In this document: positions 1 through 64,000 of the stretch, one piece after another
How positions within the stretch are numbered: position 1 is the first letter of the stretch
Layout: each line of letters begins with the position of its first letter
Source of the DNA: Giardia intestinalis
Lineage: Eukaryota
Length of the DNA stretch: 64,000 bases
Assembly: GCA_000002435.2 (NCBI GenBank)
Contig: CM018791.1
Strand: one strand, 5' to 3'
Notes under the pieces: model-generated
What the model was told of the DNA's origin: nothing
Database searches by the model: none
The model's input: only the letters and a program-made list of their open reading frames with translations
Made by a program: the position numbers and the translations under genes

Positions 1-230
1 CGTCTTATGTCTCGTTGGACATCTGGGGCTTCTGGATCCAGATCGGCCTTATCGGCATTCACTATCTTGCCAGGAACAACATTGAAAATTCTATCGACTA
101 GATGCTCCTTATCTACCTGGACCCCGTAGCGCATAGTAAGAAAATCAGACATGATCTCGTTGACAACAATAGGCGCAACCTCCTCCATGTCTGTCGTCTT
201 CTTTGTGTACTTTTGTGTAGCAAGCCTGTC

Positions 231-1637
231 GTTAATGGGCTCAGTTATGCGTCTGCTCTGCAGTATCTGAGTCGCAACATCATCTTTCATAACCGCAGAG
301 TCCCCTCCCATCTTCGCGGCATTGGCTACAATCGCAGAATAATCTGCTACGTTTAGTTGGCTGGCGGTCATGCCTGTCATACCGTGGGAGCCTGCAAAGC
401 TCTTGGTTATTGGATCGGGACCTTGATTAGCTGGAATCATTCCCGGAGAGTTCACGGCCGATGCTGTCATAGAATTTCCTAACTGTCCAGAGCGCATCAG
501 CGCGCTTTTCCATGAGATATTTGGGACAGCATGATGAAACTCCTGACCACCAACAGCTGAAGACAAAGGCCGTGTGGTCGGGTCTCCAATAAATCTGTCC
601 CGGGCATCCTGGATCTCCTTGCTCATCGTCTGTCTCGATGACTGTGTTGCAGATGTCTTGCCATACGTGGCATTGAGTCTGTTCAAAAGGTCTGTGGTAC
701 TTTGACGGAGATCATCTCCTGACTCTACGTTTCCTCGGATCGTTGCCATGAGCTGGGAGTTCGTGCGGGCAGGAATACCAGACACAAGTGTGGCCACTGT
801 TTGCATTTCTGGCCACAAGAGAATTTCGTGCGATGAGATGCGCTCTTTCTCATTGAAGGTAAGCATCTTGTTAACAAGCGCTTCGAGAGAAGTAGAGTAG
901 TTCGGCAAGCTGATATGCTTTCCAGAGCCGTCAAGAGACTGTCTGATGACCTCTGATGACGGGATTTTAGTGAATAGGGTCAGCGTGCATAGCTCATAGG
1001 CGACACATCCCAGAGACCAAACGTCCGCCTTATCAGTGTACTTCTCTCGGCGTAGAATCTCAGGCGCCATATAGACTAGATGAGAAGCAGGGGACTCTGA
1101 AATGCTACGAATATCAAGCAGGGTGAAGAGATCTGGGAAGCGGAGCTTAGTAAGCATGGATGTATTCTCTCCTATCAAAATCGAGAAGCTACTGACGTGT
1201 CTGTGTACCAATTTGGGGACCTTGGGACAATTGTGCTTGCTGTTGGAGTGGCAGTATGAAAGCCCGGCGCACACACTATAGAGGATTGCCCATATTTGCT
1301 CCTCGGGAATTAGCGTGCCCGATGACTTATAATTTGTGATTAAATCTGCTAGCTCATGTGAAGGAGATCGCTCGGTTATGACTACTACCTTACGGGCTGG
1401 TTTGTTGTGGTAAACATCCAAGATGTTTAGAAGACATGGATGCCTCAGCTGCATATACCTCTCAAGCGCTATAAAATCTGGCTCTTGTGGATGAACAAGG
1501 AGCTTTTCATAGCAGATGTTGTGATAATCAACCAGCTCTCCCGTCTCCTTATTCTTTGCAAGGCTCACTTGAATGTGCGGCTCCACGGAGTATGGCTCAA
1601 GAATGTGGTACCGAGAGGAGATATGGTGTGCAGACAT
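231..1637 (-). CDS. NEK-like protein kinase, probable pseudokinase (468 aa); complete ORF missing from supplied ORF track
   Basis: Hand translation of the minus strand: ATG at 1637-1635, TAA at 233-231, no internal stops in 60-nt chunk-by-chunk translation. Kinase subdomains VIII-IX are clear (LVYMAPEILRREKYTDKADVWSLGCVAYEL). The Gly-loop is absent, HRD is replaced by HRHVSSFSIL and DFG by LRFPD. Confidence 0.6.
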
Positions 1638-1831
1638 CTTCCAAGGCAATTTTATTTAAGGCGGTATCGCGCAACACCCTTCGTGAAAAGTAATTGGAAT
1701 TAAAGTGCACCCCCAACAAGCATTTACTTACAGAAAAGACGTGCCCTGCCTTATATACGCAGAGTATAAACTATTTCATTAGACGCAATCTTTTGTTTCT
1801 GTTGTCGACAGCTATGTACTTTCCCCACGCT

Positions 1832-2890
1832 CTAAATGTTAAGCTCGGAACTGGCTAACCGCTGGAAATTTGGGGGAAGCGAAGAAAGCGCCCAGGAAAG
1901 CTGATCATCATTGATCGTGCCAGTATTTTCGTAAAGCTTGCTTGCTGTGCTAAGGCCGAGAGACTTCATGCTAGAGAGGCTGCCTGATGGGAGGACAGCT
2001 GATGTAGAGGTAGGCCCCATAAGCCCCTTACACATCTGCACCAAGCCGTCTGTCTCCTTTATCTGGACCTTTATCAGGTTTAGTTGTTTCCTCAACTCGT
2101 GCTTCTTAGCTCGCAACTTCTGGAATTTCCGCTGTGCAGAAAAGTGGAAATGGGTCTCGTGCTCAATCTTAAGAAGGCTGCGAATTTGCTCGCGGTACAT
2201 TAGTTCCAATTTCACAAGAATATCTAGCGACGCTGTGAGGTCATCATGCGCGCATTGGAGCTTTCTATTCTTAAAATGGTGCTTGCCGAGAAAGAAGCGG
2301 CAGGCTCCTATTTCTGCACACACAGGGTTTCGAACACGCAAGTATAGACCCATGGCAATCGTTAACCAGTCTTCAACCTCAGGGCGTCCGTATATCAACG
2401 CTGTCTCGCCCATGCTCTGGTAAATCTCTGCTTCTGTTAAAAGCGTGTTGGCAGAGCTCCGTATCGATGGCGGGGATACGTTGATGCACTCGAGCGCACG
2501 AGTAAACTTCTCCAGGATTATGTCGAAGGGTGTACGGAGAGTCTTCGTTGCAGTGGTTGCCTTAGCATCAGCACTGTCTACTGACTCTGACCCGGAGCTT
2601 TTGTCCAAATCTGTATTTGTGCTATGGGACTGAGAACGCGCGTCTTCTGAGGCGCTAGCCAGGGTCTCTTCTGAATCTGAGCCTGGAATAGGGTTCTGAG
2701 AGATACGGAGGAGGGCGCGCCCGAGTTTGCAGTAGAAGATGGCAAGCTTGTAGTGGACGGGGGAGCCGTACGCATCGGCCAGCATGTCGATGCAGCGGTC
2801 GAGGTGCCGCACGGCGCGCCGGTAGTCTCCGCGGAGGGCGGCTGTGTGAGCGCGGTCGTAGTGCTCGCGGACGCTTCTCCAGAGGGCCAT
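1832..2890 (-). CDS. hypothetical protein (352 aa)
   Basis: Long ORF in a compact genome; helical/TPR-like N-terminus. No recognisable catalytic motif. Confidence 0.4.
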   Translation of the reverse strand: MALWRSVREHYDRAHTAALRGDYRRAVRHLDRCIDMLADAYGSPVHYKLAIFYCKLGRALLRISQNPIPGSDSEETLASASEDARSQSHSTNTDLDKSSGSESVDSADAKATTATKTLRTPFDIILEKFTRALECINVSPPSIRSSANTLLTEAEIYQSMGETALIYGRPEVEDWLTIAMGLYLRVRNPVCAEIGACRFFLGKHHFKNRKLQCAHDDLTASLDILVKLELMYREQIRSLLKIEHETHFHFSAQRKFQKLRAKKHELRKQLNLIKVQIKETDGLVQMCKGLMGPTSTSAVLPSGSLSSMKSLGLSTASKLYENTGTINDDQLSWALSSLPPNFQRLASSELNI

Positions 2891-2953
2891 TTCTTTTTCC
2901 GCGTCTCCTGCACAAAGCGGTTTCGCGCATCTTGTGGCTCGAGCGGTCCGTGC

Positions 2954-3035
2954 GACAGTTTGGCCGAGTGGTTAAGGCGCTTGCCTGCTAAGCAAGTGTG
3001 CTCCGCACGCGTGGGTTCGAATCCCACAGCTGTCG
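2954..3035 (+). tRNA. tRNA-Ser (anticodon GCT/GCU), class II with long variable arm
   Basis: GACAGTT/AGCTGTC 7-bp acceptor stem. A-box TGGCCGAGTGGTTAAGGCG. Anticodon stem CTTGC/GCAAG with loop CTGCTAA. Variable arm TGTGCTCCGCACGC. B-box GTGGGTTCGAATCCCAC. Near-identical in architecture to eukaryotic tRNA-Ser-GCT. Confidence 0.88.
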
Positions 3036-3037
3036 GT

Positions 3038-3814
3038 TTACTCGCCGCTCCCCCTCGTCTCTCCGTCCTCCTTCGTCTCCTCACTCCTCGCCTTTGCCTC
3101 CTCCCGCGCCTTCCTGAGCTGGAGCATGGCGGTGCGGCCGTGCTCCTTGACCCGCGACCCGCGCCGCGCGACAAAGAAGACAAAGAAGTTCCCCTGCGTG
3201 ATACGAAAGACCTCGTGCTTTCCGAGCTTCCGAAAGAGGTACCCGCAATTGTAGTTCCGCGGAAGCTTGAGGACTGCGAGCTTCATCGATAAGTGGGCCT
3301 CGAACGCCCTGTTAACGACATCCTCGACCGCGAGAGAACCCAGCGTGAGCTGTATGTCTGTCTGGGACCGGTAGTCGACTCCGCCCCACGGGGGATCGAG
3401 GTAGAGCGAGAACGTCGCAACAGCTCCAATTAACGTCCAGAACTGCGGGATGAGCGCGGCGGTGTCTCCAGAGATCGTCTTCGCGTCAACCCCCCAAGTG
3501 GTCAGATTATCCTGGAGAAGCGCATACGTCTCGGGATCCCTCTCAATGGCGACAGTCATATCAAAGTGCTTAGCCAACAGCCTGGTGTCTCCGCCTACAC
3601 AGGCGGTTCCATCAATCACTGCGTAGGGCGGCTTGCCCAGCAAAGCAAGCACAGTGCGCATCATTCTAGCGACTTCATCTGCGTACACCGCCGGAGTGAC
3701 CGAGAAAAAAGCGACCTCGTTCATCTTAATCATGACGCGCTTCTCTTCCGGCAAGTCGCTGAAAAGCCACTTCATCCGCTCGACACATTTGCTGTCGAGT
3801 AGCCATGTGGACAT
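3038..3814 (-). CDS. Trimethylguanosine synthase family RNA cap guanine-N2 methyltransferase (258 aa)
   Basis: SAM-binding motif I VIDGTACVGGDT and Tgs-type motif IV LYLDPPWGGVDY (cf. Tgs1 VFLSPPWGGPDY). Size is consistent with the small Giardia Tgs enzymes. The stop TAA at 3040-3038 lies 2 nt from the tRNA 3' end. Confidence 0.7.
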   Translation of the reverse strand: MSTWLLDSKCVERMKWLFSDLPEEKRVMIKMNEVAFFSVTPAVYADEVARMMRTVLALLGKPPYAVIDGTACVGGDTRLLAKHFDMTVAIERDPETYALLQDNLTTWGVDAKTISGDTAALIPQFWTLIGAVATFSLYLDPPWGGVDYRSQTDIQLTLGSLAVEDVVNRAFEAHLSMKLAVLKLPRNYNCGYLFRKLGKHEVFRITQGNFFVFFVARRGSRVKEHGRTAMLQLRKAREEAKARSEETKEDGETRGSGE

Positions 3815-3886
3815 ATCGAAGAACTCAACCTCATGTGCAAAATAATAACCTCGGTAAATAATTTACAAGGTATAAAATTATACAAG

Positions 3887-4522
3887 CTAAGCATCCGCAC
3901 TCACAAGGTGACTGTTGTAGAACGTCACTAGTTCAAGCCGCTTCGCCTCGTCAAGCTTCAGCCACTCGGCAGCCCAGGCGTCCCGCTCGGCAGCAGACAG
4001 ACTGTCGTATCGATCGGAGAGAACCTTACGGACCCGCTTGTCATTCGGGATCGGCCGACCGTTGTGGCGCTCTGCATACTTCAGAACATAGCCCACAATA
4101 AAGAAGATCCTCAGGTTATTGGGCGCGTCTGCACCTAGGTTTGGGCCCTGGTCCTGCGAAGGAGACGCGTCTTCATTGTCAACAGCAGCCGTAGGCTTCT
4201 TACGGCGTTCTCTTGTATCTACGTCACGTTTCGCAGGCTTTTCCTTAGCTGCACCCGGCCGATCCTCTGGATGCTCCTCCAGCCACTTCTTCATGGCCTC
4301 CTTGTATAGGCGCGTCTGTTCTTCGTAGCTATCTGTGTATTGTTTGCGGGTCTTCTCATCGAGCTCCTTCCACCGCCGGCCAAGTACTTTAGTCCTCTCT
4401 TTGGGCACCACGTCCCTGTACTCGTCAAGATGATCGTGCATAAATGCAAAGTAAGGTGTAAAGGGCTTTGTTGGCTTTGTTTGGGGCGCGTCCTCCTCCA
4501 TCGTAAATGTAAAGGCAAACAA
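3887..4522 (-). CDS. HMG-box DNA-binding protein (two HMG-like boxes, 211 aa)
   Basis: KPTKPFTPYFAFMHDHLDEYRD...RTKVLGRRWKELDEKTRKQYTD matches the HMG-box consensus. A second, degenerate box (YVLKYAERHNGRPIPNDKRVRKVLSDRYDSLSAAERDAW) and an acidic/basic linker follow. Confidence 0.65.
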   Translation of the reverse strand: MFAFTFTMEEDAPQTKPTKPFTPYFAFMHDHLDEYRDVVPKERTKVLGRRWKELDEKTRKQYTDSYEEQTRLYKEAMKKWLEEHPEDRPGAAKEKPAKRDVDTRERRKKPTAAVDNEDASPSQDQGPNLGADAPNNLRIFFIVGYVLKYAERHNGRPIPNDKRVRKVLSDRYDSLSAAERDAWAAEWLKLDEAKRLELVTFYNSHLVSADA

Positions 4523-4607
4523 AAGTGTACTGATTTCTTTAAACGTTCACAAAATCTGAATTTGTACATAATCAAAAATCTAAAATTCAAAGGACTACCC
4601 CTGAGTC

Positions 4608-5660
4608 ATGCTCCCGCAGAAGCTTCCTGAGCTTTTCCAGGATTCCACGGCGACATGCCCACAGTCTACAGACGGTCCTGAAATTACATTTACGACGATG
4701 CGAACCATCGGATCGGGCTCCTTCGGGGTTGTCTTCATTGCAAAGACAAGCACGGGCGAGCTCATTGCAATCAAGAAGGTCTTCCAGGATCGGAAGTATC
4801 GCAACCGCGAGCTCTCCATCATGCAGGAGCTAGGTCAGCATCCGTGCATTATACGTCTTATCAACTCCTACATCTCCGTGGCAACAAACCAAACGAATGG
4901 GGATTTCTTGAATATTCTAATGGACTACTACCAGGAAAATGGGTATCAAATCTATAAGAGTTACATCAGGGCTGGGATAAAGATGCCCATGTTTCACATA
5001 AAGTTATATACGTTCCAGTTTCTGCGCGGCTTGGCATACATGCATTCCTTTAATATCGCAAACCGCGACCTTAAGCCCCAGAATACCCTCGTGAACCGCG
5101 AGTCTGGTCGTGCGGTTCTCTGCGATCTGGGGTCTGCGAAGAAGTTGAATCCTGCAGAGCCCAACATAGCGTACATCTGCAGTCGCTACTATCGCGCCCC
5201 CGAGCTCATCTTCGGTTCGCGCTACTACACCACAGTCATCGATATTTGGTCTTTTGGTTGCGTTGTCGCTGAGATGATAATCGGTAAGCCGATCTACGCT
5301 GGGTCTTCGCCACTGGATCAGATTATCGAGATTATCAAAATACTCGGACCACCAAGCCTCAAGGAGCTTAAGGAGATGAACCCAACTTTAAAGGAATACG
5401 CCTTCCCAACGATAAGGACCACACCAATGTCAGATGTTCTTGGAACAAAGGACCCCGTAGTCTTAGACTTCTTTGCCCGCTGCTTTAAGTACTCTCCCAA
5501 CGAGCGCATAACGGCCTATGAGGCCCTTGCCCACCCATTCTATGACGACCTGCGTGCTCGCGACGCTCCAATATCCAAAGACCTGAAGTTGTTTGAGTTT
5601 AGTGAATACGAGCGCAAGGCCATGTCCCCCGAGCTTCTCTCTAAGATCCGTCCCCAGTAG
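4608..5660 (+). CDS. Glycogen synthase kinase-3 (GSK-3) family Ser/Thr kinase (350 aa)
   Basis: GSGSFGVVF Gly-loop, AIKKV lysine, RDLKPQNTLVN catalytic loop, LCDLGSAKKL, and the GSK-3-diagnostic YICSRYYRAPELIFG. C-lobe DIWSFGCVVAEM...PLDQIIEIIKILGPP closely parallels metazoan GSK3. Confidence 0.82.
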   Translation: MLPQKLPELFQDSTATCPQSTDGPEITFTTMRTIGSGSFGVVFIAKTSTGELIAIKKVFQDRKYRNRELSIMQELGQHPCIIRLINSYISVATNQTNGDFLNILMDYYQENGYQIYKSYIRAGIKMPMFHIKLYTFQFLRGLAYMHSFNIANRDLKPQNTLVNRESGRAVLCDLGSAKKLNPAEPNIAYICSRYYRAPELIFGSRYYTTVIDIWSFGCVVAEMIIGKPIYAGSSPLDQIIEIIKILGPPSLKELKEMNPTLKEYAFPTIRTTPMSDVLGTKDPVVLDFFARCFKYSPNERITAYEALAHPFYDDLRARDAPISKDLKLFEFSEYERKAMSPELLSKIRPQ

Positions 5661-5682
5661 TTAGTAAACGGTAAGTGTGTGC

Positions 5683-8600
5683 TCATTCGCGCTGAGTCAG
5701 TAAGTACTCAATACAGCTAGATAGGTTGGGAATGAGTCTCTCCATTTCGTAGTTTTCATTGTCGTACTCATTGACACTCGGACCCTCCCTTGATGACATC
5801 TCAACCAGCTCAGAGAGGTGTGCAGACAGTTCTCCGACCAGATTGAAATTGTTTCTTATTAGGACAGGGTATTCGCGCAAATAAAGGAGCTTTACGCATT
5901 CAAGGTGCCCTTGGATCCCTGCTAGAAAGAGCGCGGTGACTCCATCATTGGCCAATAACCCACCTTCATGTTCCAGAAGGATGCGGACAGCCTCCAGCCT
6001 TCCATTGCTTGCTGCATACATGAGGGCAGTAGACCCCCGTGCATCGCGCATCCCGGCTTCTGCTGGTATCAGCTTCTTAATGCACTCTGTCGCGTCCGTC
6101 GCTGCTGCAAACATAAGTGCCGTCATGCCCTTGTCTGTTGTTTTTCTCAAGTCGTTTGTTTTAAGCATTAATATCTCCACGCATTCAGGTCTGTTAGCGT
6201 CTGCTGCCTTCATCAGGGCTGTTTCCCAATTCACATCTATAGAGTCAGTGAAGAGGCCAGCCTCCACCATTCTCGAAACAAATAACGTAGAACCACCCGC
6301 AGCTGCAGCCATAAGCGGTGTCTGCTGCTTATTATCGCAAATCTTGTGCTCCTTAGGATAGAGGATTTCTGCACATGCATCGTATCCATTGAGCAGCGCC
6401 CAAAAAAGAGCTGTGCGGCCCGTTGTGGTAGCGCAACCAGCCTCTGTTTCTGCAAGAAGTTTGACGCAGTCTGTGTGTCCATTACGGGCGGCATAAATAA
6501 GGGCTGTATAGTCAAACCCTGCCCGTCGACCTGCCTCATCGAGGTAGTTCTTAACCTGCTCGATGTCTCCAACTGCAGCATAAATCATCAGCCACGTCAT
6601 GCCAGAGATCTCCTTCTCAAAGATGAAGTATCTAATTACGTCCCAATTGGCCAACAGGCATGCGTCTTGCAAGGCAGTGAAGTTGTCCATGGAATGTATT
6701 CCCATGTTACATAACAGATACTTGTATAGATCAGTTGCCACCACGTTGGCGTTGGCAGCCATGAGGGCGCTCCTACACCCTGTTTCAGAGTTCCAGAGAA
6801 TATTAAAGCTATTGTATGGATGGTTCTGAGAGACATCGGTGGTCCTTAGCTCGAGCACCTTTTCTTTATCTCTCTTGGTGACTGCATTTATAAACTGGGT
6901 CTTAGTCGAGCTGGTGAAGCCCTCGCGAGATTTGACGCTGGAACGAATGTTATGCTTTAATAGATAATCGCATATTATCTGCATCGAATTATGGGCCAAA
7001 TATGAAATCCCATGATTAAGTAGAGCAGAGCCGCAATCCACCGACAACAGATCTGGCAATAAAGCTAGAATTGCAGATAGCCCCACAGCATTGTCAACCT
7101 CTATGGCTGCCATGAGCACTGATCGTCCAAAGTGATCTGTTACTGCTGTAATCGAAAGGTTAGTGTCCCTCTTACACATTTCTTTTAAAACTTTGCACGC
7201 AAGGTCTGTGATGTGTCTAGACAACGCCCCAAAGAGAATAGCTATTTGCTGCTCGTGTGAGTAATCATCTAACTTAAACTGTGGAGACGGCGACTTTTGC
7301 TGATCTGCTGTGGCTGCCAATTCCAGGAACTTAAGTACAGCAATAGCGCTCTTTATGTGCTTTGAAGAGAAATAAGTAAAAAGCTCTGAATCTAATGGTG
7401 GAATAATGCCGTGATCAATGATGGAAAATAGTAGTTTGGCAGCGCCATTGACTCTAGAAGAAAACAGTTGCAAAAGAAGTAGTGGATAGCAAAGGCTACG
7501 CCGTTTCAGCGAAAGCAGAAATACCTTGTCAAAGGAGATCCGACCTAAAAGGTCACGCTCTTTGCAGAATGCATAAACAAACTCAATGATCTTCTTGCTG
7601 CATGACATCACTGCAATTTCGAACACAGAGTCCCCAGATAACGAGTGGTACTCCCACTCGTGTTGAAGAAGCAGCTGCACTGCTTTAAAGTGGTTAAGAA
7701 ACAGCGCTATGATAAGCGCCGTGTTTCCGTGACGGTCATACATCCCCAGCTCCGACTTATTTGGACAATGATTGCTCGAAAGGTCAAGTATTTCTTCCAA
7801 AATGTCGTATTGCTGCGCGCTGACGGCATGCATCGTTGCCGTCCAGAGATTGCTATCTACCATCTGTGCCTCTAGAGGAAAAAGTGAAGAAATATACTTA
7901 CCTTTCCCATTTATTACTGCATGCATGAGCGCAGTGTTATTACCGCTATCTTGCAAGCATGCCTCACTAAGCAGTGGCTGTAGGCTTTTGAGCTGGCCCG
8001 AGATAACCGCTCGAATCAGCGCAGTTTGGCCTGTTTTTGGTTTGATACCTTTTTCGTAGTTTATAAGTGCCATGATGATATCTGTATAGCCGCCTTGGGC
8101 AGCATACATCAATGCAGTCATACCAGTACTGCTAATCATAGTGGACTCAGAAGGAGCCAGAGCCACCACCACATCCAGATGATTTGTTTGCGCAGCCAGC
8201 ATCAAGGCCGTTTGGCCTGCGCTATTGGTCATCTTCGCCTCCTTATCCTTCAGTAGCTCAACCACGTTAACAAAGCCTCGAGACGCGGCCGTCATTAATG
8301 CAGTTACCCCAGTTCCATCTTGGAGCCCTGCTAGTATCATTAGAGGCTGTGCTGTCTCAAGCTGACCTGAGAGGGCGGCTGACATCAAGGGGGTTGTTTT
8401 GACGTACTTGTAGAACCCTATTTCAAGCAATAACTGGTCTAGGTACTCGGAAATGCCCGTCATCGCCGCTATGTTGATACTCATGGTATTGAGGTACTTT
8501 ATTCCGATGTCGTCTGCATTCTCCTTTATATAGTTCACGATTGGCTCGGACAAAAGGTTAGTATGTGGGACCTTCAGCAGGCAAGTCATAAGATTGGTTG

Positions 8601-9606
8601 CAAGGTTCGTCTCTTGGGGATGTACGGGGTACGATGGTGGCGGGTGTCCAAGCTCTGTCATATGCCTGATGATGGTTCTTCCAAGGTCGATGTTTCGAGC
8701 CTTATATGCCATAAACATAGCATAATTGGCAATGGAATAATCTCCCAACCAAGAGATATAGCCTTGAAACGCTTCGTTGCGATGTTGAAGAATGCATGCA
8801 ATCATACTATCTAACTGTAGGTTCAATGTCGTTTTAACAATAGCAGGTAGTGGTGCATTGCCTATACCAGGAGCAGTGACTCGAGGCTGCAGGAGCTCTA
8901 CATCATTGAGCTCTGGTGTCTCCACCGTCAACGAATGCTGCTTGCTGAATGCCAATAGGCCAAGTATCCCTATGTCTGGGCGCTTAGTTGGATCGCACGT
9001 TAAGCACAATTTAATGAGGCTATTGAGATAGGAGGAGTAGGTGTGAGAGCAGATGAGCTCTGGATTGATAAAAGAATGCTGCTGTGCAAATGAAGTAAGA
9101 TTATCCAGAATATCTTTTGGCTCCTTTAGCAAGCACAGAGACGACAGGAAAAGGCCAAGACACCAGGTTAAGTCCGAACTGGAAAAGGTTTCCTCTGAGA
9201 GAGTAAAATCGAGCAACTCTTGCTTAACAGTATGACGAAATGCTAGGTATGCAGAGGGAGGTCCATAAGTATCAAACCAGGGGAGCCCATCTACCATGCA
9301 AAGGCTTTGAACATGAACCCATAGAGACAGATTTTTCCTATGGGCGTGAAAACTGAGCCAGTTTATGGCCCTAATGAATTGCCGAGCAGCACCCCATATG
9401 TGAGACTCGTCGATGGTTGTGTTGTGTGCTCTGCAATCTTTGATGTAAGCCGCAAGCGTTTTGCCTTTCTTTGCCCCAGCTAGCGTAAAAACATTGATTG
9501 AACCACCAGAGCGCCTTCTCTTTCTAAGAGAAATACCTTGCGGCGGAGTTAGCCCAGGAATAATGTCTGTAAGCAAAACCGAGTTAGAGAGGAGGGAGCT
9601 AGACAT
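5683..9606 (-). CDS. Large ankyrin-repeat protein (protein 21.1-like, 1307 aa) with degenerate N-terminal kinase-like region
   Basis: More than 15 ankyrin repeats (G.TALM.AA..G....V..LL). The N-terminal ~230 aa retain a kinase C-lobe remnant (CLTCDPTKRPDI) but no catalytic motifs. Confidence 0.75.
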   Translation of the reverse strand: MSSSLLSNSVLLTDIIPGLTPPQGISLRKRRRSGGSINVFTLAGAKKGKTLAAYIKDCRAHNTTIDESHIWGAARQFIRAINWLSFHAHRKNLSLWVHVQSLCMVDGLPWFDTYGPPSAYLAFRHTVKQELLDFTLSEETFSSSDLTWCLGLFLSSLCLLKEPKDILDNLTSFAQQHSFINPELICSHTYSSYLNSLIKLCLTCDPTKRPDIGILGLLAFSKQHSLTVETPELNDVELLQPRVTAPGIGNAPLPAIVKTTLNLQLDSMIACILQHRNEAFQGYISWLGDYSIANYAMFMAYKARNIDLGRTIIRHMTELGHPPPSYPVHPQETNLATNLMTCLLKVPHTNLLSEPIVNYIKENADDIGIKYLNTMSINIAAMTGISEYLDQLLLEIGFYKYVKTTPLMSAALSGQLETAQPLMILAGLQDGTGVTALMTAASRGFVNVVELLKDKEAKMTNSAGQTALMLAAQTNHLDVVVALAPSESTMISSTGMTALMYAAQGGYTDIIMALINYEKGIKPKTGQTALIRAVISGQLKSLQPLLSEACLQDSGNNTALMHAVINGKGKYISSLFPLEAQMVDSNLWTATMHAVSAQQYDILEEILDLSSNHCPNKSELGMYDRHGNTALIIALFLNHFKAVQLLLQHEWEYHSLSGDSVFEIAVMSCSKKIIEFVYAFCKERDLLGRISFDKVFLLSLKRRSLCYPLLLLQLFSSRVNGAAKLLFSIIDHGIIPPLDSELFTYFSSKHIKSAIAVLKFLELAATADQQKSPSPQFKLDDYSHEQQIAILFGALSRHITDLACKVLKEMCKRDTNLSITAVTDHFGRSVLMAAIEVDNAVGLSAILALLPDLLSVDCGSALLNHGISYLAHNSMQIICDYLLKHNIRSSVKSREGFTSSTKTQFINAVTKRDKEKVLELRTTDVSQNHPYNSFNILWNSETGCRSALMAANANVVATDLYKYLLCNMGIHSMDNFTALQDACLLANWDVIRYFIFEKEISGMTWLMIYAAVGDIEQVKNYLDEAGRRAGFDYTALIYAARNGHTDCVKLLAETEAGCATTTGRTALFWALLNGYDACAEILYPKEHKICDNKQQTPLMAAAAGGSTLFVSRMVEAGLFTDSIDVNWETALMKAADANRPECVEILMLKTNDLRKTTDKGMTALMFAAATDATECIKKLIPAEAGMRDARGSTALMYAASNGRLEAVRILLEHEGGLLANDGVTALFLAGIQGHLECVKLLYLREYPVLIRNNFNLVGELSAHLSELVEMSSREGPSVNEYDNENYEMERLIPNLSSCIEYLLTQRE

Positions 9607-9612
9607 TTAAAA
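9607..9612. promoter_or_regulatory. 6-bp A/T initiator (TTAAAA) shared by divergent start codons at 9606 (-) and 9613 (+)
   Basis: Sequence CAT-TTAAAA-ATG read directly. Giardia promoters are short AT-rich initiators adjacent to the ATG. Confidence 0.5.
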
Positions 9613-10209
9613 ATGGAGAATATTGATGGTTTACTCTACCGCAAGGAAACAGCCAAAGCCTTGCTTGAACGCCTTGCTTCTATGCCTCTGGATAATGTCA
9701 ATCCCAATGAAGTCATCTCTGCCACATTTTTCGCCTATTTATTCGATGAAGACTTCAGCCATGCCCAGGCGGTGTTTACCGGGCTGAAGCCGGCAGACTT
9801 GGTTTCTAAGCCGGGATTAGCTGCAGCAGGTATTTTACTGCTCGTGGTTCTGGCTGAGTCAGCCACCACGAGCTGGGATAGTACAAAGCTTTTGTGTGAG
9901 GCAACAGCCTATGCTACCGAGCTCTACGTGCGTGATTCAAGTTGCAGTACGTTTGAACATCTTCATGACTCTATGGTCTTATTCGGTTCGGGAGCTATTT
10001 CCCTGTTTATAGCTGAGCTCGACAAACTGTCTGAGGCTCACTCAGTGGAGCTAGCACCGCTCCTTCCTGCTCTTCAGGAATGCACTAATGATAGAGGTAG
10101 ACGAGCGCTGAGCCTCCTGCGCTCTGCAAAGGGTCAGGTTGAGGAGCCATTTATGCGAAAGCTTGCCGAATTGAGGGGGCTGGATGCATCCCATGGGAAA
10201 ATAGTGTAA
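9613..10209 (+). CDS. hypothetical protein (198 aa)
   Basis: Complete ATG-initiated ORF. No recognisable domain. Confidence 0.4.
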   Translation: MENIDGLLYRKETAKALLERLASMPLDNVNPNEVISATFFAYLFDEDFSHAQAVFTGLKPADLVSKPGLAAAGILLLVVLAESATTSWDSTKLLCEATAYATELYVRDSSCSTFEHLHDSMVLFGSGAISLFIAELDKLSEAHSVELAPLLPALQECTNDRGRRALSLLRSAKGQVEEPFMRKLAELRGLDASHGKIV

Positions 10210-10213
10210 ACAA

Positions 10214-11695
10214 TTATAGAGTGCCCTCCTTTATTATCGAGTTAATTTCTGCTAGAAGCTCCTGGGGGGAACTTGGATTGAAAAGCTCAAATGTTGCAAG
10301 AAAGTTGGATATGACGTCTGCGCGTTTCTGAATCACATTTTGCAGAGCTGTACGTGCTGTACGTGCTGAGCGTTGAGTATTTGGGTGAGAAAGGATGCAC
10401 ATAGCTTTGGTTTCTAGTGCACACGTATATCCAATGAGGACAGGGTTTCGCTGAGCTGCTGGTACCGTGCGGATGCTTTGTGCTAAAGAAATAGATTCAG
10501 TTGGGGCCGAAGCAAGAAGTGCTCGAGCTAAGTGATAGGCTACCTTTACGTATATGTCTGGATATCGAACAGAAAGCTTCAGCAGATTCCGCAGCCCCTC
10601 AACGCTTGTGGTGTTCCCTAAAGATAATAGTGCACAGTGCTGTATTAATTGTGCAATCAAGCTAATGCGTGGATTTAAGGTGCTGCGTCTTTTCAGAAGT
10701 ACATTACAACGTTGGATAGCAATGCCTGGCCTCTGGGCTTCAACGGCCTTCATAATGTCACGTAGATCATGAGGAATGGAGTTCTGCAGTCGTGCTGACC
10801 CACTCCGGGATAGTGGTGAGAGGGGCTGACTCACCGTTCGCATGCTGGCCGCCTTAGGAGCACTAATAGACCGGGGATTTTTCGCTGCCCAAAAGGTATC
10901 TCTCTGCGTTGCGAATTCTAAGCCGCTAGATACCAGATCTCGAACACAGTTGACGTCACTCAAAGATTCGAAGAAAGCTATATCGCTGGAGATGAAGCTC
11001 TTGCTTACAGGAGTGTAACGAGTCTTCAGTGTAGCTGGTTCAGGATTAGGAGAACTTACTGACAAGGCCGGGGAGTCATCCTCGACGGATGGGGTTTCTC
11101 TAACAGAAGGAATCTGCCACAAACGAAACTGAGGAGTAGACAAGTCCATTGGATCAGCATGATCCGCAATTGTACTAGCATCAATTATGATACCGCGTTC
11201 CAAAAGGTCTAAGAGAAGATTCATGTCATGTGTGTTAAACCTGCAACTGTCACGGAGAGCCTCCTCGGAGCGCTTGATGCCATACAGATAGGATTTGATA
11301 TCTGGACGCAGCTCGATACAGCGATAAAGACTAACGCAAGATTGCTCAAACTCTGCAGCTTGGAATAGGGCCTCCGAGAGACAAAAATGAGCACGATGGT
11401 TGAAAGGCTCAGCTTGTAGTACACAACGTGTGTCTTCGATAGACTCAGGTATGCGGCCTGCAAGCATGTTACAACGCGCCCGTAAAAGTCTCACATTAAC
11501 ATTATCCGCATCCAGCTCCAAGGCATGTTTGCAAGCAGCGATCGCTTTAGGATAATCATGCAGCGCGCAGCAGCGTTGCGCCTCAGATACAAAAGTCCCC
11601 ATCTGTGGGTGCTGTAACGGGTCCTTGGCAATCATGAAAGTGCAATTAATATTTGGAGAATGCCTGGCATTGTTCGTATCTTGGCCATCCCCCAT
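10214..11695 (-). CDS. hypothetical TPR-like repeat protein (493 aa)
   Basis: N-terminal TPR-like helical repeats (AIAACKHALELDADNVNVRLLRARCNMLAGR..., FCLSEALFQAAEFEQSCVSLYRCIELRPD). S/P-rich middle. Confidence 0.45.
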   Translation of the reverse strand: MGDGQDTNNARHSPNINCTFMIAKDPLQHPQMGTFVSEAQRCCALHDYPKAIAACKHALELDADNVNVRLLRARCNMLAGRIPESIEDTRCVLQAEPFNHRAHFCLSEALFQAAEFEQSCVSLYRCIELRPDIKSYLYGIKRSEEALRDSCRFNTHDMNLLLDLLERGIIIDASTIADHADPMDLSTPQFRLWQIPSVRETPSVEDDSPALSVSSPNPEPATLKTRYTPVSKSFISSDIAFFESLSDVNCVRDLVSSGLEFATQRDTFWAAKNPRSISAPKAASMRTVSQPLSPLSRSGSARLQNSIPHDLRDIMKAVEAQRPGIAIQRCNVLLKRRSTLNPRISLIAQLIQHCALLSLGNTTSVEGLRNLLKLSVRYPDIYVKVAYHLARALLASAPTESISLAQSIRTVPAAQRNPVLIGYTCALETKAMCILSHPNTQRSARTARTALQNVIQKRADVISNFLATFELFNPSSPQELLAEINSIIKEGTL

Positions 11696-12253
11696 TGTGC
11701 CACCCCGGCAGCCATACGGCAGCTATTATCGCACCACGGGACCATAGATAGAATATACCTCAAGCCCGAGAACAACGCTAATGCAGTGGCCCGAGCCGCA
11801 GGAGCGAACGAACCTGTTCACACAAGGTACATAGATGGGTACGTGGAGTTTGCAGATGCATCCCAAGCTAAATTCGTCTGTCAAATACTTAACGGAAGGT
11901 CAATGTCTTACGGACTTGCACGCGAAAAGAAATCCCGCTTTTCAAGATATGTTTGGCGGCTGGCACACATGCCAAACATGGAATGGACAGACATTAACTA
12001 TGAGCATTCGTGTTTGTCACGGTCACGGGAGGCCATAATAAAGGCAGAGCTGGCCACCAGATCAAAGAATCTCGGAGATTATTTGTTACGCTTGCAGCGG
12101 ACTCGAGCCAGGAGAAATATGAGCAGTAGTGAAGAAGAGAGCTCAAGCAGTACTGAGGAAGACGGGCCAGGTTATCGCAGGCACCCTGTCATCCGCCAAC
12201 GGGGGATTCGAAGTGAAAAAGGGCGAATTGATTGTCTACTTGGATTGCTGTGA
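11660..12253 (+). CDS. ESF2/ABT1-family RRM-like pre-rRNA processing protein (197 aa)
   Basis: GIVRILAIPHCATPAAIRQLLSHHGTIDRIYLKPE ... GYVEFADASQAKFVCQILNG ... MPNMEWTDINYE resembles the Esf2/ABT1 fold. The ATG lies 36 bp upstream of the divergent neighbour's ATG (11695). Confidence 0.5.
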   Translation: MPGIVRILAIPHCATPAAIRQLLSHHGTIDRIYLKPENNANAVARAAGANEPVHTRYIDGYVEFADASQAKFVCQILNGRSMSYGLAREKKSRFSRYVWRLAHMPNMEWTDINYEHSCLSRSREAIIKAELATRSKNLGDYLLRLQRTRARRNMSSSEEESSSSTEEDGPGYRRHPVIRQRGIRSEKGRIDCLLGLL

Positions 12254-12332
12254 GTAGGGTTACTAGTAAACAGTAAGCGTATTCTCGGTTGCAAGCCCAG
12301 AGTCACGGAATGTCACGGAGGCTTTTAGAAAT

Positions 12333-13454
12333 ATGCAATCGAGTTTTCTAGGTCCAGATGAAAGCGCGGACATAGCAGGTTCCAGGCTTTGCGCGGCACG
12401 GAATGGATACTACTACATACACCTTTCCAAGCCATACTCTGGTGCCTCGATGGAGCTGTGGTACATCTTGGCAACAATGAAGGAGTTGGAAATCTTCAAG
12501 AGACCAGTGTTTGGGGTTGAGCTGCGATCTATCGATCCCCACGGGATACGCCTTACAGAGATGCATGGGAGCTTGGTACTATCCCTATTATCTAGAGACA
12601 CAGACTCTCTACAGTTCTACTTTTTGGACATAGACAGTGCCACTGCCTTACCCGTCATGCTTAGAGGTTCTAAGATTTCTCACCGCATCAATTACAGCAT
12701 GATTCACATCGCCTGCCAGCGCATCCTTCTGGTAGGCGGATCTTCTCCAACAGGGGTCTATTACTCAAGCCTTTTTGTCCTCGATTTTGCAACGGGAGAG
12801 TCACGAAAGATGCGTCCTTTGACACACGGTCTCGACGGGTTCACCCTTACTCATTTGGGGCCCGGTCGTGTAGGCCTTTTCGGAGGCTACTCTAAAATAT
12901 CCTGTGAAAACATGATTTACCTTGTCAACAAAGACCAGTGGAGCGCAGTTTGTCCAAATGATGAAGTTGATGAGCTAGTTGCGAAGCGGTGGAAACCCTG
13001 TCTTCATAAGCTTACGGACACCCTTATCTTGATATTTGGGGGGTACAATGGCCGCGTGCTTAATGATCTTTATGTATACAGCACGTCATCCAATGCATAT
13101 GCAACGATATATCCTAGAGGCACAAGTCCCCTTGCACCGCGAGAAGACGGCGCGTACATTCTAACAAAAGATAAAGCCAATCTTGTCCTCATCGGGGGTG
13201 GAACCAAGCGCTGTGATGTGCTAGACATAGAAACACTTCGAACCAGCGCTATGGCAATCCTCGCAGACGCCCTTCTGAAGCGCGATCTTACTGGTCAACA
13301 ATTAGGTGCCCCGCAATTAGTTTCGTCGGAACATCACACTGCTGAAGAGAAGGACTCCGTAGGGTCCCGGATAGTGGATGAGATAAAGGCCAAGGTCGCT
13401 GCCAGCGGACAGACTACAGAGCTACTCGACATTGTTTGGCCTAAGAAACGTTAA
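12333..13454 (+). CDS. hypothetical Kelch-like beta-propeller protein (373 aa)
   Basis: Repeated hydrophobic-GG-Y/F blades (LLVGGSSPTGVYYSSLFVLD, VGLFGGYS, LILIFGGYNGRVLNDLYVYS, LVLIGGG). Confidence 0.4.
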   Translation: MQSSFLGPDESADIAGSRLCAARNGYYYIHLSKPYSGASMELWYILATMKELEIFKRPVFGVELRSIDPHGIRLTEMHGSLVLSLLSRDTDSLQFYFLDIDSATALPVMLRGSKISHRINYSMIHIACQRILLVGGSSPTGVYYSSLFVLDFATGESRKMRPLTHGLDGFTLTHLGPGRVGLFGGYSKISCENMIYLVNKDQWSAVCPNDEVDELVAKRWKPCLHKLTDTLILIFGGYNGRVLNDLYVYSTSSNAYATIYPRGTSPLAPREDGAYILTKDKANLVLIGGGTKRCDVLDIETLRTSAMAILADALLKRDLTGQQLGAPQLVSSEHHTAEEKDSVGSRIVDEIKAKVAASGQTTELLDIVWPKKR

Positions 13455-13483
13455 CACCCACCTATTCACTCGAGGGCTTACCA

Positions 13484-15448
13484 TCAGTTGGTCACGGCAG
13501 GAGAGCTGGATCCAGGAGGCACAGCGATGCGATTAGTTCTTAGGATAGCCCCTGGAGACGTCCCAGACGGTAAATGAGCAGACGGTCCTCCCGACTTGGG
13601 TTGTTCTGACCCACCCACCTGGCGTGCATGTGGAGACGCAACCGTTTGAGAGGGTGGAGAGGACCTGACCTGCGGTTGAGACGCCTCACGCGAGCGTGAG
13701 GAGCGATCCTGTCTGTCAGCCTTGGGTGATGTTGCCGACTCGACTGGGCCAGTGGGAATCGGTGGTGCAATGATTGGTGCAGGTGTGGGCACAGCCTTTT
13801 TTAGCCCGTCTACCCCCTTAACAACGTGTGCCATGACGTGGTTTGACCCTCGTCTGACAGTTCCTATGGTATTGACAGGATGCTCTGTCGAGCTAACTAG
13901 GAACGACCCGAAGATGACGACGATGTCGTCTCCAGAGGCTGCAATGCCGTTCTTGATAACGTACTCATCGCATACCTTTGTCGCATCCTCAATGTCAGTG
14001 AACCTGTGACACACGTTGACTGTGACGCCCCAGAGCAAATTCATCCACCTCGCAGTGGACTCTGCAGCGGTCATAACTACAACCGGTACTGTGGGCCGCT
14101 GCCTCATCAAGCGAATCAGCCCGCCCCCATGGATGGAGAAGATGCAAATGCACTTTGCATCAAGAATGGAGGCAAGGCTGATAGCAGAGACACTGATACT
14201 GTCAGGAAGTCGGTGCTGTGAATCCGTCTTGAGCGGTTGCTTGCGCGTTGTGCCACTAAACAGAACCTTCGATCTGTAAGAGACGTCAAGAGGATCATTC
14301 TCGACTGCAACAATGATTTCCACGAGGTACTTAACAGTGGCAACCGAGTGGTGCCCCGTGGACGTCTCAGCACAAAGAACAAACCCATCACACCCATCTC
14401 CGAGACAGTTAGTAACGTCGGAGACCTCGGCACGTGTCGGTATCACATTTTCAGACATGGACTCACACACATTCGTTGCTATATAGCACATCTTACCGGA
14501 GTCACGAGCAATCTGAATGATGGACTTCTGAATGGACGGAAGGTAGCTGAAGTCCATCTCATCTCCGAGTGCCCCGCGCGCTATCATGATCCCATCAACG
14601 TGAGTTACTATCTGCTTAAGGTTGAGCACCGCCAGAGGGGTCTCCACCTTCGTCATTAGCATCGGTCTGAAGTCAGGGTACTTTTTGCTTAAGAAGTCGG
14701 TGTAATTCTCTATGTGCTTAATGTCTGACTCTGTGTTGATATGGGAGTAACAGATCCAGTCAACCGGCATCTTTTCGGCGAGGAGATGTAAATGCTCATA
14801 TTCCAAGGATGTGAGGGGTGCTATGGACGACAGCTTAGATGGAATGCGCAGAGAGCTTCCACCGTAGAGTTTTGTAGAGCCACGAGTGGTCACCACAGCT
14901 TTGACGTTTGTCTTGTCCGGACTAACACTTGTAACCTTTGCAATAAGCGGTCCATTCTTGAAAACTACCTCGTCACCGACCTCGATGACCGTGAATATTT
15001 CTGACTCGTTAACAAAAACTGTATTGGGTGCGTCGCATTCCATTGCCTTGTTGAACATGATATTGAGCTCGGAGCCCTCTTGAAGGGTGATGGAATTCGT
15101 CGTATTCCTGAACCGCGTGACACGGAACTTCGGTCCCTGAAGCGAGGCGATAATGCTGATGTGCTTTTTCTGGTCTGCTGCACACTTGCGGACCAAATTG
15201 TAAAGCCTGATGTTCTCCTCGTTGCTTGCCTTGGCCATAACGATGCGGAACGCATCTGCTCCGTGACGGATCATCTGAGCAATGGATCCCTCTGTATTGC
15301 AGCTGGGCCCAAGGGATGCAATAACCTTGGCACGGCGGTAGCGCGAGTCTCCTGGTTTGGGTGTCATTGGTGAGCGTATAAGGTCGTCAGCGACCAGATT
15401 CGCAACGATTCCGCTGGCTTGTCTACGCTGCACGGCGTCAGAGAACAT
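13484..15448 (-). CDS. Pyruvate kinase with S/P-rich C-terminal extension (654 aa)
   Basis: KVIASLGPSCNTEGSIAQMIRHGADAFRI, KVETPLAVLNLKQIVTHVDGIMIARGALGDEM, VIPTRAEVSDVTNCLGDGCDGFVLCAETSTGHH all match pyruvate kinase active-site segments. The last ~110 aa are low-complexity P/S-rich. Confidence 0.85.
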   Translation of the reverse strand: MFSDAVQRRQASGIVANLVADDLIRSPMTPKPGDSRYRRAKVIASLGPSCNTEGSIAQMIRHGADAFRIVMAKASNEENIRLYNLVRKCAADQKKHISIIASLQGPKFRVTRFRNTTNSITLQEGSELNIMFNKAMECDAPNTVFVNESEIFTVIEVGDEVVFKNGPLIAKVTSVSPDKTNVKAVVTTRGSTKLYGGSSLRIPSKLSSIAPLTSLEYEHLHLLAEKMPVDWICYSHINTESDIKHIENYTDFLSKKYPDFRPMLMTKVETPLAVLNLKQIVTHVDGIMIARGALGDEMDFSYLPSIQKSIIQIARDSGKMCYIATNVCESMSENVIPTRAEVSDVTNCLGDGCDGFVLCAETSTGHHSVATVKYLVEIIVAVENDPLDVSYRSKVLFSGTTRKQPLKTDSQHRLPDSISVSAISLASILDAKCICIFSIHGGGLIRLMRQRPTVPVVVMTAAESTARWMNLLWGVTVNVCHRFTDIEDATKVCDEYVIKNGIAASGDDIVVIFGSFLVSSTEHPVNTIGTVRRGSNHVMAHVVKGVDGLKKAVPTPAPIIAPPIPTGPVESATSPKADRQDRSSRSREASQPQVRSSPPSQTVASPHARQVGGSEQPKSGGPSAHLPSGTSPGAILRTNRIAVPPGSSSPAVTN

Positions 15449-15794
15449 TCCTGTCTCCCCGAAATGGAAAATTTACAAAAGCCATTTTAAATTCCTCGGT
15501 TTTTAAAGCCAGTTGTAGTAGGGCGAGTTGCCCGGTGCACGCATCAGAGCGAATGACGTGACCGCGGCGGACGTTGCAAGGACACCCACACATGTCGACA
15601 CTCCCCCATTAGCGACGTCACTCCGCTACTACTGTGCGGACAAAAGGCTCGGTCTGGCGCAGAGGTAGCACGGACCTGGGGGCAACAAGAGGTTTACTGA
15701 CTGGATCGGCAGACCACTTCACTTTTTCAGTCAACTCCAGTAGAACCAGCTTTCGATCACCAGGACAAGCATACATACTGTAAAACCGACAACA

Positions 15795-18700
15795 TTACGG
15801 TTCAAACCGTTCAAGGAGCTGCACACAGGCTGCGTGTCCCTTACTCAGAGCAATAATTCGCGCCGTTACCCCATCGTTTCGTCGCGCTCCAGCTTCATGA
15901 GGGGCAAGCAGTTCAACAATCGTGTGATGCCCTGCACGGGCTGCCATCATGAGCGCGGTTGTGCCGTCCTGCGTGCGTAGACATTGCTCCTTTTTGAGCA
16001 AGAGGGAGCAAACCTCTATAGCACCGGCTTGAGCTGCTAACATCAAGGCGCTGTGCCCCACCCCTGACTGCCTACCAGCTTCAGAGTTCAAAAGGAGAGA
16101 GGCTATCTCTGTATTGCCAGCCCTTGCTGCAAACATAAGGGCGGTAGAGCCGTTGTTTGTCATGATTCCCCGTTCACATGGCTCCAGCATTTGACAGATA
16201 GCGACAGATCCATTTTCAGAAGCCATCATGAGTGCGGTCGCTCCCTGGCAATTTGTCATCGCTGCCTCTGTGCTCAGCAGCAATTTTACTGCCGCTAGTC
16301 GCTTGTTTTGTGCAGCCAACATGAGCGCCGTTGAGCCATTGACGTTTTGCATTTTTCCTTCATAGCTCTTGAGGAGTTCCACTGCGTCGAGGAAGCCATT
16401 TTGGGCTGCCATCATCAGCGCAGTCCACCCGTTATCTAGACGCCTTCCAGCTTCATAGTCAGCCAAGATACGTACGCAGCTGGTGTGCCTATTCTGTATC
16501 GCATACATCAAGGCAGTTGCCCCGTTGCTGCGCGTGTAGTTGGCCTCGTGTGGCGCTAAAATCTCAACAATTTCTGTATACCCGCGCTTTGCAGCAAGCA
16601 TGAGGGCCGTGTAGTAGTTTGCATTCCTCAAGCCAGCTTCCAGGGGGGCCAGCCGAGAGACGACCTCTATGTGACCTAGTTCCGTTGCAATCATTAGCGC
16701 AGACATTGATCTGTGATTGAGCAATCCAGCCTCCTTTTTCATCAAAATAGAAACACAATCTACATGGTTGTGTACTGCAGCCCGCATGAGTGCAGTCCAA
16801 CCAGAGGTGGTGGCCTGACCTGCCTCACGGGGCTCCAGCAGGCGAACAATCTCTGTATTGCCCCTATCAGCAGCCACTATGAGTGCAGTTTTCTTGGACT
16901 TACCGAACTGAGCACCGGAATAGTTAAGATTTCTTGCCGAGGCGGCTACATCATTCGTCAAGACCGCAGAGAGCAGAGGATTGCAACCAGGTTTATCCAC
17001 GGGGATCATCTTTGCCTGTTGCGCATCGGCTGTCTTCTGGATAGCAAACTCCTCACAGGATAAGTCGGCCATATCCATTCCGGGGCTCTGAACCCTTGTT
17101 GCGTCCGGAAAATCGCTTGATACGGAGTCCATTTCCAGCGACAGCGTTGTAAAGTCAATGGTTGTTGCCCCCCATGGGTTAGCTGTCGGGACAGGTTTTG
17201 TAGGAACGGCTGAGATGGGCCGTTTCGGTAGTCTGGCACTACTTCGTCGAGCCTCCGGCTCATATCCATCATACCTCTTGTCCATTTCAATAGTACGTCG
17301 AAGCGAATTAAAGGATTTGTTACCCGTAGATCCATTGGAAAGAACGCTTGTATTTGCAGATCTAGCAGTTGGTGGCGACCGTATTGGTTTCAGAAGCTCT
17401 GTGGATGATGAGAAAGAACATATAGTACCTGCATGAGTAGCGGTCCTTTCCATCGAAACTAGTGCTTGTGGTGTTGCTGTGACCATATGTGATAAGTGCT
17501 CATTTCTAGGGGAAAGAGTATGTGGTTGGCTTTCTTCTTTAATGACACCAATTGAAAGTCTGTCCTCCCCAGAATTTTGATAGCCCGTTATCAAAACACT
17601 GCTTCGATGTATTTGGTCTGTGTCGGCTGCTTGGGTTTTGTTGAGTGATTGTGACTCCTTTGTGAATAGATCTATTTCGGCTCCCTCATCTAATAGCTTA
17701 ATAACCTCTATTTCGTTGAGCCTACGCGCATAGTCAACTGCTTTCTGGTTAGTTTCATCGACTAGGTGGCCCTCTTCTAATAAGAACGGAATAACCTGCT
17801 TGTTTCCTACGAGCACAGCGATCATAAGAGCGGTGAGGCTGCTTTTAGTCTGCCTGCTAACATCACGAAACAGGCATTTCCTTGCTATTGTCATGTTGAA
17901 AGACGCTACTGCAATCATAAGCTCAGTGAATCCATCGTTGTAAAGAAGCTCCAGTTCGTGTGGGACAAGAAGCTCCAGTAGGGCCCGATTTCCTTGCAGG
18001 ATTGCTTGTCTTGATGCATAATTGCCGGAAAGATCGGTATACTTTGTCTCTAGCGGAATAAGCAGCTTGGCGATCGCTGGAAGCTCGTATCTGAGTGCTT
18101 TGATGAGCGCTGTTTCGCCAGATGAGTCTCGTGCCCCCGCTTCCATGGTTGCTAGCATTGCAGCGGCTGTAATATTTCCGGATTCTATTGCGTGCATGAG
18201 AGCTGTCTTTCCCTCGTTATCAGCTTTTCGGGCTTGAGATTGTAATAAGGGTATAGCCTGTGAAAAGCCCTCAAGTGCAGCACGCATCAAGGCTGTTTTG
18301 CCGGAGGCATCTGCCAGTGTCCCCTCAAACTTTGCCAAGAGCCGCACTGCAGGCTCCTTTCTAGCACGAATGGCGTGCATGAGAGCTGTATCGCCTTTCT
18401 CATCTCTAATTCCTGCTTCATGCTTGACCAATTCATGCAGTATATCGAGGTTTTCTGAGCAGTGCACCGCTACCATCATGGCAGTCAGGCCCCTCTTTGT
18501 ACGCATTGCTTTGTAGCGTTGCAATTGAGATGAAATAGACGCCTTGCCATCCAACGCTGCAGAAATCATCAACGGTGTGAAGCCGTCTCCTTTCAAAAGA
18601 CCCGACTCCTTAATGTAAAGCGCCTTAAACACAACAGGATTGTTGTGCAAGATAGAAAAGAGTGTTGCATACACTCCACTACTATCAACTAGACCGTGCT

Positions 18701-20408
18701 CAGAGCGAGCAAGGAGACACGCCACCTCCGAGTGTCCATGTTCAATTGCATGCATAAGAGCAGTCTTTCCTTGTGCGTCCTGGAAGCGTGCATAAAAAGG
18801 GATCAAAGAGTATACACCAATCAAGTCATTAGCCATTGCTGCGCTAATAAGTGGTGTGCGATCGTCGCCGTAGATAAACGCACGCTCTTGATTACGTACA
18901 ACTGACTCAGAGAAGGTGTCGTCATTGACTGCAACTCCCTCTATATTCAACAACATATCTGCAATCTGATAATTCCTATGCAGCAATGCATAGTAGAGGG
19001 CAGTTTCCCCTGTTTTCAGTGCACAGCCTGCTTCATCATTAATAGAAAGCCTAGCAAGATCCTCGTCACCGGCAATGGCTGCTTTCATGAGCGTCGTAGG
19101 GGTGTCAACAATCTGATATGACGGTTTCTTAATGAACGGATAATTTGCAAGGTACTCGAACTGCCGATGTTCCCTCTTGGGGTGCGGTGGAGAAGAAGCA
19201 GATCTCTTAGATTCGTCTAGGTATTGGCGAGGAAGGATGGGAGTTAGTTGACCCGTGTCCACAAGGATCCGTGACGGACTTGCGGGCCGTGCTGATTTTG
19301 GTGCCAAGGTAGATACCGGTTCTGGGGTAGATTTGGCGTTCCTATTTACTGAAAGCGATTCAATAGGAGCCGTAAAGATATTATGGAGATCCACGCTTCC
19401 CCTATCAATGCCTTGCGGAGTGGTGTCCTCGGCAGCAAGGGAGCAATCCGAAGCATTATGCTTTAGAGCAGAGAGATACGAGGGCCCACGTGTTAGAAAA
19501 CTCTCACAATCAGTGTTATATCGAGAGCTGATCAGCTCAGTCTGCTGATTAAGGGACTCTGCAACCTCAGCGGCAAAAGTTGGATGAACGTCGCGAATTT
19601 GGGGCATGTCGATTAAATCAGAGAGTCCCAAGCGTGGCTTCTTGGTTATGTCAAGCAAGCTTTTACATAGCGTGCACAGTTCGCGGGTATGTAGAGGAAA
19701 AAAGACCTGCTCTGCAGGACAGGATGGCCATGGGCCAATAGGCGAATAATAGTTGTATGGAGTAAGAAGACACAGTTCATATATAAGGAGACCGATTAGA
19801 TAGAGATTACGCTGTTCTATGGTACTAAATGATGCCCCTGGGACATAGCAGTCGTAGAGTGAGGTCTTTTCCACTATCTGTTCTGGCCCATCATTCCGAG
19901 CATACGTAAAGGATCTGACGTATAGCTTTTTGCTCTTGTCCACCATTATTTCTCGTGGATCTAGAGAAATAAAGTCAATGTGCTCATCATCCGCAAAGTA
20001 TTGCTTGTGCGGCAAAAGGATGAACTGCAACAGATCTAAAAGGTCAGCTATAAAGCCCCAGATAGTCTTTTCCTCAATATGTGTACCCCGTTCACGTGCA
20101 TCGCTGATAAGACAGGCGAGTGTTTCCGATTGTACATAAGCTGTAATAACATACATAATTTTCGAATCGTTGGAGAAGCGGATCTCCTTGTAGGCAGGAA
20201 CATTAGGGTGCGAGATTTTCTGCAAGATAGAGATCTCGTTGTCCACTGCGAGGCGCTCTGTGGGCCCCAACAGGAAGAGCAGGAATTTACGGGCTGCAAC
20301 AGTCTTGCCGTCGCTTTTCCGACGCGCGGTGTAGGTGGTGGACACGTCATCACGAAAAACTAGGTGCCGCACATCGTAGTTGTTTTCAAAGGAGGTCCAA
20401 GTGTTCAT
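15795..20408 (-). CDS. NEK-like (degenerate kinase domain) ankyrin-repeat protein (1537 aa)
   Basis: The N-terminal ~280 aa are kinase-like (ISILQKISHPNVPAY...MYVITAYVQSETL) but lack Gly-loop, HRD and DFG. Two blocks of ankyrin repeats (TALM.AA, GWTALM.AA) follow. Confidence 0.75.
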   Translation of the reverse strand: MNTWTSFENNYDVRHLVFRDDVSTTYTARRKSDGKTVAARKFLLFLLGPTERLAVDNEISILQKISHPNVPAYKEIRFSNDSKIMYVITAYVQSETLACLISDARERGTHIEEKTIWGFIADLLDLLQFILLPHKQYFADDEHIDFISLDPREIMVDKSKKLYVRSFTYARNDGPEQIVEKTSLYDCYVPGASFSTIEQRNLYLIGLLIYELCLLTPYNYYSPIGPWPSCPAEQVFFPLHTRELCTLCKSLLDITKKPRLGLSDLIDMPQIRDVHPTFAAEVAESLNQQTELISSRYNTDCESFLTRGPSYLSALKHNASDCSLAAEDTTPQGIDRGSVDLHNIFTAPIESLSVNRNAKSTPEPVSTLAPKSARPASPSRILVDTGQLTPILPRQYLDESKRSASSPPHPKREHRQFEYLANYPFIKKPSYQIVDTPTTLMKAAIAGDEDLARLSINDEAGCALKTGETALYYALLHRNYQIADMLLNIEGVAVNDDTFSESVVRNQERAFIYGDDRTPLISAAMANDLIGVYSLIPFYARFQDAQGKTALMHAIEHGHSEVACLLARSEHGLVDSSGVYATLFSILHNNPVVFKALYIKESGLLKGDGFTPLMISAALDGKASISSQLQRYKAMRTKRGLTAMMVAVHCSENLDILHELVKHEAGIRDEKGDTALMHAIRARKEPAVRLLAKFEGTLADASGKTALMRAALEGFSQAIPLLQSQARKADNEGKTALMHAIESGNITAAAMLATMEAGARDSSGETALIKALRYELPAIAKLLIPLETKYTDLSGNYASRQAILQGNRALLELLVPHELELLYNDGFTELMIAVASFNMTIARKCLFRDVSRQTKSSLTALMIAVLVGNKQVIPFLLEEGHLVDETNQKAVDYARRLNEIEVIKLLDEGAEIDLFTKESQSLNKTQAADTDQIHRSSVLITGYQNSGEDRLSIGVIKEESQPHTLSPRNEHLSHMVTATPQALVSMERTATHAGTICSFSSSTELLKPIRSPPTARSANTSVLSNGSTGNKSFNSLRRTIEMDKRYDGYEPEARRSSARLPKRPISAVPTKPVPTANPWGATTIDFTTLSLEMDSVSSDFPDATRVQSPGMDMADLSCEEFAIQKTADAQQAKMIPVDKPGCNPLLSAVLTNDVAASARNLNYSGAQFGKSKKTALIVAADRGNTEIVRLLEPREAGQATTSGWTALMRAAVHNHVDCVSILMKKEAGLLNHRSMSALMIATELGHIEVVSRLAPLEAGLRNANYYTALMLAAKRGYTEIVEILAPHEANYTRSNGATALMYAIQNRHTSCVRILADYEAGRRLDNGWTALMMAAQNGFLDAVELLKSYEGKMQNVNGSTALMLAAQNKRLAAVKLLLSTEAAMTNCQGATALMMASENGSVAICQMLEPCERGIMTNNGSTALMFAARAGNTEIASLLLNSEAGRQSGVGHSALMLAAQAGAIEVCSLLLKKEQCLRTQDGTTALMMAARAGHHTIVELLAPHEAGARRNDGVTARIIALSKGHAACVQLLERFEP

Positions 20409-20433
20409 TGCTTCCTAAAGCAAGTTGAGTTTT

Positions 20434-21777
20434 TTAAAGTTCCGCGAGGGGAGGCAGGAGGAATGGAAACCAGAAAGGAATATGGCACCCGTTCAGAGAG
20501 GAGTCCTTAAGCACCAGTGCAAACAAGACTCTAGAGGCGTCCTGCCAGAAAACCACAAGACTATATTTAATGCTCGAAAAGTTTATAAACAAGCTTGCGC
20601 ACCCGTCCTCAATCCTCCCTCCCAGTGTCTGCTCGGTCGTCATCATTGTTGTTATAACGTCTGAAAGGCAGCAATAAAAGTCTTTGCTCAGAATATCTGG
20701 GTCACTGCAAAGTCCCATCTCCAAATAAGCTTTGATAACGCGGTAGGAGTAATTGTTTGGCTGCCTAGTGTTGGCTTCTGCGTATGCCTGTGCTGTGGAT
20801 GCAGTGCTTTTTCTTACTACTTTGCTTCTTCTTGGAGTCTTCTGGATTGAGTACCGATAGCCAGGGCTCTCTCTAGTTAATATTGGAGTGTTGAAATACA
20901 CTATATTTGTGCTCTTTTGTTCTATCGGGGGGACTTCTCCTCGTGGAGTAGCCTTGGCCAATGTTGCAGGCTCTTGAGCCACTAGTTCCGTTTGACAGAA
21001 ATAAGGCTCGTTGGAACTGGGCATAGTATCCTTATGAGTATGACACTTTAGTACAAGCAGCTGTGCAGTCCCTGTGGGACACATTACAAGCATTATGCTA
21101 CGGAGAATATACTGACCAAACCAATCTGCTAGTATGCTAGGTAAAACTGATTCAAATCTCATGAAGCGGGACTTTATGTTAGTGCTGCATTTCTGGAGCG
21201 TCTTGTCAAAAGCCGTAGTGAAGCCAGTTCCCAGGCGCCGTACAAGGGCTAGGGCATGAAAAACGTAGTCATCTGCGTGTTCCACTAATCGGTAATCATC
21301 AACAGCACTCTCTATCCTAGATGTACCATTGATGCTGGACTCGTCAAGTGTGTCGTTGGCATCAGTGGCGTATATCGACGTTTGAAAGAGTGCATCTACA
21401 TCCTTGCTGTCGCTCAATTCGTCTTTATGAAGACATCCAACAACTAACGAGAGGTGGGCCATAGGAACCCCAAACACACCGACCGCTAGAATGGAGTGTG
21501 GACAATAAGCAAAGACAACAAGCGCATCATTGGTCACATAGTAGGTGTCTTCGTAGACGTCGGCATCCATCATATTCAGGTATAGTGACCAGTAGAGCTG
21601 TGGGGCAGACACGTTGCCAAGGAGTGCATTATGATTCCTCAACGGCGAGAATGTAAATGCTCTTGCAGGGGTCAGCACAGGCTCTAACGCTTCTTCATTC
21701 TGAGGGTGATCATCGGAAAATTCCTTTGCGAAGAGAAGAGTGCCTGAAATACGGCTTATGATGTAGAAGGCCTGCAT
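20434..21777 (-). CDS. hypothetical protein (447 aa)
   Basis: Complete ORF; the N-terminus is weakly longin-like. No confident domain. Confidence 0.4.
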   Translation of the reverse strand: MQAFYIISRISGTLLFAKEFSDDHPQNEEALEPVLTPARAFTFSPLRNHNALLGNVSAPQLYWSLYLNMMDADVYEDTYYVTNDALVVFAYCPHSILAVGVFGVPMAHLSLVVGCLHKDELSDSKDVDALFQTSIYATDANDTLDESSINGTSRIESAVDDYRLVEHADDYVFHALALVRRLGTGFTTAFDKTLQKCSTNIKSRFMRFESVLPSILADWFGQYILRSIMLVMCPTGTAQLLVLKCHTHKDTMPSSNEPYFCQTELVAQEPATLAKATPRGEVPPIEQKSTNIVYFNTPILTRESPGYRYSIQKTPRRSKVVRKSTASTAQAYAEANTRQPNNYSYRVIKAYLEMGLCSDPDILSKDFYCCLSDVITTMMTTEQTLGGRIEDGCASLFINFSSIKYSLVVFWQDASRVLFALVLKDSSLNGCHIPFWFPFLLPPLAEL

Positions 21778-21993
21778 GGGCCTTAAGTGAAGGAAAAATT
21801 AAAAGGGTACGGTAGCAGGTCTGAGAGCACTGCCCCGTGACCAGTGCCAGCGCGGTATGCGCAGCACCAGCCTGGCCCGAACACTGGCTCGTCGCCACCC
21901 TTGAGGTAAGTTAAAATTACCTTCAATTTTTGACCTGCTCAATTTCGTCCCAAAAATTGCGCAGGAGAGTCCTTCAGAAGAAGGTGCAGCCAA

Positions 21994-22929
21994 ATGGCGT
22001 GGCAAATACCCGGAACTACTATGCGCTACAACCCATCGTGGGTTCAGAAGATTACCCGAGAACTTGATGAGGTATCAGATGGAGCCTTTTCTGCTTTAAC
22101 CAGCCATGTTAAGGAGCAGTTGGTATTCGAAAGGTTTCTGCTTTCATCTACTGCACATTCCATTAGCCCCGATGCGTGGCAGCACATTTCCAAGAAGCTG
22201 GGAGAGGGTGGCTGTCTGCAACTATTAGGAAACAAAAGCAATGTAGTGGACCTGCTCTCGCTGGAGGAAGGATGTGACACCATTAAGAAGACATTTGCAT
22301 CGGTCGCGTACACCACACCAATAATTGTCGAAGTAGCGTCATGCGTGCCATATTATCTCTTAGGGACCACTCTACAGACGATTGACGACCCTAACATATT
22401 CGTCTACATTGGCGGTATACGTACTAGAATGCTGCTCAGGTTGCAAAGGGCCGCACATAATGGGAGGTTTAATGCGGCGTTTCTGGCTGTGGGCGCGAAG
22501 ATCTGTGTTAAGAGGTATCAAGTTAACTCGTTCCAGACGCAAAGTCTCTTCTGCCGTCGCCCGGATTGTTCTTGGATAGATGCACATTTGACTGATTGTA
22601 TTTTAATGGGCGGATATGATCGCTGGAAGGTCACATCATTGCTTAAAAATAAGGACGTTCTTTCCTTCTTAGTAGATGAGCACTTGCTTCAGATTAATCG
22701 GCTCGTTAAGAGATGTAAGAGGGCTTTGAAGAAGGGGCATGCGGGCTCTATTGCAACATATCAAATGATCAAGAACATTGCCTTCCAGGATACCATCTCC
22801 TTTCACCCTGTTCACATTACTTTGGAAGAGTTTCAAGCACGGCTACTTTCTAACGCCGACGAATCACCCGACAAAGGGACACCCACCCCCAGCACCTATA
22901 CAGATAGCAGCACCTGTACAGTCGATTAG
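21994..22929 (+). CDS. hypothetical protein (311 aa)
   Basis: Complete ATG ORF flanked by short intergenic regions. Confidence 0.4.
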   Translation: MAWQIPGTTMRYNPSWVQKITRELDEVSDGAFSALTSHVKEQLVFERFLLSSTAHSISPDAWQHISKKLGEGGCLQLLGNKSNVVDLLSLEEGCDTIKKTFASVAYTTPIIVEVASCVPYYLLGTTLQTIDDPNIFVYIGGIRTRMLLRLQRAAHNGRFNAAFLAVGAKICVKRYQVNSFQTQSLFCRRPDCSWIDAHLTDCILMGGYDRWKVTSLLKNKDVLSFLVDEHLLQINRLVKRCKRALKKGHAGSIATYQMIKNIAFQDTISFHPVHITLEEFQARLLSNADESPDKGTPTPSTYTDSSTCTVD

Positions 22930-22947
22930 AGACACCTGCCATCACGT

Positions 22948-25305
22948 TTACATATTCTTAGGCCTATATCGCCCCGAGGCATTCATAGGAAGACCGTGTG
23001 AGCTGCTCACCTGCAGTTCTGACCCATATACACTTCCAGACGGAGACATGTAATATGAGCTGAACGAGGGAATGTGCTGCGATTGTGGTTGTGCGTGTAC
23101 ATAACTCACAGGATGCGGGCATCCTGATTGAAGGACAACAGGCTGGTACTGGCAGACCGGTTGCGGTTGCTGCACATACATTTGCTGGGGCGTGTTGGTT
23201 GCTGGATAGAACACTTGCCGAGGGGTGGAGTTGTATATAGAATTCTGTAAGAGAGAGGTATTGTGGGAAGATTGATTGTCGAGTGGAGGCGTTACATAGC
23301 TGCTCTGCTGAAATCCGGAGACATTGAGACTTGAGTTGAAAGCAGGCCTATCAATCGGGGCCTTCAGAGTAGGGGTTGCAGTTTTCCGAGGCATGTCTCC
23401 ATATTGCAGCGCCCGTAGACGTATGTCTTGGACTCCTGGGGATAGCACTCTGATTTCACTTTCTGTTGGCTGATAGTTATATGCGGGCTGGGGATAGTGC
23501 ACGGATTGTTCCTGAAGAGATGAGTTCTGCGTCGGTGTATTGGTCATGGGTGTTCCGATGTCCCTTCCGTGTCCTTTGATCATCCCCTCACGAAAAGAAC
23601 TCTGTGCATTGTGCTGATAATTTTCTCCTGCTAGTACGCCCTGAGCATTAGCGCTAGTTTTTATGTTTGTTGTTAATGTGCTGGTTGGCGGAGGAACCGA
23701 TCCGTCAACAGTAAATTCTTGTAAGTTGCCGGTTGGATGCAAGTAGCCAGTAGGTAGGCGATTGCCTGGCAGAAGGTTACCCTCGTTCAACGTGGCTCCT
23801 TGTGTGGTAACAATGCCTTCGTATGTTGGCTTTGTCACTGTAGTGACTTCCTGTCTCAAAACACTGGGCGCATCTAAGACACAAGACTCATCGACAAAGA
23901 CATCAGATGTTTGATTAGGCCTCCGTCCGCAGCACCCACCAACTGCTGTATTGCTTCGCGAGCGTGCACTGCGGCTAGCAGCCTTAGTGGATCCTTTAGA
24001 TGTGGCACGTGATGTACTCCGGGAGTTAGCTCGGGACCTCTTTTTGCGAGAAGAGGCTCTACTGTCCTCGGTGTCAGTATCTTCGGCGCCAAAGATTGTT
24101 GGATTCTTCCCTGACTTTGTCTTAGACTTGGGGGCCTTTTTGGCCGACTTCATGGATTTTCTAGATTTGCTAGTAGACGCGGTTAGCGTGCTCTCCACAT
24201 CCTCTGGATCTTTCAGCTCATCTCCGGGCTCAACCTTGCTGACCTCCATGAGGACATCTAATTGGTTGAGGACTGTGGGGACAATCCCCGTCCCTCCGCA
24301 TTGCTGGCAGTCGCAACCAGTCCCATTGCATGCTGGACAAGGTGCGCTGCCAGCTATCTGTTGCTGAGTTTCAGTTGCACAGTTGAAGTGAAGGGTCCCG
24401 GCGTTCTCTGTGGCTTCCTTGGTGTCGACATTGACGCCAACGTCGAGGTAACCTCTATACATCTGCCACATTCGTTCAACAGTTGGATGCTGTAAAATCT
24501 GAAGTGCAGAGGGGCGCCTGTCTGGAGAGTACTCAAGCATAGCAGAGACTATCTTACCCAGCTCCTCTGTATATCCTGGAAGCATGTAAGGACCAATATT
24601 TGTCCGTAGTTCTCGCAGAACCTCTGGAGCGTCTACTCCTTTGAATAGAGGCTCTCCAACACATACTTCGTAGATGGTGCACCCAAGGGCCCAGATATCA
24701 GCTTTTTCGTCGTATGCACGATTAGAGAGCATCTCGGGAGACATGTAGTTGGCCACTCCAATGCGTGTTGCTGCTACAGCCTTCCTTCCGAGAGGTTCGG
24801 CCATGCTGAATCCCCCTAAGACTACAGTGCCATCGTCTTTCAAGTAAACGGAGTCTGGATTGACATTTCGATGTAGGACGACTCCCAATTCCGGAAAGTA
24901 GGACTTGTCAGGTGTGTGACAGAAGGAGAGCACATCTGCTAGCTGCGCAATGATCATCCAGACGCTATCCTCGTCCATCCTCATGCCCTTCTCGCGCCTG
25001 GCTTTGCAATAAGCAGAAAGATTGCTGTGCTTAAAGTAGTCCGCTACTACGTACAGTATTTGAGACGCCTCATCATGTAGAATTTCATAGTATTTGATAA
25101 TGTTTGGATGCTCTAACTGGCGCGTAAGTTGAACCTCCCGTTCCACGATGGGCTGGATCTCAACAGCGACGTTGCCATAATCAATCTTCTTGCACGCAAA
25201 AAGGCCATTTGTGTTTAGATCCCTCGCCAGATACACACGGCTGTGAGATCCAACGCCTATCTGCTCTGTTAACTCATAGCGATCCGAAAGAACAATCCTG
25301 CTCAT
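22948..25305 (-). CDS. NEK-family protein kinase-like protein with internal CxxC zinc-ribbon-like motif and Q/P/Y-rich tail (785 aa)
   Basis: IGVGSHSRVYLA, ACKKI, VLHRNVNPDSV (HRD to HRN), LGGFSMAE (DFG to GFS), YMSPEML, DIWALGCTIYE. Insert CPACNGTGCDCQQCGGTGIV. K/S/R-rich block and Q/P/Y/N-rich C-terminus. Confidence 0.7.
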   Translation of the reverse strand: MSRIVLSDRYELTEQIGVGSHSRVYLARDLNTNGLFACKKIDYGNVAVEIQPIVEREVQLTRQLEHPNIIKYYEILHDEASQILYVVADYFKHSNLSAYCKARREKGMRMDEDSVWMIIAQLADVLSFCHTPDKSYFPELGVVLHRNVNPDSVYLKDDGTVVLGGFSMAEPLGRKAVAATRIGVANYMSPEMLSNRAYDEKADIWALGCTIYEVCVGEPLFKGVDAPEVLRELRTNIGPYMLPGYTEELGKIVSAMLEYSPDRRPSALQILQHPTVERMWQMYRGYLDVGVNVDTKEATENAGTLHFNCATETQQQIAGSAPCPACNGTGCDCQQCGGTGIVPTVLNQLDVLMEVSKVEPGDELKDPEDVESTLTASTSKSRKSMKSAKKAPKSKTKSGKNPTIFGAEDTDTEDSRASSRKKRSRANSRSTSRATSKGSTKAASRSARSRSNTAVGGCCGRRPNQTSDVFVDESCVLDAPSVLRQEVTTVTKPTYEGIVTTQGATLNEGNLLPGNRLPTGYLHPTGNLQEFTVDGSVPPPTSTLTTNIKTSANAQGVLAGENYQHNAQSSFREGMIKGHGRDIGTPMTNTPTQNSSLQEQSVHYPQPAYNYQPTESEIRVLSPGVQDIRLRALQYGDMPRKTATPTLKAPIDRPAFNSSLNVSGFQQSSYVTPPLDNQSSHNTSLLQNSIYNSTPRQVFYPATNTPQQMYVQQPQPVCQYQPVVLQSGCPHPVSYVHAQPQSQHIPSFSSYYMSPSGSVYGSELQVSSSHGLPMNASGRYRPKNM

Positions 25306-25338
25306 ATCCTTGTCTCGCTCAAATTTTGGCAGGACTTT

Positions 25339-27819
25339 TTGAACAATATTCTAGTACAAAAATCACTAAATCGCCGCAATGTGAAATTCTTCCACTACTA
25401 TTTTTCCACTACTTGTGTATCGCCTTCGCCTTGGGTCCTCGTACGGCCTTTTGTCTTTATGAGAGGCCAGCCCTCATTGCCTTCTCAGCAGCACCATGAG
25501 CCTTCTGGAGGTCTTGTGGCTAGCGGGACGCAAGTCTCCGAAGAGGTAGCTAAGCAAGTCGGCCCATCGGTAGACATAGCTATGTTATTCCGCAGCAATC
25601 CGACAGACGTCGATGCTCTCCTGGCGCGTGTCATCCAGCTTATGAATGCAAACGAAATGCTAACACTATTTTCTCTCCTGAAGTACTACATATCCCTTGT
25701 TGAGAATCGAACCGAGATTCCTCTATTGGCCGTCCTCAGCCTGGCCCGAGCTTATTCAAGCATCGACGAACACAAGCTAGCGGTTGAAATCCTTCAGCTC
25801 TATCTCGAAGACGACGCCTACGTTACGGCACGCGCTAAAATCGAGGGCTATGAGACCCCCTTCTCATGTAAAATGGTTCTTCTCCTGCCATTTGTAATCG
25901 AAACGCACCTCCTCTATAGCATGAGTTCTCCTCTCGTCTATGCAAGCTCGATCTTTGAAGCCAACGATCGGGTTTATATGGAGAAATTCTCGATTTTGTT
26001 TCTATGCATTACAGACATCTTCAAGTTATACGCGGATGCAGACACGCTGCTGGAAACAGACACCCTTTTTGCGCGAGTTGTTACTGACGTAGCAACTGTT
26101 CACAACGTTTTGACAATCAAAATATCTGCTACTCTGGGTCAATCTGAACCCACCAAAGATCCGGATTGTCTTCGCCAAAAAATATATGTGCTCAGGAAAC
26201 ACCTTGGTATTCTTATCCCTATGATAAATGCGTCCGCCTTCAGCTCTATCTCTCTAATCGCTAAGTGCATTCTCTGCTTTATTGAGCTTATCGGAGACTA
26301 TCGTCTTATTTTAAGGGAAGGTTTGGCAGAGTTGATCTTCGGTAAGGGAACCTCTCAGAAGGTGCAGGAAGAGCTTACTCAACTTATCAAGAAGTCCCAC
26401 ATATTGGTACTCAAATCGATGACCCTATATGCTGAGCAGCAAGTAACTACTGCAGTTATAGCATCTGATCCTGCGGAATCGGCGCATGATGCCTCCTTTT
26501 CAGCAACAGACGCCAGGGAGACCATCGTGGTTACTACCCCGCGTGTGTGCATGCAGGATGATAGTACCACGTCTTCCTGCACTCCCACTCGTTCTATAGA
26601 CGGTGTCTCCAAAATCAAGGAGCTTCTGTCTGGTCCTTCACGGCCCCTTTCCTCTGTGCAGACTCTTGGCCCGAGCGGTACCAACGGCTTTACAGAATTC
26701 AGCAAGCCCCGTGTGCTTCCAACCGTGAACCCACACATACAGTTGCGTTCATTCTTTATCGGGCATGAGGTACTTGACATTCACACTCCTAGGATAAAGG
26801 AAAGCAACGATAAACTTACTACCGCTAAAGGAAGAGACTCTACTTGGACCGCAAGCACCTGTACCAGTGGCATTGATGAGTTATCAGGTTCTCATGCAGA
26901 GCCGAGCACACAGATGAAAGCCCAGCGTGCGCTGGACATCTGGTATGAGAAGACACTTCAGTCTAGGATCACCTTCCAGATGTTGCTGAACCTAGCAAAC
27001 GTCCTTAAAATAAGCCAGTTTAACACAATATCAGAGTACGACGAGATCGTCTATTTTATGTCTGTTATCCTCAGCGACTTTGAAAGTCACATCACTAGTA
27101 CTCGAAAGCTTGCTGATTTCCTTGTTCTTGTCTTTGAAATAATTCGGATGCTGATAGGAATAAGCGATCAGTTGGTCCGAAAGTATAGCACTGTGGCCTA
27201 CATTCTCTACTCTTATGCCATTAAGGTCTCCACCGTGTACTGTGACATTGAGCGAAAGGTAGCTCTTCGATTTAATATGGATGAGCAATACAAGGCTTAC
27301 ACAGGACCCTTGCAGGAAATTCTAAGGGAGCTTTCCATCATATTACCCTCTCAGAAGCTTAAGGCGCGTTATAGTATAGACATTGCTTATGAAAACGGGG
27401 ACATGTTCTTCCTTGAGATTCTAGATGGTAACTTGACCCGAGCATTATGTTTTGAGCATGACTATTCCATTTCGGAGCTGTCCCGTTTGGCAGCGCGTCG
27501 TATAGCCATCATCGAGTTCACATTGAGCCTAGCGTTGTTTAATGCAAGGCTCTATCTGGATGCCGCCCTCTGGCTCGAGCGCGCAACCTTGCACTGCAAT
27601 CAGCTAGAGGAAGCGTGGATCTTGCTTGCTCGAACATACCTGAATATAGGAGAGCGGGAAAAGAGTATTCAGGCTGCGTCCGTGTGCTATCGTCTCAACC
27701 CATCTAATTCGCAGGCAAAACGATATTGCGAGAGCGCGCTTCCAGAAATAGGGATTCATATAGAGCTAGCGGTCTCCTCCTCTTGTGAACCAGGGGTCCA
27801 CATAAAGGATGTTAGTTGA
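25339..27819 (+). CDS. hypothetical protein (826 aa), TPR-like C-terminus
   Basis: Long ORF. C-terminal LARTYLNIGEREKSIQAASVCYRLNPSNSQAKRYCE is TPR-like. Confidence 0.45.
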   Translation: MNNILVQKSLNRRNVKFFHYYFSTTCVSPSPWVLVRPFVFMRGQPSLPSQQHHEPSGGLVASGTQVSEEVAKQVGPSVDIAMLFRSNPTDVDALLARVIQLMNANEMLTLFSLLKYYISLVENRTEIPLLAVLSLARAYSSIDEHKLAVEILQLYLEDDAYVTARAKIEGYETPFSCKMVLLLPFVIETHLLYSMSSPLVYASSIFEANDRVYMEKFSILFLCITDIFKLYADADTLLETDTLFARVVTDVATVHNVLTIKISATLGQSEPTKDPDCLRQKIYVLRKHLGILIPMINASAFSSISLIAKCILCFIELIGDYRLILREGLAELIFGKGTSQKVQEELTQLIKKSHILVLKSMTLYAEQQVTTAVIASDPAESAHDASFSATDARETIVVTTPRVCMQDDSTTSSCTPTRSIDGVSKIKELLSGPSRPLSSVQTLGPSGTNGFTEFSKPRVLPTVNPHIQLRSFFIGHEVLDIHTPRIKESNDKLTTAKGRDSTWTASTCTSGIDELSGSHAEPSTQMKAQRALDIWYEKTLQSRITFQMLLNLANVLKISQFNTISEYDEIVYFMSVILSDFESHITSTRKLADFLVLVFEIIRMLIGISDQLVRKYSTVAYILYSYAIKVSTVYCDIERKVALRFNMDEQYKAYTGPLQEILRELSIILPSQKLKARYSIDIAYENGDMFFLEILDGNLTRALCFEHDYSISELSRLAARRIAIIEFTLSLALFNARLYLDAALWLERATLHCNQLEEAWILLARTYLNIGEREKSIQAASVCYRLNPSNSQAKRYCESALPEIGIHIELAVSSSCEPGVHIKDVS

Positions 27820-27907
27820 GAAGTGAGCGACACTATTTCAACCAACAATTCAAAAATGAATTCAAGTGTGTATTTATTGGGTTTCTTGGAATTAAGTTTC
27901 GGACTCC

Positions 27908-29473
27908 ATGGCGCCCTACAATGTCTTTGACCTTACCACAATTTCTCAGGCCGTCCTCCAGGCAGAGTACGCGGTTCGTGGGACGGTCCCTCTGCGTGCG
28001 ATAGAGATAGAGGACGAGCTGAAGACCCCCGACGGAGCCAAAAAGTACCCCTTTAACCGTATCATCTACAGCAACATCGGGAACCCGATGGTTATGGGGC
28101 TTAAGTATTCCACATTTCTCCGAAATCTGCTCGCCTTGGTGACGGCCCCGCATGTCCTCTCAAAGCCAGACACCGAAATTTGCGCCCTGTTGAACTGCAA
28201 CCAAGAGTGTGTGGATCGCGCCAGAGCGTTCGTGAAGGAGAATCCGTCTGGTGTTGGGGCATACACCCACTCACAAGGGTACTTGTCTGTCCGCAAGGAG
28301 GTTGCGGCGTTTATCCAGCAGCGGGACGGCTTCCCGTCTGATCCCTCAAACATTTATCTCTCCGACGGGGCGTCTGTTAGCGTGAAGACTATCCTGCAGC
28401 TTCTGGCTGGTCCCAACCCCGGAGATGGTGCCTTTCTTCTTCCAATCCCGCAGTACCCCCTGTACAGTGCCGCCATCGCCCTTAATAATGCAGTCGCCGT
28501 GAAATACTACCTCTTGGAAGACGACGGTTGGTCCATTGATCTCAAGAGTCTTCGAGAGGCCATCGAGACACATAGGAAGACGGCCAAGTCGACAATCAGG
28601 GCACTTATTCTGGTGAACCCTGGTAACCCTTCCGGGTCTGTTTTCTCGAGAGAGACGCTACGGGCTGCGATCGATATCTGCGACGAATATGGGATTTCCA
28701 TAATGAGCGACGAGGTCTATCAGCTCAACACCTATGCAGAGGCGCCAGGGAAGCAGAGGCCTGTCTTCCACTCGATGAAAAAGGTGCTCTGCGAGTGGGA
28801 AAAGGATAAAGGAAGAAAGGGACCTGCTCTCTTCAGCTTCCATTCGGTCTCAAAGGGACTCCTTGGTGAGTGTGGGCTTCGAGGAGGGTACCTGGAGTGC
28901 TACAATGTTCCGAAAGAGATCACAGCGCAAATCTATAAGTGCTTTAGCGTGTGTCTCTGCAGCAACACAATAGGCCAGGTTGTTGTCTCCTATATGGTCA
29001 ATCCTCCAAAGAGCGACGACGAGGACAAGAAACACTTGAAGACAGTTTTCGAGTCCATGGAGCGCAAGGCACAGATACTCACAGAGGGTCTGAACAAGGT
29101 ACCGTATATGACATGCGAGGTGGTTTCCGGGGCCATGTATGCATTCCCTAGACTTTACCTCCCCAAGAGGTTTGTAGAGGAGGCAGAAGCAGGGAAGATG
29201 GCAGCGGACACTCTCTACTGTCTCAAACTCCTTGAAACGACGGGTGTGTGCGGAGTCCCTGGAAACGGGTTCCAGCAACGTGAGAACACATTCCACATGC
29301 GCATCACAATCTTGGAGGATGAGAAGTTCTTCCACGAGTTTGTGGAGAAGATATCGACGTTCCATAAAGATCTTTGGAAGAAGTATGGGTCAGACAGTGA
29401 ACGTGCAGCCTACCGCAAAGAGATAGAGGAGCGCTTTGCTACTATGAGGAAGGCCTGTCATGCGGAGTGGTAG
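27908..29473 (+). CDS. Alanine aminotransferase (521 aa)
   Basis: Class I aminotransferase, ALT subfamily: LVNPGNPSGSVFSRETL, FHSVSKGLLGECGLRGGYLECYNVPKEITAQIYKCFSVCLCSNTIGQ (cf. SVSKGYMGECGFRGGY...SVRLCPPVPGQ in ALT), YAFPRLYLP. Confidence 0.85.
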   Translation: MAPYNVFDLTTISQAVLQAEYAVRGTVPLRAIEIEDELKTPDGAKKYPFNRIIYSNIGNPMVMGLKYSTFLRNLLALVTAPHVLSKPDTEICALLNCNQECVDRARAFVKENPSGVGAYTHSQGYLSVRKEVAAFIQQRDGFPSDPSNIYLSDGASVSVKTILQLLAGPNPGDGAFLLPIPQYPLYSAAIALNNAVAVKYYLLEDDGWSIDLKSLREAIETHRKTAKSTIRALILVNPGNPSGSVFSRETLRAAIDICDEYGISIMSDEVYQLNTYAEAPGKQRPVFHSMKKVLCEWEKDKGRKGPALFSFHSVSKGLLGECGLRGGYLECYNVPKEITAQIYKCFSVCLCSNTIGQVVVSYMVNPPKSDDEDKKHLKTVFESMERKAQILTEGLNKVPYMTCEVVSGAMYAFPRLYLPKRFVEEAEAGKMAADTLYCLKLLETTGVCGVPGNGFQQRENTFHMRITILEDEKFFHEFVEKISTFHKDLWKKYGSDSERAAYRKEIEERFATMRKACHAEW

Positions 29474-29530
29474 GCGAGGATAATCGGTATACTGAGTGGA
29501 GTGAATGCTTTGGATTTACTAGTCACTAAA

Positions 29531-30574
29531 TCATCCTGTTGTCTGCTGGTAGCGATCGAGGATGTGGCGTGAGACAGTATAATACGCCTCTATCAAGCGT
29601 GCGCAATTCTCTGTGCAGACAACACTCAGATTGAAATAGAGCTCCTGTCCTTGTGGCATGGAAAAGTAGAGCGATAAATAATCTGAGTAATAGAAAAGTC
29701 GCCGCAGGCTTGGCACAGGGATAGATTCAATAATCTGCATGCTATCCCTACTGGCCAAACAGATGTACTCCCGAGTCAATAATAGATAACAATAGATAGA
29801 CTTTGCTGTATCCGGCCTGTCCACCATCTTAACTGTCTGGCCTCCACCTTTATTAATCAAATCACCAATCCAGACGGCCGGAATTGATAGCGAATCATAG
29901 AGCGCCAACTTCGAGAAACAGTACAGAAAGTCTGATAATATTGCCTCCTGCGATGAATACTTGAGAAGAGACCTAGCATCCCTATAAATTTCTTGCATTG
30001 CAGACTCAGTAAGAGCCTCGGGGTCCCAGGCAGTCTGCTCCAAAGCCTGGGATACTTCGAGGGGGATTATATGCTGATTCAGCTCAAGTATTAGTGCACC
30101 ATACTTGACTGCGATAAAGTAGCAGCAAAGATCAGAGGTGTTCTCAAGAAGACGGTCGCTGTGAGCAAGAACATGGCCCCGATGAATCTTGTCCAATGCG
30201 TGGTGAATGAGCATTCCCTTGTATACGGCAGAACACTCCGAATAATAGTCTGGGATGCTGCACTTTGCCCTCAGCTTGGAGTCCTCTACTACAGCACGAA
30301 CACCACTCACATCTGGGACGATAAGGGTAAATAGAAGACACTTAATGAGTTTGTTTCTTGGAGAGTAGATATCCACAAGCATAGTGTCTTCACTTACGAA
30401 GATGTCAAGACCCTGTGCGCTAATCTGAAAGAATCCGCAGGTAGCTGCCTCCAGAGGCCGCAAGCAGAGGCGGGCAACCACAGCTGCTTTGAGATCTCTG
30501 ACTAGCATACTTTGCGTTGCTGGGACAGTCAAGTGGCTCCCATCGAGCATATGGACAGTGACAGCGACATCCAT
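29531..30574 (-). CDS. hypothetical protein (347 aa)
   Basis: Complete ORF. N-terminal ~80 aa are ubiquitin-like/RA-like by pattern only. Confidence 0.4.
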   Translation of the reverse strand: MDVAVTVHMLDGSHLTVPATQSMLVRDLKAAVVARLCLRPLEAATCGFFQISAQGLDIFVSEDTMLVDIYSPRNKLIKCLLFTLIVPDVSGVRAVVEDSKLRAKCSIPDYYSECSAVYKGMLIHHALDKIHRGHVLAHSDRLLENTSDLCCYFIAVKYGALILELNQHIIPLEVSQALEQTAWDPEALTESAMQEIYRDARSLLKYSSQEAILSDFLYCFSKLALYDSLSIPAVWIGDLINKGGGQTVKMVDRPDTAKSIYCYLLLTREYICLASRDSMQIIESIPVPSLRRLFYYSDYLSLYFSMPQGQELYFNLSVVCTENCARLIEAYYTVSRHILDRYQQTTG

Positions 30575-30759
30575 GCATGGGAGTCCGAGCTTATGCTTTT
30601 TATTAAACGTACAGATATCGACCTCTGCTCCTCTTTCCAGTACTCTATGCAGCTAGTTTTCATTGTCTACATAGTCATTGCTTTATATATGATTTCACAG
30701 AACAATTTACCGGATATTCGGGACACAAGTCGATGGATCGGATACAGGCCAAATAGGAT

Positions 30760-31764
30760 TCATTCACCTTTGGAACGTGCTTCTAGATCACTTAACCTTT
30801 TTTCTAGCCTGGCTCTTTCTTCGGCAGAGATACGGTTTTCCTCTTTTAAGAAAGCCACTTCCTCTCGAAGAGCGTGGAGCTCTTGTTTAAAAGAGGCCAA
30901 GATAGAGTCGATTCCATCATACGATGGTGAAAGACATGAATTATCCAACAATGCTAGAAACTGTTTCGCCGTTGGTCTTTTTGCTGGATCTTTGTCAAGA
31001 AGGGACTCAATGAGGGTCATGAGTCTTTGGTTGCAGAGATTCGATAGATCGCTGATGTTGTATGACTCTTTATGGAACAACTTCCCAGTTAGTAGCTCAT
31101 ATGCAATGACCCCTAGGCTCCACATATCTGAAGAAAAGGTGTACGCTTCACCACCACTGTCCATATCCACCTCTGGAGCCACGTACTGTGATTCCTTAGT
31201 ACTGCTAATAGCAGCGGTTTTCCAGTACCTGCAATGAATCCCAAAGTCAGTGACGATCACTTGCTCTTTTGAAGAATTAAACATGATATTGCTCGGCTTT
31301 AGGTTATAATGGGGAGTAGGAGAGCCTCCATTATTTAAGGTATGAAGGTGCTCTAATGCTTTACCGACTTGCCGAAGTATGCCCAATGCCTCTTGTAAGG
31401 GAAGTTCTCGTTTATCTCTCTGGCGCTTGCGCATCTCATTGTGAAGTGAATTGGTATACGCTGGTATTTTGATGAGGAGAAGCTTTGAATTTGTGCCGAA
31501 CATTATAATCCTCGCTAAATTAGGATGATTTATCCTTTTAAGCTCATCTAGCTTATCAAGTAGCTTATCAAGTTGATCAGATGTCAGCAAATCAACAGTC
31601 ATTTCCTTTGCAACTTCCTTCTCAGTGCTCAGCAATCTGTAAACATTTCCGTGTGGCCCAAATATTCTGTCCACATTCTTATCAGGGTTATTGTCTATAT
31701 CATCTCTAATATAAGAGAAATCCTCTTGTAATAAACTCGTTCGTTCTTTTCTGAGTGAAAACAT
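30760..31764 (-). CDS. NEK-like kinase domain protein with C-terminal coiled coil (334 aa), probably inactive
   Basis: HYNLKPSNIMF (HRD to HYN), VTDFG, YVAPEVDMD, SDMWSLGVIAYELLTG, DKDPAKRPTAKQF. No Gly-loop. C-terminal heptad coiled coil. Confidence 0.6.
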   Translation of the reverse strand: MFSLRKERTSLLQEDFSYIRDDIDNNPDKNVDRIFGPHGNVYRLLSTEKEVAKEMTVDLLTSDQLDKLLDKLDELKRINHPNLARIIMFGTNSKLLLIKIPAYTNSLHNEMRKRQRDKRELPLQEALGILRQVGKALEHLHTLNNGGSPTPHYNLKPSNIMFNSSKEQVIVTDFGIHCRYWKTAAISSTKESQYVAPEVDMDSGGEAYTFSSDMWSLGVIAYELLTGKLFHKESYNISDLSNLCNQRLMTLIESLLDKDPAKRPTAKQFLALLDNSCLSPSYDGIDSILASFKQELHALREEVAFLKEENRISAEERARLEKRLSDLEARSKGE

Positions 31765-34145
31765 ACGCTTGACAACCAGTCTTTTTCATTTTAGCAAATA
31801 ATCAGCAGGGATTACGATCTTTCGCCTCTCCTCTGTGACCCTGACCCACTTGTTGAGGGTCCGGCGATTCAGGAACTACCGAGCCTGACTGATCATGTGT
31901 TCTAACATGCTTCTTTCTGCAATTAATGGATCTGCAGCCACTGTCGTGACCACAACACCAGCAGGCCCCGTCCTCTGCACCAGGGGCTTGCGGGCCCCTC
32001 AGGCGCGCCCCTGTGCGGAGAGTTTGAAGCCAACGCAGTGGGTTTGGAGCCCACCTGCTGGCTCGACCGATGCCCGGCCTGCCTGGCCAGCAGGACGCTC
32101 TCCAGACCGGGCCTTGCCCTCCCATGCTTTAAACCCTGAAGGCTTTACTCGCAGACAGCTAGGCGCCGTCTCGCTTTTCTGACGGCCTTTTACATAGCTA
32201 ATAGAGTTGATGCGTGGAACGGTCTTGCGCTAGCGGAGAGCTTGTACTGCTCTTGACAGCGTGCAGAAGAGCCTCTCTGCTATTTTGTTAAGACGTACTT
32301 GCAATAAAGCACCTCCTACTTCTCTCTATTTTAGACCGCACTACTCTTTCTGAGGTTGGGACACAGCCCGCCACGCTCTTTGATGCAAGCCCACTGCAAT
32401 GTCAACCCTACTCCACGTATCCTGAACACCTGATCGAGTCTGTCCTATACTGTGCGTACCAGGCTTCCAAGGCACTAGGCACATAACCACCACTCACCTT
32501 AAGGCTAATTCCATAAAGTGTGGCAGAGCTTTTGCCCATGCCTTCGTCGCAAGACAAGCAGACAGCCGTTCGGCTCTACTCTTAAGCTCTGATCTGATGC
32601 ACACAAGGGGCCATACACTCTGTGCTGCACATCTTGTTGCTACCGGGAGGCAAACTGTTTGCATTAGTCCCTTGCGTAAAAGGTGAAGAGAGGGAACATC
32701 ACTTCTGCAGAGCAACTTTACAATCCATGGCTGCGTTTCTATAATCGACATTCTATCGAAAGAATTGCTGTGAGCATGCTCATGAAGCCATAGAAGGTTG
32801 TTGGAATAGGACTTCTAGCGATAATACTCATGATGTCCCTGTGAACATTCCTATCTGCTGCACTGTCATTGCCATGGTATATTTGCGGATAGATAAGCAA
32901 TTGTGGCAGCCCTAATTTGTTGTTGAGCTACCTCAGTCGCAACTCAAACGTAAAGCAATAGCACGCATCAGCATCTTGCTCGGCGATACCGATCGAAGAT
33001 TGTGCACACAGCCCTTATCTAGTCATTATGCTTAGCTTCTCGATCTTATGAGCTTTCTAATGCACTCTGATTTCTTCTGCCAACTGTCTCGACTTCATCA
33101 TCTGATCTTCTTTGGCTTTATTCATAGAGTTGTCTATTTGTGATGGATATTCATGCAGGATATATCAGCGTACTGCTGCACTCAACAAGAATGCAGGGGT
33201 GTCACTTTTAAAGCAGCCAGCCTCAAGGAGTTTAATGGCAGTCTCTGTTGAAGACATCCAGTATGTGTGCACTACTGGGAGTGATGTATCTCATCACTAA
33301 GGACTTTAGAAGTCATCTACACATTAATGAATAAGCCCCGAAAGAGCGTAGCCTGTAGCTATCTGCAGCCAAATATAGGGCATGTTGATCGCATACACAC
33401 ATCCTTCTCAGCATATCTCACACACAGCCCTTACTTGCATCCAGCCTGATCTTGTCAGTAGGCTGTGCTCTCCTTAACTATAATGAGGCAGCTATACAAA
33501 CTATCTCGATAGCGCCTCATAGAAACTATGCTTTGACGGTATATTCCTCTCTGCGAGTAGGATGTTCTGGATTGTCTGGACTGATGAGGATCGTATTAAG
33601 GTGCAAAGAAGTACAACGATGTGGCTGATTATGTAGAGAAGGTCGAGAGCGATTAGGTGGGTAGCCACTAGGAGAAGCCGGCGACAAGCGAGGCACCCTT
33701 ATATGAGCCGGAGCATTGCAGATTCAGATGTCCATTGTCTGTTCAGATATTGGTGCGCGACTCGCATGGAGCAGACAACATGCCCGCGATGGAGTAGTAG
33801 GAGACGCGTTTACAGCTAAGCGTGAGTCTACGCCTTTTCCAGCAGAGGAAGCCAATAACGTCAGTAGGAGGGGCAGAAAAGATATGACCACAGGCATACT
33901 ATGAGCTCCTCGTACTATGTGTAATGTTTGAGTCTAACTTTGTATTAACTAGCCTTACTCTTATTTAAATCAAGAGATAAATCTATGATATTGGTCGCTT
34001 CCCAGTAGCAATACGCCCCCGATTCTAAGCTTCTTTAATTAACTAAGTTACAGAAAGACGCTGCCAATTTAAGCTCTTCTCATTCATGGACCAATCTATA
34101 CATCTGAGTGAAGAAAGTACCAATTAATTACAGATCCTAACTCCA

Positions 34146-37100
34146 ATGTTACTAGTACTTCTCGCAAGTTGTATAGCTGTACAAGCCGCGGTGTGTGCGC
34201 CCGCGCTGATCGGCGCCGGGTGTGCGACATGCACAGGAGAGAACGACGGACAGACGTGCCTTACGTGTAATCCCCAAGAGAACAAGGTGCAGCCTGGCGG
34301 AAAGAAATGCGGAGTCGGCTGCCCGGCGAACTCCACCCCTAAGGAGAGCGTGTGCGAGTGCAACGGAGGATACAGGCCGAACGCCCAGGGCCAGTGCGAG
34401 CAAGACCCCGCCGCGGTGTGTGCGCCCGCGCTGATCGGCGCCGGGTGTGCGACATGCACAGGAGAGAACGACGGACAGACGTGCCTTACGTGTAATCCCC
34501 AAGAGAACAAGGTGCAGCCTGGCGGAAAGAAATGCGGAGTCGGCTGCCCGGCGAACTCCACCCCTAAGGAGAGCGTGTGCGAGTGCAACGGAGGATACAG
34601 GCCGAACGCCCAGGGCCAGTGCGAGCAAGACCCCGCCGCGGTGTGTGCGCCCGCGCTGATCGGCGCCGGGTGTGCGACATGCACAGGAGAGAACGACGGA
34701 CAGACGTGCCTTACGTGTAATCCCCAAGAGAACAAGGTGCAGCCTGGCGGAAAGAAATGCGGAGTCGGCTGCCCGGCGAACTCCACCCCTAAGGAGAGCG
34801 TGTGCGAGTGCAACGGAGGATACAGGCCGAACGCCCAGGGCCAGTGCGAGCAAGACCCCGCCGCGGTGTGTGCGCCCGCGCTGATCGGCGCCGGGTGTGC
34901 GACATGCACAGGAGAGAACGACGGACAGACGTGCCTTACGTGTAATCCCCAAGAGAACAAGGTGCAGCCTGGCGGAAAGAAATGCGGAGTCGGCTGCCCG
35001 GCGAACTCCACCCCTAAGGAGAGCGTGTGCGAGTGCAACGGAGGATACAGGCCGAACGCCCAGGGCCAGTGCGAGCAAGACCCCGCCGCGGTGTGTGCGC
35101 CCGCGCTGATCGGCGCCGGGTGTGCGACATGCACAGGAGAGAACGACGGACAGACGTGCCTTACGTGTAATCCCCAAGAGAACAAGGTGCAGCCTGGCGG
35201 AAAGAAATGCGGAGTCGGCTGCCCGGCGAACTCCACCCCTAAGGAGAGCGTGTGCGAGTGCAACGGAGGATACAGGCCGAACGCCCAGGGCCAGTGCGAG
35301 CAAGACCCCGCCGCGGTGTGTGCGCCCGCGCTGATCGGCGCCGGGTGTGCGACATGCACAGGAGAGAACGACGGACAGACGTGCCTTACGTGTAATCCCC
35401 AAGAGAACAAGGTGCAGCCTGGCGGAAAGAAATGCGGAGTCGGCTGCCCGGCGAACTCCACCCCTAAGGAGAGCGTGTGCGAGTGCAACGGAGGATACAG
35501 GCCGAACGCCCAGGGCCAGTGCGAGCAAGACCCCGCCGCGGTGTGTGCGCCCGCGCTGATCGGCGCCGGGTGTGCGACATGCACAGGAGAGAACGACGGA
35601 CAGACGTGCCTTACGTGTAATCCCCAAGAGAACAAGGTGCAGCCTGGCGGAAAGAAATGCGGAGTCGGCTGCCCGGCGAACTCCACCCCTAAGGAGAGCG
35701 TGTGCGAGTGCAACGGAGGATACAGGCCGAACGCCCAGGGCCAGTGCGAGCAAGACCCCGCCGCGGTGTGTGCGCCCGCGCTGATCGGCGCCGGGTGTGC
35801 GACATGCACAGGAGAGAACGACGGACAGACGTGCCTTACGTGTAATCCCCAAGAGAACAAGGTGCAGCCTGGCGGAAAGAAATGCGGAGTCGGCTGCCCG
35901 GCGAACTCCACCCCTAAGGAGAGCGTGTGCGAGTGCAACGGAGGATACAGGCCGAACGCCCAGGGCCAGTGCGAGCAAGACCCCGCCGCGGTGTGTGCGC
36001 CCGCGCTGATCGGCGCCGGGTGTGCGACATGCACAGGAGAGAACGACGGACAGACGTGCCTTACGTGTAATCCCCAAGAGAACAAGGTGCAGCCTGGCGG
36101 AAAGAAATGCGGAGTCGGCTGCCCGGCGAACTCCACCCCTAAGGAGAGCGTGTGCGAGTGCAACGGAGGATACAGGCCGAACGCCCAGGGCCAGTGCGAG
36201 CAAGACCCCGCCGCGGTGTGTGCGCCCGCGCTGATCGGCGCCGGGTGTGCGACATGCACAGGAGAGAACGACGGACAGACGTGCCTTACGTGTAATCCCC
36301 AAGAGAACAAGGTGCAGCCTGGCGGAAAGAAATGCGGAGTCGGCTGCCCGGCGAACTCCACCCCTAAGGAGAGCGTGTGCGAGTGCAACGGAGGATACAG
36401 GCCGAACGCCCAGGGCCAGTGCGAGCAAGACCCCGCCGCGGTGTGTGCGCCCGCGCTGATCGGCGCCGGGTGTGCGACATGCACAGGAGAGAACGACGGA
36501 CAGACGTGCCTTACGTGTAATCCCCAAGAGAACAAGGTGCAGCCTGGCGGAAAGAAATGCGGAGTCGGCTGCCCGGCGAACTCCACCCCTAAGGAGAGCG
36601 TGTGCGAGTGCAACGGAGGATACAGGCCGAACGCCCAGGGCCAGTGCGAGCAAGACCCCGCCGCGGTGTGTGCGCCCGCGCTGATCGGCGCCGGGTGTGC
36701 GACATGCACAGGAGAGAACGACGGACAGACGTGCCTTACGTGTAATCCCCAAGAGAACAAGGTGCAGCCTGGCGGAAAGAAATGCGGAGTCGGCTGCCCG
36801 GCGAACTCCACCCCTAAGGAGAGCGTGTGCGAGTGCAACGGAGGATACAGGCCGAACGCCCAGGGCCAGTGCGAGCAAGACCCCGCCGCGGTGTGTGCGC
36901 CCGCGCTGATCGGCGCCGGGTGTGCGACATGCACAGGAGAGAACGACGGACAGACGTGCCTTACGTGTAATCCCCAAGAGAACAAGGTGCAGCCTGGCGG
37001 AAAGAAATGCGGAGTCGGCTGCCCGGCGAACTCCACCCCTAAGGAGAGCGTGTGCGAGTGCAACGGAGGATACAGGCCGAACGCCCAGGGCCAGTGCGAG

Positions 37101-40100
37101 CAAGACCCCGCCGCGGTGTGTGCGCCCGCGCTGATCGGCGCCGGGTGTGCGACATGCACAGGAGAGAACGACGGACAGACGTGCCTTACGTGTAATCCCC
37201 AAGAGAACAAGGTGCAGCCTGGCGGAAAGAAATGCGGAGTCGGCTGCCCGGCGAACTCCACCCCTAAGGAGAGCGTGTGCGAGTGCAACGGAGGATACAG
37301 GCCGAACGCCCAGGGCCAGTGCGAGCAAGACCCCGCCGCGGTGTGTGCGCCCGCGCTGATCGGCGCCGGGTGTGCGACATGCACAGGAGAGAACGACGGA
37401 CAGACGTGCCTTACGTGTAATCCCCAAGAGAACAAGGTGCAGCCTGGCGGAAAGAAATGCGGAGTCGGCTGCCCGGCGAACTCCACCCCTAAGGAGAGCG
37501 TGTGCGAGTGCAACGGAGGATACAGGCCGAACGCCCAGGGCCAGTGCGAGCAAGACCCCGCCGCGGTGTGTGCGCCCGCGCTGATCGGCGCCGGGTGTGC
37601 GACATGCACAGGAGAGAACGACGGACAGACGTGCCTTACGTGTAATCCCCAAGAGAACAAGGTGCAGCCTGGCGGAAAGAAATGCGGAGTCGGCTGCCCG
37701 GCGAACTCCACCCCTAAGGAGAGCGTGTGCGAGTGCAACGGAGGATACAGGCCGAACGCCCAGGGCCAGTGCGAGCAAGACCCCGCCGCGGTGTGTGCGC
37801 CCGCGCTGATCGGCGCCGGGTGTGCGACATGCACAGGAGAGAACGACGGACAGACGTGCCTTACGTGTAATCCCCAAGAGAACAAGGTGCAGCCTGGCGG
37901 AAAGAAATGCGGAGTCGGCTGCCCGGCGAACTCCACCCCTAAGGAGAGCGTGTGCGAGTGCAACGGAGGATACAGGCCGAACGCCCAGGGCCAGTGCGAG
38001 CAAGACCCCGCCGCGGTGTGTGCGCCCGCGCTGATCGGCGCCGGGTGTGCGACATGCACAGGAGAGAACGACGGACAGACGTGCCTTACGTGTAATCCCC
38101 AAGAGAACAAGGTGCAGCCTGGCGGAAAGAAATGCGGAGTCGGCTGCCCGGCGAACTCCACCCCTAAGGAGAGCGTGTGCGAGTGCAACGGAGGATACAG
38201 GCCGAACGCCCAGGGCCAGTGCGAGCAAGACCCCGCCGCGGTGTGTGCGCCCGCGCTGATCGGCGCCGGGTGTGCGACATGCACAGGAGAGAACGACGGA
38301 CAGACGTGCCTTACGTGTAATCCCCAAGAGAACAAGGTGCAGCCTGGCGGAAAGAAATGCGGAGTCGGCTGCCCGGCGAACTCCACCCCTAAGGAGAGCG
38401 TGTGCGAGTGCAACGGAGGATACAGGCCGAACGCCCAGGGCCAGTGCGAGCAAGACCCCGCCGCGGTGTGTGCGCCCGCGCTGATCGGCGCCGGGTGTGC
38501 GACATGCACAGGAGAGAACGACGGACAGACGTGCCTTACGTGTAATCCCCAAGAGAACAAGGTGCAGCCTGGCGGAAAGAAATGCGGAGTCGGCTGCCCG
38601 GCGAACTCCACCCCTAAGGAGAGCGTGTGCGAGTGCAACGGAGGATACAGGCCGAACGCCCAGGGCCAGTGCGAGCAAGACCCCGCCGCGGTGTGTGCGC
38701 CCGCGCTGATCGGCGCCGGGTGTGCGACATGCACAGGAGAGAACGACGGACAGACGTGCCTTACGTGTAATCCCCAAGAGAACAAGGTGCAGCCTGGCGG
38801 AAAGAAATGCGGAGTCGGCTGCCCGGCGAACTCCACCCCTAAGGAGAGCGTGTGCGAGTGCAACGGAGGATACAGGCCGAACGCCCAGGGCCAGTGCGAG
38901 CAAGACCCCGCCGCGGTGTGTGCGCCCGCGCTGATCGGCGCCGGGTGTGCGACATGCACAGGAGAGAACGACGGACAGACGTGCCTTACGTGTAATCCCC
39001 AAGAGAACAAGGTGCAGCCTGGCGGAAAGAAATGCGGAGTCGGCTGCCCGGCGAACTCCACCCCTAAGGAGAGCGTGTGCGAGTGCAACGGAGGATACAG
39101 GCCGAACGCCCAGGGCCAGTGCGAGCAAGACCCCGCCGCGGTGTGTGCGCCCGCGCTGATCGGCGCCGGGTGTGCGACATGCACAGGAGAGAACGACGGA
39201 CAGACGTGCCTTACGTGTAATCCCCAAGAGAACAAGGTGCAGCCTGGCGGAAAGAAATGCGGAGTCGGCTGCCCGGCGAACTCCACCCCTAAGGAGAGCG
39301 TGTGCGAGTGCAACGGAGGATACAGGCCGAACGCCCAGGGCCAGTGCGAGCAAGACCCCGCCGCGGTGTGTGCGCCCGCGCTGATCGGCGCCGGGTGTGC
39401 GACATGCACAGGAGAGAACGACGGACAGACGTGCCTTACGTGTAATCCCCAAGAGAACAAGGTGCAGCCTGGCGGAAAGAAATGCGGAGTCGGCTGCCCG
39501 GCGAACTCCACCCCTAAGGAGAGCGTGTGCGAGTGCAACGGAGGATACAGGCCGAACGCCCAGGGCCAGTGCGAGCAAGACCCCGCCGCGGTGTGTGCGC
39601 CCGCGCTGATCGGCGCCGGGTGTGCGACATGCACAGGAGAGAACGACGGACAGACGTGCCTTACGTGTAATCCCCAAGAGAACAAGGTGCAGCCTGGCGG
39701 AAAGAAATGCGGAGTCGGCTGCCCGGCGAACTCCACCCCTAAGGAGAGCGTGTGCGAGTGCAACGGAGGATACAGGCCGAACGCCCAGGGCCAGTGCGAG
39801 CAAGACCCCGCCGCGGTGTGTGCGCCCGCGCTGATCGGCGCCGGGTGTGCGACATGCACAGGAGAGAACGACGGACAGACGTGCCTTACGTGTAATCCCC
39901 AAGAGAACAAGGTGCAGCCTGGCGGAAAGAAATGCGGAGTCGGCTGCCCGGCGAACTCCACCCCTAAGGAGAGCGTGTGCGAGTGCAACGGAGGATACAG
40001 GCCGAACGCCCAGGGCCAGTGCGAGCAAGACCCCGCCGCGGTGTGTGCGCCCGCGCTGATCGGCGCCGGGTGTGCGACATGCACAGGAGAGAACGACGGA

Positions 40101-40607
40101 CAGACGTGCCTTACGTGTAATCCCCAAGAGAACAAGGTGCAGCCTGGCGGAAAGAAATGCGGAGTCGGCTGCCCGGCGAACTCCACCCCTAAGGAGAGCG
40201 TGTGCGAGTGCAACGGAGGATACAGGCCGAACGCCCAGGGCCAGTGCGAGCAAGACCCCGCCGCGGTGTGTGCGCCCGCGCTGATCGGCGCCGGGTGTGC
40301 GACATGCACAGGAGAGAACGACGGACAGACGTGCCTTACGTGTAATCCCCAAGAGAACAAGGTGCAGCCTGGCGGAAAGAAATGCGGAGTCGGCTGCCCG
40401 GCGAACTCCACCCCTAAGGAGAGCGTGTGCGAGTGCAACGGAGGATACAGGCCGAACGCCCAGGGCCAGTGCGAGCCTTCTAATACTAATAAGAGTAGCG
40501 GTCTTTCTACCGGCGCCATAGCAGGCATCGCTGTGGCTGCTGTCATCGTTGTAGGAGGGCTCGTCGGCTTCCTTTGCTGGTGGTTCATATGTAGGGGGAA
40601 AGCGTAG
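34146..40607 (+). CDS. Variant-specific surface protein (VSP) with ~28 tandem 75-aa Cys-rich repeats (2153 aa)
   Basis: Signal peptide MLLVLLASCIAVQAA. 75-aa unit with 10 Cys (CATC, CLTC, CGVGC, CEC motifs) repeated 27 times plus one 70-aa copy. TM helix and invariant VSP tail ...GFLCWWFICRGKA. Followed by the conserved VSP 3' element ACTTAGGTAGTAAAC. Confidence 0.92.
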   Translation: MLLVLLASCIAVQAAVCAPALIGAGCATCTGENDGQTCLTCNPQENKVQPGGKKCGVGCPANSTPKESVCECNGGYRPNAQGQCEQDPAAVCAPALIGAGCATCTGENDGQTCLTCNPQENKVQPGGKKCGVGCPANSTPKESVCECNGGYRPNAQGQCEQDPAAVCAPALIGAGCATCTGENDGQTCLTCNPQENKVQPGGKKCGVGCPANSTPKESVCECNGGYRPNAQGQCEQDPAAVCAPALIGAGCATCTGENDGQTCLTCNPQENKVQPGGKKCGVGCPANSTPKESVCECNGGYRPNAQGQCEQDPAAVCAPALIGAGCATCTGENDGQTCLTCNPQENKVQPGGKKCGVGCPANSTPKESVCECNGGYRPNAQGQCEQDPAAVCAPALIGAGCATCTGENDGQTCLTCNPQENKVQPGGKKCGVGCPANSTPKESVCECNGGYRPNAQGQCEQDPAAVCAPALIGAGCATCTGENDGQTCLTCNPQENKVQPGGKKCGVGCPANSTPKESVCECNGGYRPNAQGQCEQDPAAVCAPALIGAGCATCTGENDGQTCLTCNPQENKVQPGGKKCGVGCPANSTPKESVCECNGGYRPNAQGQCEQDPAAVCAPALIGAGCATCTGENDGQTCLTCNPQENKVQPGGKKCGVGCPANSTPKESVCECNGGYRPNAQGQCEQDPAAVCAPALIGAGCATCTGENDGQTCLTCNPQENKVQPGGKKCGVGCPANSTPKESVCECNGGYRPNAQGQCEQDPAAVCAPALIGAGCATCTGENDGQTCLTCNPQENKVQPGGKKCGVGCPANSTPKESVCECNGGYRPNAQGQCEQDPAAVCAPALIGAGCATCTGENDGQTCLTCNPQENKVQPGGKKCGVGCPANSTPKESVCECNGGYRPNAQGQCEQDPAAVCAPALIGAGCATCTGENDGQTCLTCNPQENKVQPGGKKCGVGCPANSTPKESVCECNGGYRPNAQGQCEQDPAAVCAPALIGAGCATCTGENDGQTCLTCNPQENKVQPGGKKCGVGCPANSTPKESVCECNGGYRPNAQGQCEQDPAAVCAPALIGAGCATCTGENDGQTCLTCNPQENKVQPGGKKCGVGCPANSTPKESVCECNGGYRPNAQGQCEQDPAAVCAPALIGAGCATCTGENDGQTCLTCNPQENKVQPGGKKCGVGCPANSTPKESVCECNGGYRPNAQGQCEQDPAAVCAPALIGAGCATCTGENDGQTCLTCNPQENKVQPGGKKCGVGCPANSTPKESVCECNGGYRPNAQGQCEQDPAAVCAPALIGAGCATCTGENDGQTCLTCNPQENKVQPGGKKCGVGCPANSTPKESVCECNGGYRPNAQGQCEQDPAAVCAPALIGAGCATCTGENDGQTCLTCNPQENKVQPGGKKCGVGCPANSTPKESVCECNGGYRPNAQGQCEQDPAAVCAPALIGAGCATCTGENDGQTCLTCNPQENKVQPGGKKCGVGCPANSTPKESVCECNGGYRPNAQGQCEQDPAAVCAPALIGAGCATCTGENDGQTCLTCNPQENKVQPGGKKCGVGCPANSTPKESVCECNGGYRPNAQGQCEQDPAAVCAPALIGAGCATCTGENDGQTCLTCNPQENKVQPGGKKCGVGCPANSTPKESVCECNGGYRPNAQGQCEQDPAAVCAPALIGAGCATCTGENDGQTCLTCNPQENKVQPGGKKCGVGCPANSTPKESVCECNGGYRPNAQGQCEQDPAAVCAPALIGAGCATCTGENDGQTCLTCNPQENKVQPGGKKCGVGCPANSTPKESVCECNGGYRPNAQGQCEQDPAAVCAPALIGAGCATCTGENDGQTCLTCNPQENKVQPGGKKCGVGCPANSTPKESVCECNGGYRPNAQGQCEQDPAAVCAPALIGAGCATCTGENDGQTCLTCNPQENKVQPGGKKCGVGCPANSTPKESVCECNGGYRPNAQGQCEQDPAAVCAPALIGAGCATCTGENDGQTCLTCNPQENKVQPGGKKCGVGCPANSTPKESVCECNGGYRPNAQGQCEQDPAAVCAPALIGAGCATCTGENDGQTCLTCNPQENKVQPGGKKCGVGCPANSTPKESVCECNGGYRPNAQGQCEPSNTNKSSGLSTGAIAGIAVAAVIVVGGLVGFLCWWFICRGKA
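34191..40475 (+). repeat. Tandem repeat array, 225-bp unit x ~27.9, 100% identical copies
   Basis: Period 225 from the recurring ORF starts (34222, 34447, ... 40297). Identical translations in all three frames of both strands imply identity at nucleotide level. Confidence 0.92.
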
Positions 40608-40619
40608 ATGTACTTAGGT

Positions 40620-40626
40620 AGTAAAC
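40620..40626 (+). promoter_or_regulatory. Giardia poly(A) signal AGTAAAC within conserved VSP 3' motif
   Basis: tag-atgtACTTAGGTAGTAAAC 13 nt after the stop codon. Confidence 0.7.
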
Positions 40627-41122
40627 GCGTCACTGTATATGGCTCATATAAATGTGCTGCTGGGCTCACTTGAGGACCTGGTCCAGAGATCGTGCGGGTA
40701 ATCATCGCTCCTTCCTGGCCAGTTCAGAGACGAGGGTTGGCTGTGGATGATATAATAGGGATCTCCCTTCACTTGTATACCAGGAGTCTTTTGCGTCCCT
40801 CAGTTGTTCCGCAGAGGTGTGCTCAGTCTGAGTATGCACGTCGGTCCTTTAGGGGTTCAGGCCTTCTTGCAGACTCTCTGCTCTACCGGTGGCGCCTCTC
40901 CTTAGTCTTTCTTCGTGGTGGGTGAAGCTCCGGTCACCATCCTTTTTTAGATGCCCCGTCTGCCAGGGGCTGCCATCGGGCTCTCCGCTGGCTGGGCCCC
41001 TCGGTGTCCGGGCAGCTGTGGTTCTGGGTCAGTGCTCTACAGTCGCGGTCACTAGGTCCCAGTGGGTTCGGATGGTGGGTGAGGAGGGGTTGCTGAGGCG
41101 GTGAGGCTGGTGGGACCGGGGG

Positions 41123-42974
41123 GTGTTCGCATGTGCCTCTGGGGTCAGTGGGTCAGTGAGGTGGTGGCTGTGGTGACTGGGGGCTATCCATCTATGATTC
41201 ACCCCTCTGTGGACTCGTGGTCTGTGAGTGCCTCCACCCAGACAGCACCCCAGGAGCCGGAGAGTGGTGCCAGCCTAGCTGCCCTCCCTCCTCGGTGCCT
41301 CCCAGTGCAGACTCACCGGAGGCCACTACCCTGTCAGCCACCCAAAGGAGCCGTGCACACCGGGACAGAGAGGATGACCAAGGGGGTCAAGCAGCCCTGC
41401 CACGAGGGTGCACAGCAACCAGCATGAGATGTAGGGTCTGCTCGAGCGATGTAGTGGCAGACGACTCCCTCTGACAGCGACCCTGGTGACTGCACTGGTC
41501 TGCTCTCGAGGCTGAGTGACAGTGTGCACAGATGGACATGAGTGCAGGAGGACCGTCCACACACGGACAGACTGTGTGGACCCAGAGAGGACTGGAGTCT
41601 GCTCGGGACACGCTGACTGTGTGCCCATACGAGAGTGCCAGGCAACTACTCAAGCACCGAGAGGCAGGTACAGACACGGGCACTAGAGATCCCCAGCCAG
41701 ACACATTGCTATGCTCATCCACAGGGGCATCAGAGGGCCAGGTGGAGTCACCCTCACAGTTAGGGCCTGATAGGAAGCCAGAGGACTCAAACACTACAGC
41801 AGGCCCAAGGGAGGCACACTCCAGGCAGGTGAGCAGTGGCAGAGCCTTGATAGCTGCCATCCACCCCCATGACACCCAGGCAGGCACCAGACTCCGAAGA
41901 CTCGCTGGCCTCGACTGATGACCCGAGGGGGCAGCAGCCAGAGGAGTGAGGAGGCCTTCGGACACCACAAGAGGCCGGCTGTCCAGCAGGCTATGAGGCA
42001 GACAGGTGGCCTCTGAGCACCATAAGGCACAGGAGCCGACCATCATGAGTGATGCCCGATCACAGAGATGACCACGAGCGCCCTCCACCGCACTCTGGGG
42101 GGCTGTCGATCATCCCACTGCCTCTCATAGCAGACCTCCTTGGGGGCAGTGCAGTGGGTCCCAGCTCATACAGGAGGGTGTGTGCCCCCCTCAGTATAGG
42201 ATGCCCCGACTCTTCCCGAGGGGTCATCAGAGCCACGAGGAGGGGTCAAGGTCCTGGTGGATCACACCGGGAACCCCTCGAATGGGCACAGCAGGTGATG
42301 TTGGGTGACCCTCAGCGTGCTCCTCTCTGCATGGTAGAGCATCCTGAGACCAAGGAAGCTCACCCCTGCCTACGGATGACACACAGCGCTCCACAACGAG
42401 GACCCACCAGGAGCAGCACAGCTGACCACGGGGGCAGTGCAGCCACCCGGTACCCCACCATGCCAGTCTTCTGGGCCATCACACTAGAGGCCTGAGAGAA
42501 CCCCATCCCATCCACAGGGTCATCCACACCCCTGCTGGCCCGAGGTGAACTGCACCCATCGAGGCACTGGACAGGGCATGCTGGGGGCCCAGCAGATCCA
42601 CACAGAGCATCAGCACAGAGCATCAGCGAGTAGCAGGAGAGGCTGCGATGGCCTGCCTCAGCCCTCACGTACCAGCCAGCCAGAGGCAGTACTACCCGAG
42701 ACATGCAGGGGCCAAGGGAGGCGCTCAGTCAGGGGACATGACACAATCGTCGGTGCCTGTGTCTCGGGGAGTGCAACGCAGGCTGGGGATCAGACGCAAC
42801 CACCTTGGCAAACAGAGAGGGGATCACCCACCACCCCACTGGCCCACCAGACCCAGGGGCACATACAAGCACCCCCACCCGGTCCCCCGGTCCCACCAGC
42901 CTCACCGCCTCAGCAACCCCTCCTCACCCACCAGCCGGCCCGCTATGGAACCTACGTGACCGTGACCGTGGGAG
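41123..42974. other. GC-rich (~60-63%), T-depleted spacer of the palindrome; no credible coding capacity
   Basis: T is only ~10-18% on the + strand in sampled 60-nt lines (e.g. 42781-42840 has 6 T). Long ORFs occur in several frames simultaneously, a composition artefact. Arm homology decays gradually into it. Confidence 0.5.
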
Positions 42975-43382
42975 CGCTGACCCAGAACCACAGCTGCCCG
43001 GACACCGAGGGGCCCAGCCAGTGGAGAGCCCGATGGCAGCCCCTGGCAGACGGGGCATCTAAAAAAGGATGGTGACCGGAGCTTCACCCACCACGAAGAA
43101 AGACTAAGGAGAGGCGCCACCGGTAGAGCAGAGAGTCTGCAAGAAGGCCTGAACCCCTAAAGGACCGACGTGCATACTCAGACTGAGCACACCTCTGCGG
43201 AACAACTGAGGGACGCAAAAGACTCCTGGTATACAAGTGAAGGGAGATCCCTATTATATCATCCACAGCCAACCCTCGTCTCTGAACTGGCCAGGAAGGA
43301 GCGATGATTACCCGCACGATCTCTGGACCAGGTCCTCAAGTGAGCCCAGCAGCACATTTATATGAGCCATATACAGTGACGC

Positions 43383-43389
43383 GTTTACT
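43383..43389 (-). promoter_or_regulatory. Poly(A) signal AGTAAAC (minus strand) of short VSP copy
   Basis: Mirror image of the 40620-40626 element. Confidence 0.7.
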
Positions 43390-43401
43390 ACCTAAGTACA
43401 T

Positions 43402-43788
43402 CTACGCTTTCCCCCTACATATGAACCACCAGCAAAGGAAGCCGACGAGCCCTCCTACAACGATGACAGCAGCCACAGCGATGCCTGCTATGGCGCCGGT
43501 AGAAAGACCGCTACTCTTATTAGTATTAGAAGGCTCGCACTGGCCCTGGGCGTTCGGCCTGTATCCTCCGTTGCACTCGCACACGCTCTCCTTAGGGGTG
43601 GAGTTCGCCGGGCAGCCGACTCCGCATTTCTTTCCGCCAGGCTGCACCTTGTTCTCTTGGGGATTACACGTAAGGCACGTCTGTCCGTCGTTCTCTCCTG
43701 TGCATGTCGCACACCCGGCGCCGATCAGCGCGGGCGCACACACCGCGGCTTGTACAGCTATACAACTTGCGAGAAGTACTAGTAACAT
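43402..43788 (-). CDS. Variant-specific surface protein, single-repeat paralogue of the 34146-40607 VSP (128 aa)
   Basis: Same signal peptide, one 70-aa Cys-rich unit, same TM and CRGKA tail. Identical to the long copy apart from repeat number. Confidence 0.88.
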   Translation of the reverse strand: MLLVLLASCIAVQAAVCAPALIGAGCATCTGENDGQTCLTCNPQENKVQPGGKKCGVGCPANSTPKESVCECNGGYRPNAQGQCEPSNTNKSSGLSTGAIAGIAVAAVIVVGGLVGFLCWWFICRGKA

Positions 43789-46175
43789 TGGAGTTAGGAT
43801 CTGTAATTAATTGGTACTTTCTTCACTCAGATGTATAGATTGGTCCATGAATGAGAAGAGCTTAAATTGGCAGCGTCTTTCTGTAACTTAGTTAATTAAA
43901 GAAGCTTAGAATCGGGGGCGTATTGCTACTGGGAAGCGACCAATATCATAGATTTATCTCTTGATTTAAATAAGAGTAAGGCTAGTTAATACAAAGTTAG
44001 ACTCAAACATTACACATAGTACGAGGAGCTCATAGTATGCCTGTGGTCATATCTTTTCTGCCCCTCCTACTGACGTTATTGGCTTCCTCTGCTGGAAAAG
44101 GCGTAGACTCACGCTTAGCTGTAAACGCGTCTCCTACTACTCCATCGCGGGCATGTTGTCTGCTCCATGCGAGTCGCGCACCAATATCTGAACAGACAAT
44201 GGACATCTGAATCTGCAATGCTCCGGCTCATATAAGGGTGCCTCGCTTGTCGCCGGCTTCTCCTAGTGGCTACCCACCTAATCGCTCTCGACCTTCTCTA
44301 CATAATCAGCCACATCGTTGTACTTCTTTGCACCTTAATACGATCCTCATCAGTCCAGACAATCCAGAACATCCTACTCGCAGAGAGGAATATACCGTCA
44401 AAGCATAGTTTCTATGAGGCGCTATCGAGATAGTTTGTATAGCTGCCTCATTATAGTTAAGGAGAGCACAGCCTACTGACAAGATCAGGCTGGATGCAAG
44501 TAAGGGCTGTGTGTGAGATATGCTGAGAAGGATGTGTGTATGCGATCAACATGCCCTATATTTGGCTGCAGATAGCTACAGGCTACGCTCTTTCGGGGCT
44601 TATTCATTAATGTGTAGATGACTTCTAAAGTCCTTAGTGATGAGATACATCACTCCCAGTAGTGCACACATACTGGATGTCTTCAACAGAGACTGCCATT
44701 AAACTCCTTGAGGCTGGCTGCTTTAAAAGTGACACCCCTGCATTCTTGTTGAGTGCAGCAGTACGCTGATATATCCTGCATGAATATCCATCACAAATAG
44801 ACAACTCTATGAATAAAGCCAAAGAAGATCAGATGATGAAGTCGAGACAGTTGGCAGAAGAAATCAGAGTGCATTAGAAAGCTCATAAGATCGAGAAGCT
44901 AAGCATAATGACTAGATAAGGGCTGTGTGCACAATCTTCGATCGGTATCGCCGAGCAAGATGCTGATGCGTGCTATTGCTTTACGTTTGAGTTGCGACTG
45001 AGGTAGCTCAACAACAAATTAGGGCTGCCACAATTGCTTATCTATCCGCAAATATACCATGGCAATGACAGTGCAGCAGATAGGAATGTTCACAGGGACA
45101 TCATGAGTATTATCGCTAGAAGTCCTATTCCAACAACCTTCTATGGCTTCATGAGCATGCTCACAGCAATTCTTTCGATAGAATGTCGATTATAGAAACG
45201 CAGCCATGGATTGTAAAGTTGCTCTGCAGAAGTGATGTTCCCTCTCTTCACCTTTTACGCAAGGGACTAATGCAAACAGTTTGCCTCCCGGTAGCAACAA
45301 GATGTGCAGCACAGAGTGTATGGCCCCTTGTGTGCATCAGATCAGAGCTTAAGAGTAGAGCCGAACGGCTGTCTGCTTGTCTTGCGACGAAGGCATGGGC
45401 AAAAGCTCTGCCACACTTTATGGAATTAGCCTTAAGGTGAGTGGTGGTTATGTGCCTAGTGCCTTGGAAGCCTGGTACGCACAGTATAGGACAGACTCGA
45501 TCAGGTGTTCAGGATACGTGGAGTAGGGTTGACATTGCAGTGGGCTTGCATCAAAGAGCGTGGCGGGCTGTGTCCCAACCTCAGAAAGAGTAGTGCGGTC
45601 TAAAATAGAGAGAAGTAGGAGGTGCTTTATTGCAAGTACGTCTTAACAAAATAGCAGAGAGGCTCTTCTGCACGCTGTCAAGAGCAGTACAAGCTCTCCG
45701 CTAGCGCAAGACCGTTCCACGCATCAACTCTATTAGCTATGTAAAAGGCCGTCAGAAAAGCGAGACGGCGCCTAGCTGTCTGCGAGTAAAGCCTTCAGGG
45801 TTTAAAGCATGGGAGGGCAAGGCCCGGTCTGGAGAGCGTCCTGCTGGCCAGGCAGGCCGGGCATCGGTCGAGCCAGCAGGTGGGCTCCAAACCCACTGCG
45901 TTGGCTTCAAACTCTCCGCACAGGGGCACGCCTGAGGGGCCCGCAAGCCCCTGGTGCAGAGGACGGGGCCTGCTGGTGTTGTGGTCACGACAGTGGCTCT
46001 GGTGTACTCCAGGAGCGGCCACCGCAGGGCTGGTCGGGCCGTGTGAGCAGGGTTCTGCGGAGCCCGAGTAGAGTCTGTTCTGTGTGTATGGCCACTCAGA
46101 GGCAGTGGCCTAACGATATTCATCGACCTACTAACTAGTAAACCCGATAAAGAGCCGGTTGGAATACGCAAATAC

Positions 46176-47228
46176 GTGCATAAGAGCAAAATGTTGTGTT
46201 CAGACCAAAATTTGCATGGTCGAGACCTCGCTTCAGTAACATCCCCTCTGAGACTCGTGGGTGAGGGTGGGAGGCGCCTTGTTTTTCGCAGGAACAAGGA
46301 GCTGATCTTAATCTCCAAGGTCTCTGCAGCCTCCGACGAAAGCTTCGAACAGACCATAGGCGGCCTCTTTCCGCTCTTTCCTTGGAAGCCGAGTCGCATA
46401 ACTGAAAGTTTATCTCAAGAACTTAACGCATTTCCTCTGCAAGTCCGTGCAAAAAGATATGCTGGAACGGCATTTCCCAGACCAAGCCCTGGGGAGACAT
46501 GCCTGAGCTACACCGGAGTGCATGATCTGCTTACTGTGGTATGCATTAAGCCACACTTTCCCAGCAAAGGAGGTTGGATCGAAAGTTTTTCATTACAAAG
46601 GAAAACAGATGCCGGACAGCACTTCTGTGATTGCTTGGCTCGTGGTGCATTTTACAAAGCGTGTGCTAGCAAGGATAGACTTGTCCACTGGCTCAACACG
46701 GCGTATATCTGCGGTCTCAACCACGGTAGCAACCACCTAACCGTTTACGACTTTGCATCTGATGCTTCTGCGCTCTCCTCCAGTGAGACCGATAAACTAT
46801 TTGGCGCAGTAGCTTGTGCATTAACAGGAGGAAACAATAGTGTTTGCATTCAAATCTACAAGTTGATACATATGTTAGAGGCTCTTCAGCGCGTCTCTTC
46901 TTCAACGCACTTACAAAATGTGGTATCGGCAAAAGAATATGCACACTTTTCCAGCAATTATAGAACTCTAAGCCATAGAGCTATCGAGATTGCTATACAG
47001 CTCTACGCCGGTGGAAAGCTTCCACCTTATGACAATCTCCCATACGTGGACAAGCTCGTCTGCATCCTTCTTTTTAAAACTCTTTCCGATGCATCGCTGC
47101 TCTTCTACCTCTCTAAATCTGACGAGAAGGTTCAATGGTATCTAACGGACCTTGCATTGAAGTCTGCCGAAAGAGTTGGAAAATGGGCATTCGCATCAGC
47201 AGCAAACGATAAGCACAGGGAGCAGTAG
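46176..47228 (+). CDS. hypothetical protein (350 aa)
   Basis: First gene outside the right palindrome arm. Complete ORF. Confidence 0.4.
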   Translation: MHKSKMLCSDQNLHGRDLASVTSPLRLVGEGGRRLVFRRNKELILISKVSAASDESFEQTIGGLFPLFPWKPSRITESLSQELNAFPLQVRAKRYAGTAFPRPSPGETCLSYTGVHDLLTVVCIKPHFPSKGGWIESFSLQRKTDAGQHFCDCLARGAFYKACASKDRLVHWLNTAYICGLNHGSNHLTVYDFASDASALSSSETDKLFGAVACALTGGNNSVCIQIYKLIHMLEALQRVSSSTHLQNVVSAKEYAHFSSNYRTLSHRAIEIAIQLYAGGKLPPYDNLPYVDKLVCILLFKTLSDASLLFYLSKSDEKVQWYLTDLALKSAERVGKWAFASAANDKHREQ

Positions 47229-47702
47229 AGCAACCGGAACCGTGTAGGTTTTATTAGGGAACTCCAGACCATACACTTCCGACGTATCGTTTGTGGAAAG
47301 TAAGTATAGGATAGGCCATGTATTCGATATCGTAAAGACCTGGAACGGTCGTAACATAATCCTACTTCTGCGAGCGATTGATGCGACCAAGATTGTGGGT
47401 AAATAATGTGCTATAATATGTTCTGGATTTGCAAATCTATCTGGCCAGTAAAATAGAACCCCGACGGACATGGCAGATGACGAGCCGAGGCACTGTAGGG
47501 AAAGTGTTGTGATGAACCTTCTGATACGGGCTGTCTCTGGTGCTGCAGCGAGTAGGAAGAAGAATAGAGATAACATAACCCAGGTCGATGTGCAAAAGTA
47601 ATTAAGGGCACTGACACCGTTATCGCGGGTAACCTTGATTACCAGAAAGCTATAGAAGAGACTGAGCAACCCAGAGAGAAGGCGGAACAAGAAAAGTGTC
47701 AT
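47196..47702 (-). CDS. hypothetical small membrane protein (168 aa)
   Basis: Several hydrophobic helices (LFLFRLLSGLLSLFYSFLVI, VMLSLFFFLLAAA, ALLLPVLIVCC). Overlaps the 3' end of the previous gene by 33 bp. Confidence 0.3.
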   Translation of the reverse strand: MTLFLFRLLSGLLSLFYSFLVIKVTRDNGVSALNYFCTSTWVMLSLFFFLLAAAPETARIRRFITTLSLQCLGSSSAMSVGVLFYWPDRFANPEHIIAHYLPTILVASIARRSRIMLRPFQVFTISNTWPILYLLSTNDTSEVYGLEFPNKTYTVPVALLLPVLIVCC

Positions 47703-47707
47703 CTATT

Positions 47708-49057
47708 TTACTTTTTCACCCCCATCCCACTTGTGCTCAGGAAGCGCTGAAGCGCCTCTCGAAGCTCACGATTTTCCCGCTCAAGAAGAACGCTTTCTCT
47801 TTCGAGGGCCAATCGGTCAATACTTACTCTGCTCAACTTCTTATAGATTGAGCGAAGCTCGCCCACGGCCACCATCGCATCCTTTCCCAGAAAATTATCC
47901 CCTACATTTAGGTAAGATGTGGTCACCATCTCGTCGTGTTTGCACTCGTCGTTTATGTGCCTATTCGTCTCATCATCTATTCTATCTACTTCGTTCACCC
48001 GCTCAGCCTCTGTTTCTAGTCGTGTGCACAGTGTCGATACTCTTATGATTTTATTAGCGCTCTCCTTGAGTGATATGATTCGGTCCTCTGCCTCGTGTGC
48101 AGCCAGAACTAGAGCTTTCATCCGTCCTGTCTCAGAGTTGCGATAGGCGGTCAACTTCTTTTTAAGCTCTACAAACTCCAGGTAGGTGGCCTCTTTCTCC
48201 TTTTTGAGAAGGGCATTCTTGGCTCTAAACTCCTCTGTTGTGGTTTGGATCTTGGCTCTCCAGTGCGCAATCGCCTTGGACAATCTCTCAATTTTCTGCT
48301 TCTGCCTCTCGATCGCCAAGGAAGACTGTTGATCCTTCAATAAAAGAACCTTAAACTGGTGTTGCTTGGTGTCCGTGTTTGCGCGATACTTTTCGTGGGC
48401 GTCGAGGAGGTGCCGTTCCAAATCAGCGTTTATTTCTTCAAGATTTAAACGCAGAACATTGCATGTTTCTTGGCTCTGATTCTTTAATTCTGATATCTTG
48501 CTGGAGTATGAGGAGTTCAGTTGCTGAATAAGTTGGTCTTCTTGCTCTTGAGTGGAGCTTTTGATTTCTTGAAGCAGGCGCTCTCGTGCGTCATAGCTTT
48601 TCTTGAGAGCTGCTATTTCTTGGTCAAACTGCGCCTGGAGCCTGGTGATATTATCTTCCAGGGATTCTTCAAATAGAGCACTTCGCTCCTGGAGCAGCGC
48701 AAGGATGCCGTCCATGGTTGAAAGATGTGTCCTGATGCACCGTCGACGTTGTTCTTCCGCAATAGATATGTATCTAGATAAAAGTGTGATAAACGCGTCC
48801 TTCCTATCTACTTGATGGTCAAAGTCTTGAATCAATGACTCTATTTGCTTGATAAGCTCGGTCTTCTTAACCGATCGGAGGCGGTCGCGCCAGATAGACT
48901 GGATTTTGGCCCTATTTACAGCGCATATCCCCGCTTCTGCTTGGACCATATTTGTTATTGCGGTAGCGTACTTTGCATGTATCTCATTTCTTCGCTCATC
49001 CTGAAGCTGTCGCTGGAGCTCTAGCTGGGCTGCAGGGTCCAGTCCTGCATCAAACAT
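47708..49057 (-). CDS. Coiled-coil flagellar protein, CCDC65/DRC2-like (449 aa)
   Basis: AKIQSIWRDRLRSVKKTELIKQIESLIQDFDHQVDRKDAFITLLSRYISIAEEQ parallels the conserved N-terminal block of nexin-dynein regulatory complex subunit 2, as recalled from memory. Remainder is heptad coiled coil. Confidence 0.4.
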   Translation of the reverse strand: MFDAGLDPAAQLELQRQLQDERRNEIHAKYATAITNMVQAEAGICAVNRAKIQSIWRDRLRSVKKTELIKQIESLIQDFDHQVDRKDAFITLLSRYISIAEEQRRRCIRTHLSTMDGILALLQERSALFEESLEDNITRLQAQFDQEIAALKKSYDARERLLQEIKSSTQEQEDQLIQQLNSSYSSKISELKNQSQETCNVLRLNLEEINADLERHLLDAHEKYRANTDTKQHQFKVLLLKDQQSSLAIERQKQKIERLSKAIAHWRAKIQTTTEEFRAKNALLKKEKEATYLEFVELKKKLTAYRNSETGRMKALVLAAHEAEDRIISLKESANKIIRVSTLCTRLETEAERVNEVDRIDDETNRHINDECKHDEMVTTSYLNVGDNFLGKDAMVAVGELRSIYKKLSRVSIDRLALERESVLLERENRELREALQRFLSTSGMGVKK

Positions 49058-49228
49058 TTTTTGGGACCGTTTTTTGTTCTCACGACTTTCACTATCCTAT
49101 ACTCTGTTAATAAGACTGATTCGTTGACGAGAAAAGTTGGCTACTCTCTTGCCCTGCTCTCTCCAGAAGATGCAGCAATCTTAGAGGCCGCAGCAAGAGT
49201 CAGCAGTGTCAAGCGTGCAGTTAATGAC

Positions 49229-51337
49229 ATGAAATACGCCGAGATGACGTCGAAGTGGCTCCGTCCATGCTTTACACGGCCTCGTAGATATTCCACTGCT
49301 GCAGAATTCCTCCTTTGTCCCGACCCTTTTCATCCTCTACCTCTGCGCAACAAAGGGCGGCCTCAAAGCGTGCCTTCTATTGCCAGATATCCTTACTTGT
49401 CGCTTCTAGATATCCACAAGACATTAACCCTTAGTATAGCATCTATTCCAGTCGTTAGTAATAGGCCAGCTCCTGTGTATCACATGTCCCAGCCCAATGA
49501 TACACTGCTTCTAGGATCTAATTATCCGGCTGCTATGCAGAGTGGTACGACCAGATGCGACAATGAACCGAGATCCCCCCGAGTCCCACTGCAGCATGAG
49601 AGGATTCTCGCTATGCTTGATAACTGTGATAACCATACCAACCTTCTTGCGCAAGTGGAGAGTCTCCGACGATACTTTCCTTTAACGCTGACAACTATGG
49701 CAGCAGGGACCGTGGAAAGTTTACTTCTCTCTGCAAAGACATCCAGCTATACGGGGACAAGTGCAAGCTCCGGATCGAGCAATCCTTCTGCTAGAATGTC
49801 TCTTTCTGGTATGATGAGATCATCAATTCCTAAGAACCCAGCAGCTCCTCCCATGGACATTTACCAAAATGTTACCGACTCTACCACCTCGTTCAAGGGA
49901 ATGACATCGAGTGAGCACAGCAGCAAACCTGCTGAAGTACCTGTTGGTGAGATCCTGTCCAGTTCTCTTCACAGTTCTGATGTAACTTGCAGTGTCAACA
50001 CAGCTCCTCTTTCACCCTCTCTCGTATGCAATGAAAAGTCGAACTCACACATGCACGCACTTAACGAAAGAGGCGATAAGTGCGTGGGATCACTGTCTGA
50101 GATTTTTGCTAACTGCAGTGGCTCAAAACAGACTTCTCTACTTGTTCCTTTTGTCTTGGGGACTGATAGACTTGGCATTCTTGCAGAATATAAGCAGGAC
50201 TCAAGTACTCGCAAAAAACTTCTGCGCTGGCCAGGTAGAAACGTTTTGTCTCTTCTTTCAGATAAGGTATACATGGGAGACCCCTATCACCTTTTAGTTC
50301 TACCAAACAGTGGTTCTGAGCCTTCTTCTCCGGAACGTCCCTTGTTTCAAGCTGGCATGCCTCCTGAAGCTCACGTATTTCCATGTTATTGGGAAGGAAC
50401 GATAGAGAACCGTACAGCGGCGTATACTGTGGTATCCATTAATGGCTATCACGTAAGGCTTATAACCTTAACCTCTCCCTCCGTTTATGAGAGGTTCGCT
50501 CCAAGCTTCAATCCCGTCCATTCTGTGCAGTTCAACCGCACTGCAAAGTTGATTTCTAATGCGGCACGTTATACATGCATTTGGCGATTAAAAGCTCCAG
50601 AATTTACTTTTAGGTCTGATAAGAATGAGGAGAGGGATTTTATCAAAAGTCATGGGACCGGTGTTGTAGCGCAAGTTGAACAGCAATTGCTCTTGCACGC
50701 ATCTAGAGCGACAAGCATAGCATTCTCAAGATACTCTGCGACTCTAGATGCTTCTACTCAACAATGCGTACACCCGGCTTCTGGTGCTGATACTAGCTAT
50801 TCGGATATTGAGCCTCTGCTTTCGCTACGATCTGCCAACCAATCTCCTTTTATGGAGCAAACTGATGGCACCTCCACCTTCCCTGTAGGTCGCAGTAACC
50901 ACGTTAACGTGTCAAGCTCAGCGCAGTCAGACTTGTCTTCAATTTTGAACCTCGATACATCCAGTCAAGACACCCTATCTTCGGCAGTTACGTTGACAGG
51001 TTCTCAACCTAGATCCTCTAGTACTTCCCATTGTACCATACCTGCTACTCTCGACGAGCTCTTCAGGAAGCCTCTCCGCTCCAAAGAGTGTCTTAGGCAG
51101 AGTGCCTCCAGGCAGCTACTTCAGTATGCATGCTGGAGTTCACCACTAAGCAGAGCAGTCCCCTCTCTTTCACAGCAGCTTGCCGTTTCTAGTTCAAGGC
51201 CTTCAACACTACCGTCTGCTGAGAGCTTATCCGTTCTTGGGTGTAACCGTAGTAGGCCAGACGCACATAAGTACGCCAAACGAAGAGAGCACATGTTCAA
51301 GGTCGCTTATGAAATGGGGCTTAGCCGCAAGGTATGA
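49229..51337 (+). CDS. hypothetical S/T-rich protein (about 700 aa)
   Basis: The ORF is open from 49061, but that codon is TTG. The first in-frame ATG is at 49229. Low-complexity serine-rich sequence. Confidence 0.35.
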   Translation: MKYAEMTSKWLRPCFTRPRRYSTAAEFLLCPDPFHPLPLRNKGRPQSVPSIARYPYLSLLDIHKTLTLSIASIPVVSNRPAPVYHMSQPNDTLLLGSNYPAAMQSGTTRCDNEPRSPRVPLQHERILAMLDNCDNHTNLLAQVESLRRYFPLTLTTMAAGTVESLLLSAKTSSYTGTSASSGSSNPSARMSLSGMMRSSIPKNPAAPPMDIYQNVTDSTTSFKGMTSSEHSSKPAEVPVGEILSSSLHSSDVTCSVNTAPLSPSLVCNEKSNSHMHALNERGDKCVGSLSEIFANCSGSKQTSLLVPFVLGTDRLGILAEYKQDSSTRKKLLRWPGRNVLSLLSDKVYMGDPYHLLVLPNSGSEPSSPERPLFQAGMPPEAHVFPCYWEGTIENRTAAYTVVSINGYHVRLITLTSPSVYERFAPSFNPVHSVQFNRTAKLISNAARYTCIWRLKAPEFTFRSDKNEERDFIKSHGTGVVAQVEQQLLLHASRATSIAFSRYSATLDASTQQCVHPASGADTSYSDIEPLLSLRSANQSPFMEQTDGTSTFPVGRSNHVNVSSSAQSDLSSILNLDTSSQDTLSSAVTLTGSQPRSSSTSHCTIPATLDELFRKPLRSKECLRQSASRQLLQYACWSSPLSRAVPSLSQQLAVSSSRPSTLPSAESLSVLGCNRSRPDAHKYAKRREHMFKVAYEMGLSRKV

Positions 51338-51359
51338 ACTGCCTTTGAACAACACAAGA

Positions 51360-54300
51360 CTAGTCTTCGTGTATAACAATGAAAATATCCCCTGCTGTAA
51401 TTTTCTCTATTTCCTCGGAACATGGAAGAAAGACAGATGATATGGACCCCATCTCCTTACTATAAATGTCTACGAAGATTGGACACTCAATCACCTGTGG
51501 GGATGCCTCATAATAACCAGAGTAGTTTTTATTAGAGAAGTACACTAGTCGCCGGTCGAAGATGTTCTTGGCTCGCAGCCCATCGTACTTCTTCAGAACA
51601 TTGAGCTCCACCACATTGAGCGGCCTTGCCTCCACGAAGTCTGTCTCGGACGAAGACTCTGTTACGGACGACACAGATGTGACACCAGGCTGCTTTCTCA
51701 GGTCGTCACGTGGTGTGGTGTCTCGGGATTCCTCATTGCTGCTGGCATTCACGCTCCTTCGAGAGTTAGACCGAGTACCTAAATCTAAGGTTAGCTTAAT
51801 TCCTAATCTGTTCAAGCGGGCTTTTGGCTGCGTAGATTGCTGTATTTTAGGTGTGTTTGCCATTACGTTCGAATCTGCATGGGTTTCCTGAATCTCGGGG
51901 GGGGGAGTGGGAACAGCGGGTGTAATTGGCTTGCTATTCTGCACAGACTTTGTATTTGGCGTCGCTATGCACGGTCTGCCAGACATTGGGCGAGCCTTGT
52001 TAGCACGCTCATTAGGAGCGCCGACGGCTGAGTTACTATCTCCAGGAAGCCCAACCATCGGAGCTGAGTCATCCGTCCCAGAGAGTGTCATGCTTTGCTC
52101 TGTTTTCATAAAGGAATCATTCATGTTTCTCCTAGCTTGCTCAGAGGCATATATAGTCGATGAAAAATTCCCCAAGCTTATGATAACAGACTTTTTCTTG
52201 TATATCCTCTGCGCAAGAACGCGCATTGCAGGCAGTGGATTGTATATGCTCGTCACGCTTTGGCTGCTTACCTTTCCAATGCTGAGGTCAACGTATGCAG
52301 ACTTAAGTTTCAGACCGGATATCTGAACGTTGTCCCGTTGACGTAGGTTTGCGTACGGGACTATATCATACGCCAATGTGTATTGATCTACGGTCCCACC
52401 AGTGATGTAGCAGGCCTGGGCACGGAATGCAGTGAACAGGGCAGACGGCCGGAAGGTCAACGAGATGTCAATGTTCATATAATTCCGGTCAATCATGGCA
52501 TCGTTATAGTATGATCGCGCTCGGACAAGGTGATTGATCAGCTTGAAGAGATTGTCCACGTGGCGCTGAATCATGAATTGAAGGATATAGTCCGGGATGA
52601 CGTCATATCTAGCGTACCGGATATAGTCCACCAAGTCTTTAACCATGCGATTGTAGAACATTATTTCCTGGTACATAAAGAACATCAAGGGACAGGACTT
52701 CTCATTAGCATCTATCTTGGTATTAATCTCGGTAGGCAACGACAAAGCCAGCTTACGACGGTCATAGTGAATCAATCTAACGTTGTAAGAAATAGATTTT
52801 GCAACAGAGTACATGACCCCAGATCCTAAGGTTGAGTCTAAAAACTCTAGTATCTGCTGCCCCTCTCGCTGGTAAAGATAAATCCTTTCTGGATCAGCAA
52901 GCCCTAAGTGGCGCGGATTGTCTCTAACCGTATTTATATCTACACTAAGAATAGCGTTGCTGATCATCTTCTTCATTGCTGCAGTATCAAATTCACCTCT
53001 GTTATAGAGCTGCGCCGGGTCCTGTAAGAGCATAGTACCTACTTCAGCACGAACATGCCTTGAGCTATATCCAAATACAAACTCCGTTAAGTATTTCAAT
53101 ACAGTACGGTCATGCTGAGTGCCCATTTTCGCACCGTATTTATCAATGATATTCTCAACCAATCTATTGTACAGAACAAGACAATTGTCGTTAAAAACTA
53201 GTTCGTGAGCAAGAATTCGGAAGAACGTAATCAGAACAGATTCCAAGTCGCTCTCGTCAAACGAGCTGTATACAGATGTCCAGCCGTGCGTGCCAAAGGA
53301 ACAGCGACTTATGATCGCAGCTATGGCATAGGAGTTCTTGATAAATAGCGTGCTGATGTCTGTTAACCCTATCGTTGTTTGCATGTGCTCCTCTTTGTAC
53401 TGCTCAATATCAAAGTTGTGTACATCCTTAAACTCAGCCAGATACTTCTGAGACAGTTCCATCGTTCTCTTATAGACGCTTGAAAAGCTGACATCTGAAC
53501 TTCGTTTAAAGGAGATGCAGGCCTGGGCAAAGGAAGATAAACTGGATGCGTCTCCCTCCGCTGTAACAATTAATTTAAAATGCCTAGACACTGGCTTGAA
53601 GTCAGGAATCCCTGTCTGAAGGAGCGTTGCGGCCATTGTGCGCAGAAGTGGAGTAGCAGTGACGCCCGGTGGCATGGGCCCTCCACGTAACGGAGCAGTG
53701 GCACCAATAGGATCCTGATTGACGTCTATAGCAGACATGTTCATGGATGTTGTAGATTGATCTATTGCTGACGCCTCAAAGATAGAGCCATCGCCCACGT
53801 CCATTCGGTAGCTATTGGCCGTTAACGCCGCATAATGTCTGCGCAGATCGTTGTTGACAAAATCAGGAACGAGGTGTGCATTCTGAAGAACTAGCCAAAC
53901 GGGGGAGCCGATGTGCTGCGAGAGAGCGCTCAGGGCCATCTTCTCCGTTCCTTTGCTAAGTGGCAAAACCTTCAGCTCTATGATTGGATTGTCATCGGCA
54001 TAGTTCTCCACATGACTCTTAAGCATAACGCTCTTCTTTGCTTTCACAATGGCCTCGCGAGCGGCTGTGCTAGCCTGCATCAACTGGTAGCTCTCTTGTG
54101 GTAAGAATTGCGAAATAAAGCGAACTGCATCTACGGACGAAGAGTGATTGAAGAGAATAGGCAGCTGGCTATCGCTGATATTGAGAACAGATCCAAAGTT
54201 GAGTCTCTGCACTGCAGACAAACGGATGTTATAACGCTTTATGCTTCTCACAATATAATTGTTGACGGCAATCCGCAGGAATGCGGGCCTGAAGTGTTTG

Positions 54301-57300
54301 ATGAAGAGCAGGAGCAAGTGATCCTCGAAGCGCACGACAGTATCGTTGTCTGTAAATATGTCAGATAACATGAAGGTCTTCATGAGGTCCGTAAATGATG
54401 CAATTACCTTGTCAGAGGATGTAACACTCATGCATCGTTGCCAAACGTTCCAGTGATATATTACAGAGAAAATGATGTTCTGCTGAAGCCCGGGATGATA
54501 TGGCACGTACGGAGCATTTGCAAAAATGTCTAAGCGATCGACTTCGTTTGCTTGGGTAGCTTCGTTATTCGTGTTCAGACAGTACTTCAGTCCTACAGAG
54601 CCTTTAGCCGCCTCAGAGCTTAGGTTAGGAAGAAGCCCTTCAAGGTCGCCCTCAGTATGAGTATGATCTCTTCCAATACAAAATAGACCAGAAATAAGAT
54701 TGGCTGCATGATTGCGTCTTTGCAAAATCTCAGTTGCGGAAATCTTCATAGAGTTCTCTCCGGGGCCTGCGAACGCCTTTCTCATGTCAGATGAAAGGGG
54801 CATGCTCTCCAACTGAGAGCTGTTCCGTACATAAAGCTTTTCTACGTTAAAGAAGCTCTCCTGAATGATAGTTATATCTAGGCTGTTATCAATATTAACC
54901 TTAGCTCCTTCAGCGCCCTTCTCTTGCTGACTCAAAATAGACGGGTGTCCGACGATTCGTGCATAGTCATGGCCCGAGATAATGAGGCATTTTGTCATTA
55001 TCCACAGAAGGGGATCGCTAACCCGCTCCGTATCGAGATATGTAAAGATGTGATAGAGAAACGCCATTGCCGAAGATTCGTCAAATGCAAGTATAAATAG
55101 GGCGATAATTGTCTCGATATACTCGTTATTGTCATGACTGATGCGATTGTGATTCAACTGTTCCAATTCAACGGTCAGATCTGCCATCTCCTTCTCCTCC
55201 ATTAATTCCTGTGTTTTCTCAAAGTTAACCCTACTGGCAATCAAGTCCTCAAAGCTGCAGTTATCTTCTTCCTGTGCTTCCTTTTCAGAGCTCCCTGTCG
55301 CATCGTCATCTGCGCTCTCGGCAACACGAGTTATTGCAAGGGTAGAGGTCCCCATGCGCCTGTCTCCTGTAGCCCCATACGTCTCGGGTAGTGCTACCTT
55401 CGAGCGAGAGGTTGATATGTTGACACTTAGATTAAGAGGACTTTGAGCCCCTGTAAAAGAAGATATCAAGGAACTCATCTGAAGGTTCGGGGTGTTTTGG
55501 TTGCTCATGTAAGGAGAGTTGACCTGAATTGCTGTGGACAAATTGAGAAGATGGGCGTATGCTGCATTCGATGCAAAATTCTGGCTCATGTCGTTATTGC
55601 AGATTATTATCCTCGCCACCACGTGACTGTATGTTTGTAGGCTGAGCTTCAGAAGCTGCCGGAGTCCCAAGAAGATCGACGTGCATATTACCGCAGCGTT
55701 TCTATGTGTATCACGCATCTGCAATATTTTGCGGTGCATCTTCGTGATGAAGGTCAGGCGTCGCTTGATAGAAGCCTTTTGCATCGAGGCCCCGTGAAGG
55801 CTTCCCAAGAGCTCATCAGAAAGTGCCTGTTCAAGACTGCTGTTCATAAGAGTATTAAGTACTTGTAGCTCGAGGATTTTAAGAGAAGACTTTGCGATTG
55901 ACGCTTCAACAACGGCATTTAGATAGCTGCGCTCTATCTTGGGGTTGATGCTCTTTATCATAACTGATATTAGATGATCCTCCATTGCCGCGCGAGACTT
56001 AGCAAATGAAACAATCTGGAAATTGGCGATTATCTCTGGAGAAAGCTGAGAAATAATTGAGAAGTCGTTGCTAAGAAGGATTATGTTGAACGATTTGCTG
56101 AAGAGATAATCGTATCCATGTATCTTTACGACTAAGCTATGCTCCATGACGGCCTGTACGCCCGGGTCCAGAGCATCATGAGTCAGTGTCACTGCTAAAT
56201 CATCGTTGTATGGATTGAATCTAGGGGTGCTTGTTGCACTGAGTTGTGTCCGTGGAGTTGTCGCCGCCGTTCCACTGGTTGTTCGCGGTGTTCGGATGAT
56301 CTTGACTTTGCGTCTTTCTGGTGTCGAGCTAACCACCTGTTTCAACATTCCTAGTGTGTAGCTAGGGGTCCTTGGAATCACCGGTGTGTTAGGAAGCGCA
56401 TCCTCCTTTTCAGGGTTCTCGCTATCTTGAGGTAAAGGGATGTCGTTCATCTGCAAGAATAGGTTTTTGCGTGCAACCTCCAAGTCGCGCTTACTCTGCG
56501 TTTGCTGCGTAGTCAACTCGTTCTCTTCATGGTCTGAGGTTGCATCACAGAATAATAGGCGCGCATCCCATGAGATCTGCTTCAGCACCTCCATTATAAA
56601 TGACGGAATCTCAGACCCCATGTTTGTCACTAAGCAAACTTTTCCGCGAATTCCAGCATCGACAAGCTTCTTGAGCACTGTCGCCTGCTCTTCCGGGGAG
56701 TACTTAACACAAACGATGTTGGGGAGGTTGCTTAGAAAAGTCTCTGCTACTGACTCAGGGTCAAATATGTATGGAGTGTCCACAGAGTTCATTAAGCAAC
56801 CCATTGACTCTGTAGTAGCGTTGTCAGATGGCAAGCAATGCTGCCTCCACATACAGAGCTCCTCATCGTTGTGCAGTCTTACTAGGCCCATATCCACACA
56901 CTCATCTAGAGACGTTGAAGAGCGGGCGTTCTCACTGGGGCTAAGACACATCTTGGAGTCCGTTCTAACTTCGGCTCTGAAGGAGCTTGCTGCACCTAAA
57001 AGAGTAACGAACATAAACTTAACAGATTCTGTTACTGTGGTCGCTAAGCTTGAATGTTCTGTCCTGATCTCAGTGAGTGACTCTTCCCATGTCTCGTGCT
57101 CCACTTCCAAAAGTGTCTTAATACTCTTGACTAGTTTGTAGCGTCCTTCTGCCGTCCGTATCTGAGACTCGAGCTCCTGCTCGATAGCTTTGTTCCTATC
57201 TGCTTCTACCGTAAGCTCTTGTAACAGGGCCTGGAGCTCCTCCAGTTCGGCCTCCTTGATCTCCATGTTCTGTTTGTTGACAATATACTCTTGGCGAGCC

Positions 57301-60300
57301 TTCTCCAAGCGGGCTATCTTCGGCTTAACATTGTCCCACGCAGTGGCGTATTCCACCACTGCAAGGCACCAGCTGCAAATTGTAGTGGCGGCAGTCGAGA
57401 TGGATGATATTTTGGCAGGGTTAAAGTCTGGCGTTGCTGTAATGGCTCTGAATTTGGCAAGGATCTTTGGATTGATTGTTTTTTTGTCATATGCAAGAAG
57501 CGAGGAAATGAGGTTTCCAGAGGATAGGAGTTGCCTAGCTGACGCCCAGTTTGTCGGCTGGTCCATAAGAGCGCAAAGAGCGTTCATAACGAGAACCACA
57601 AGTGGATGTGGATTTGTAAATGTACTCAGCTCTGCAATATCTTGTCTGTTAAGATTCTGAAGAGCCTCATCAGCCTTCTGCAACATAGGGAGAACTCTGT
57701 TAAGCTCCTTCTTGGCCTGCGTCATCTCCACAGTGATGGACTTGTCTTCTATAGTAAGGGCCATTTTCTCAGAGCTGACGACTGCGTGCTGCTCCTGTGC
57801 CAGTAGCTTCTTTGCGGAAAGTTCCGCTAAAATGGATGCTACCTTTTGCTTTTGTTGTTCAAGCTGTGGTTGGAGCTTCTCAAGCTGCATCTCTAGTTCG
57901 CTGGCCTGGGCAGAGCTCTGTGCAAAGAGCTCTAGTCCCTTCTCCAAACGTGCCTCTTGCTCCACCAATTTGAGCTTTCGGTCACTGAACATCTTGTAAT
58001 ATGTACGAAGGAACCGCGCAAAGACTATCGGGGTTTTAATAAGATGCTCGCTTCCCAGCTTGATTCTATAAACTTCTGCTATCGAAGAAAAGACTTGGGC
58101 AAAGCGGTGGAGCATGGTCTGATCGATGTTGCTCTCATTGAGCTTGTGGATCGGGATCAGCCCATCGGCTGACATGCAAAACACCTTTGCTACATCGAGT
58201 GGGAGAAGCTTGACAGCAGAGATACATATCTCGACCATCGGCCAAGTACCTGGGACTTCTACTGTACAGCGTTTAATAACTCCTGGGTAGGTGGTTCTCA
58301 TGCTCTGATAAAGACTCGGCTCGGCCAAGATAACGAGGTGGTAGTTGTTTATAGCCAGAAAATGAGGGTCATCCAGCAATTGTTCTATAAACGGAAGAGC
58401 TGGCTGGACGACAATTGGAGATAGAATAAGGCATGTGGGATCTTCGTTGATGACACAGCAGTTACCGTAGATAAGCTGATAAAGCTCTTGAATATCCAGT
58501 ACCATACGTGGCTTCATCTGAAGAGCTTCGATGGCTACCATGACCGCTTGTTCAACAAAAATCCCTGCCAAGTGCACGACGAGTAAATGGGAGTCAGGCT
58601 TGGCTAGATGATAGGCCAGCTTTAGCATGCGGCGCTTCAGCTCCTGCTGCAATCCACCAACAAGAGGCGAAAACGTGTCGTTATTTGCCACATGTGGACA
58701 TGGCTCTGGAAGGGGAACAGACGGGAGTATCATGCTGTCAAATGAATGGGGAAATGTGCAAGTAACAAGGAAAGAGGGGCTGGTGTGTACCGGTTCAGAG
58801 GAGAATGTTTGGAGAATAGGATGGAGTGTGCTTCCACGATGGCATGGCCCGTTGTTTGCGGCGCCTTCCTTGCTGGATAGCTCATCTAATTGCAAAGGTT
58901 CTGAAACCATATTCTGTTCTGAGTTTAAGTCTGTGCCAATCGAAAGTACCTGTCTATATTGATAATTATTTAGGTCGTAAGAGGCTAAGTTTCCCGTGTG
59001 TAAAAGTATCTCGATCAACGGCACCTTCTGGTCGCCTATTGCCGATGAGGATTGTTGCATCAGTAATTGCATTTTAGACAACTGCAAGCCACTCTGCCTC
59101 AGTTCAGCTATGTCTGAAAGATATGCAGTATCCTGGTTTAGGATGACATCTGGACGCAGCTTGACAGGAACACGGATGGCTGCAGATGGTTTAAGCTCGG
59201 TAACAGTTCCTGACAGATGCCTGATCACGTGATCAACAAGAAAAGCGTCGAGAGTTCTGATAGTTTGATCGGATCTTCCTTGGTAAAGCTCTGCCCGCAG
59301 GCACGAAAGTAGAATCTGTAGGAGACCACGCCGAACGACAGATGTGTTTATAGGGTCTAAAAGAGCGTCCGCAGTCGAAAGGATATTCTTGAATGTGGCC
59401 GGGGTAGTGAACGAAAACCTCCGCAAAAAGGCAAAGAGTTTTGTATAACTGAATTGTAAATCAACTGAACTACTGTGTTCAGAATGGTCAAGCAACAAAC
59501 AGATAACGTTGGTGAAAAGAGGAAGGATGGAAAAGACAACGGGATTAATGTAACTTCTGATATGAGACGCGTTGCTCCAAGCGGTAAACACAGCAGAAAT
59601 CACAGCCGAGACATTCGTAAACGCGCTGCAAGAGACGGTGAGGGAGTGTGCAATACACTTACTCGAGAGCAACGGCGGGCCCACGTTGATAATCTGATAA
59701 TTCCTAACACAATGGAAGCTTGGGGGCGATGATCCAATGTAGACGCCGTTGTTTTGCATGAGGAAGGAGATAAACTCATTGATCGGGAAACAAGTGAATG
59801 CTCCGAGGTTATTGGTTATGGGACGCGCCATATTCATATTGCGTAGGATGAAGAGATTTGTTCCCCCAATAGTGTTGGACGGGGACAGGATCTTATCCTC
59901 ACGTTTGAAGCAGTTTTCAAAGTACTCAACGAATTGCTGCAGGGTTTTATTTGCACCAGAGAATCGCAAAGGAATAGGAAGCGCACTCGCAGTCTGTTGA
60001 AGCAAGGCTGTTAGCATCACCACAACCGCTTCAGCCCCAAAGCCAGATATTTGAAGATATATATTGCTTGCCGGCAATATCTGCAGCTGGTCACGGGCAG
60101 AGATGTTTGTCACGGGCTGGATGGTTCCTGGAAGGTTGCTACTTGATGCTGCAAAGCCAACGTCTCGTGACCCCCCAGGTCCAGTCATAGCGGCAAGAGC
60201 TGCAATACTTGCAGGGTTGATAGTGTTCATGGTCATGCTAGAGGCAGTGCTTCCGTGTTTGCTGGAGTTCTTTTTACCCAGTGGCTCTCGAGCAGAAGGC

Positions 60301-63300
60301 ATTGTAAGTCCCCCGAAGGATTCGCTGTTTTTCTGTGCTTTAGAGTTCTGCTCTTCTCTTTGTGCGTGTACGTTTGATAGAAGCTTACTGAGGGTAATAG
60401 TCTTGTCGTAGTATAGTAGGTCTGTGAGGCATATGTAAAGCGTACGGCGCACATCAGCGGTTTCAACAAATACGCGTGATGTCAATGTATCAAACTCCAC
60501 ATTAAAGATGCCGTGTTCCAAATCGCAATTTTGCGACATAGCAAGCGCGCCATACACACTGTTGTAACTTTTAAGATGATCAAACTTGCTGCACGCAGCG
60601 AAGGAGACTGGAATGAGGCGATACGGATCGAAGAAGCATTGATCAAGTGTCGTGTCTAGCTCTGTCTTTGAAGACATTCCATTGACGTGGAAAGCAGCTG
60701 CCCAATATTTGCGCTCCAGTATGACTTCCTGGAGTTGCTTGTCAATTTTCTGAACGTAAAGATCCTTCCCAAATAACCCAAGACACGACCACACAACTGA
60801 GAAAATCGCATACCCTTGAAGCAACCGAACGAGCATGCCTCGCGTAGGATCTGCAGCCACCAACTCATAAATGTGCGAAGATGACGCACATAGGTGGGCA
60901 CGCAATATCCTAATGGCTTGCTGGACAATCGTGCTCATGTTAGAACACAAAAATGTCAAATTTAGGACAATTCCATGTTCATCCGCAGATGAGGTCGTGG
61001 CTCCGAGATTGAGAGACCCTTGAGGATCAAATTTATGCATCGATTGGGGACTGTGATCAGTGGAGCTTTGCTCCCTAGTTGCCACAAGGCCAAAGAGACA
61101 ATCGAATAATGTTGAATACACATCTAAGACGTTAACGTAGAAGTTATTCTCAAAATGCAGCGGATTGCGTGCATAATATTCTGTATTAGCTACATCTGCC
61201 AACGGAGCACGGTTGGGGTAGCGTGCCTTATAAGCCTCCAGTCTCTCTTTGCGTGTCATTCGCTTACTTGTTCTGCCAGAGATCCCTAAGGCGCTAAGAT
61301 CCGAGTGCCCTAACGCGCTAGTCGCAGAGGCATCACATCTGTTCGTCATTGCAGCGTTGGAATAATGTGCAACCTTCGTTGTGGAGAGCCCGAGAACCAC
61401 ATCTTTTTTGTCAAAGAGGAGCTCCACGGATTGTAAATCCATATTCATTCGACAATATGACTTTATCTTTTCGGAATTATAGGAATACGTGCGTGCAAAG
61501 TCTAAATAATCGAGCTCGAATAATTCCCGCAGAGAGGAGACAAGGATGGCTTGATACAAGAGTGCATAGTTCTGAATACTATCCTCAAGAGAAAGAATAC
61601 CGCAGCGGCTCAAAGTGGATGGAGACGTATGGCTGATGTCTGTTGTTTCGAAGATTATCCTTATGTGATTGGAGATACGTATTCTTTCGCCGTTGGCCAA
61701 GCAGAGCATTTTGTTGTCATCCAAGAGCGAGTTCATACACTCTGCGTATGCAGAGTCAATGGGACCATCTAGCACAATAAACTTAAGCCGCTCTGTGGAG
61801 CGAGAAAAGCCCTTAGAGTCTGCCTCAATTTGTGACTGCTCGTCTTCAGTGAAATCCTCGCTTACGCTGACGTCTCGATGCCTCAGGAAAGTCTTGCCTC
61901 GACGCTTTGCCTCCTTAATTTGCCGCTTGAGCTCCTTCTCTTCCCTCTCCTTCTTCTTTTCCATAAGGAGGTTATAAGAAGCAATGCAATAGTTCCGTAA
62001 CACCGAGCTGAAAATCCCATCTTGGAATGCTTCGTTTTGATAGCCACCCAGGAGGCCCTCTGTGGTGAGTGCACGCGGATTGATAACGGTACATTCGTTG
62101 GTCTCATCAAGCATGAGCCTCCAGAGAACTGTTTTGAACGTGTTTCGGCTCCCCAGGAGGATGATCCCTGTTCGAATCCAGAGAAGGTTCTCCAACTCGA
62201 AGTACTTCTCTCCTTGGTATCTGAATGCGATGCGGCCTGTTGCACGACACGAGCTGCGATAAGCAGCAAGAACAGCTTCTGCCCGCTTCTGGATATTCTC
62301 GGCGACCAGAGTCTGGGCCTGCGCAAGGGCAGTAATTTGCTTGCGACCAATGTTAAGTTTGGATGCCATAATGGATGACGCCACTCGATAATGCACCGCA
62401 TTGCCCTGGAATTGGTCAGCGTGTGTTGGAGCAGCCGATCCTATTACTGTGCCATTTAGTTCTTGTGGACAATCGAATGAGTTGGGCACTACTTCTGCAC
62501 CACTTAGTCTCTGACGATTCCTGTCTAACAGCTGTTCGCTCATAGGTCTTTTGTAATTCAAAGCGGCTTCAGAAACAGTAGGCCATAATTCTTGATCAGT
62601 AAGAAGCATATGGAAGAACGAGAGCTCAGATTTGCGTATGATCATAAACTTATCAACGTCAAGATCATCAGATGGTGCTGCTTGGCCTGGTTGTTGGACA
62701 GAGATAGCATAAGATTGCTGAGAAACCGGCCTCTTATTCAAGTCTGTGATCACAAAGCTAGATTTCGCTACTGCTTCCATATTGTTGATAAGCATAAACG
62801 ATGAGTTCATGACTGCGTCGGATAGATCCTCGACTCTAGTCGTGCAAGTGGCCTGATGATCATATCTATCGCTCTCCATATAACACATGACAATATCTCT
62901 TCCAAACACATCTGCAACAATTTCTATGAAGTTGTGCTTGTCGAGCTCTACCAGGCAGGGTGTCAAAAGACGGATGAGGTTGTCAATTACGCAGATGGTC
63001 TCGATATAGCCCATGAAGATCATATGCTCCTTGTATTGCTTTGAATTGGCTTTGTCACCTATTAATAGACTCTTGATGTATGCATTTTCCCTGAAGATGT
63101 AGAGCCAGCGCTTAAATGTGTGGGAGGACGCCAGAATAACTGACTTAATCGTCCTCAGCGACAGATCGATAACCTTGGTATCATAAAGCTGTATATTTTC
63201 CGAGGGTCTGTGAGGCATTCCAAGGTCACTCTGCAGCTGTCTTGATGTTTCCGTTGGTGTCTGTTCCTGGGTGTTCAAAATATCAAGTGACGCCGGACGA

Positions 63301-64000
63301 TGCTTTGGTTTGGCTTTGCTGTTTGTACTAATAAGAATGGCGTCCAGATTCGTGAAAAAGAAACGAAACTTGCGGCCCAGGTCTTGCGCTGTAGCAAATC
63401 CGTGCATTAGAAATAGTCCTGCGGCGATATAGTCTATATCTGGCTTTATGATCATGAGGGGCCTAAACAGGGCCATTGTGTTCCCCGGTAGCTCTATACG
63501 ATTGGTAAAGATATACGAGCTTTGATTCATTGTAATAAACACTGATGCTGACGAACGGAGACGGATGGCGGTCGAAGCTACAGCTTCGCCGGGCGAACCT
63601 TGGTTCCTATCTTCTTCAGCCTCGTGGCCTGCCAGAGCGTCACTACCATCTGTCAAGTTAACGTATATTTCCTTCCTTCTTATGGCCTGCTGAATACAAA
63701 CGATAAGCTTCGAAATCACCGAGAGAGTTTCAAGAGTCAGTCGGTTGAACTCGTCTAAGCAGAGAATAGAGCCGGTGGCCGCCATGCCCATAAAGATCCT
63801 AACAACTGTGCTGTAATCCAACGCTTCTGTGCAGTTCAGGACTATACAGAACCGGCCCAGCGAGCGTGCAAAGTCCTTAGAGATCTCTGTCTTCCCGGTT
63901 CCTGCATTTCCGATGAGACTATTGCCCTTTAGGAGGTGCTGCATTGTATCAAGAAATATTTGGCGATATGAGTCAATGGTCGGGGAAATAATGAGTCGAG
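51360..64000 (-). CDS. Dynein heavy chain (N-terminus beyond window edge), at least 4213 aa in window
   Basis: AAA1 P-loop GNAGTGKTE with the upstream frame open to the window edge (...RLIISPTIDSYRQIFLDT). Walker B CLDEFNR, FITMNQ...ELPGNTMALFRPLMIIKPD. Stalk/MTBD motif FTNPHPLVVLVMNALCAL between long coiled coils. Several long S/T/P-rich insertions. Confidence 0.85.
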   Translation of the reverse strand, partial: RLIISPTIDSYRQIFLDTMQHLLKGNSLIGNAGTGKTEISKDFARSLGRFCIVLNCTEALDYSTVVRIFMGMAATGSILCLDEFNRLTLETLSVISKLIVCIQQAIRRKEIYVNLTDGSDALAGHEAEEDRNQGSPGEAVASTAIRLRSSASVFITMNQSSYIFTNRIELPGNTMALFRPLMIIKPDIDYIAAGLFLMHGFATAQDLGRKFRFFFTNLDAILISTNSKAKPKHRPASLDILNTQEQTPTETSRQLQSDLGMPHRPSENIQLYDTKVIDLSLRTIKSVILASSHTFKRWLYIFRENAYIKSLLIGDKANSKQYKEHMIFMGYIETICVIDNLIRLLTPCLVELDKHNFIEIVADVFGRDIVMCYMESDRYDHQATCTTRVEDLSDAVMNSSFMLINNMEAVAKSSFVITDLNKRPVSQQSYAISVQQPGQAAPSDDLDVDKFMIIRKSELSFFHMLLTDQELWPTVSEAALNYKRPMSEQLLDRNRQRLSGAEVVPNSFDCPQELNGTVIGSAAPTHADQFQGNAVHYRVASSIMASKLNIGRKQITALAQAQTLVAENIQKRAEAVLAAYRSSCRATGRIAFRYQGEKYFELENLLWIRTGIILLGSRNTFKTVLWRLMLDETNECTVINPRALTTEGLLGGYQNEAFQDGIFSSVLRNYCIASYNLLMEKKKEREEKELKRQIKEAKRRGKTFLRHRDVSVSEDFTEDEQSQIEADSKGFSRSTERLKFIVLDGPIDSAYAECMNSLLDDNKMLCLANGERIRISNHIRIIFETTDISHTSPSTLSRCGILSLEDSIQNYALLYQAILVSSLRELFELDYLDFARTYSYNSEKIKSYCRMNMDLQSVELLFDKKDVVLGLSTTKVAHYSNAAMTNRCDASATSALGHSDLSALGISGRTSKRMTRKERLEAYKARYPNRAPLADVANTEYYARNPLHFENNFYVNVLDVYSTLFDCLFGLVATREQSSTDHSPQSMHKFDPQGSLNLGATTSSADEHGIVLNLTFLCSNMSTIVQQAIRILRAHLCASSSHIYELVAADPTRGMLVRLLQGYAIFSVVWSCLGLFGKDLYVQKIDKQLQEVILERKYWAAAFHVNGMSSKTELDTTLDQCFFDPYRLIPVSFAACSKFDHLKSYNSVYGALAMSQNCDLEHGIFNVEFDTLTSRVFVETADVRRTLYICLTDLLYYDKTITLSKLLSNVHAQREEQNSKAQKNSESFGGLTMPSAREPLGKKNSSKHGSTASSMTMNTINPASIAALAAMTGPGGSRDVGFAASSSNLPGTIQPVTNISARDQLQILPASNIYLQISGFGAEAVVVMLTALLQQTASALPIPLRFSGANKTLQQFVEYFENCFKREDKILSPSNTIGGTNLFILRNMNMARPITNNLGAFTCFPINEFISFLMQNNGVYIGSSPPSFHCVRNYQIINVGPPLLSSKCIAHSLTVSCSAFTNVSAVISAVFTAWSNASHIRSYINPVVFSILPLFTNVICLLLDHSEHSSSVDLQFSYTKLFAFLRRFSFTTPATFKNILSTADALLDPINTSVVRRGLLQILLSCLRAELYQGRSDQTIRTLDAFLVDHVIRHLSGTVTELKPSAAIRVPVKLRPDVILNQDTAYLSDIAELRQSGLQLSKMQLLMQQSSSAIGDQKVPLIEILLHTGNLASYDLNNYQYRQVLSIGTDLNSEQNMVSEPLQLDELSSKEGAANNGPCHRGSTLHPILQTFSSEPVHTSPSFLVTCTFPHSFDSMILPSVPLPEPCPHVANNDTFSPLVGGLQQELKRRMLKLAYHLAKPDSHLLVVHLAGIFVEQAVMVAIEALQMKPRMVLDIQELYQLIYGNCCVINEDPTCLILSPIVVQPALPFIEQLLDDPHFLAINNYHLVILAEPSLYQSMRTTYPGVIKRCTVEVPGTWPMVEICISAVKLLPLDVAKVFCMSADGLIPIHKLNESNIDQTMLHRFAQVFSSIAEVYRIKLGSEHLIKTPIVFARFLRTYYKMFSDRKLKLVEQEARLEKGLELFAQSSAQASELEMQLEKLQPQLEQQKQKVASILAELSAKKLLAQEQHAVVSSEKMALTIEDKSITVEMTQAKKELNRVLPMLQKADEALQNLNRQDIAELSTFTNPHPLVVLVMNALCALMDQPTNWASARQLLSSGNLISSLLAYDKKTINPKILAKFRAITATPDFNPAKISSISTAATTICSWCLAVVEYATAWDNVKPKIARLEKARQEYIVNKQNMEIKEAELEELQALLQELTVEADRNKAIEQELESQIRTAEGRYKLVKSIKTLLEVEHETWEESLTEIRTEHSSLATTVTESVKFMFVTLLGAASSFRAEVRTDSKMCLSPSENARSSTSLDECVDMGLVRLHNDEELCMWRQHCLPSDNATTESMGCLMNSVDTPYIFDPESVAETFLSNLPNIVCVKYSPEEQATVLKKLVDAGIRGKVCLVTNMGSEIPSFIMEVLKQISWDARLLFCDATSDHEENELTTQQTQSKRDLEVARKNLFLQMNDIPLPQDSENPEKEDALPNTPVIPRTPSYTLGMLKQVVSSTPERRKVKIIRTPRTTSGTAATTPRTQLSATSTPRFNPYNDDLAVTLTHDALDPGVQAVMEHSLVVKIHGYDYLFSKSFNIILLSNDFSIISQLSPEIIANFQIVSFAKSRAAMEDHLISVMIKSINPKIERSYLNAVVEASIAKSSLKILELQVLNTLMNSSLEQALSDELLGSLHGASMQKASIKRRLTFITKMHRKILQMRDTHRNAAVICTSIFLGLRQLLKLSLQTYSHVVARIIICNNDMSQNFASNAAYAHLLNLSTAIQVNSPYMSNQNTPNLQMSSLISSFTGAQSPLNLSVNISTSRSKVALPETYGATGDRRMGTSTLAITRVAESADDDATGSSEKEAQEEDNCSFEDLIASRVNFEKTQELMEEKEMADLTVELEQLNHNRISHDNNEYIETIIALFILAFDESSAMAFLYHIFTYLDTERVSDPLLWIMTKCLIISGHDYARIVGHPSILSQQEKGAEGAKVNIDNSLDITIIQESFFNVEKLYVRNSSQLESMPLSSDMRKAFAGPGENSMKISATEILQRRNHAANLISGLFCIGRDHTHTEGDLEGLLPNLSSEAAKGSVGLKYCLNTNNEATQANEVDRLDIFANAPYVPYHPGLQQNIIFSVIYHWNVWQRCMSVTSSDKVIASFTDLMKTFMLSDIFTDNDTVVRFEDHLLLLFIKHFRPAFLRIAVNNYIVRSIKRYNIRLSAVQRLNFGSVLNISDSQLPILFNHSSSVDAVRFISQFLPQESYQLMQASTAAREAIVKAKKSVMLKSHVENYADDNPIIELKVLPLSKGTEKMALSALSQHIGSPVWLVLQNAHLVPDFVNNDLRRHYAALTANSYRMDVGDGSIFEASAIDQSTTSMNMSAIDVNQDPIGATAPLRGGPMPPGVTATPLLRTMAATLLQTGIPDFKPVSRHFKLIVTAEGDASSLSSFAQACISFKRSSDVSFSSVYKRTMELSQKYLAEFKDVHNFDIEQYKEEHMQTTIGLTDISTLFIKNSYAIAAIISRCSFGTHGWTSVYSSFDESDLESVLITFFRILAHELVFNDNCLVLYNRLVENIIDKYGAKMGTQHDRTVLKYLTEFVFGYSSRHVRAEVGTMLLQDPAQLYNRGEFDTAAMKKMISNAILSVDINTVRDNPRHLGLADPERIYLYQREGQQILEFLDSTLGSGVMYSVAKSISYNVRLIHYDRRKLALSLPTEINTKIDANEKSCPLMFFMYQEIMFYNRMVKDLVDYIRYARYDVIPDYILQFMIQRHVDNLFKLINHLVRARSYYNDAMIDRNYMNIDISLTFRPSALFTAFRAQACYITGGTVDQYTLAYDIVPYANLRQRDNVQISGLKLKSAYVDLSIGKVSSQSVTSIYNPLPAMRVLAQRIYKKKSVIISLGNFSSTIYASEQARRNMNDSFMKTEQSMTLSGTDDSAPMVGLPGDSNSAVGAPNERANKARPMSGRPCIATPNTKSVQNSKPITPAVPTPPPEIQETHADSNVMANTPKIQQSTQPKARLNRLGIKLTLDLGTRSNSRRSVNASSNEESRDTTPRDDLRKQPGVTSVSSVTESSSETDFVEARPLNVVELNVLKKYDGLRAKNIFDRRLVYFSNKNYSGYYEASPQVIECPIFVDIYSKEMGSISSVFLPCSEEIEKITAGDIFIVIHED

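Follow-up and report, generated by a model that had tools for sequence, protein, structure and literature searches.

An imperfect palindrome in Giardia intestinalis WB C6 carrying two convergent VSP genes of different repeat number, and its counterparts in sub-assemblage AII and assemblage E

Tail-to-tail VSP pairs and the WB locus

The repertoire for antigenic variation of Giardia, a major parasite of the human gut, consists of VSP genes, whose organisation and renewal are both still debated. Pairs of these genes in inverted, tail-to-tail arrangement are a known class, reportedly described first for vsp1267 by Mowatt in 1991, and were catalogued in 2010 and 2020. Ten such pairs, lying 2393–3222 nt apart and diverging in their 3' flanks at 318–559 nt, were listed by Adam et al. 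(2010, BMC Genomics 11:424), 12 by Xu et al. (2020, Sci Data 7:38), with distances of 2526–2813 nt in their Table 2, and 13 in a later preprint (bioRxiv 10.1101/2022.03.07.483299), in which duplicated VSPs are said to have no repeats. The original prediction for this locus had likewise taken tail-to-tail pairs to be known in Giardia, in agreement with the first two catalogues. How far the upstream identity of such pairs extends was not determinable in the 2010 assembly (Adam et al., 2010); in the pair studied here it reaches 2210 nt.

This pair was found in a stretch of 64,000 nt (the window) from the PacBio reference assembly of G. intestinalis WB C6. As in the published pairs, its genes converge tail-to-tail, with 2794 nt from stop codon to stop codon (within 2393–3222 nt, and as predicted at about 2.8 kb, the unique spacer being 1934 nt), the identity of the 3' flanks ends at 430 nt (within 318–559 nt), the non-coding spacer is homologous to the spacers of other pairs and the upstream region is gene-poor. 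Unlike the published pairs, which were selected as identical ORFs, its ORFs are of 2153 and 128 aa (28 and 1 repeat units). The WB 28/1-unit pair is absent from Table 2 of Xu et al. (2020), probably because of this difference in ORF length, and it departs from the preprint's description of duplicated VSPs as devoid of repeats. Both genes were already annotated, and no paper citing the accession numbers of either was found in the literature searched.

Structure of the WB palindrome and its genes

Two readouts, an inverted-repeat search and a base-by-base comparison, agreed on a palindrome of about 14 kb, bearing out the original prediction of an imperfect palindrome with two convergent VSP genes that differ in repeat number. 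Its features, with the two genes flanking it, are the following (positions in the window):

30760–31764, minus strand: left flank gene, single-copy protein kinase, 334 aa; synteny anchor outside the palindrome
31936–41037: left arm, 9102 nt
31936–34145, plus strand: upstream part U of the left arm, 2210 nt, non-coding, 5' of the long VSP gene
34144–34150, plus strand: VSP initiator CAATGTT over the ATG of the long gene, read from sequence
34146–40607, plus strand: long VSP gene, 2153 aa (KAE8302825.1 / XP_037901808.1)
34185–40476, plus strand: tandem array in the long VSP gene, 28.0 copies of a 225-nt unit, 100% identity
40608–41037, plus strand: downstream part D of the left arm, 430-nt 3' flank common to both arms
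40612–40626, plus strand: VSP 3' motif ACTTAGGTAGTAAAC with the AGTAAA poly(A) signal, inside D
41038–42971, no strand assigned: central spacer, 1934 nt, 63% G+C, non-coding
42972–45998: right arm, 3027 nt
42972–43401, minus strand: downstream part D' of the right arm, mirror of 40608–41037
43383–43397, minus strand: mirror copy of the VSP 3' motif, inside D'
43402–43788, minus strand: short VSP gene, 128 aa (KAE8302826.1 / XP_001704930.1)
43784–43790, minus strand: mirror copy of the VSP initiator CAATGTT, short gene, read from sequence
43789–45998, minus strand: upstream part U' of the right arm, mirror of 31936–34145
46191–47228, plus strand: right flank gene, single-copy, 345 aa; synteny anchor outside the palindrome

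Comparison of the window with its own reverse complement gave, as had been expected, two mirrored segments with the repeat array between them. Positions 31936–34401 pair with 43533–45998 (2466 nt) with one mismatch (32006/45928), which is also the only difference between U and U', and positions 40260–41037 pair with 42972–43749 (778 nt) with two (40987/43022 and 41033/42976). Thus, repeat number aside, the arms show 3 mismatches in 3027 nt, all of them within 70 nt of the arm edges. Chance cannot give a 3-kb match at 99.9% identity. The original prediction that the arms are reverse complements of each other was therefore right, but not in the sense of strict identity. Its arm ends at 31936 and 42975–45998 also stood, the inner right edge being refined to 42972, whereas its left arm end at 41122 lay 85 nt too far, the true end being 41037; its 2210 nt of upstream and 430 nt of downstream sequence common to both arms were recovered base by base. 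The inner edge is sharp, since arm identity collapses at 41037/42972, 430 nt past the stop codon. Beyond it, a decayed continuation of the palindrome with 78% identity and indels occupies the outer 135–145 nt or so on each side of the spacer (41039–41170 against 42825–42969). All the ORFs in U are of 107 aa or less, and neither a VSP remnant (tblastn) nor an Rfam match was found there; a Pfam search of the 345-aa right flank protein detected no domain.

A transposon with terminal inverted repeats was also considered and rejected. No direct repeat that could be a target-site duplication was seen between the outer flanks, which read ..GGATCTGC up to the left arm and CTGGTGTA.. after the right one, and the four spacer ORFs scanned matched neither a transposase nor any other Pfam domain. 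In addition, the position of the palindrome is constant across three lineages, whereas a variable position would be expected of a transposon.

The long VSP consists of a 13-aa leader, 27 units of 75 aa, a last unit of 72 aa and a 43-aa tail with a transmembrane segment and CRGKA. Copies 1–27 of the array are identical and the final copy ends at 217 nt, where the C-terminal region begins; each 75-aa unit contains 10 Cys and two CXXC motifs (CATC and CLTC). The short VSP is exactly one unit with the leader and tail of the long gene, so that the short protein is wholly contained in the long one, and the DNA of the two genes is identical apart from the 27 extra units. Both proteins match annotated WB C6 VSPs exactly (on a chromosome of 1,973,847 bp), XP_001704930.1 dating back to the 2007 annotation. 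Both also match the Pfam VSP profile PF03302, the 128-aa protein with 67.6 bits (cut-off 31.4; E=1.2e-18), and the nearest relatives of the latter are annotated Giardia VSPs throughout. The putative leader MLLVLLASCIAVQA, the CXXC-rich ectodomain and the CRGKA tail are visible in both translations and in the orthologue alignment. CAATGTT agrees with the VSP initiator defined as (C/T)AATGTT (Adam et al., 2010), and the canonical VSP poly(A) signal lies 13 nt past each stop codon. By profile, architecture and initiator and 3' motifs, both genes belong to the Giardia VSP family, and the VSP nature, CRGKA tail and 3' motif originally proposed are confirmed by the PF03302 match and by the motif itself.

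Independent assemblies and other lineages

A layout of this kind could be produced by an assembly artefact: 1-unit and 28-unit alleles or haplotypes of a single VSP, present on different chromosome copies, might have been arranged wrongly as the arms of a palindrome, or a fold-back chimera might have been built. In the tetraploid Giardia, repeat number is known to vary between alleles of vspA6 and vspC5 (Adam et al., 2010), earlier duplicated VSP pairs have been doubted as artefacts (bioRxiv 10.1101/2022.03.07.483299), and the P15 contig, which terminates in a perfect fold-back of 330 nt, shows that such errors happen. However, in independent short-read assemblies the breaks and branch points fall right on the arm edges and where the repeat unit begins. 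At the left-flank place inspected (L001, one of 22 similar places), the contig ends 30 nt (k-1) inside the arm, and breaks k-1 inside the edge are seen at both arms. Ten right-flank contigs traverse U', and all of them carry the right-arm-specific base at 45928, which is the ancestral state, as in DH; nine of the ten stop after exactly 30 nt of the repeat unit, which is what junctions between successive units would produce. Both the breaks and this base indicate that the inverted arrangement is not an artefact of the PacBio assembly. In addition, the left flank is joined to the arm in DH and P15 contigs, a paralogous copy with a complete D-spacer-D' centre was assembled independently, and the spacing agrees with that of 12–13 other tail-to-tail pairs. 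We therefore consider an artefact very improbable.

A single PacBio/Illumina assembly is the source for the exact number of 28 copies, for the perfect identity of the units, for the assignment of the array to the left arm and for spacer orientation, and polishing can give repeats a more uniform appearance than they really have. A WB-like contig (L003) passes directly from leader to unit to tail, a path that a de Bruijn graph permits even if the long gene alone were present.

The palindrome was recovered at the same locus in sub-assemblage AII and in assemblage E, with outer junctions that are the same or nearly so. In WB and in the DH (AII) contig, the left flank passes into the arm at one and the same nucleotide. 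An AII-like right-flank contig breaks off after the first 30 nt of the arm, in which it shares three AII-specific substitutions with the DH left arm, both WB arms having the WB states at these three sites. A contig from an AII metagenome contains nothing but the arm, its first base lying within about 20 nt of the outer edge. As regards assemblage E, a contig from the right flank begins with 30 nt that, reverse-complemented, match the P15 sequence beside the left flank exactly. In both lineages the right arm is physically linked to the right flank over these 30 nt only, and beyond them the argument assumes that the arm collapsed into one contig. No homologous arm was detected in an assemblage B-like contig. 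WB and DH are 96.0% identical in U, and WB and P15 about 71%. Upstream divergence thus comes to 4% for AI against AII and about 29% for A against E, whereas the two WB arms differ by 0.1%.

The near identity of the arms could also reflect youth: a VSP gene and its flanks might have been duplicated in inverted orientation once and recently, and no homogenisation would then be needed. The 99.9% identity of the arms would fit, and Adam et al. (2010) proposed that the duplications may be relatively recent. Nevertheless, AII and E share these inverted junctions with WB although the arm differs by 4% (AI/AII) and about 29% (A/E), and in each lineage the first 30 nt carry its own states at three sites on both arms. 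Since both arms carry the lineage-specific variants, they appear to evolve in concert rather than to stem from a recent duplication. Moreover, the clustering of the WB mismatches at the edges, followed by the decayed continuation beyond the inner edge, is characteristic of a repeat that is old and has had its core homogenised. For these reasons a recent duplication seems quite unlikely to us. The palindrome is probably old, predating the split of assemblages A and E, and its arms appear closer to each other within a genome than between genomes, as concerted evolution predicts, with the right arm outside WB linked over 30 nt only.

The original prediction had called the arrangement a natural substrate for recombination and gene conversion. 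The presence of the palindrome in AII and E, with lineage-specific substitutions on both arms, takes the gene-conversion claim beyond mere plausibility, and the location of the WB differences at the arm edges also favours it. Recurrent arm-to-arm gene conversion, with or without inversion-type recombination, would keep the arms nearly identical within each genome. The homogenised tract would stop abruptly at both edges, leaving there a few unconverted differences, and the sequence past the inner edge would be an older, decayed remainder of the palindrome. Seen from the left flank, the spacer of the DH contig runs the other way round from that of WB, which could be a true inversion isomer or a mere assembly ambiguity.

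Array expansion, the palindrome centre and comparison with known systems

The syntenic orthologues have one unit each (127 aa in DH and 128 aa in P15, from short-read or 454 assemblies in which an array may have collapsed), which suggests that the array grew to 28 units in the WB lineage. The 225-nt unit would have expanded in one arm only, by unequal sister-chromatid exchange or replication slippage, and the conversion tracts flanking the array would not have carried it to the other arm. Taken together, a genuine WB palindrome that is old, whose arms are homogenised by conversion and whose array expanded in WB is, in our judgement, very probably the correct account of this locus.

Promoter, leader, epitope and membrane anchor would thus be common to two genes of one cell, and the 75-residue module may be displayed once by the one and 28 times by the other. 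As the 2210 nt upstream (with one mismatch), the CAATGTT initiator and the 3' motif are common to both genes, the original prediction that any differential expression of the two copies would not be sequence-encoded may fairly be drawn for the proximal cis region. What differs between the copies is the sequence outside the arms and the transcripts themselves, with 28 units against 1.

The spacer is 91.5% identical between WB and DH, with many frameshifting indels of 1–2 nt, its conservation being even and no strongly conserved element being found in it. Closely related copies of D and the spacer were also found behind the tails of other, unrelated VSP genes. One of them (L021) has 85.6% identity over 2200 nt and runs from the VSP tail through D and the spacer to D', and another (L020), with 90% identity over 1 kb, lies behind a 506-aa VSP. 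D is 76% identical to its DH orthologue, yet 82% to the paralogous L021, and this reticulate history suggests that loci have now and then exchanged sequence ectopically. Furthermore, one and the same retroelement end borders on the spacer both in the DH orthologue and in a second spacer copy from AII, though not at the same position, and just 3' of the reverse transcriptase (RT) gene of this retroelement there is a segment 68–70% similar to D. A broader reading, which we think less likely than not, is that tail-to-tail VSP palindromes are ancient and actively homogenised, and are built around a D-spacer-D' module of about 2.7 kb that moves or is exchanged between VSP loci and is both related to and targeted by a non-LTR retrotransposon. 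If so, VSP pairs would owe both their origin and their maintenance to this module, and the WB pair would be a natural experiment in which control regions are identical and epitope valency differs 28-fold, only the unit-to-unit junction telling the two genes apart in RNA.

RNA interference has reportedly been implicated in the control of VSPs, in work by Prucca and colleagues in 2008. The palindrome could accordingly be conserved for a function of its own, read-through transcription of the centre from either gene giving a long hairpin of sense and antisense VSP sequence that feeds VSP silencing by Dicer and Argonaute. The convergent genes, the complementary arms, their long conservation and a centre common to other VSP tails would suit such a role. 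However, the poly(A) signal just past each stop codon makes read-through unexpected as a rule, Rfam detected no structured-RNA family, the spacer is devoid of strongly conserved elements, and gene conversion alone explains the conservation of the palindrome equally well. We find this function hardly credible.

Beyond what had been predicted, the analysis adds the palindrome in AII and E with arms apparently evolving in concert, the centre as a repeated module and what looks like an array expansion in WB. If one inverted VSP pair is older than the A/E split and its arms are still identical, 'recent duplicates' would become 'palindromes under concerted evolution', and the remaining 19–20 VSP pairs would be predicted to behave likewise. 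Catalogues built on identical ORFs overlook pairs that differ only in repeat number. Short-read assembly must fail at this locus, repeat number and spacer orientation being the sensitive points. In addition, the unit-to-unit junction is an RNA or read marker specific to the long gene and could reveal whether the pair members are expressed independently, a point relevant to how a single VSP is chosen, epigenetically or post-transcriptionally.

Among VSP genes, a comparable contrast in repeat number is that between vspA6 (CRP170, with about 23 repeats of 195 nt) and vspA6-S1 (about one repeat), reported by Mowatt et al. (1994) as summarised in Adam et al. (2010). There, as here, one genome holds two near-identical VSP genes with many repeats and about one, and the repeats form nearly the whole exposed part of the protein. 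In that summary, however, the vspA6 genes differ by scattered substitutions and are not described as palindrome partners, whereas the genes of the WB pair lie in the two arms of one inverted repeat and are otherwise identical.

The arms themselves resemble the human and ape Y palindromes P1–P8 and the inverted repeats of plastids. In all of them, kilobase-scale arms of at least 99.9% identity surround a unique spacer, diverge between lineages while remaining uniform in each genome, and differ from each other mainly at the arm edges. The Giardia palindrome departs from those systems in organism and scale, in having a contingency (antigen) gene in its arms and in a 6-kb tandem expansion that one arm has not copied to the other; conversion here is deduced by comparison. 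Within the genus, Giardia muris has identical VSP pairs, five of them tail-to-tail and two head-to-head (Xu et al., 2020, Microb Genom 6:mgen000402), so that the inverted pairwise organisation of VSP genes is genus-wide. The intervening DNA of the G. muris pairs contains NEK, ankyrin or zinc-finger genes or pseudogenes, whereas at the WB locus it is a non-coding module common to other G. intestinalis VSP tails.

Anatomy of the palindrome and of its two VSP genes

The window belongs to the PacBio reference assembly GCA_000002435.2 (Xu et al., 2020). The region from 30 to 48 kb was searched for inverted repeats and the arms were aligned base by base. Both analyses confirmed the original prediction of an imperfect palindrome of about 14 kb with two convergent VSP genes, whose interpretation was essentially right. 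The arms paired in two blocks that overlap by one repeat unit on the right arm and, as a consequence, they extend from 31936 to 41037 (9102 nt) and from 42972 to 45998 (3027 nt). The left arm had been predicted to end at 41122, a position which lies inside a degenerate zone beyond the actual end; the remaining figures stood. The arms differed in repeat number and in three bases, and in nothing else.

Main features of the palindrome
31936-34401, pairing with 43533-45998: arm block 1, 2466 nt, one mismatch (32006/45928)
40260-41037, pairing with 42972-43749: arm block 2, 778 nt, mismatches 40987/43022 and 41033/42976
34146-40607, + strand: long VSP gene, 2153 aa (13-aa leader, 27 units of 75 aa, 72 aa and 43-aa tail)
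43402-43788, - strand: short VSP gene, 128 aa (leader and tail as in the long gene, plus one unit)
Central spacer between the arms: 1934 nt, 63% G+C

The stop codons of the two genes are 2794 nt apart, and the high identity of the arms stops abruptly 430 nt past each of them. The outer 135-145 nt or so at each side of the spacer form a degenerate palindrome (78% identity, with indels). The 2.2 kb beside each VSP gene (31936-34145 and 43789-45998) contained no ORF longer than 107 aa. Since the median intergenic distance in the Giardia genome is 79 nt, these ORF-poor stretches fit the gene-poor surroundings reported for VSPs. A tblastn search with 94 VSP proteins gave no VSP remnants outside the two genes, and Rfam gave no match over 31000-46800 at E<=0.1. 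The sole tRNA in the window is a tRNA-Ser (GCT) gene at 2953-3036.

Tandem Repeats Finder identified a 225-nt unit in 28.0 copies at 100% identity (34185-40476). Direct checking showed that units 1-27 are identical and that the C-terminal region cuts unit 28 at 217 nt. All the k-mers of the short gene are also present in the long gene, and the only sequence specific to the latter is the unit-to-unit junction ..GAGCAAGACCCCGCCGCG.. (GAG CAA GAC CCC GCC). Two more ORFs of over 2000 aa, without VSP features, run antisense through the array (34124-40705 and 34152-40352, both on the - strand), because with a perfect 225-nt periodicity a frame open in one unit is open in all 28.

The short protein matched the Pfam VSP family (PF03302) well above threshold, and both translations contained the CRGKA tail and the conserved transmembrane segment. 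Both genes also have the CAATGTT initiator at the ATG and, directly after the stop codon, the ACTTAGGTAGTAAAC motif containing AGTAAA. The long and short proteins are exact matches of KAE8302825.1 (2153 aa) and KAE8302826.1 (128 aa), respectively, VSPs annotated in WB clone C6 under consecutive accession numbers on a chromosome of 1,973,847 bp; the short VSP was already present in the 2007 annotation. A literature search with these accession numbers provided nothing useful. The TR225 genes vsp21 and vsp95 and the 128-aa vsp12 (Adam et al., 2010, supplement) were discarded as matches by differences in chromosome, size or cysteine count. Upstream, the two genes have 2210 nt in common; they also coincide in initiator, leader and epitope module, and in the anchor and 3' signals. 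From the sequence we infer that a 75-residue module with 10 cysteines would be displayed either once or 28 times, and that any difference in expression between both VSPs could hardly come from proximal cis sequence.

Independent assemblies and the origin of the repeat asymmetry

Short-read assembly contigs (Logan, k=31) were used as independent data. Among the matches listed, the contig carrying the left flanking gene, which encodes a 334-aa protein kinase (30760-31764, - strand), ended at 31965, so that it covered exactly the first 30 nt of the arm. At the right side, ten contigs from different runs crossed 45998 and continued along the right upstream arm; each of them had the right-arm base at 45928. 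Nine of them (L004-L012) ended at 43720, exactly 30 nt inside the repeat unit, which is the expected branch of a de Bruijn graph if unit-to-unit junctions exist. Therefore, the signs expected of both arm edges and of the tandem array are seen in data independent of the reference assembly. The number of copies (28) and their perfect identity, as well as the side of the array and the spacer orientation, are those of the reference assembly only. A WB-like contig, L003 (SRR10662869), read through leader, one unit and tail to 43461, which may be either an effect of graph simplification or the signature of a sample without the array.

The orthologues in DH (sub-assemblage AII) and P15 (assemblage E), as well as two WB paralogues, are mini-VSPs of one or two units. 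Furthermore, AII contigs run unbroken through the VSP gene, whereas nine of the ten WB-like contigs stop inside the unit. The simplest reading of these sequences is that one unit would be the ancestral state and that the array expanded in one arm of the WB lineage. Contraction from an ancestral array is still conceivable, and a collapse of the array in the short-read assemblies of DH or P15 is possible.

Age of the palindrome, concerted evolution and central module

In DH, a 64-kb contig containing the left flanking genes enters the arm at the nucleotide where WB does and continues to a 127-aa one-unit VSP; in P15, a one-unit VSP of 128 aa comes after the left flank. For the right flank, an AII-like contig, with 98.4% identity to WB, reached 30 nt into the arm, where it ended. 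These 30 nt, AGCCACTGTCGTGACCGCGACGCCAGCAGG, match the start of the DH left arm exactly and differ at three positions from ..ACCACAACACC.. of both WB arms. An AII-type metagenome contig consisted of the arm alone, beginning within about 20 nt of its outer edge. In an E-like right-flank contig, the first 30 nt were the exact reverse complement of the P15 sequence beside the left flank, with the E boundary about 40 nt outside that of WB. Inverted junctions are thus found in AI, AII and E and, therefore, the inverted repeat is older than the divergence of A and E. As for assemblage B, the best VSP match (GS-B) was not syntenic, and no similarity to the arms was detectable in a B-like right-flank contig along the 1.2 kb upstream of the flanking gene (345 aa; 46191-47228, + strand, in WB). 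In P15, a perfect 330-nt fold-back (8104-8433 versus 9126-9455 of L015) starts 8 nt before the VSP end and closes the contig; the assembler probably failed to resolve the palindrome here and produced a chimeric artefact.

Identity of the upstream arm and of the flanking sequence
WB arm versus WB arm: upstream arm 99.9%; flanking sequence –
WB versus DH: upstream arm 96.0%; flanking sequence about 98%
A versus E: upstream arm about 71%; flanking sequence 87%

The arms are alike within a genome yet diverged between genomes, so they must have been homogenised. None of the three mismatches between the WB arms is more than 70 nt from an arm edge, and past the inner edge the palindrome goes on in decayed form. 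Conversion tracts with fixed limits would be expected to leave such a pattern. At 32006/45928 the ancestral base is that of the right arm, as in DH. These comparisons argue against the view of a recent duplication. Among the structural variants of Giardia, which are enriched for VSPs, inversions within an isolate are the most common; this would fit recombination between the inverted arms. In DH the spacer is reversed relative to the left flank when compared with WB (10385-12153 of L013 versus 42971-41562), either as an inversion isomer from arm recombination or as an arbitrary path of the assembler. An interpretation as a transposon with terminal inverted repeats was discarded, since target-site duplication is absent, the position is fixed and Pfam analysis of the four largest spacer ORFs gave no transposase, nor any other match.

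The spacers of WB and DH are 91.5% identical and differ by many 1-2 nt indels, whose frameshifts rule out a protein-coding gene. The VSP coding sequences are 88% identical between these strains, and the 430-nt downstream arm only about 75-76%. With a translated spacer ORF as query, relatives with amino-acid identities of about 60% were found in other contigs of Giardia, and two contigs with spacer relatives were examined. In one of them, L021, the whole WB centre is collinear, with the tail of a different VSP followed by downstream arm, spacer and opposite downstream arm (85.6% over 2200 nt). In the other, L020, a copy of the module (90% over 1 kb) follows the tail of an unrelated VSP of 506 aa. 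The downstream arm (40608-41037) is 82% identical to the paralogue L021 but 76% to the DH orthologue, whereas the identities of the spacer (91.5%) and of the upstream arm (96%) are those of orthologues. This suggests that ectopic exchange with another VSP locus may have replaced the 3' flank, which would then have spread to both arms.

A 44-nt block at 42116-42159, CACTGCCTCTCATAGCAGACCTCCTTGGGGGCAGTGCAGTGGGT, whose ends form a 7-nt inverted repeat, is unchanged across the four available spacer copies. Outside it these copies are 85-91% alike and conservation is fairly uniform, which leaves a conserved structured RNA unsupported; Rfam also gave no match. Neither a 22-mer conserved in the spacer nor the 3' motif of VSPs gave any match in scans of JGI metagenome contigs.

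An element encoding a 628-aa reverse transcriptase (Pfam RVT_1) interrupts the DH spacer (12156-14456 of L013) at the position equivalent to 41562, and the same element end (95% identical) adjoins the spacer copy of L020 (1-455) at the position equivalent to 42341. Additionally, a segment 68-70% similar to the downstream arm (40653-40935) is found in the approximately 415 nt directly 3' of the reverse transcriptase gene. These sequences suggest that the retroelement may either target the centres of VSP pairs or have common ancestry with them. A literature search for the GilM, GilT and GilD retroelements together with VSPs gave nothing useful.

Comparison with published VSP pairs

Adam et al. 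(2010) described 14 inverted pairs of identical VSPs, 10 of them tail-to-tail, separated by 2190-3847 nt and with flanks identical up to an abrupt divergence point. In the tail-to-tail pairs, 3' divergence occurred at 318-559 nt and spacing was 2393-3222 nt, the 5' extent not being determinable. The new assembly contained 19 identical pairs, with a tail-to-tail spacing of 2526-2813 nt (Xu et al., 2020). A 2022 preprint counted 20 pairs and stated that "no duplicated VSPs have repeats", and identical VSP pairs are likewise present in Giardia muris. The architecture of the present pair (2794 nt and 430 nt) matches the tail-to-tail class, but the pair is missing from the table of Xu et al. (2020), evidently because only identical ORFs were taken there as pairs. 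The present pair is therefore an overlooked member of this class, its long gene having 27 units more than the short one. The nearest precedent for such a difference in repeat number is vspA6 (about 23 repeats) and vspA6-S1 (about one), although these genes were not described as partners in one palindrome. The class itself has been described for decades and both genes were annotated; what is new is the pair omitted from published lists owing to unequal repeat number, together with the comparative evidence for an old palindrome evolving in concert around a centre that is a repeated module.

Follow-up and report, generated by a model that had tools for sequence, protein, structure and literature searches.

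The window that we analysed, a stretch of 64,000 nt, belongs to chromosome 3 of Giardia intestinalis WB C6 in the PacBio reference assembly, and the locus under study in it is a pair of VSP genes that stand tail to tail in a near-perfect palindrome and carry 28 modules versus one. The long gene, GL50803_0050290 (XP_037901808.1; positions 34146-40607, plus strand), is an open reading frame of 2153 aa with an exact protein match: a signal peptide, then 28 modules, then a transmembrane helix with the CRGKA tail. The short gene, GL50803_00102178 (XP_001704930.1; vsp156 of Adam 2010; 43402-43788, minus strand), is an open reading frame of 128 aa laid out as signal peptide, single module and tail. 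Each of the two protein sequences exactly matches an annotated WB entry labelled VSP in the protein collection. GL50803_0050290 with its 28 repeats is already catalogued in the supplement of a 2022 preprint (6462 nt, 2153 aa, 283 Cys or 13.1%, 56 CXXC), and in the 2007 Sanger assembly the 128-aa gene appeared alone, without a pair or repeat flag (PMC2996952). Both genes had thus been annotated beforehand, and their many-versus-one pairing seems not to have been remarked on until now. A full-text literature search by gene identifiers found no paper, the paper on Be-2 (beaver, A1) and one supplement mention neither gene, and neither the long nor the short protein had an exact match in the assembly index.

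At the 5' end of the long gene, the initiator element CAATGTT (34144-34150, plus strand), of a motif class (CAATGTT or TAATGTT) defined in PMC2996952, overlaps the start codon and has its mirror copy at the short gene on the minus strand; the preprint table enters "caatgtt" for GL50803_0050290. At the 3' end, the conserved VSP element TACTTAGGTAGTAAACGCGT (40611-40630, plus strand) begins 4 nt past the stop codon and contains an AGTAAA-type polyadenylation signal. A motif search for this element gave matches at 40612 (plus) and 43397 (minus), and Table S6 of the preprint lists an identical 20-mer for the long and short genes.

The coding tandem array occupies 34185-40476 (plus strand) with an exact period of 225 bp: 27 identical full units are followed by 217 bp. 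Tandem Repeats Finder reported a single array (period 225, 28.0 copies, 100% matches, 0% indels, score 12584), and a base-by-base check found the period exact over 6292 bp (64.9% GC), with 27/27 full units identical. That many identical 225-bp units cannot be due to chance. A sequence-only reading of the window had placed the array at 34191-40475, at most 6 bp off these limits, and had claimed nucleotide identity of the full copies, as measured here; its count of 27 full copies also stood, but its last copy of 70 aa proved to be 72 aa (217 nt). The unit equals 75 codons (27.96 copies) and encodes the 75-aa module AAVCAPALIGAGCATCTGENDGQTCLTCNPQENKVQPGGKKCGVGCPANSTPKESVCECNGGYRPNAQGQCEQDP, which has 10 cysteines and two CXXC motifs and can be described as these two motifs plus an EGF-like half, the latter by likeness only. 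Both the length and the position of the unit fall within the tandem-repeat VSP class of vspA6, vspC5 and CRP136, defined by in-frame repeats of ~105-516 bp in the ectodomain-coding region. The product of GL50803_0050290 is a type-I membrane protein whose ectodomain consists of nothing but the 28 identical 75-aa, 10-cysteine modules, joined directly to the invariant VSP transmembrane segment and CRGKA tail.

Family membership was assessed at the level of domain, motif and predicted structure. The short protein scored 67.6 bits on PF03302, whose cut-off is 31.4 (E = 1.2e-18; residues 15-128, profile positions 284-397), while three modules without the tail gave no PF03302 match at E <= 0.01, so that the tail is needed for the match. 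Both proteins end in ...GGLVGFLCWWFICRGKA, whose columns are invariant in 20 relatives; across the same number of relatives the cysteine pattern of the module is constant. The hydrophobic leader MLLVLLASCIAVQA is a candidate signal peptide by sequence, and the predicted structure of the short protein has a helix at residues 105-125. All the VSP hallmarks (PF03302 score, CRGKA transmembrane end, leader with Cys and CXXC content, initiator plus 3' element) were found, and together with the WB annotation they bear out the earlier proposal that both genes are VSPs. The AlphaFold model of the 128-aa protein was of moderate quality (mean pLDDT 69.8; 79-87 in the ectodomain), and Foldseek found no significant PDB match for it (best E = 0.75). 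EGF-like and furin-like cysteine-rich domains stood at the top of the Foldseek list, none of them significant. A search of the sequence profile against the PDB gave weak EGF matches only (factor IX, E = 0.005), and the "EGF-like half-module" is a resemblance, not a finding. Positive selection was not shown: dN/dS of WB versus DH and P15 was 0.70 and 0.28 in the ectodomain and 0.05 and 0.03 in the tail, values that are weak evidence either way since the gene is short. By analogy with the rest of the family, one of the two products could coat the trophozoite when chosen for expression, the long form would present a highly repetitive epitope, and a change in copy number might give size and antigen variation without new sequence.

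The two genes are embedded in arms of very different length. The left arm (31936-41037, plus strand; 9102 nt) holds the long gene with 2210 nt of flank on its 5' side and 430 nt on its 3' side, and the right arm (42972-45998, minus strand; 3027 nt) equals the left arm minus 27 units, bar three mismatches. These (32006/45928, 40987/43022 and 41033/42976) are the only differences among 3244 aligned arm bases, and all lie at most 70 nt from an arm end; the repeat tool had rounded the arm identity up to 100%. Thus the two copies do form a tail-to-tail palindrome, as first proposed, but their arms are not strictly identical. The outer arm boundary is sharp, whereas the inner one is gradual: the ends of the spacer (41038-42971; 1934 nt, 62.7% GC) at 41038-41170 and 42825-42969 form a degenerate inverted repeat of 78-85% identity, a zone of ~130 nt just inside the inner arm ends where the two sides differ from each other as much as WB does from DH in the same zone (84-87% identity). 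Each arm is tied to its place by unique sequence: the flanks on the two sides are different, and the spacer, likewise unique, has a homologue in DH. Within the spacer, a tblastn search that used all 125 VSP proteins collected gave no VSP pseudogene, and the spacer open reading frames had no Pfam domain; Rfam gave no family within 30000-48000. Published tail-to-tail pairs often have a pseudogene between them, which had prompted the first of these searches.

Comparison with isolate DH bears on the orientation of the spacer. Positions 41562-42971 are homologous to VSP downstream sequence in DH, oriented as in the right arm, and 41171-41561 are without a DH counterpart. In DH one colinear run leads from the left flank over the upstream region and the VSP to its 3' flank and on into the spacer homologue; WB has the junction with the left flank on its left arm and that of 3' flank and spacer on its right arm. 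On sequence comparison, therefore, the WB spacer is inverted relative to that of DH, an A2 isolate.

The relation between the two genes is exact. Removal of 27 units (6075 bp, at offset 39) from the long gene yields the short gene base for base, in keeping with the earlier claim that the mirror gene has exactly one unit. The 8-bp junction AAGACCCC that joins one unit to the next is missing from the short gene; thus the long form can pass to the short form in one step, while the reverse would take more than one. Every short-gene stretch of up to 217 nt is also present in the long gene, so that GL50803_00102178 cannot be identified positively from short-read RNA-seq, small-RNA mapping or tryptic peptides. 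The inter-unit junction (DNA GAGCAAGACCCCGCCGCG, protein ...CEQDPAAVC...) is the sole marker of the long gene. In the part of the preprint's RNA-seq tables that was available, the short gene alone is listed, at a low level, from short reads that cannot separate the two genes.

Outside WB, a single module was found at the syntenic site in DH (assemblage A2) and P15 (assemblage E), with one MEGAHIT contig covering both flanks plus the single unit, although these one-module orthologues all come from short-read or 454 assemblies, which are able to collapse identical repeats. The homologue search with the long protein gave only four other giant VSPs of WB (P0122 to P0125) and no copy-number variants from other isolates. 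These four are made of homologous modules of 74-80 aa: in two of them all full units are identical at the protein level, and variant units are retained in one case in P0124 and in several in P0125, within the same assembly.

Taken together, it is quite probable that the locus holds a real, lineage-specific repeat array of WB that is kept uniform by in-register recombination or slippage, in a palindrome whose arms are homogenised by gene conversion. In-register misalignment of the 225-bp units, whether by replication slippage, unequal sister-chromatid exchange or single-strand annealing, would account for both growth and uniformity of the array as concerted evolution, and the reading frame would be kept because 225 is divisible by three. 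Arm-to-arm gene conversion would hold the two arms almost identical, and at least one crossover between them would have inverted the spacer. Conversion is suggested by the small number of arm mismatches and their place near the edges, together with the more diverged zone next to the inner arm ends, and the flip of the spacer by the comparison with DH. "Recent expansion or continuous homogenisation", offered by the sequence-only reading, is how such arrays are usually explained and agrees with what is seen here. Only one assembly supports the array, which counts against the reading of a real array kept uniform by recombination. Conversion and asymmetry of the arms have to be reconciled: if conversion tracts routinely crossed the gene, the array should be copied to the other arm or erased, so that either the change would be recent or the tracts would be limited to the flanks. 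The degenerate zone inside the inner arm ends could also belong to a dispersed VSP 3'-flank family rather than to an old duplication, and a further 3'-flank-like copy, 68% identical, is present in DH; if such a family were the source, the argument for homogenisation would be weakened.

As to the direction of change, one module is the best explanation for the ancestral architecture at the locus, judging from the orthologues, and it seems somewhat probable that the short arm never expanded. The alternative, that both arms once carried arrays and that in-register recombination between first and last unit left a fully collapsed, one-module gene, is tentative but has an appreciable chance: i) the short gene is the exact product of an in-register array deletion; ii) it is without the AAGACCCC junction needed for array regrowth, and one module would thus be an absorbing state; iii) since the arms exchange sequence, an array could formerly have stood on either side. 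Against collapse, one module at this site in both A2 and E points to the older state, and the right arm has no trace of a second array or junction. The original choice between an unexpanded and a contracted partner gene is thereby narrowed, by the one-module A2 and E orthologues and by the absence of the 8-bp junction from the short gene.

Rather unlikely is an assembly effect, in which the array exists but its exact number of 28 units, its perfect uniformity and its confinement to one arm do not reflect one true haplotype and arose when a consensus was built from a tetraploid genome. The sequence-only reading had raised a caveat about the assembly, and rightly so. According to the vsp repertoire paper, repeat numbers are approximate and alleles differ in copy number (PMC2996952), VSP regions have raised allelic variation (PMC7000408), structural variants are enriched there in nanopore data, and P0125 of the same assembly includes a 52-aa stretch resembling a frame-shifted unit, so that residual indel errors inside arrays are possible. 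On the other hand, the PacBio reads (N50 12.7 kb, 10% above 20 kb, 200x) are long enough to span 6.3 kb, split-read checks of the assembly found no misassembly, and Illumina correction changed just 50 SNPs and 85 indels genome-wide. Moreover the variant units of P0124 and P0125 were retained, which argues that smoothing of arrays is not automatic, and unique sequence sets each arm apart. The idea that the real genes are the opposite-strand frames at 34124-40705 (2193 aa) and 34152-40352 (2066 aa), with the VSP frame incidental, was rejected as having next to no chance: these frames are longer than, or near, the VSP frame in length, but they result from the repetition of a GC-rich unit without stop codons, their one-unit antisense twin (43304-43810) has no Pfam domain, and the plus frame bears every VSP hallmark and has conserved relatives.

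The lopsided palindrome might be a functional size switch and no frozen accident: arm-to-arm recombination would transfer, duplicate or delete the array and turn the spacer round, and cells of one clone could make the antigen now in a giant and now in a mini form, from identical promoters and with identical 3' ends. We regard this as improbable; were it true, the locus would lend itself well to asking how sequence-based VSP silencing in Giardia deals with two genes of which the long one contains all short-gene stretches of up to 217 nt. In any event it offers a clean place to measure, in a parasite that is tetraploid and seems to be asexual, how repeats are gained and lost, how the arms convert each other and how the spacer inverts.

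Parallels to the two processes exist in distant systems: the inverted arms of human Y chromosome palindromes are held near-identical through intrachromosomal gene conversion, and the fungal adhesin genes FLO and ALS have unstable intragenic repeats whose in-frame gain or loss varies the size of the surface protein. These likenesses are by analogy alone, the organisms and protein families being unrelated. Within Giardia, 30 repeat-containing vsp genes are known, with units of 105-516 bp in 2 to >20 copies, and allelic copy-number variation is known in vspA6 and vspC5 (PMC2996952). The many-versus-one precedent is vspA6 (CRP170, vsp67) and vspA6-S1 (vsp175) of WB, with 22-25 copies (about 23) of a 195-bp coding repeat versus about one copy (PMC2996952). 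That pair differs from ours in three respects: i) its genes belong to linear arrays on chromosome 4 as separate members, not as arms of one palindrome; ii) they differ by scattered substitutions, while the present genes are identical outside the array; iii) they have ~1.3 kb of non-repeat ectodomain, while here the ectodomain is repeats only. In vspC5 (vsp90), as here, the repeats start just past the leader and extend to the conserved 3' end, but the unit is a different one, of 105 bp rather than 225 bp. Closer in sequence is P0122, with 26 x 74 aa of the homologous module, all full units identical and the PSNTNKSSGLS tail in common; yet a search with the 128-aa query found no one-module WB protein matching it, and one-module versions of P0122 occur only in short-read assemblies of other isolates.

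As a palindrome, the locus resembles the identical inverted pairs (vsp1267 and 13-19 more), of which 14 were described at 2-4 kb apart (PMC2996952) and 12 as tail-to-tail with 2526-2813 bp between the genes (PMC7000408). It shares with them the tail-to-tail orientation, the spacing (2794 bp between stop codons, within 2-4 kb) and flanks that are near-identical up to a divergence point. With 2210 nt, its identical 5' flank is longer than the 139-729 bp reported for the class, and in place of two identical open reading frames it has proteins of 2153 aa and 128 aa, equal only minus 27 units. The pair is absent from the published lists of duplicated VSPs because of this difference, and it contradicts the statement of the 2022 preprint that no duplicated VSP has repeats. 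Repeat VSPs, near-identical inverted VSP pairs and the many-versus-one-copy precedent are all established already; the locus reveals no new kind of system and is of an ordinary feature type for Giardia, to which it adds as new details the three arm-edge mismatches, the missing 8-bp junction, the one-module orthologues in A2 and E, and the inversion of the spacer relative to A2.

Tandem Repeats Finder detected a single large array at 34185-40476 (period 225, 28.0 copies, 100% matches, no indels), and a direct check resolved it into 6292 bp of uninterrupted, exact 225-bp periodicity, i.e., 27 full identical units plus 217 bp, with 64.9% GC. The array is enclosed by a long VSP ORF (34146-40607, + strand; 2153 aa) whose product has a hydrophobic leader, MLLVLLASCIAVQA, and the C-terminus ...GFLCWWFICRGKA. 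The short VSP ORF (43402-43788, - strand; 128 aa) shares this leader and tail and carries one module: the long gene minus 27 units equals the short gene, base for base. Thus the 28 versus one copy and the identity of all copies, as proposed by the sequence-only reading, were correctly observed, and its interpretation of the array and mirror gene was sound overall.

Membership in the VSP family was supported by the score of the short protein against Pfam VSP (PF03302; 67.6 bits, cut-off 31.4), a start codon within the CAATGTT initiator, and a stop codon followed by the conserved VSP 3' element TACTTAGGTAGTAAACGCGT. Moreover, both proteins exactly matched annotated VSPs of WB clone C6 on the 1,973,847-bp contig: XP_037901808.1/KAE8302825.1 (long) and XP_001704930.1/KAE8302826.1 (short). 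A 2022 preprint (10.1101/2022.03.07.483299) placed both genes, GL50803_0050290 (long; 6462 nt, 283 Cys, 56 CXXC, 28 repeats) and GL50803_00102178 (short), on chromosome 3 (NC_051858.1). In the 2010 repertoire, the short gene is listed as vsp156 (128 aa, 13 Cys, 2 CXXC, chromosome 3, CAATGTT; PMC2996952) and bears neither pair nor repeat flag; thus the Sanger assembly knew the one-module gene only, and the array first appeared with the PacBio assembly (PMC7000408). Every short-gene stretch of up to 217 nt, and every tryptic peptide of its product, recurs in the long gene; neither the expression values for GL50803_00102178 nor its peptides labelled "Unique" in Tables S9 and S13 of the preprint (10.1101/2022.03.07.483299) can therefore be specific to it.

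On the strand opposite the array are two very long stop-free frames (34124-40705 and 34152-40352, both -), which exist because a GC-rich stop-free unit is repeated. They had no Pfam domain and neither did their one-unit, 168-aa twin over the short gene (43304-43810, +); they were rejected as genes, being in all likelihood shadow ORFs like those annotated in excess in the first WB genome. Separately, a 4194-aa ORF occupies the right end of the window (51360-63944, -).

The two genes are convergent and lie in inverted arms (left, 31936-41037, 9102 nt; right, 42972-45998, 3027 nt) that differ in length by exactly 27 units and are separated by a 1934-nt spacer. The palindromic pair was recognized rightly, but its arms are not perfectly identical: there are three mismatches (32006/45928, 40987/43022 and 41033/42976), the 100% given by the repeat tool being a rounded value. 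All three are within 70 nt of an arm end, a clustering with a chance of ~1 in 10,000 by our own post hoc arithmetic if mismatches were spread evenly along the 3244 aligned bases. Homology stops abruptly at the outer boundary; at the inner one, ~130 nt (41038-41170 versus 42969-42825) retain 78-85% identity before homology ends.

Synteny is kept in DH (assemblage A2; AHGT01000059) and P15 (assemblage E), both with the order kinase, 826-aa protein (745 aa in P15, shortened by the contig end), aminotransferase, 347-aa protein, kinase and a one-module VSP of 127 or 128 aa. A metagenome MEGAHIT contig also covers both flanks and a single unit. These one-module loci, all from short-read or 454 assemblies, make one module the likely ancestral architecture. 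Between WB and DH, identity dropped stepwise along the locus: the left flank and the flanking genes showed 95-100% (mostly 97-99%), the upstream arm region 93-98%, the VSP gene ~87% and the initial 250-350 nt of 3' flank 68-75% (gene and 3' flank compared over WB 43039-43788 and DH contig positions 10001-10750). Together with the dS of the gene (0.26 overall, 0.52 in the tail), this fall indicates that the VSP segment has a history different from its surroundings; the tail and 3' flank look as if they were replaced by ectopic conversion from other VSP genes. The conserved tail carries 11 synonymous and two non-synonymous differences.

No inverted partner was found in DH within 4.7 kb after the gene, where a reverse-transcriptase ORF (12570-14456, -) is present instead. 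Just before this ORF, 1.8 kb downstream of the gene, lies a second, directly oriented copy of the VSP 3' flank (12168-12420; 68% identical), and next to it no remnant of VSP coding sequence ending in a CRGKA tail was found. The DH sequence 3' of its VSP runs on into a homologue of WB 42971-41562 at 88-92% identity; in WB the left-flank/upstream-region junction belongs to the left arm and the 3'-flank/spacer junction to the right arm. If the DH order is ancestral, the simplest account would be that a duplication arose in inverted orientation and that the arms then crossed over an odd number of times, which flipped the spacer.

In P15, a perfect 330-nt inverted repeat (8104-8433 and 9126-9455 of ACVC01000563) encloses the one-module VSP orthologue and holds the last 8 nt of coding sequence plus 3' flank; one copy precedes the start codon by 314 nt, and the second lies at the 3' end of the gene itself. 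The contig ends precisely where the repeat ends, and WB 33547-33739 is 72% similar to the element, which could represent either a VSP cassette able to invert or a repeat at which the assembly broke off.

Judging from the orthologues, the short arm somewhat more probably never expanded. That it is instead a collapsed array is a lesser but serious possibility, because collapse takes a single step and leads into an absorbing state. The unit-to-unit joint reads ...GAGC AAGACCCC GCCGCG..., and the 8 bp AAGACCCC are present only between units, since the short gene continues from GAGC with CTTCTAAT. In-register recombination of the first with the last unit gives the short gene from the long one in one step; the short gene as it now stands cannot give the array in one step. 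Furthermore, comparison of the leader-to-module joint (CAAG directly followed by CCGCGG) with the inter-unit joint (CAAG ACCCCG CCGCGG) would point to an initial duplication of 219 bp and a 6-bp indel that subsequently propagated across the array.

Four further giant WB VSPs (1229-1983 aa) built of homologous 74-80-aa modules were retrieved when the long protein served as query. Full units were all identical at the protein level in P0122 (26 x 74 aa) and P0123 (16 x 74 aa), thus uniform arrays are typical of this VSP family. One variant unit in P0124 and several in P0125 were kept, therefore the assembly pipeline does not routinely erase inter-unit differences. It is accordingly unlikely that the exact copy number, perfect uniformity or one-arm location partly reflects consensus building in a tetraploid, the main rival, against which also stand the published reads (N50 12.7 kb, 10% >20 kb, 200x) and the very few changes made by short-read correction (50 SNPs and 85 indels across the genome).

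The module's cysteine pattern was unchanged in 20 relatives; structure prediction for the 128-aa protein was of moderate quality, and searches of solved structures, by fold and by sequence, returned only non-significant EGF-like and furin-like resemblances. In P0125 (1949 aa; 1,485,438-bp contig), a 52-aa stretch, VQAWTERGRTAAHTSRPGAG..., stands in for one unit of the 80-aa array at residues ~340-395 and reads like unit DNA in a different frame, which suggests two compensating indels; these may represent long-read errors left in the reference or else a genuine variant. A 133-aa protein, a one-module version of the 26-module P0122, was recovered with both flanks by two different assemblers (positions 2002-2403 in ERZ27317378; 51-452 in ERZ19219916); the A2-like orthologue of the long and short genes is also present in one of these assemblies. 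This leaves two options: several giant WB arrays expanded in a lineage-specific manner, or they are systematically collapsed in short-read assemblies.

Overall, we hold it very probable that this is a real repeat-containing VSP gene, in which i) the array would have expanded in the WB (A1) lineage; ii) in-register slippage or unequal exchange would maintain its uniformity; iii) gene conversion would homogenize the palindrome arms; and iv) the arms would have recombined at least once.

The class is well described. Thirty repeat-containing vsp genes (units of 105-516 bp, two to >20 copies) and 14 identical inverted vsp pairs 2-4 kb apart were reported, repeat number differing between alleles and assembled copy numbers being, as the authors caution, approximate (PMC2996952). 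In the same repertoire, a 195-bp repeat is present ~23 times in vspA6 and about once in its near-twin vspA6-S1. According to the preprint, none of the duplicated VSPs has repeats (10.1101/2022.03.07.483299). A full-text literature search found neither gene identifier in the main text of the papers covered. Of 19 duplicated VSP pairs listed later, 12 have a tail-to-tail arrangement and intergenic distances of 2526-2813 bp (PMC7000408); the present pair, with 2794 bp between stop codons, matches their architecture and is missing from that list because its two genes differ in size. Thus the gene, the array and the class were known already, the lopsided pairing seems undescribed, and apart from this one twist the feature is nothing unusual for its class.

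Follow-up and report, generated by a model that had tools for sequence, protein, structure and literature searches.

Introduction

Pairs of VSP genes that face each other tail to tail at a distance of 2.4-3.2 kb have been known in Giardia since 1991, and 12-13 of them are listed for WB. The first inverted VSP pair to be described was vsp1267, and more have been reported since (Adam, 2010; Xu, 2020; Rodriguez-Walker, 2022). Adam 2010 (PMC2996952) found 10 identical tail-to-tail pairs lying 2393-3222 bp apart, with flanks that remain identical until 318-559 nt past the stop codon, and called the inverted pairs 'interesting, but cryptic'. Xu 2020 (PMC7000408) counted 12 pairs at distances of 2526-2813 bp, and 13 pairs are given in 10.1101/2022.03.07.483299, where the intergenic regions form 'very similar' groups. 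Among the 40 VSPs that stand in pairs, 7 of the 20 pairs are arranged head-to-head. One published statement describes the duplicated VSPs as being without repeats.

Members of the VSP class are recognized by a signal peptide, CXXC motifs, the sequence PyAATGTT at the start codon, and an extended poly(A) signal, ACTYAGRTAGTRAAY, directly after the stop codon. This 17-nt signal is invariant across all 136 VSPs and lies a few nucleotides past the stop. The basis of single-VSP expression in Giardia is disputed, with RNAi, microRNA, and chromatin models having been put forward. Repeats similar to those of VSPs are also known as the Girep RNAs (Chen 2009, PMC2817412), which are transcripts of tandem 222-228-nt repeats resembling VSP repeat units; both strands are transcribed, a few small-RNA reads belong to them, and small RNAs from VSPs were reported in the same study as aggregate counts only.

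Here we describe a convergent VSP pair for which an earlier note, made from the DNA alone, had suggested a role as a built-in source of dsRNA. The window, that is, the whole stretch of DNA analyzed, comprises 64,000 nt of contig CM018791.1 (GenBank assembly GCA_000002435.2).

Results

A convergent VSP pair with unequal repeat numbers

The source of the window is Giardia intestinalis WB, and the two genes of the pair are GL50803_0050290 (gene 1) and GL50803_00102178 (gene 2) (Table 1). They had been presented as identical VSP genes that converge across ~2.8 kb and end in mirrored poly(A) signals. Most of this description agrees with our analysis: the two ORFs are convergent, the interval from stop codon to stop codon (40608-43401) measures 2794 nt, and the AGTAAAC at 40620-40626 (+) has its counterpart at 43383-43389 (-). 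The genes are not identical, however, with 28 repeat units and 2153 aa in gene 1 vs. one unit and 128 aa in gene 2.

The product of gene 1 consists of a signal peptide, the 28 repeat units with two CXXC motifs each, a transmembrane domain, and a CRGKA tail. All 27 full copies of the unit proved identical in a unit-by-unit comparison; the count of 28 copies is that of the long-read reference only. Gene 2 differs from gene 1 in carrying just one repeat unit; apart from the 27 additional units of 225 bp, the ORFs are identical. Its 128-aa product matches a WB protein at 100%, and scores 67.6 bits against the Pfam VSP family PF03302 (cut-off of 31.4). The start context of both genes is CAATGTT, in agreement with the VSP initiator PyAATGTT, and in both the C-terminal transmembrane domain of the class leads into CRGKA and the stop codon, located at 40590 (+) in gene 1 and at 43419 (-) in gene 2. 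The extended poly(A) signal ACTTAGGTAGTAAAC begins 5 nt past the stop codon. In the supplement of 10.1101/2022.03.07.483299, both genes are listed as VSPs with a signal peptide, and the expression table gives a low sense transcript level for GL50803_00102178 (0-18 TPM, unique reads).

Table 1. Features of the convergent VSP locus, in coordinates of the window
Feature	Position	Strand	Remarks
Left arm, outer part, upstream of gene 1	31936..34145	+	inverted copy at 43789-45998
Gene 1, VSP of 2153 aa, GL50803_0050290	34146..40607	+	ORF; ID from the 2022 bioRxiv paper supplement
Tandem array, 28.0 copies of a 225-bp (75-aa) unit	34185..40476	+	Tandem Repeats Finder
Left arm, inner part, 3' flank of gene 1	40608..41037		mirrored at 42972-43401
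Extended VSP poly(A) signal ACTTAGGTAGTAAAC, gene 1	40612..40626	+	hexamer AGTAAA from 40620
A/T island and small hairpin CCTTTTTTAGATGCCCCGTCTGCCAGGGGCTGCC	40941..40974		mirror at 43035-43068
Spacer core, non-coding	41038..42971		1.9 kb; asymmetric part about 41171-42824
Right arm, inner part, 3' flank of gene 2	42972..43401		mirror of left inner part
AGTGAA hexamer	43236..43241	+	mirror at 40768-40773 (-)
Extended VSP poly(A) signal, gene 2	43383..43397	-	mirror of 40612-40626
Gene 2, VSP of 128 aa, GL50803_00102178 (vsp156 of Adam 2010)	43402..43788	-	ORF
Right arm, outer part, 2.2 kb upstream of gene 2	43789..45998	-	inverted repeat

An inverted duplication larger than the genes

The inverted repeat is far larger than the genes and extends over 31936-41037 in the left arm and 42972-45998 in the right arm. 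After removal of the 27 extra units, the arms agree at 3024 of 3027 bases, the three mismatches being located at 32006 vs. 45928, at 40987 vs. 43022 (G/A), and at 41033 vs. 42976 (T/C). The outer block (31936-34401/43533-45998) contains a single mismatch, in the 2.2-kb upstream part. On the inner side, the 3' flanks are near-perfect copies to 430 nt, with identity falling to 88% up to ~515 nt and to 83% up to ~560 nt, so that a weaker mirror symmetry extends inward to about 41170/42825. The inclusion of the 2.2 kb upstream of each gene in the inverted repeat had been overlooked in the earlier note. We consider it probable that the locus represents an old inverted duplication of the tail-to-tail VSP pair type known from Giardia.

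Inverted VSP pairs were formerly suspected to be assembly artefacts, and the mirror structure or the difference of 28 vs. one unit could in principle stem from a long read that was a palindromic chimera, or from collapse or inflation of the array. To this could be added that the identity of all units may stem from polishing, and that one short-read contig (L004) crosses a single unit unbroken. In independent short-read assemblies, 23 contigs were inspected per flanking gene. Of the contigs aligned, eight came from the right flank and two from the left, and they match the window at 99.99-100%. The eight right-flank contigs run independently from the flank through the right arm (six of them at 100% identity), and seven end exactly 30 nt into the repeat unit, as expected if the reads hold a unit-to-unit junction. 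The left-flank contigs end at 31965, 30 nt inside the arm. Both outer junctions are thus seen again in many independent assemblies, which indicates that the duplication is not an artefact of one assembly. Likewise, a fold-back read would not give the asymmetric core of 1.9 kb, a one-unit gene is conserved in DH, the A2 metagenome, and P15 (127-128 aa), and the curated reference annotation includes both genes. For the duplication an artefact is largely refuted by these results, and for the structure as a whole we regard it as highly improbable. The same Logan short-read contigs were considered as evidence of transcripts and rejected, since their ends fit assembler behavior at repeats.

Age and uniformity of the arms

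Comparison with other lineages argues for an old duplication. A contig of the A2-type metagenome (L002) covers exactly one arm, including a complete one-unit VSP, with no fork at the unit borders. In assemblage E, the terminal 33 nt of a right-flank contig (L016) are the reverse complement of positions 6401-6433 of the P15 contig L003, where the left arm boundary lies. The outer duplication boundary is thus common to WB and assemblage E; the partner arm in A2 and E is judged from contig ends and the 33-nt overlap, both copies being joined on one contig only in WB. WB and A2 share 95% identity in the upstream stretch and 82-84% towards the 3' side, and WB and P15 are 72-76% identical, while the two WB arms are 99.9% identical to each other. 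The difference of 0.1% between the arms, compared to 5-18% between WB and A2, together with the boundary shared with E, suggests an old duplication that has probably been homogenized. On these sequence comparisons, the duplication would have arisen before assemblages A and E separated, and the uniformity of the arms most likely results from gene conversion. The 28-unit array looks specific to WB/A1. In DH, one contig (L001) joins the left flank, arm, and spacer core in the reverse of the WB orientation, followed by a reverse-transcriptase gene; either the assembly path crossed a collapsed inverted repeat here, or the structure of DH truly differs.

A 3.0-kb segment, composed of 2.2 kb of upstream sequence, a small VSP gene, and a 3' flank of ~430 nt, thus occurs twice, as mirror images on either side of the core. 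In the proposed course of events, arm-to-arm recombination (gene conversion) would hold the arms almost identical. In the left copy, the 225-bp unit may have grown to 28 copies in the WB/A1 lineage by unequal exchange or slippage, and the right copy would retain the one-unit form of other lineages. Having its own initiator-type start and a strong VSP poly(A) signal, each gene is predicted to give a separate mRNA, with the ends of the two mRNAs ~2.7 kb apart, and a dedicated dsRNA function would not be required.

A spacer family adjoining VSP 3' ends

The spacer core has a GC content of 57-69% in 100-nt windows (62-64% per kb), and it belongs to a dispersed repeat family that adjoins VSP 3' ends, with paralogues of 86-90% nucleotide identity. 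Spacers at this level of identity adjoin other VSP genes in the A2-type metagenome. In contig L014, a spacer identical at 90% over 1.0 kb lies next to a different VSP of 506 aa; in L015, the identity is 86% over 2.2 kb, and the spacer adjoins another VSP 3' end and carries short inverted ends, without a partner VSP. The inner left arm, in turn, shows a similarity of ~75-80% with the 3' flanks of the other VSP genes in L014 and L015. Exact 18-20-mers of the 3' flank of the present pair gave no match in the supplement sequences searched.

A coding function of the spacer was rejected. Its ORFs have no Pfam match, and a long ORF that is open in the paralogues evolves neutrally: substitutions are spread evenly over the codon positions, pN/pS is 0.7-0.8, and frameshifting indels occur. 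An origin as a VSP pseudogene was also discarded, because tblastn found no significant similarity to 120 VSP-family proteins. The arms and spacer gave no Rfam match at E<=1. The similarity of the spacers of VSP pairs in sequence and length leaves room for a function.

Read-through transcription and silencing RNA

It had further been claimed that any transcript passing one poly(A) site would be antisense to the partner gene. The sequence premise of this claim holds: RNA running past the poly(A) site and over the spacer would be a perfect antisense of the partner. Positions 40260-41037 are complementary to 42972-43749 over a contiguous 778 nt, far above chance, comprising the final 348 nt of coding sequence and 430 nt of 3' flank. 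The two differences in the 3' flanks are compatible with G·U pairing. A modelled read-through RNA folds in silico into a 778-bp hairpin in which 778/778 arm bases are paired with their mirror partners (-2039 kcal/mol). Polymerases that ignored the poly(A) signal and crossed the spacer could thus provide a hairpin, or an RNA paired with that of the partner gene, which after cutting by Dicer would silence this VSP and perhaps others with the same unit or conserved 3' end. Beyond the signals of the genes themselves, the only other AGTRAA on the + strand path is the AGTGAA at 43236, 166 nt ahead of the partner's stop. This hexamer was considered as a conserved back-stop poly(A) signal and rejected, being at chance density and not conserved in DH, L014, or L015.

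Published data can be cited on both sides. Dicer, Argonaute, and RNA-dependent RNA polymerase are present in Giardia and have been tied to VSP control; antisense reads of VSPs are abundant; and 81% of the gene pairs lying tail-to-tail in WB have overlapping transcripts (Franzen 2013), but those overlaps involve genes far closer than 2.8 kb. Spacer length and sequence are conserved among VSP pairs, but L015 has a like spacer without a partner VSP. All 136 VSPs carry the extended poly(A) signal without variation, which we take to mean that 3' end formation is efficient. In strand-specific RNA-seq, antisense reads outnumbered sense reads for 80-88% of the 136 VSPs, whether paired or unpaired, yet just 26 of the 136 stand in tail-to-tail pairs, and read-through in the seven head-to-head pairs cannot yield antisense RNA of the coding region. 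At the level given for the short gene in the expression table, there would be little transcription to read through. Gene conversion between the arms would leave perfect complementarity as a by-product, as expected for inverted repeats in any case, and in the published RNAi model an RNA-dependent RNA polymerase produces VSP dsRNA from a mixture of VSP mRNAs, and convergent transcription is not the source.

On balance, silencing by read-through RNA appears unlikely. A stronger form, in which the tail-to-tail module, made up of the mirrored VSP copies and a conserved spacer family of 2.5-2.8 kb, is an encoded hairpin-RNA locus, with a self-pairing precursor from occasional read-through and Dicer products that would act on other VSPs by way of the repeat unit and the conserved 3' end, has in our estimate a slightly smaller chance still; if it were true, the asymmetry of long and short genes would amplify one arm 28-fold as a source or target of such RNAs. 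The literature found on VSP pairs neither proposes nor tests a read-through hairpin. The VSP-pair layout is already known in Giardia, nothing found shows that a silencing RNA is made by it, and the reading of the locus as a dsRNA source is open but unsupported.

The widespread antisense excess could also have its origin in the conserved 3' flank or spacer itself, if the A/T island acted as a weak initiator in GC-rich DNA. Transcription in Giardia starts at short AT-rich elements and often runs in both directions (PMC3792122). The island is conserved in 3' flanks belonging to different VSP genes, it is among only three A/T runs of at least 6 nt per flank, with none in the core, and such a model would also serve unpaired VSPs with the same flank, for example in L015. 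However, its run of 7 A/T bases is below the published consensus of 9-11 nt, and the A/T-run density of the 40608-43401 interval equals the window average. We consider initiation at the island quite improbable, more so than either route through a hairpin. Transcripts starting there would enter the adjacent VSP in antisense orientation or traverse the spacer.

Comparison with known systems

The hpRNA genes of Drosophila and the inverted-repeat and convergent-unit loci of Trypanosoma brucei are sources of siRNA. As in those loci, a long near-perfect inverted repeat is present here, which would be a potential Dicer substrate if transcribed across. The known loci are defined by observed precursors and small RNAs, whereas the VSP pair is read from its sequence, and in contrast to them each arm ends in a strong poly(A) signal that faces the spacer. 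If the VSP pairs did act as hairpin-RNA sources, they would offer a concrete and testable origin for the silencing trigger. The Gireps share with the array a VSP-type unit, that of Girep-5 being also 225 nt long; unlike the Gireps, the array clearly forms the repeat of a VSP coding sequence. Identity of the array with Girep-5 itself, for which sense and antisense RT-PCR has been published, is not supported, since nothing next to the array corresponds to the genes (IFT complex B, P23-like) reported 7-10 kb from Girep-5 on scaffold CH991763.

Gene conversion keeps the arms uniform in the ampliconic palindromes of the human Y chromosome and in the plastid inverted repeat. The present locus resembles such large palindromes in that a unique spacer separates arms of kilobase size with 99.9% identity, and in that the boundary of the arm is conserved across lineages diverged by 5-28% in orthologous sequence. 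It differs from them in its scale of 3 kb, in having one gene per arm, and in a tandem array that differs between the arms.

A close match is provided by the WB tail-to-tail pairs. Here as there, convergent VSPs (2794 nt apart) have no gene between them, the flanks diverge at a point (430 nt past the stop) within the published range of 318-559 nt, and the spacer is related to spacers near other VSP genes. Unlike in those pairs, the ORFs are non-identical, and the duplicated upstream part reaches 2.2 kb compared to a flank identity of 139-729 nt in the pairs of Adam 2010. The present pair is missing from the published lists because its ORF lengths differ. What is added here is an unlisted pair with a 28-fold difference between the arms in repeat number; a duplication that would predate the A/E split and is still 99.9% identical in WB, pointing to ongoing gene conversion; and a repeat family, formed by spacer and 3' flank, that is tied to VSP genes. 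These results are of use for annotation and for picking unique probes, and they involve no novel mechanism. The combination of a long and a short form also recalls vspA6 (CRP170) and vspA6-S1, which are nearly identical except that the long form has ~23 units and the short form about one. The repeat of vspA6 measures 195 bp compared to 225 bp here, and, unlike the A6 genes, which are members of linear arrays in Adam 2010, the long and short forms of this locus are the arms of one palindrome.

Structure of the inverted VSP locus

The earlier note described two identical genes for variant-specific surface proteins (VSPs) converging on a spacer of about 2.8 kb. The genes do converge, with their ORFs meeting over 40608-43401 (2794 nt), and AGTAAAC lies exactly at the two positions claimed. 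The structure is real but was partly misdescribed, since the two genes differ: gene 1 carries 28 repeat units, whereas gene 2 is gene 1 with one unit. Both show every VSP hallmark; each starts in the initiator context CAATGTT, ends in CRGKA followed by the stop codon, and has the extended poly(A) signal. All 27 full units of gene 1 are identical to one another. The short protein scores 67.6 bits against the Pfam VSP model (cut-off 31.4) and is 100% identical to a Giardia intestinalis WB VSP. Gene 2 is GL50803_00102178 (vsp156), entered as a singleton in Adam 2010 (PMC2996952), and gene 1 is GL50803_0050290, which the 2020 annotation added; both genes lie on NC_051858.1. The antisense strand of each gene is one open frame (gene 1, 34124-40705 (-), 2193 aa; gene 2, 43304-43810 (+), 168 aa), its ATG lying 98 nt past the VSP stop codon. 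The DH, A2 and P15 orthologues also have open antisense frames (123-131 aa). Antisense frames of this kind are probably a side effect of GC-rich codon usage.

Features of the inverted VSP locus
Feature	Position	Remark
Left arm	31936-41037	Inverted repeat relative to right arm
Right arm	42972-45998	Inverted repeat relative to left arm
Gene 1	34146-40607 (+)	VSP ORF, 2153 aa
225-bp repeat array	34185-40476	Gene 1; 28.0 copies, as in the reference assembly
Gene 2	43402-43788 (-)	VSP ORF, 128 aa
Extended VSP poly(A) signal ACTTAGGTAGTAAAC	5 nt past each stop codon	Both genes
AGTAAAC within the signal	40620-40626 (+); 43383-43389 (-)	
A/T island and small hairpin CCTTTTTTAGATGCCCCGTCTGCCAGGGGCTGCC	40941-40974; mirror 43035-43068	In otherwise GC-rich VSP 3' flank
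Short tandem repeat CACAGAGCATCAG, 2.1 copies	42601-42627	Spacer core

The inverted repeat extends far past the VSP genes themselves, each arm taking in the VSP gene with 2.2 kb of DNA upstream and 430 nt of flank on its 3' side. With 27 units taken out, the arms agree at 3024 of 3027 positions, differing at 32006, 40987 and 41033. Inward of the arms, the mirror symmetry weakens to 83-88% and persists as far as about 41170/42825, which leaves an asymmetric core of ~1.65 kb with a GC content of 62-64%, compared to 45-50% in the surrounding genome. Both outer arm junctions recur in short-read assemblies of many independent runs. The right-flank contigs are 99.99-100% identical through the arm, and seven of eight end 30 nt into a repeat unit, as expected if the reads hold unit-to-unit junctions; the left-flank contigs end exactly 30 nt (k-1) inside the arm. 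One right-flank contig, L004 (Logan, SRR10662869), aligned to 43461-59057, runs from the flank through arm, leader, single unit and 3' part unbroken at the unit borders, for which assembler order, an RNA-seq run or an array-free subline are candidate causes.

Age and maintenance of the duplication

The syntenic left flank is joined to a one-unit VSP in both DH (assemblage A2, contig L001; 127 aa) and P15 (assemblage E, contig L003; 128 aa). Contig L002 (k=141), from the A2-type metagenome, begins no more than 20 nt from the outer arm boundary of WB, stops some 110 nt short of the inner one and holds a complete, unbroken one-unit VSP gene; it is exactly one collapsed arm. The right-flank gene also lies on an E-type short-read contig (L016), whose last 33 nt match P15 L003 6401-6433 in reverse complement; that P15 site is the left arm boundary, no more than about 30 nt from where it lies in WB. 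All of this points, indirectly, to the same inverted duplication in A2 and E. Within WB, arm differs from arm by 0.1%, whereas WB and A2 arms are 95% identical upstream and 82-84% in the 3' part, and WB and P15 arms 72-76%. Together with the signs of the duplication in A2 and E, this far larger divergence between lineages is most simply read as an old duplication whose arms would be continually homogenised by gene conversion, a process that also homogenises the arms of other large palindromes. DH, the A2 metagenome and P15 all have one unit, and L002 shows no fork at the unit borders; both points indicate that the array of 28 units arose by expansion in the WB/A1 lineage. The best-supported account is an old inverted duplication kept up by gene conversion, together with lineage-specific repeat expansion.

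Two contigs show other arrangements. In P15 L003, everything from the VSP stop codon to the end of the contig (330 nt, 9126-9455) is an exact reverse complement of 8104-8433, which lies 314-643 nt upstream of that gene; this reflects either a different palindrome layout or a contig-end artefact. In DH L001 (10875-15123), relative to the left flank, the spacer core runs the other way round from WB and extends only as far as WB position 41562; a 68%-similar, arm-like stretch in direct orientation comes next, then a 628-aa reverse-transcriptase gene (RVT_1). The DH order may come from an assembly path across the collapsed inverted repeat or reflect a true structural difference.

The spacer and VSP 3' flank

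The spacer had no match in Rfam and no significant similarity to VSP proteins, and its ORFs had no Pfam match. The longest spacer ORF matched eight predicted proteins at ~60% amino-acid identity. At the nucleotide level we compared two spacer copies from an A2-type metagenome sample: L014 holds 1.0 kb of core at 90% identity adjoining a different VSP of 506 aa, and L015 holds 2.2 kb at 86% adjoining the 3' end of another VSP. Substitutions fall evenly over codon positions (20/18/19 and 15/14/19), pN/pS is 0.7-0.8 and frame-shifting indels are present, which indicates that the spacer DNA is non-coding. An ORF of 233-266 aa is open in three copies (41387-42088 (-); L014 774-1478; L015 1703-2503). 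It evolves neutrally, an example of GC-rich non-coding Giardia DNA giving rise to long spurious ORFs that gene callers annotate.

The 3' flank in the inner arm is ~75-80% similar among the different VSP genes of this locus, L014 and L015. Since spacer and 3' flank are common to different VSP genes, they appear to form a dispersed module associated with the 3' ends of VSP genes, in agreement with the remark on similar intergenic regions in a 2022 preprint (bioRxiv 10.1101/2022.03.07.483299). The A/T island with its hairpin recurs in conserved form next to the different VSP genes of DH L001, L014 and L015, and may be an initiator-like element. The L015 spacer ends in short inverted segments of about 370 nt (534-896 / 2584-2951; 77-100% identical), with a VSP on one side only and unrelated genes but no partner VSP on the other; it may be a relic of a VSP pair or a state preceding arm expansion.

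Read-through transcription as a possible source of dsRNA

The earlier note had proposed that read-through across the spacer could make this VSP pair a source of dsRNA. The geometry allows it: in a modelled plus-strand RNA running from 40260 through a shortened core to 43749, 778 of 778 arm bases paired with their mirror partners (-2039 kcal/mol). A single read-through transcript would itself be a hairpin, a sharper picture than the two transcripts first envisaged. The path holds one further AGTRAA hexamer only, AGTGAA at 43236 (mirror at 40773), which is at chance density and not conserved in related flanks. However, we consider this source unlikely. An identical invariant 17-nt poly(A) element has been reported in 136 of 136 VSPs, from which we infer efficient 3' end formation, and the 81% transcript overlap of tail-to-tail genes (Franzen 2013) concerns genes separated by the very short intergenic spacers usual in Giardia. 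According to published data, antisense reads equal or exceed sense reads, or reads are absent altogether, for 80-88% of VSPs, whereas tail-to-tail pairs hold only 26 of 136 VSPs and 7 of 20 VSP pairs are head-to-head. In the published model, VSP dsRNA is made by an RNA-dependent RNA polymerase on mixed VSP mRNAs. Transcripts of gene 2 are also scarce (0-18 TPM with unique reads; 13-61 TPM when multi-mapping reads are shared). In the papers on VSP pairs and VSP control covered here we found no proposal or test of read-through between paired VSPs. As a lead, antisense VSP RNA might instead start at the conserved A/T island of the shared 3' flank, Giardia start sites being short AT-rich elements (PMC3792122).

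Comparison with known inverted VSP pairs

Inverted VSP pairs are well established in the WB genome; the first was vsp1267, in which about 3 kb separates a tail-to-tail pair of identical ORFs. Adam 2010 (PMC2996952) listed 10 tail-to-tail and four head-to-head identical pairs, with ORFs 2190-3847 bp apart (tail-to-tail, 2393-3222) and flank identity reaching 318-559 nt past the stop codon, and called them 'an interesting, but cryptic observation'. A long-read assembly (Xu 2020, PMC7000408) gave 12 tail-to-tail pairs 2526-2813 bp apart, and the 2022 preprint gave 13, with intergenic regions in 'very similar' sequence groups and no duplicated VSPs with repeats. The present pair matches these: it is tail to tail with 2794 nt between the ORFs, its flanks diverge at 430 nt, and no gene lies in between. 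It differs solely in that its ORFs are not identical; since identical ORFs define the published pairs, it is missing from all three lists. A long/short precedent is vspA6 and vspA6-S1, with about 23 and about one unit. The locus is a new, asymmetric member of the well-known class of inverted VSP pairs.
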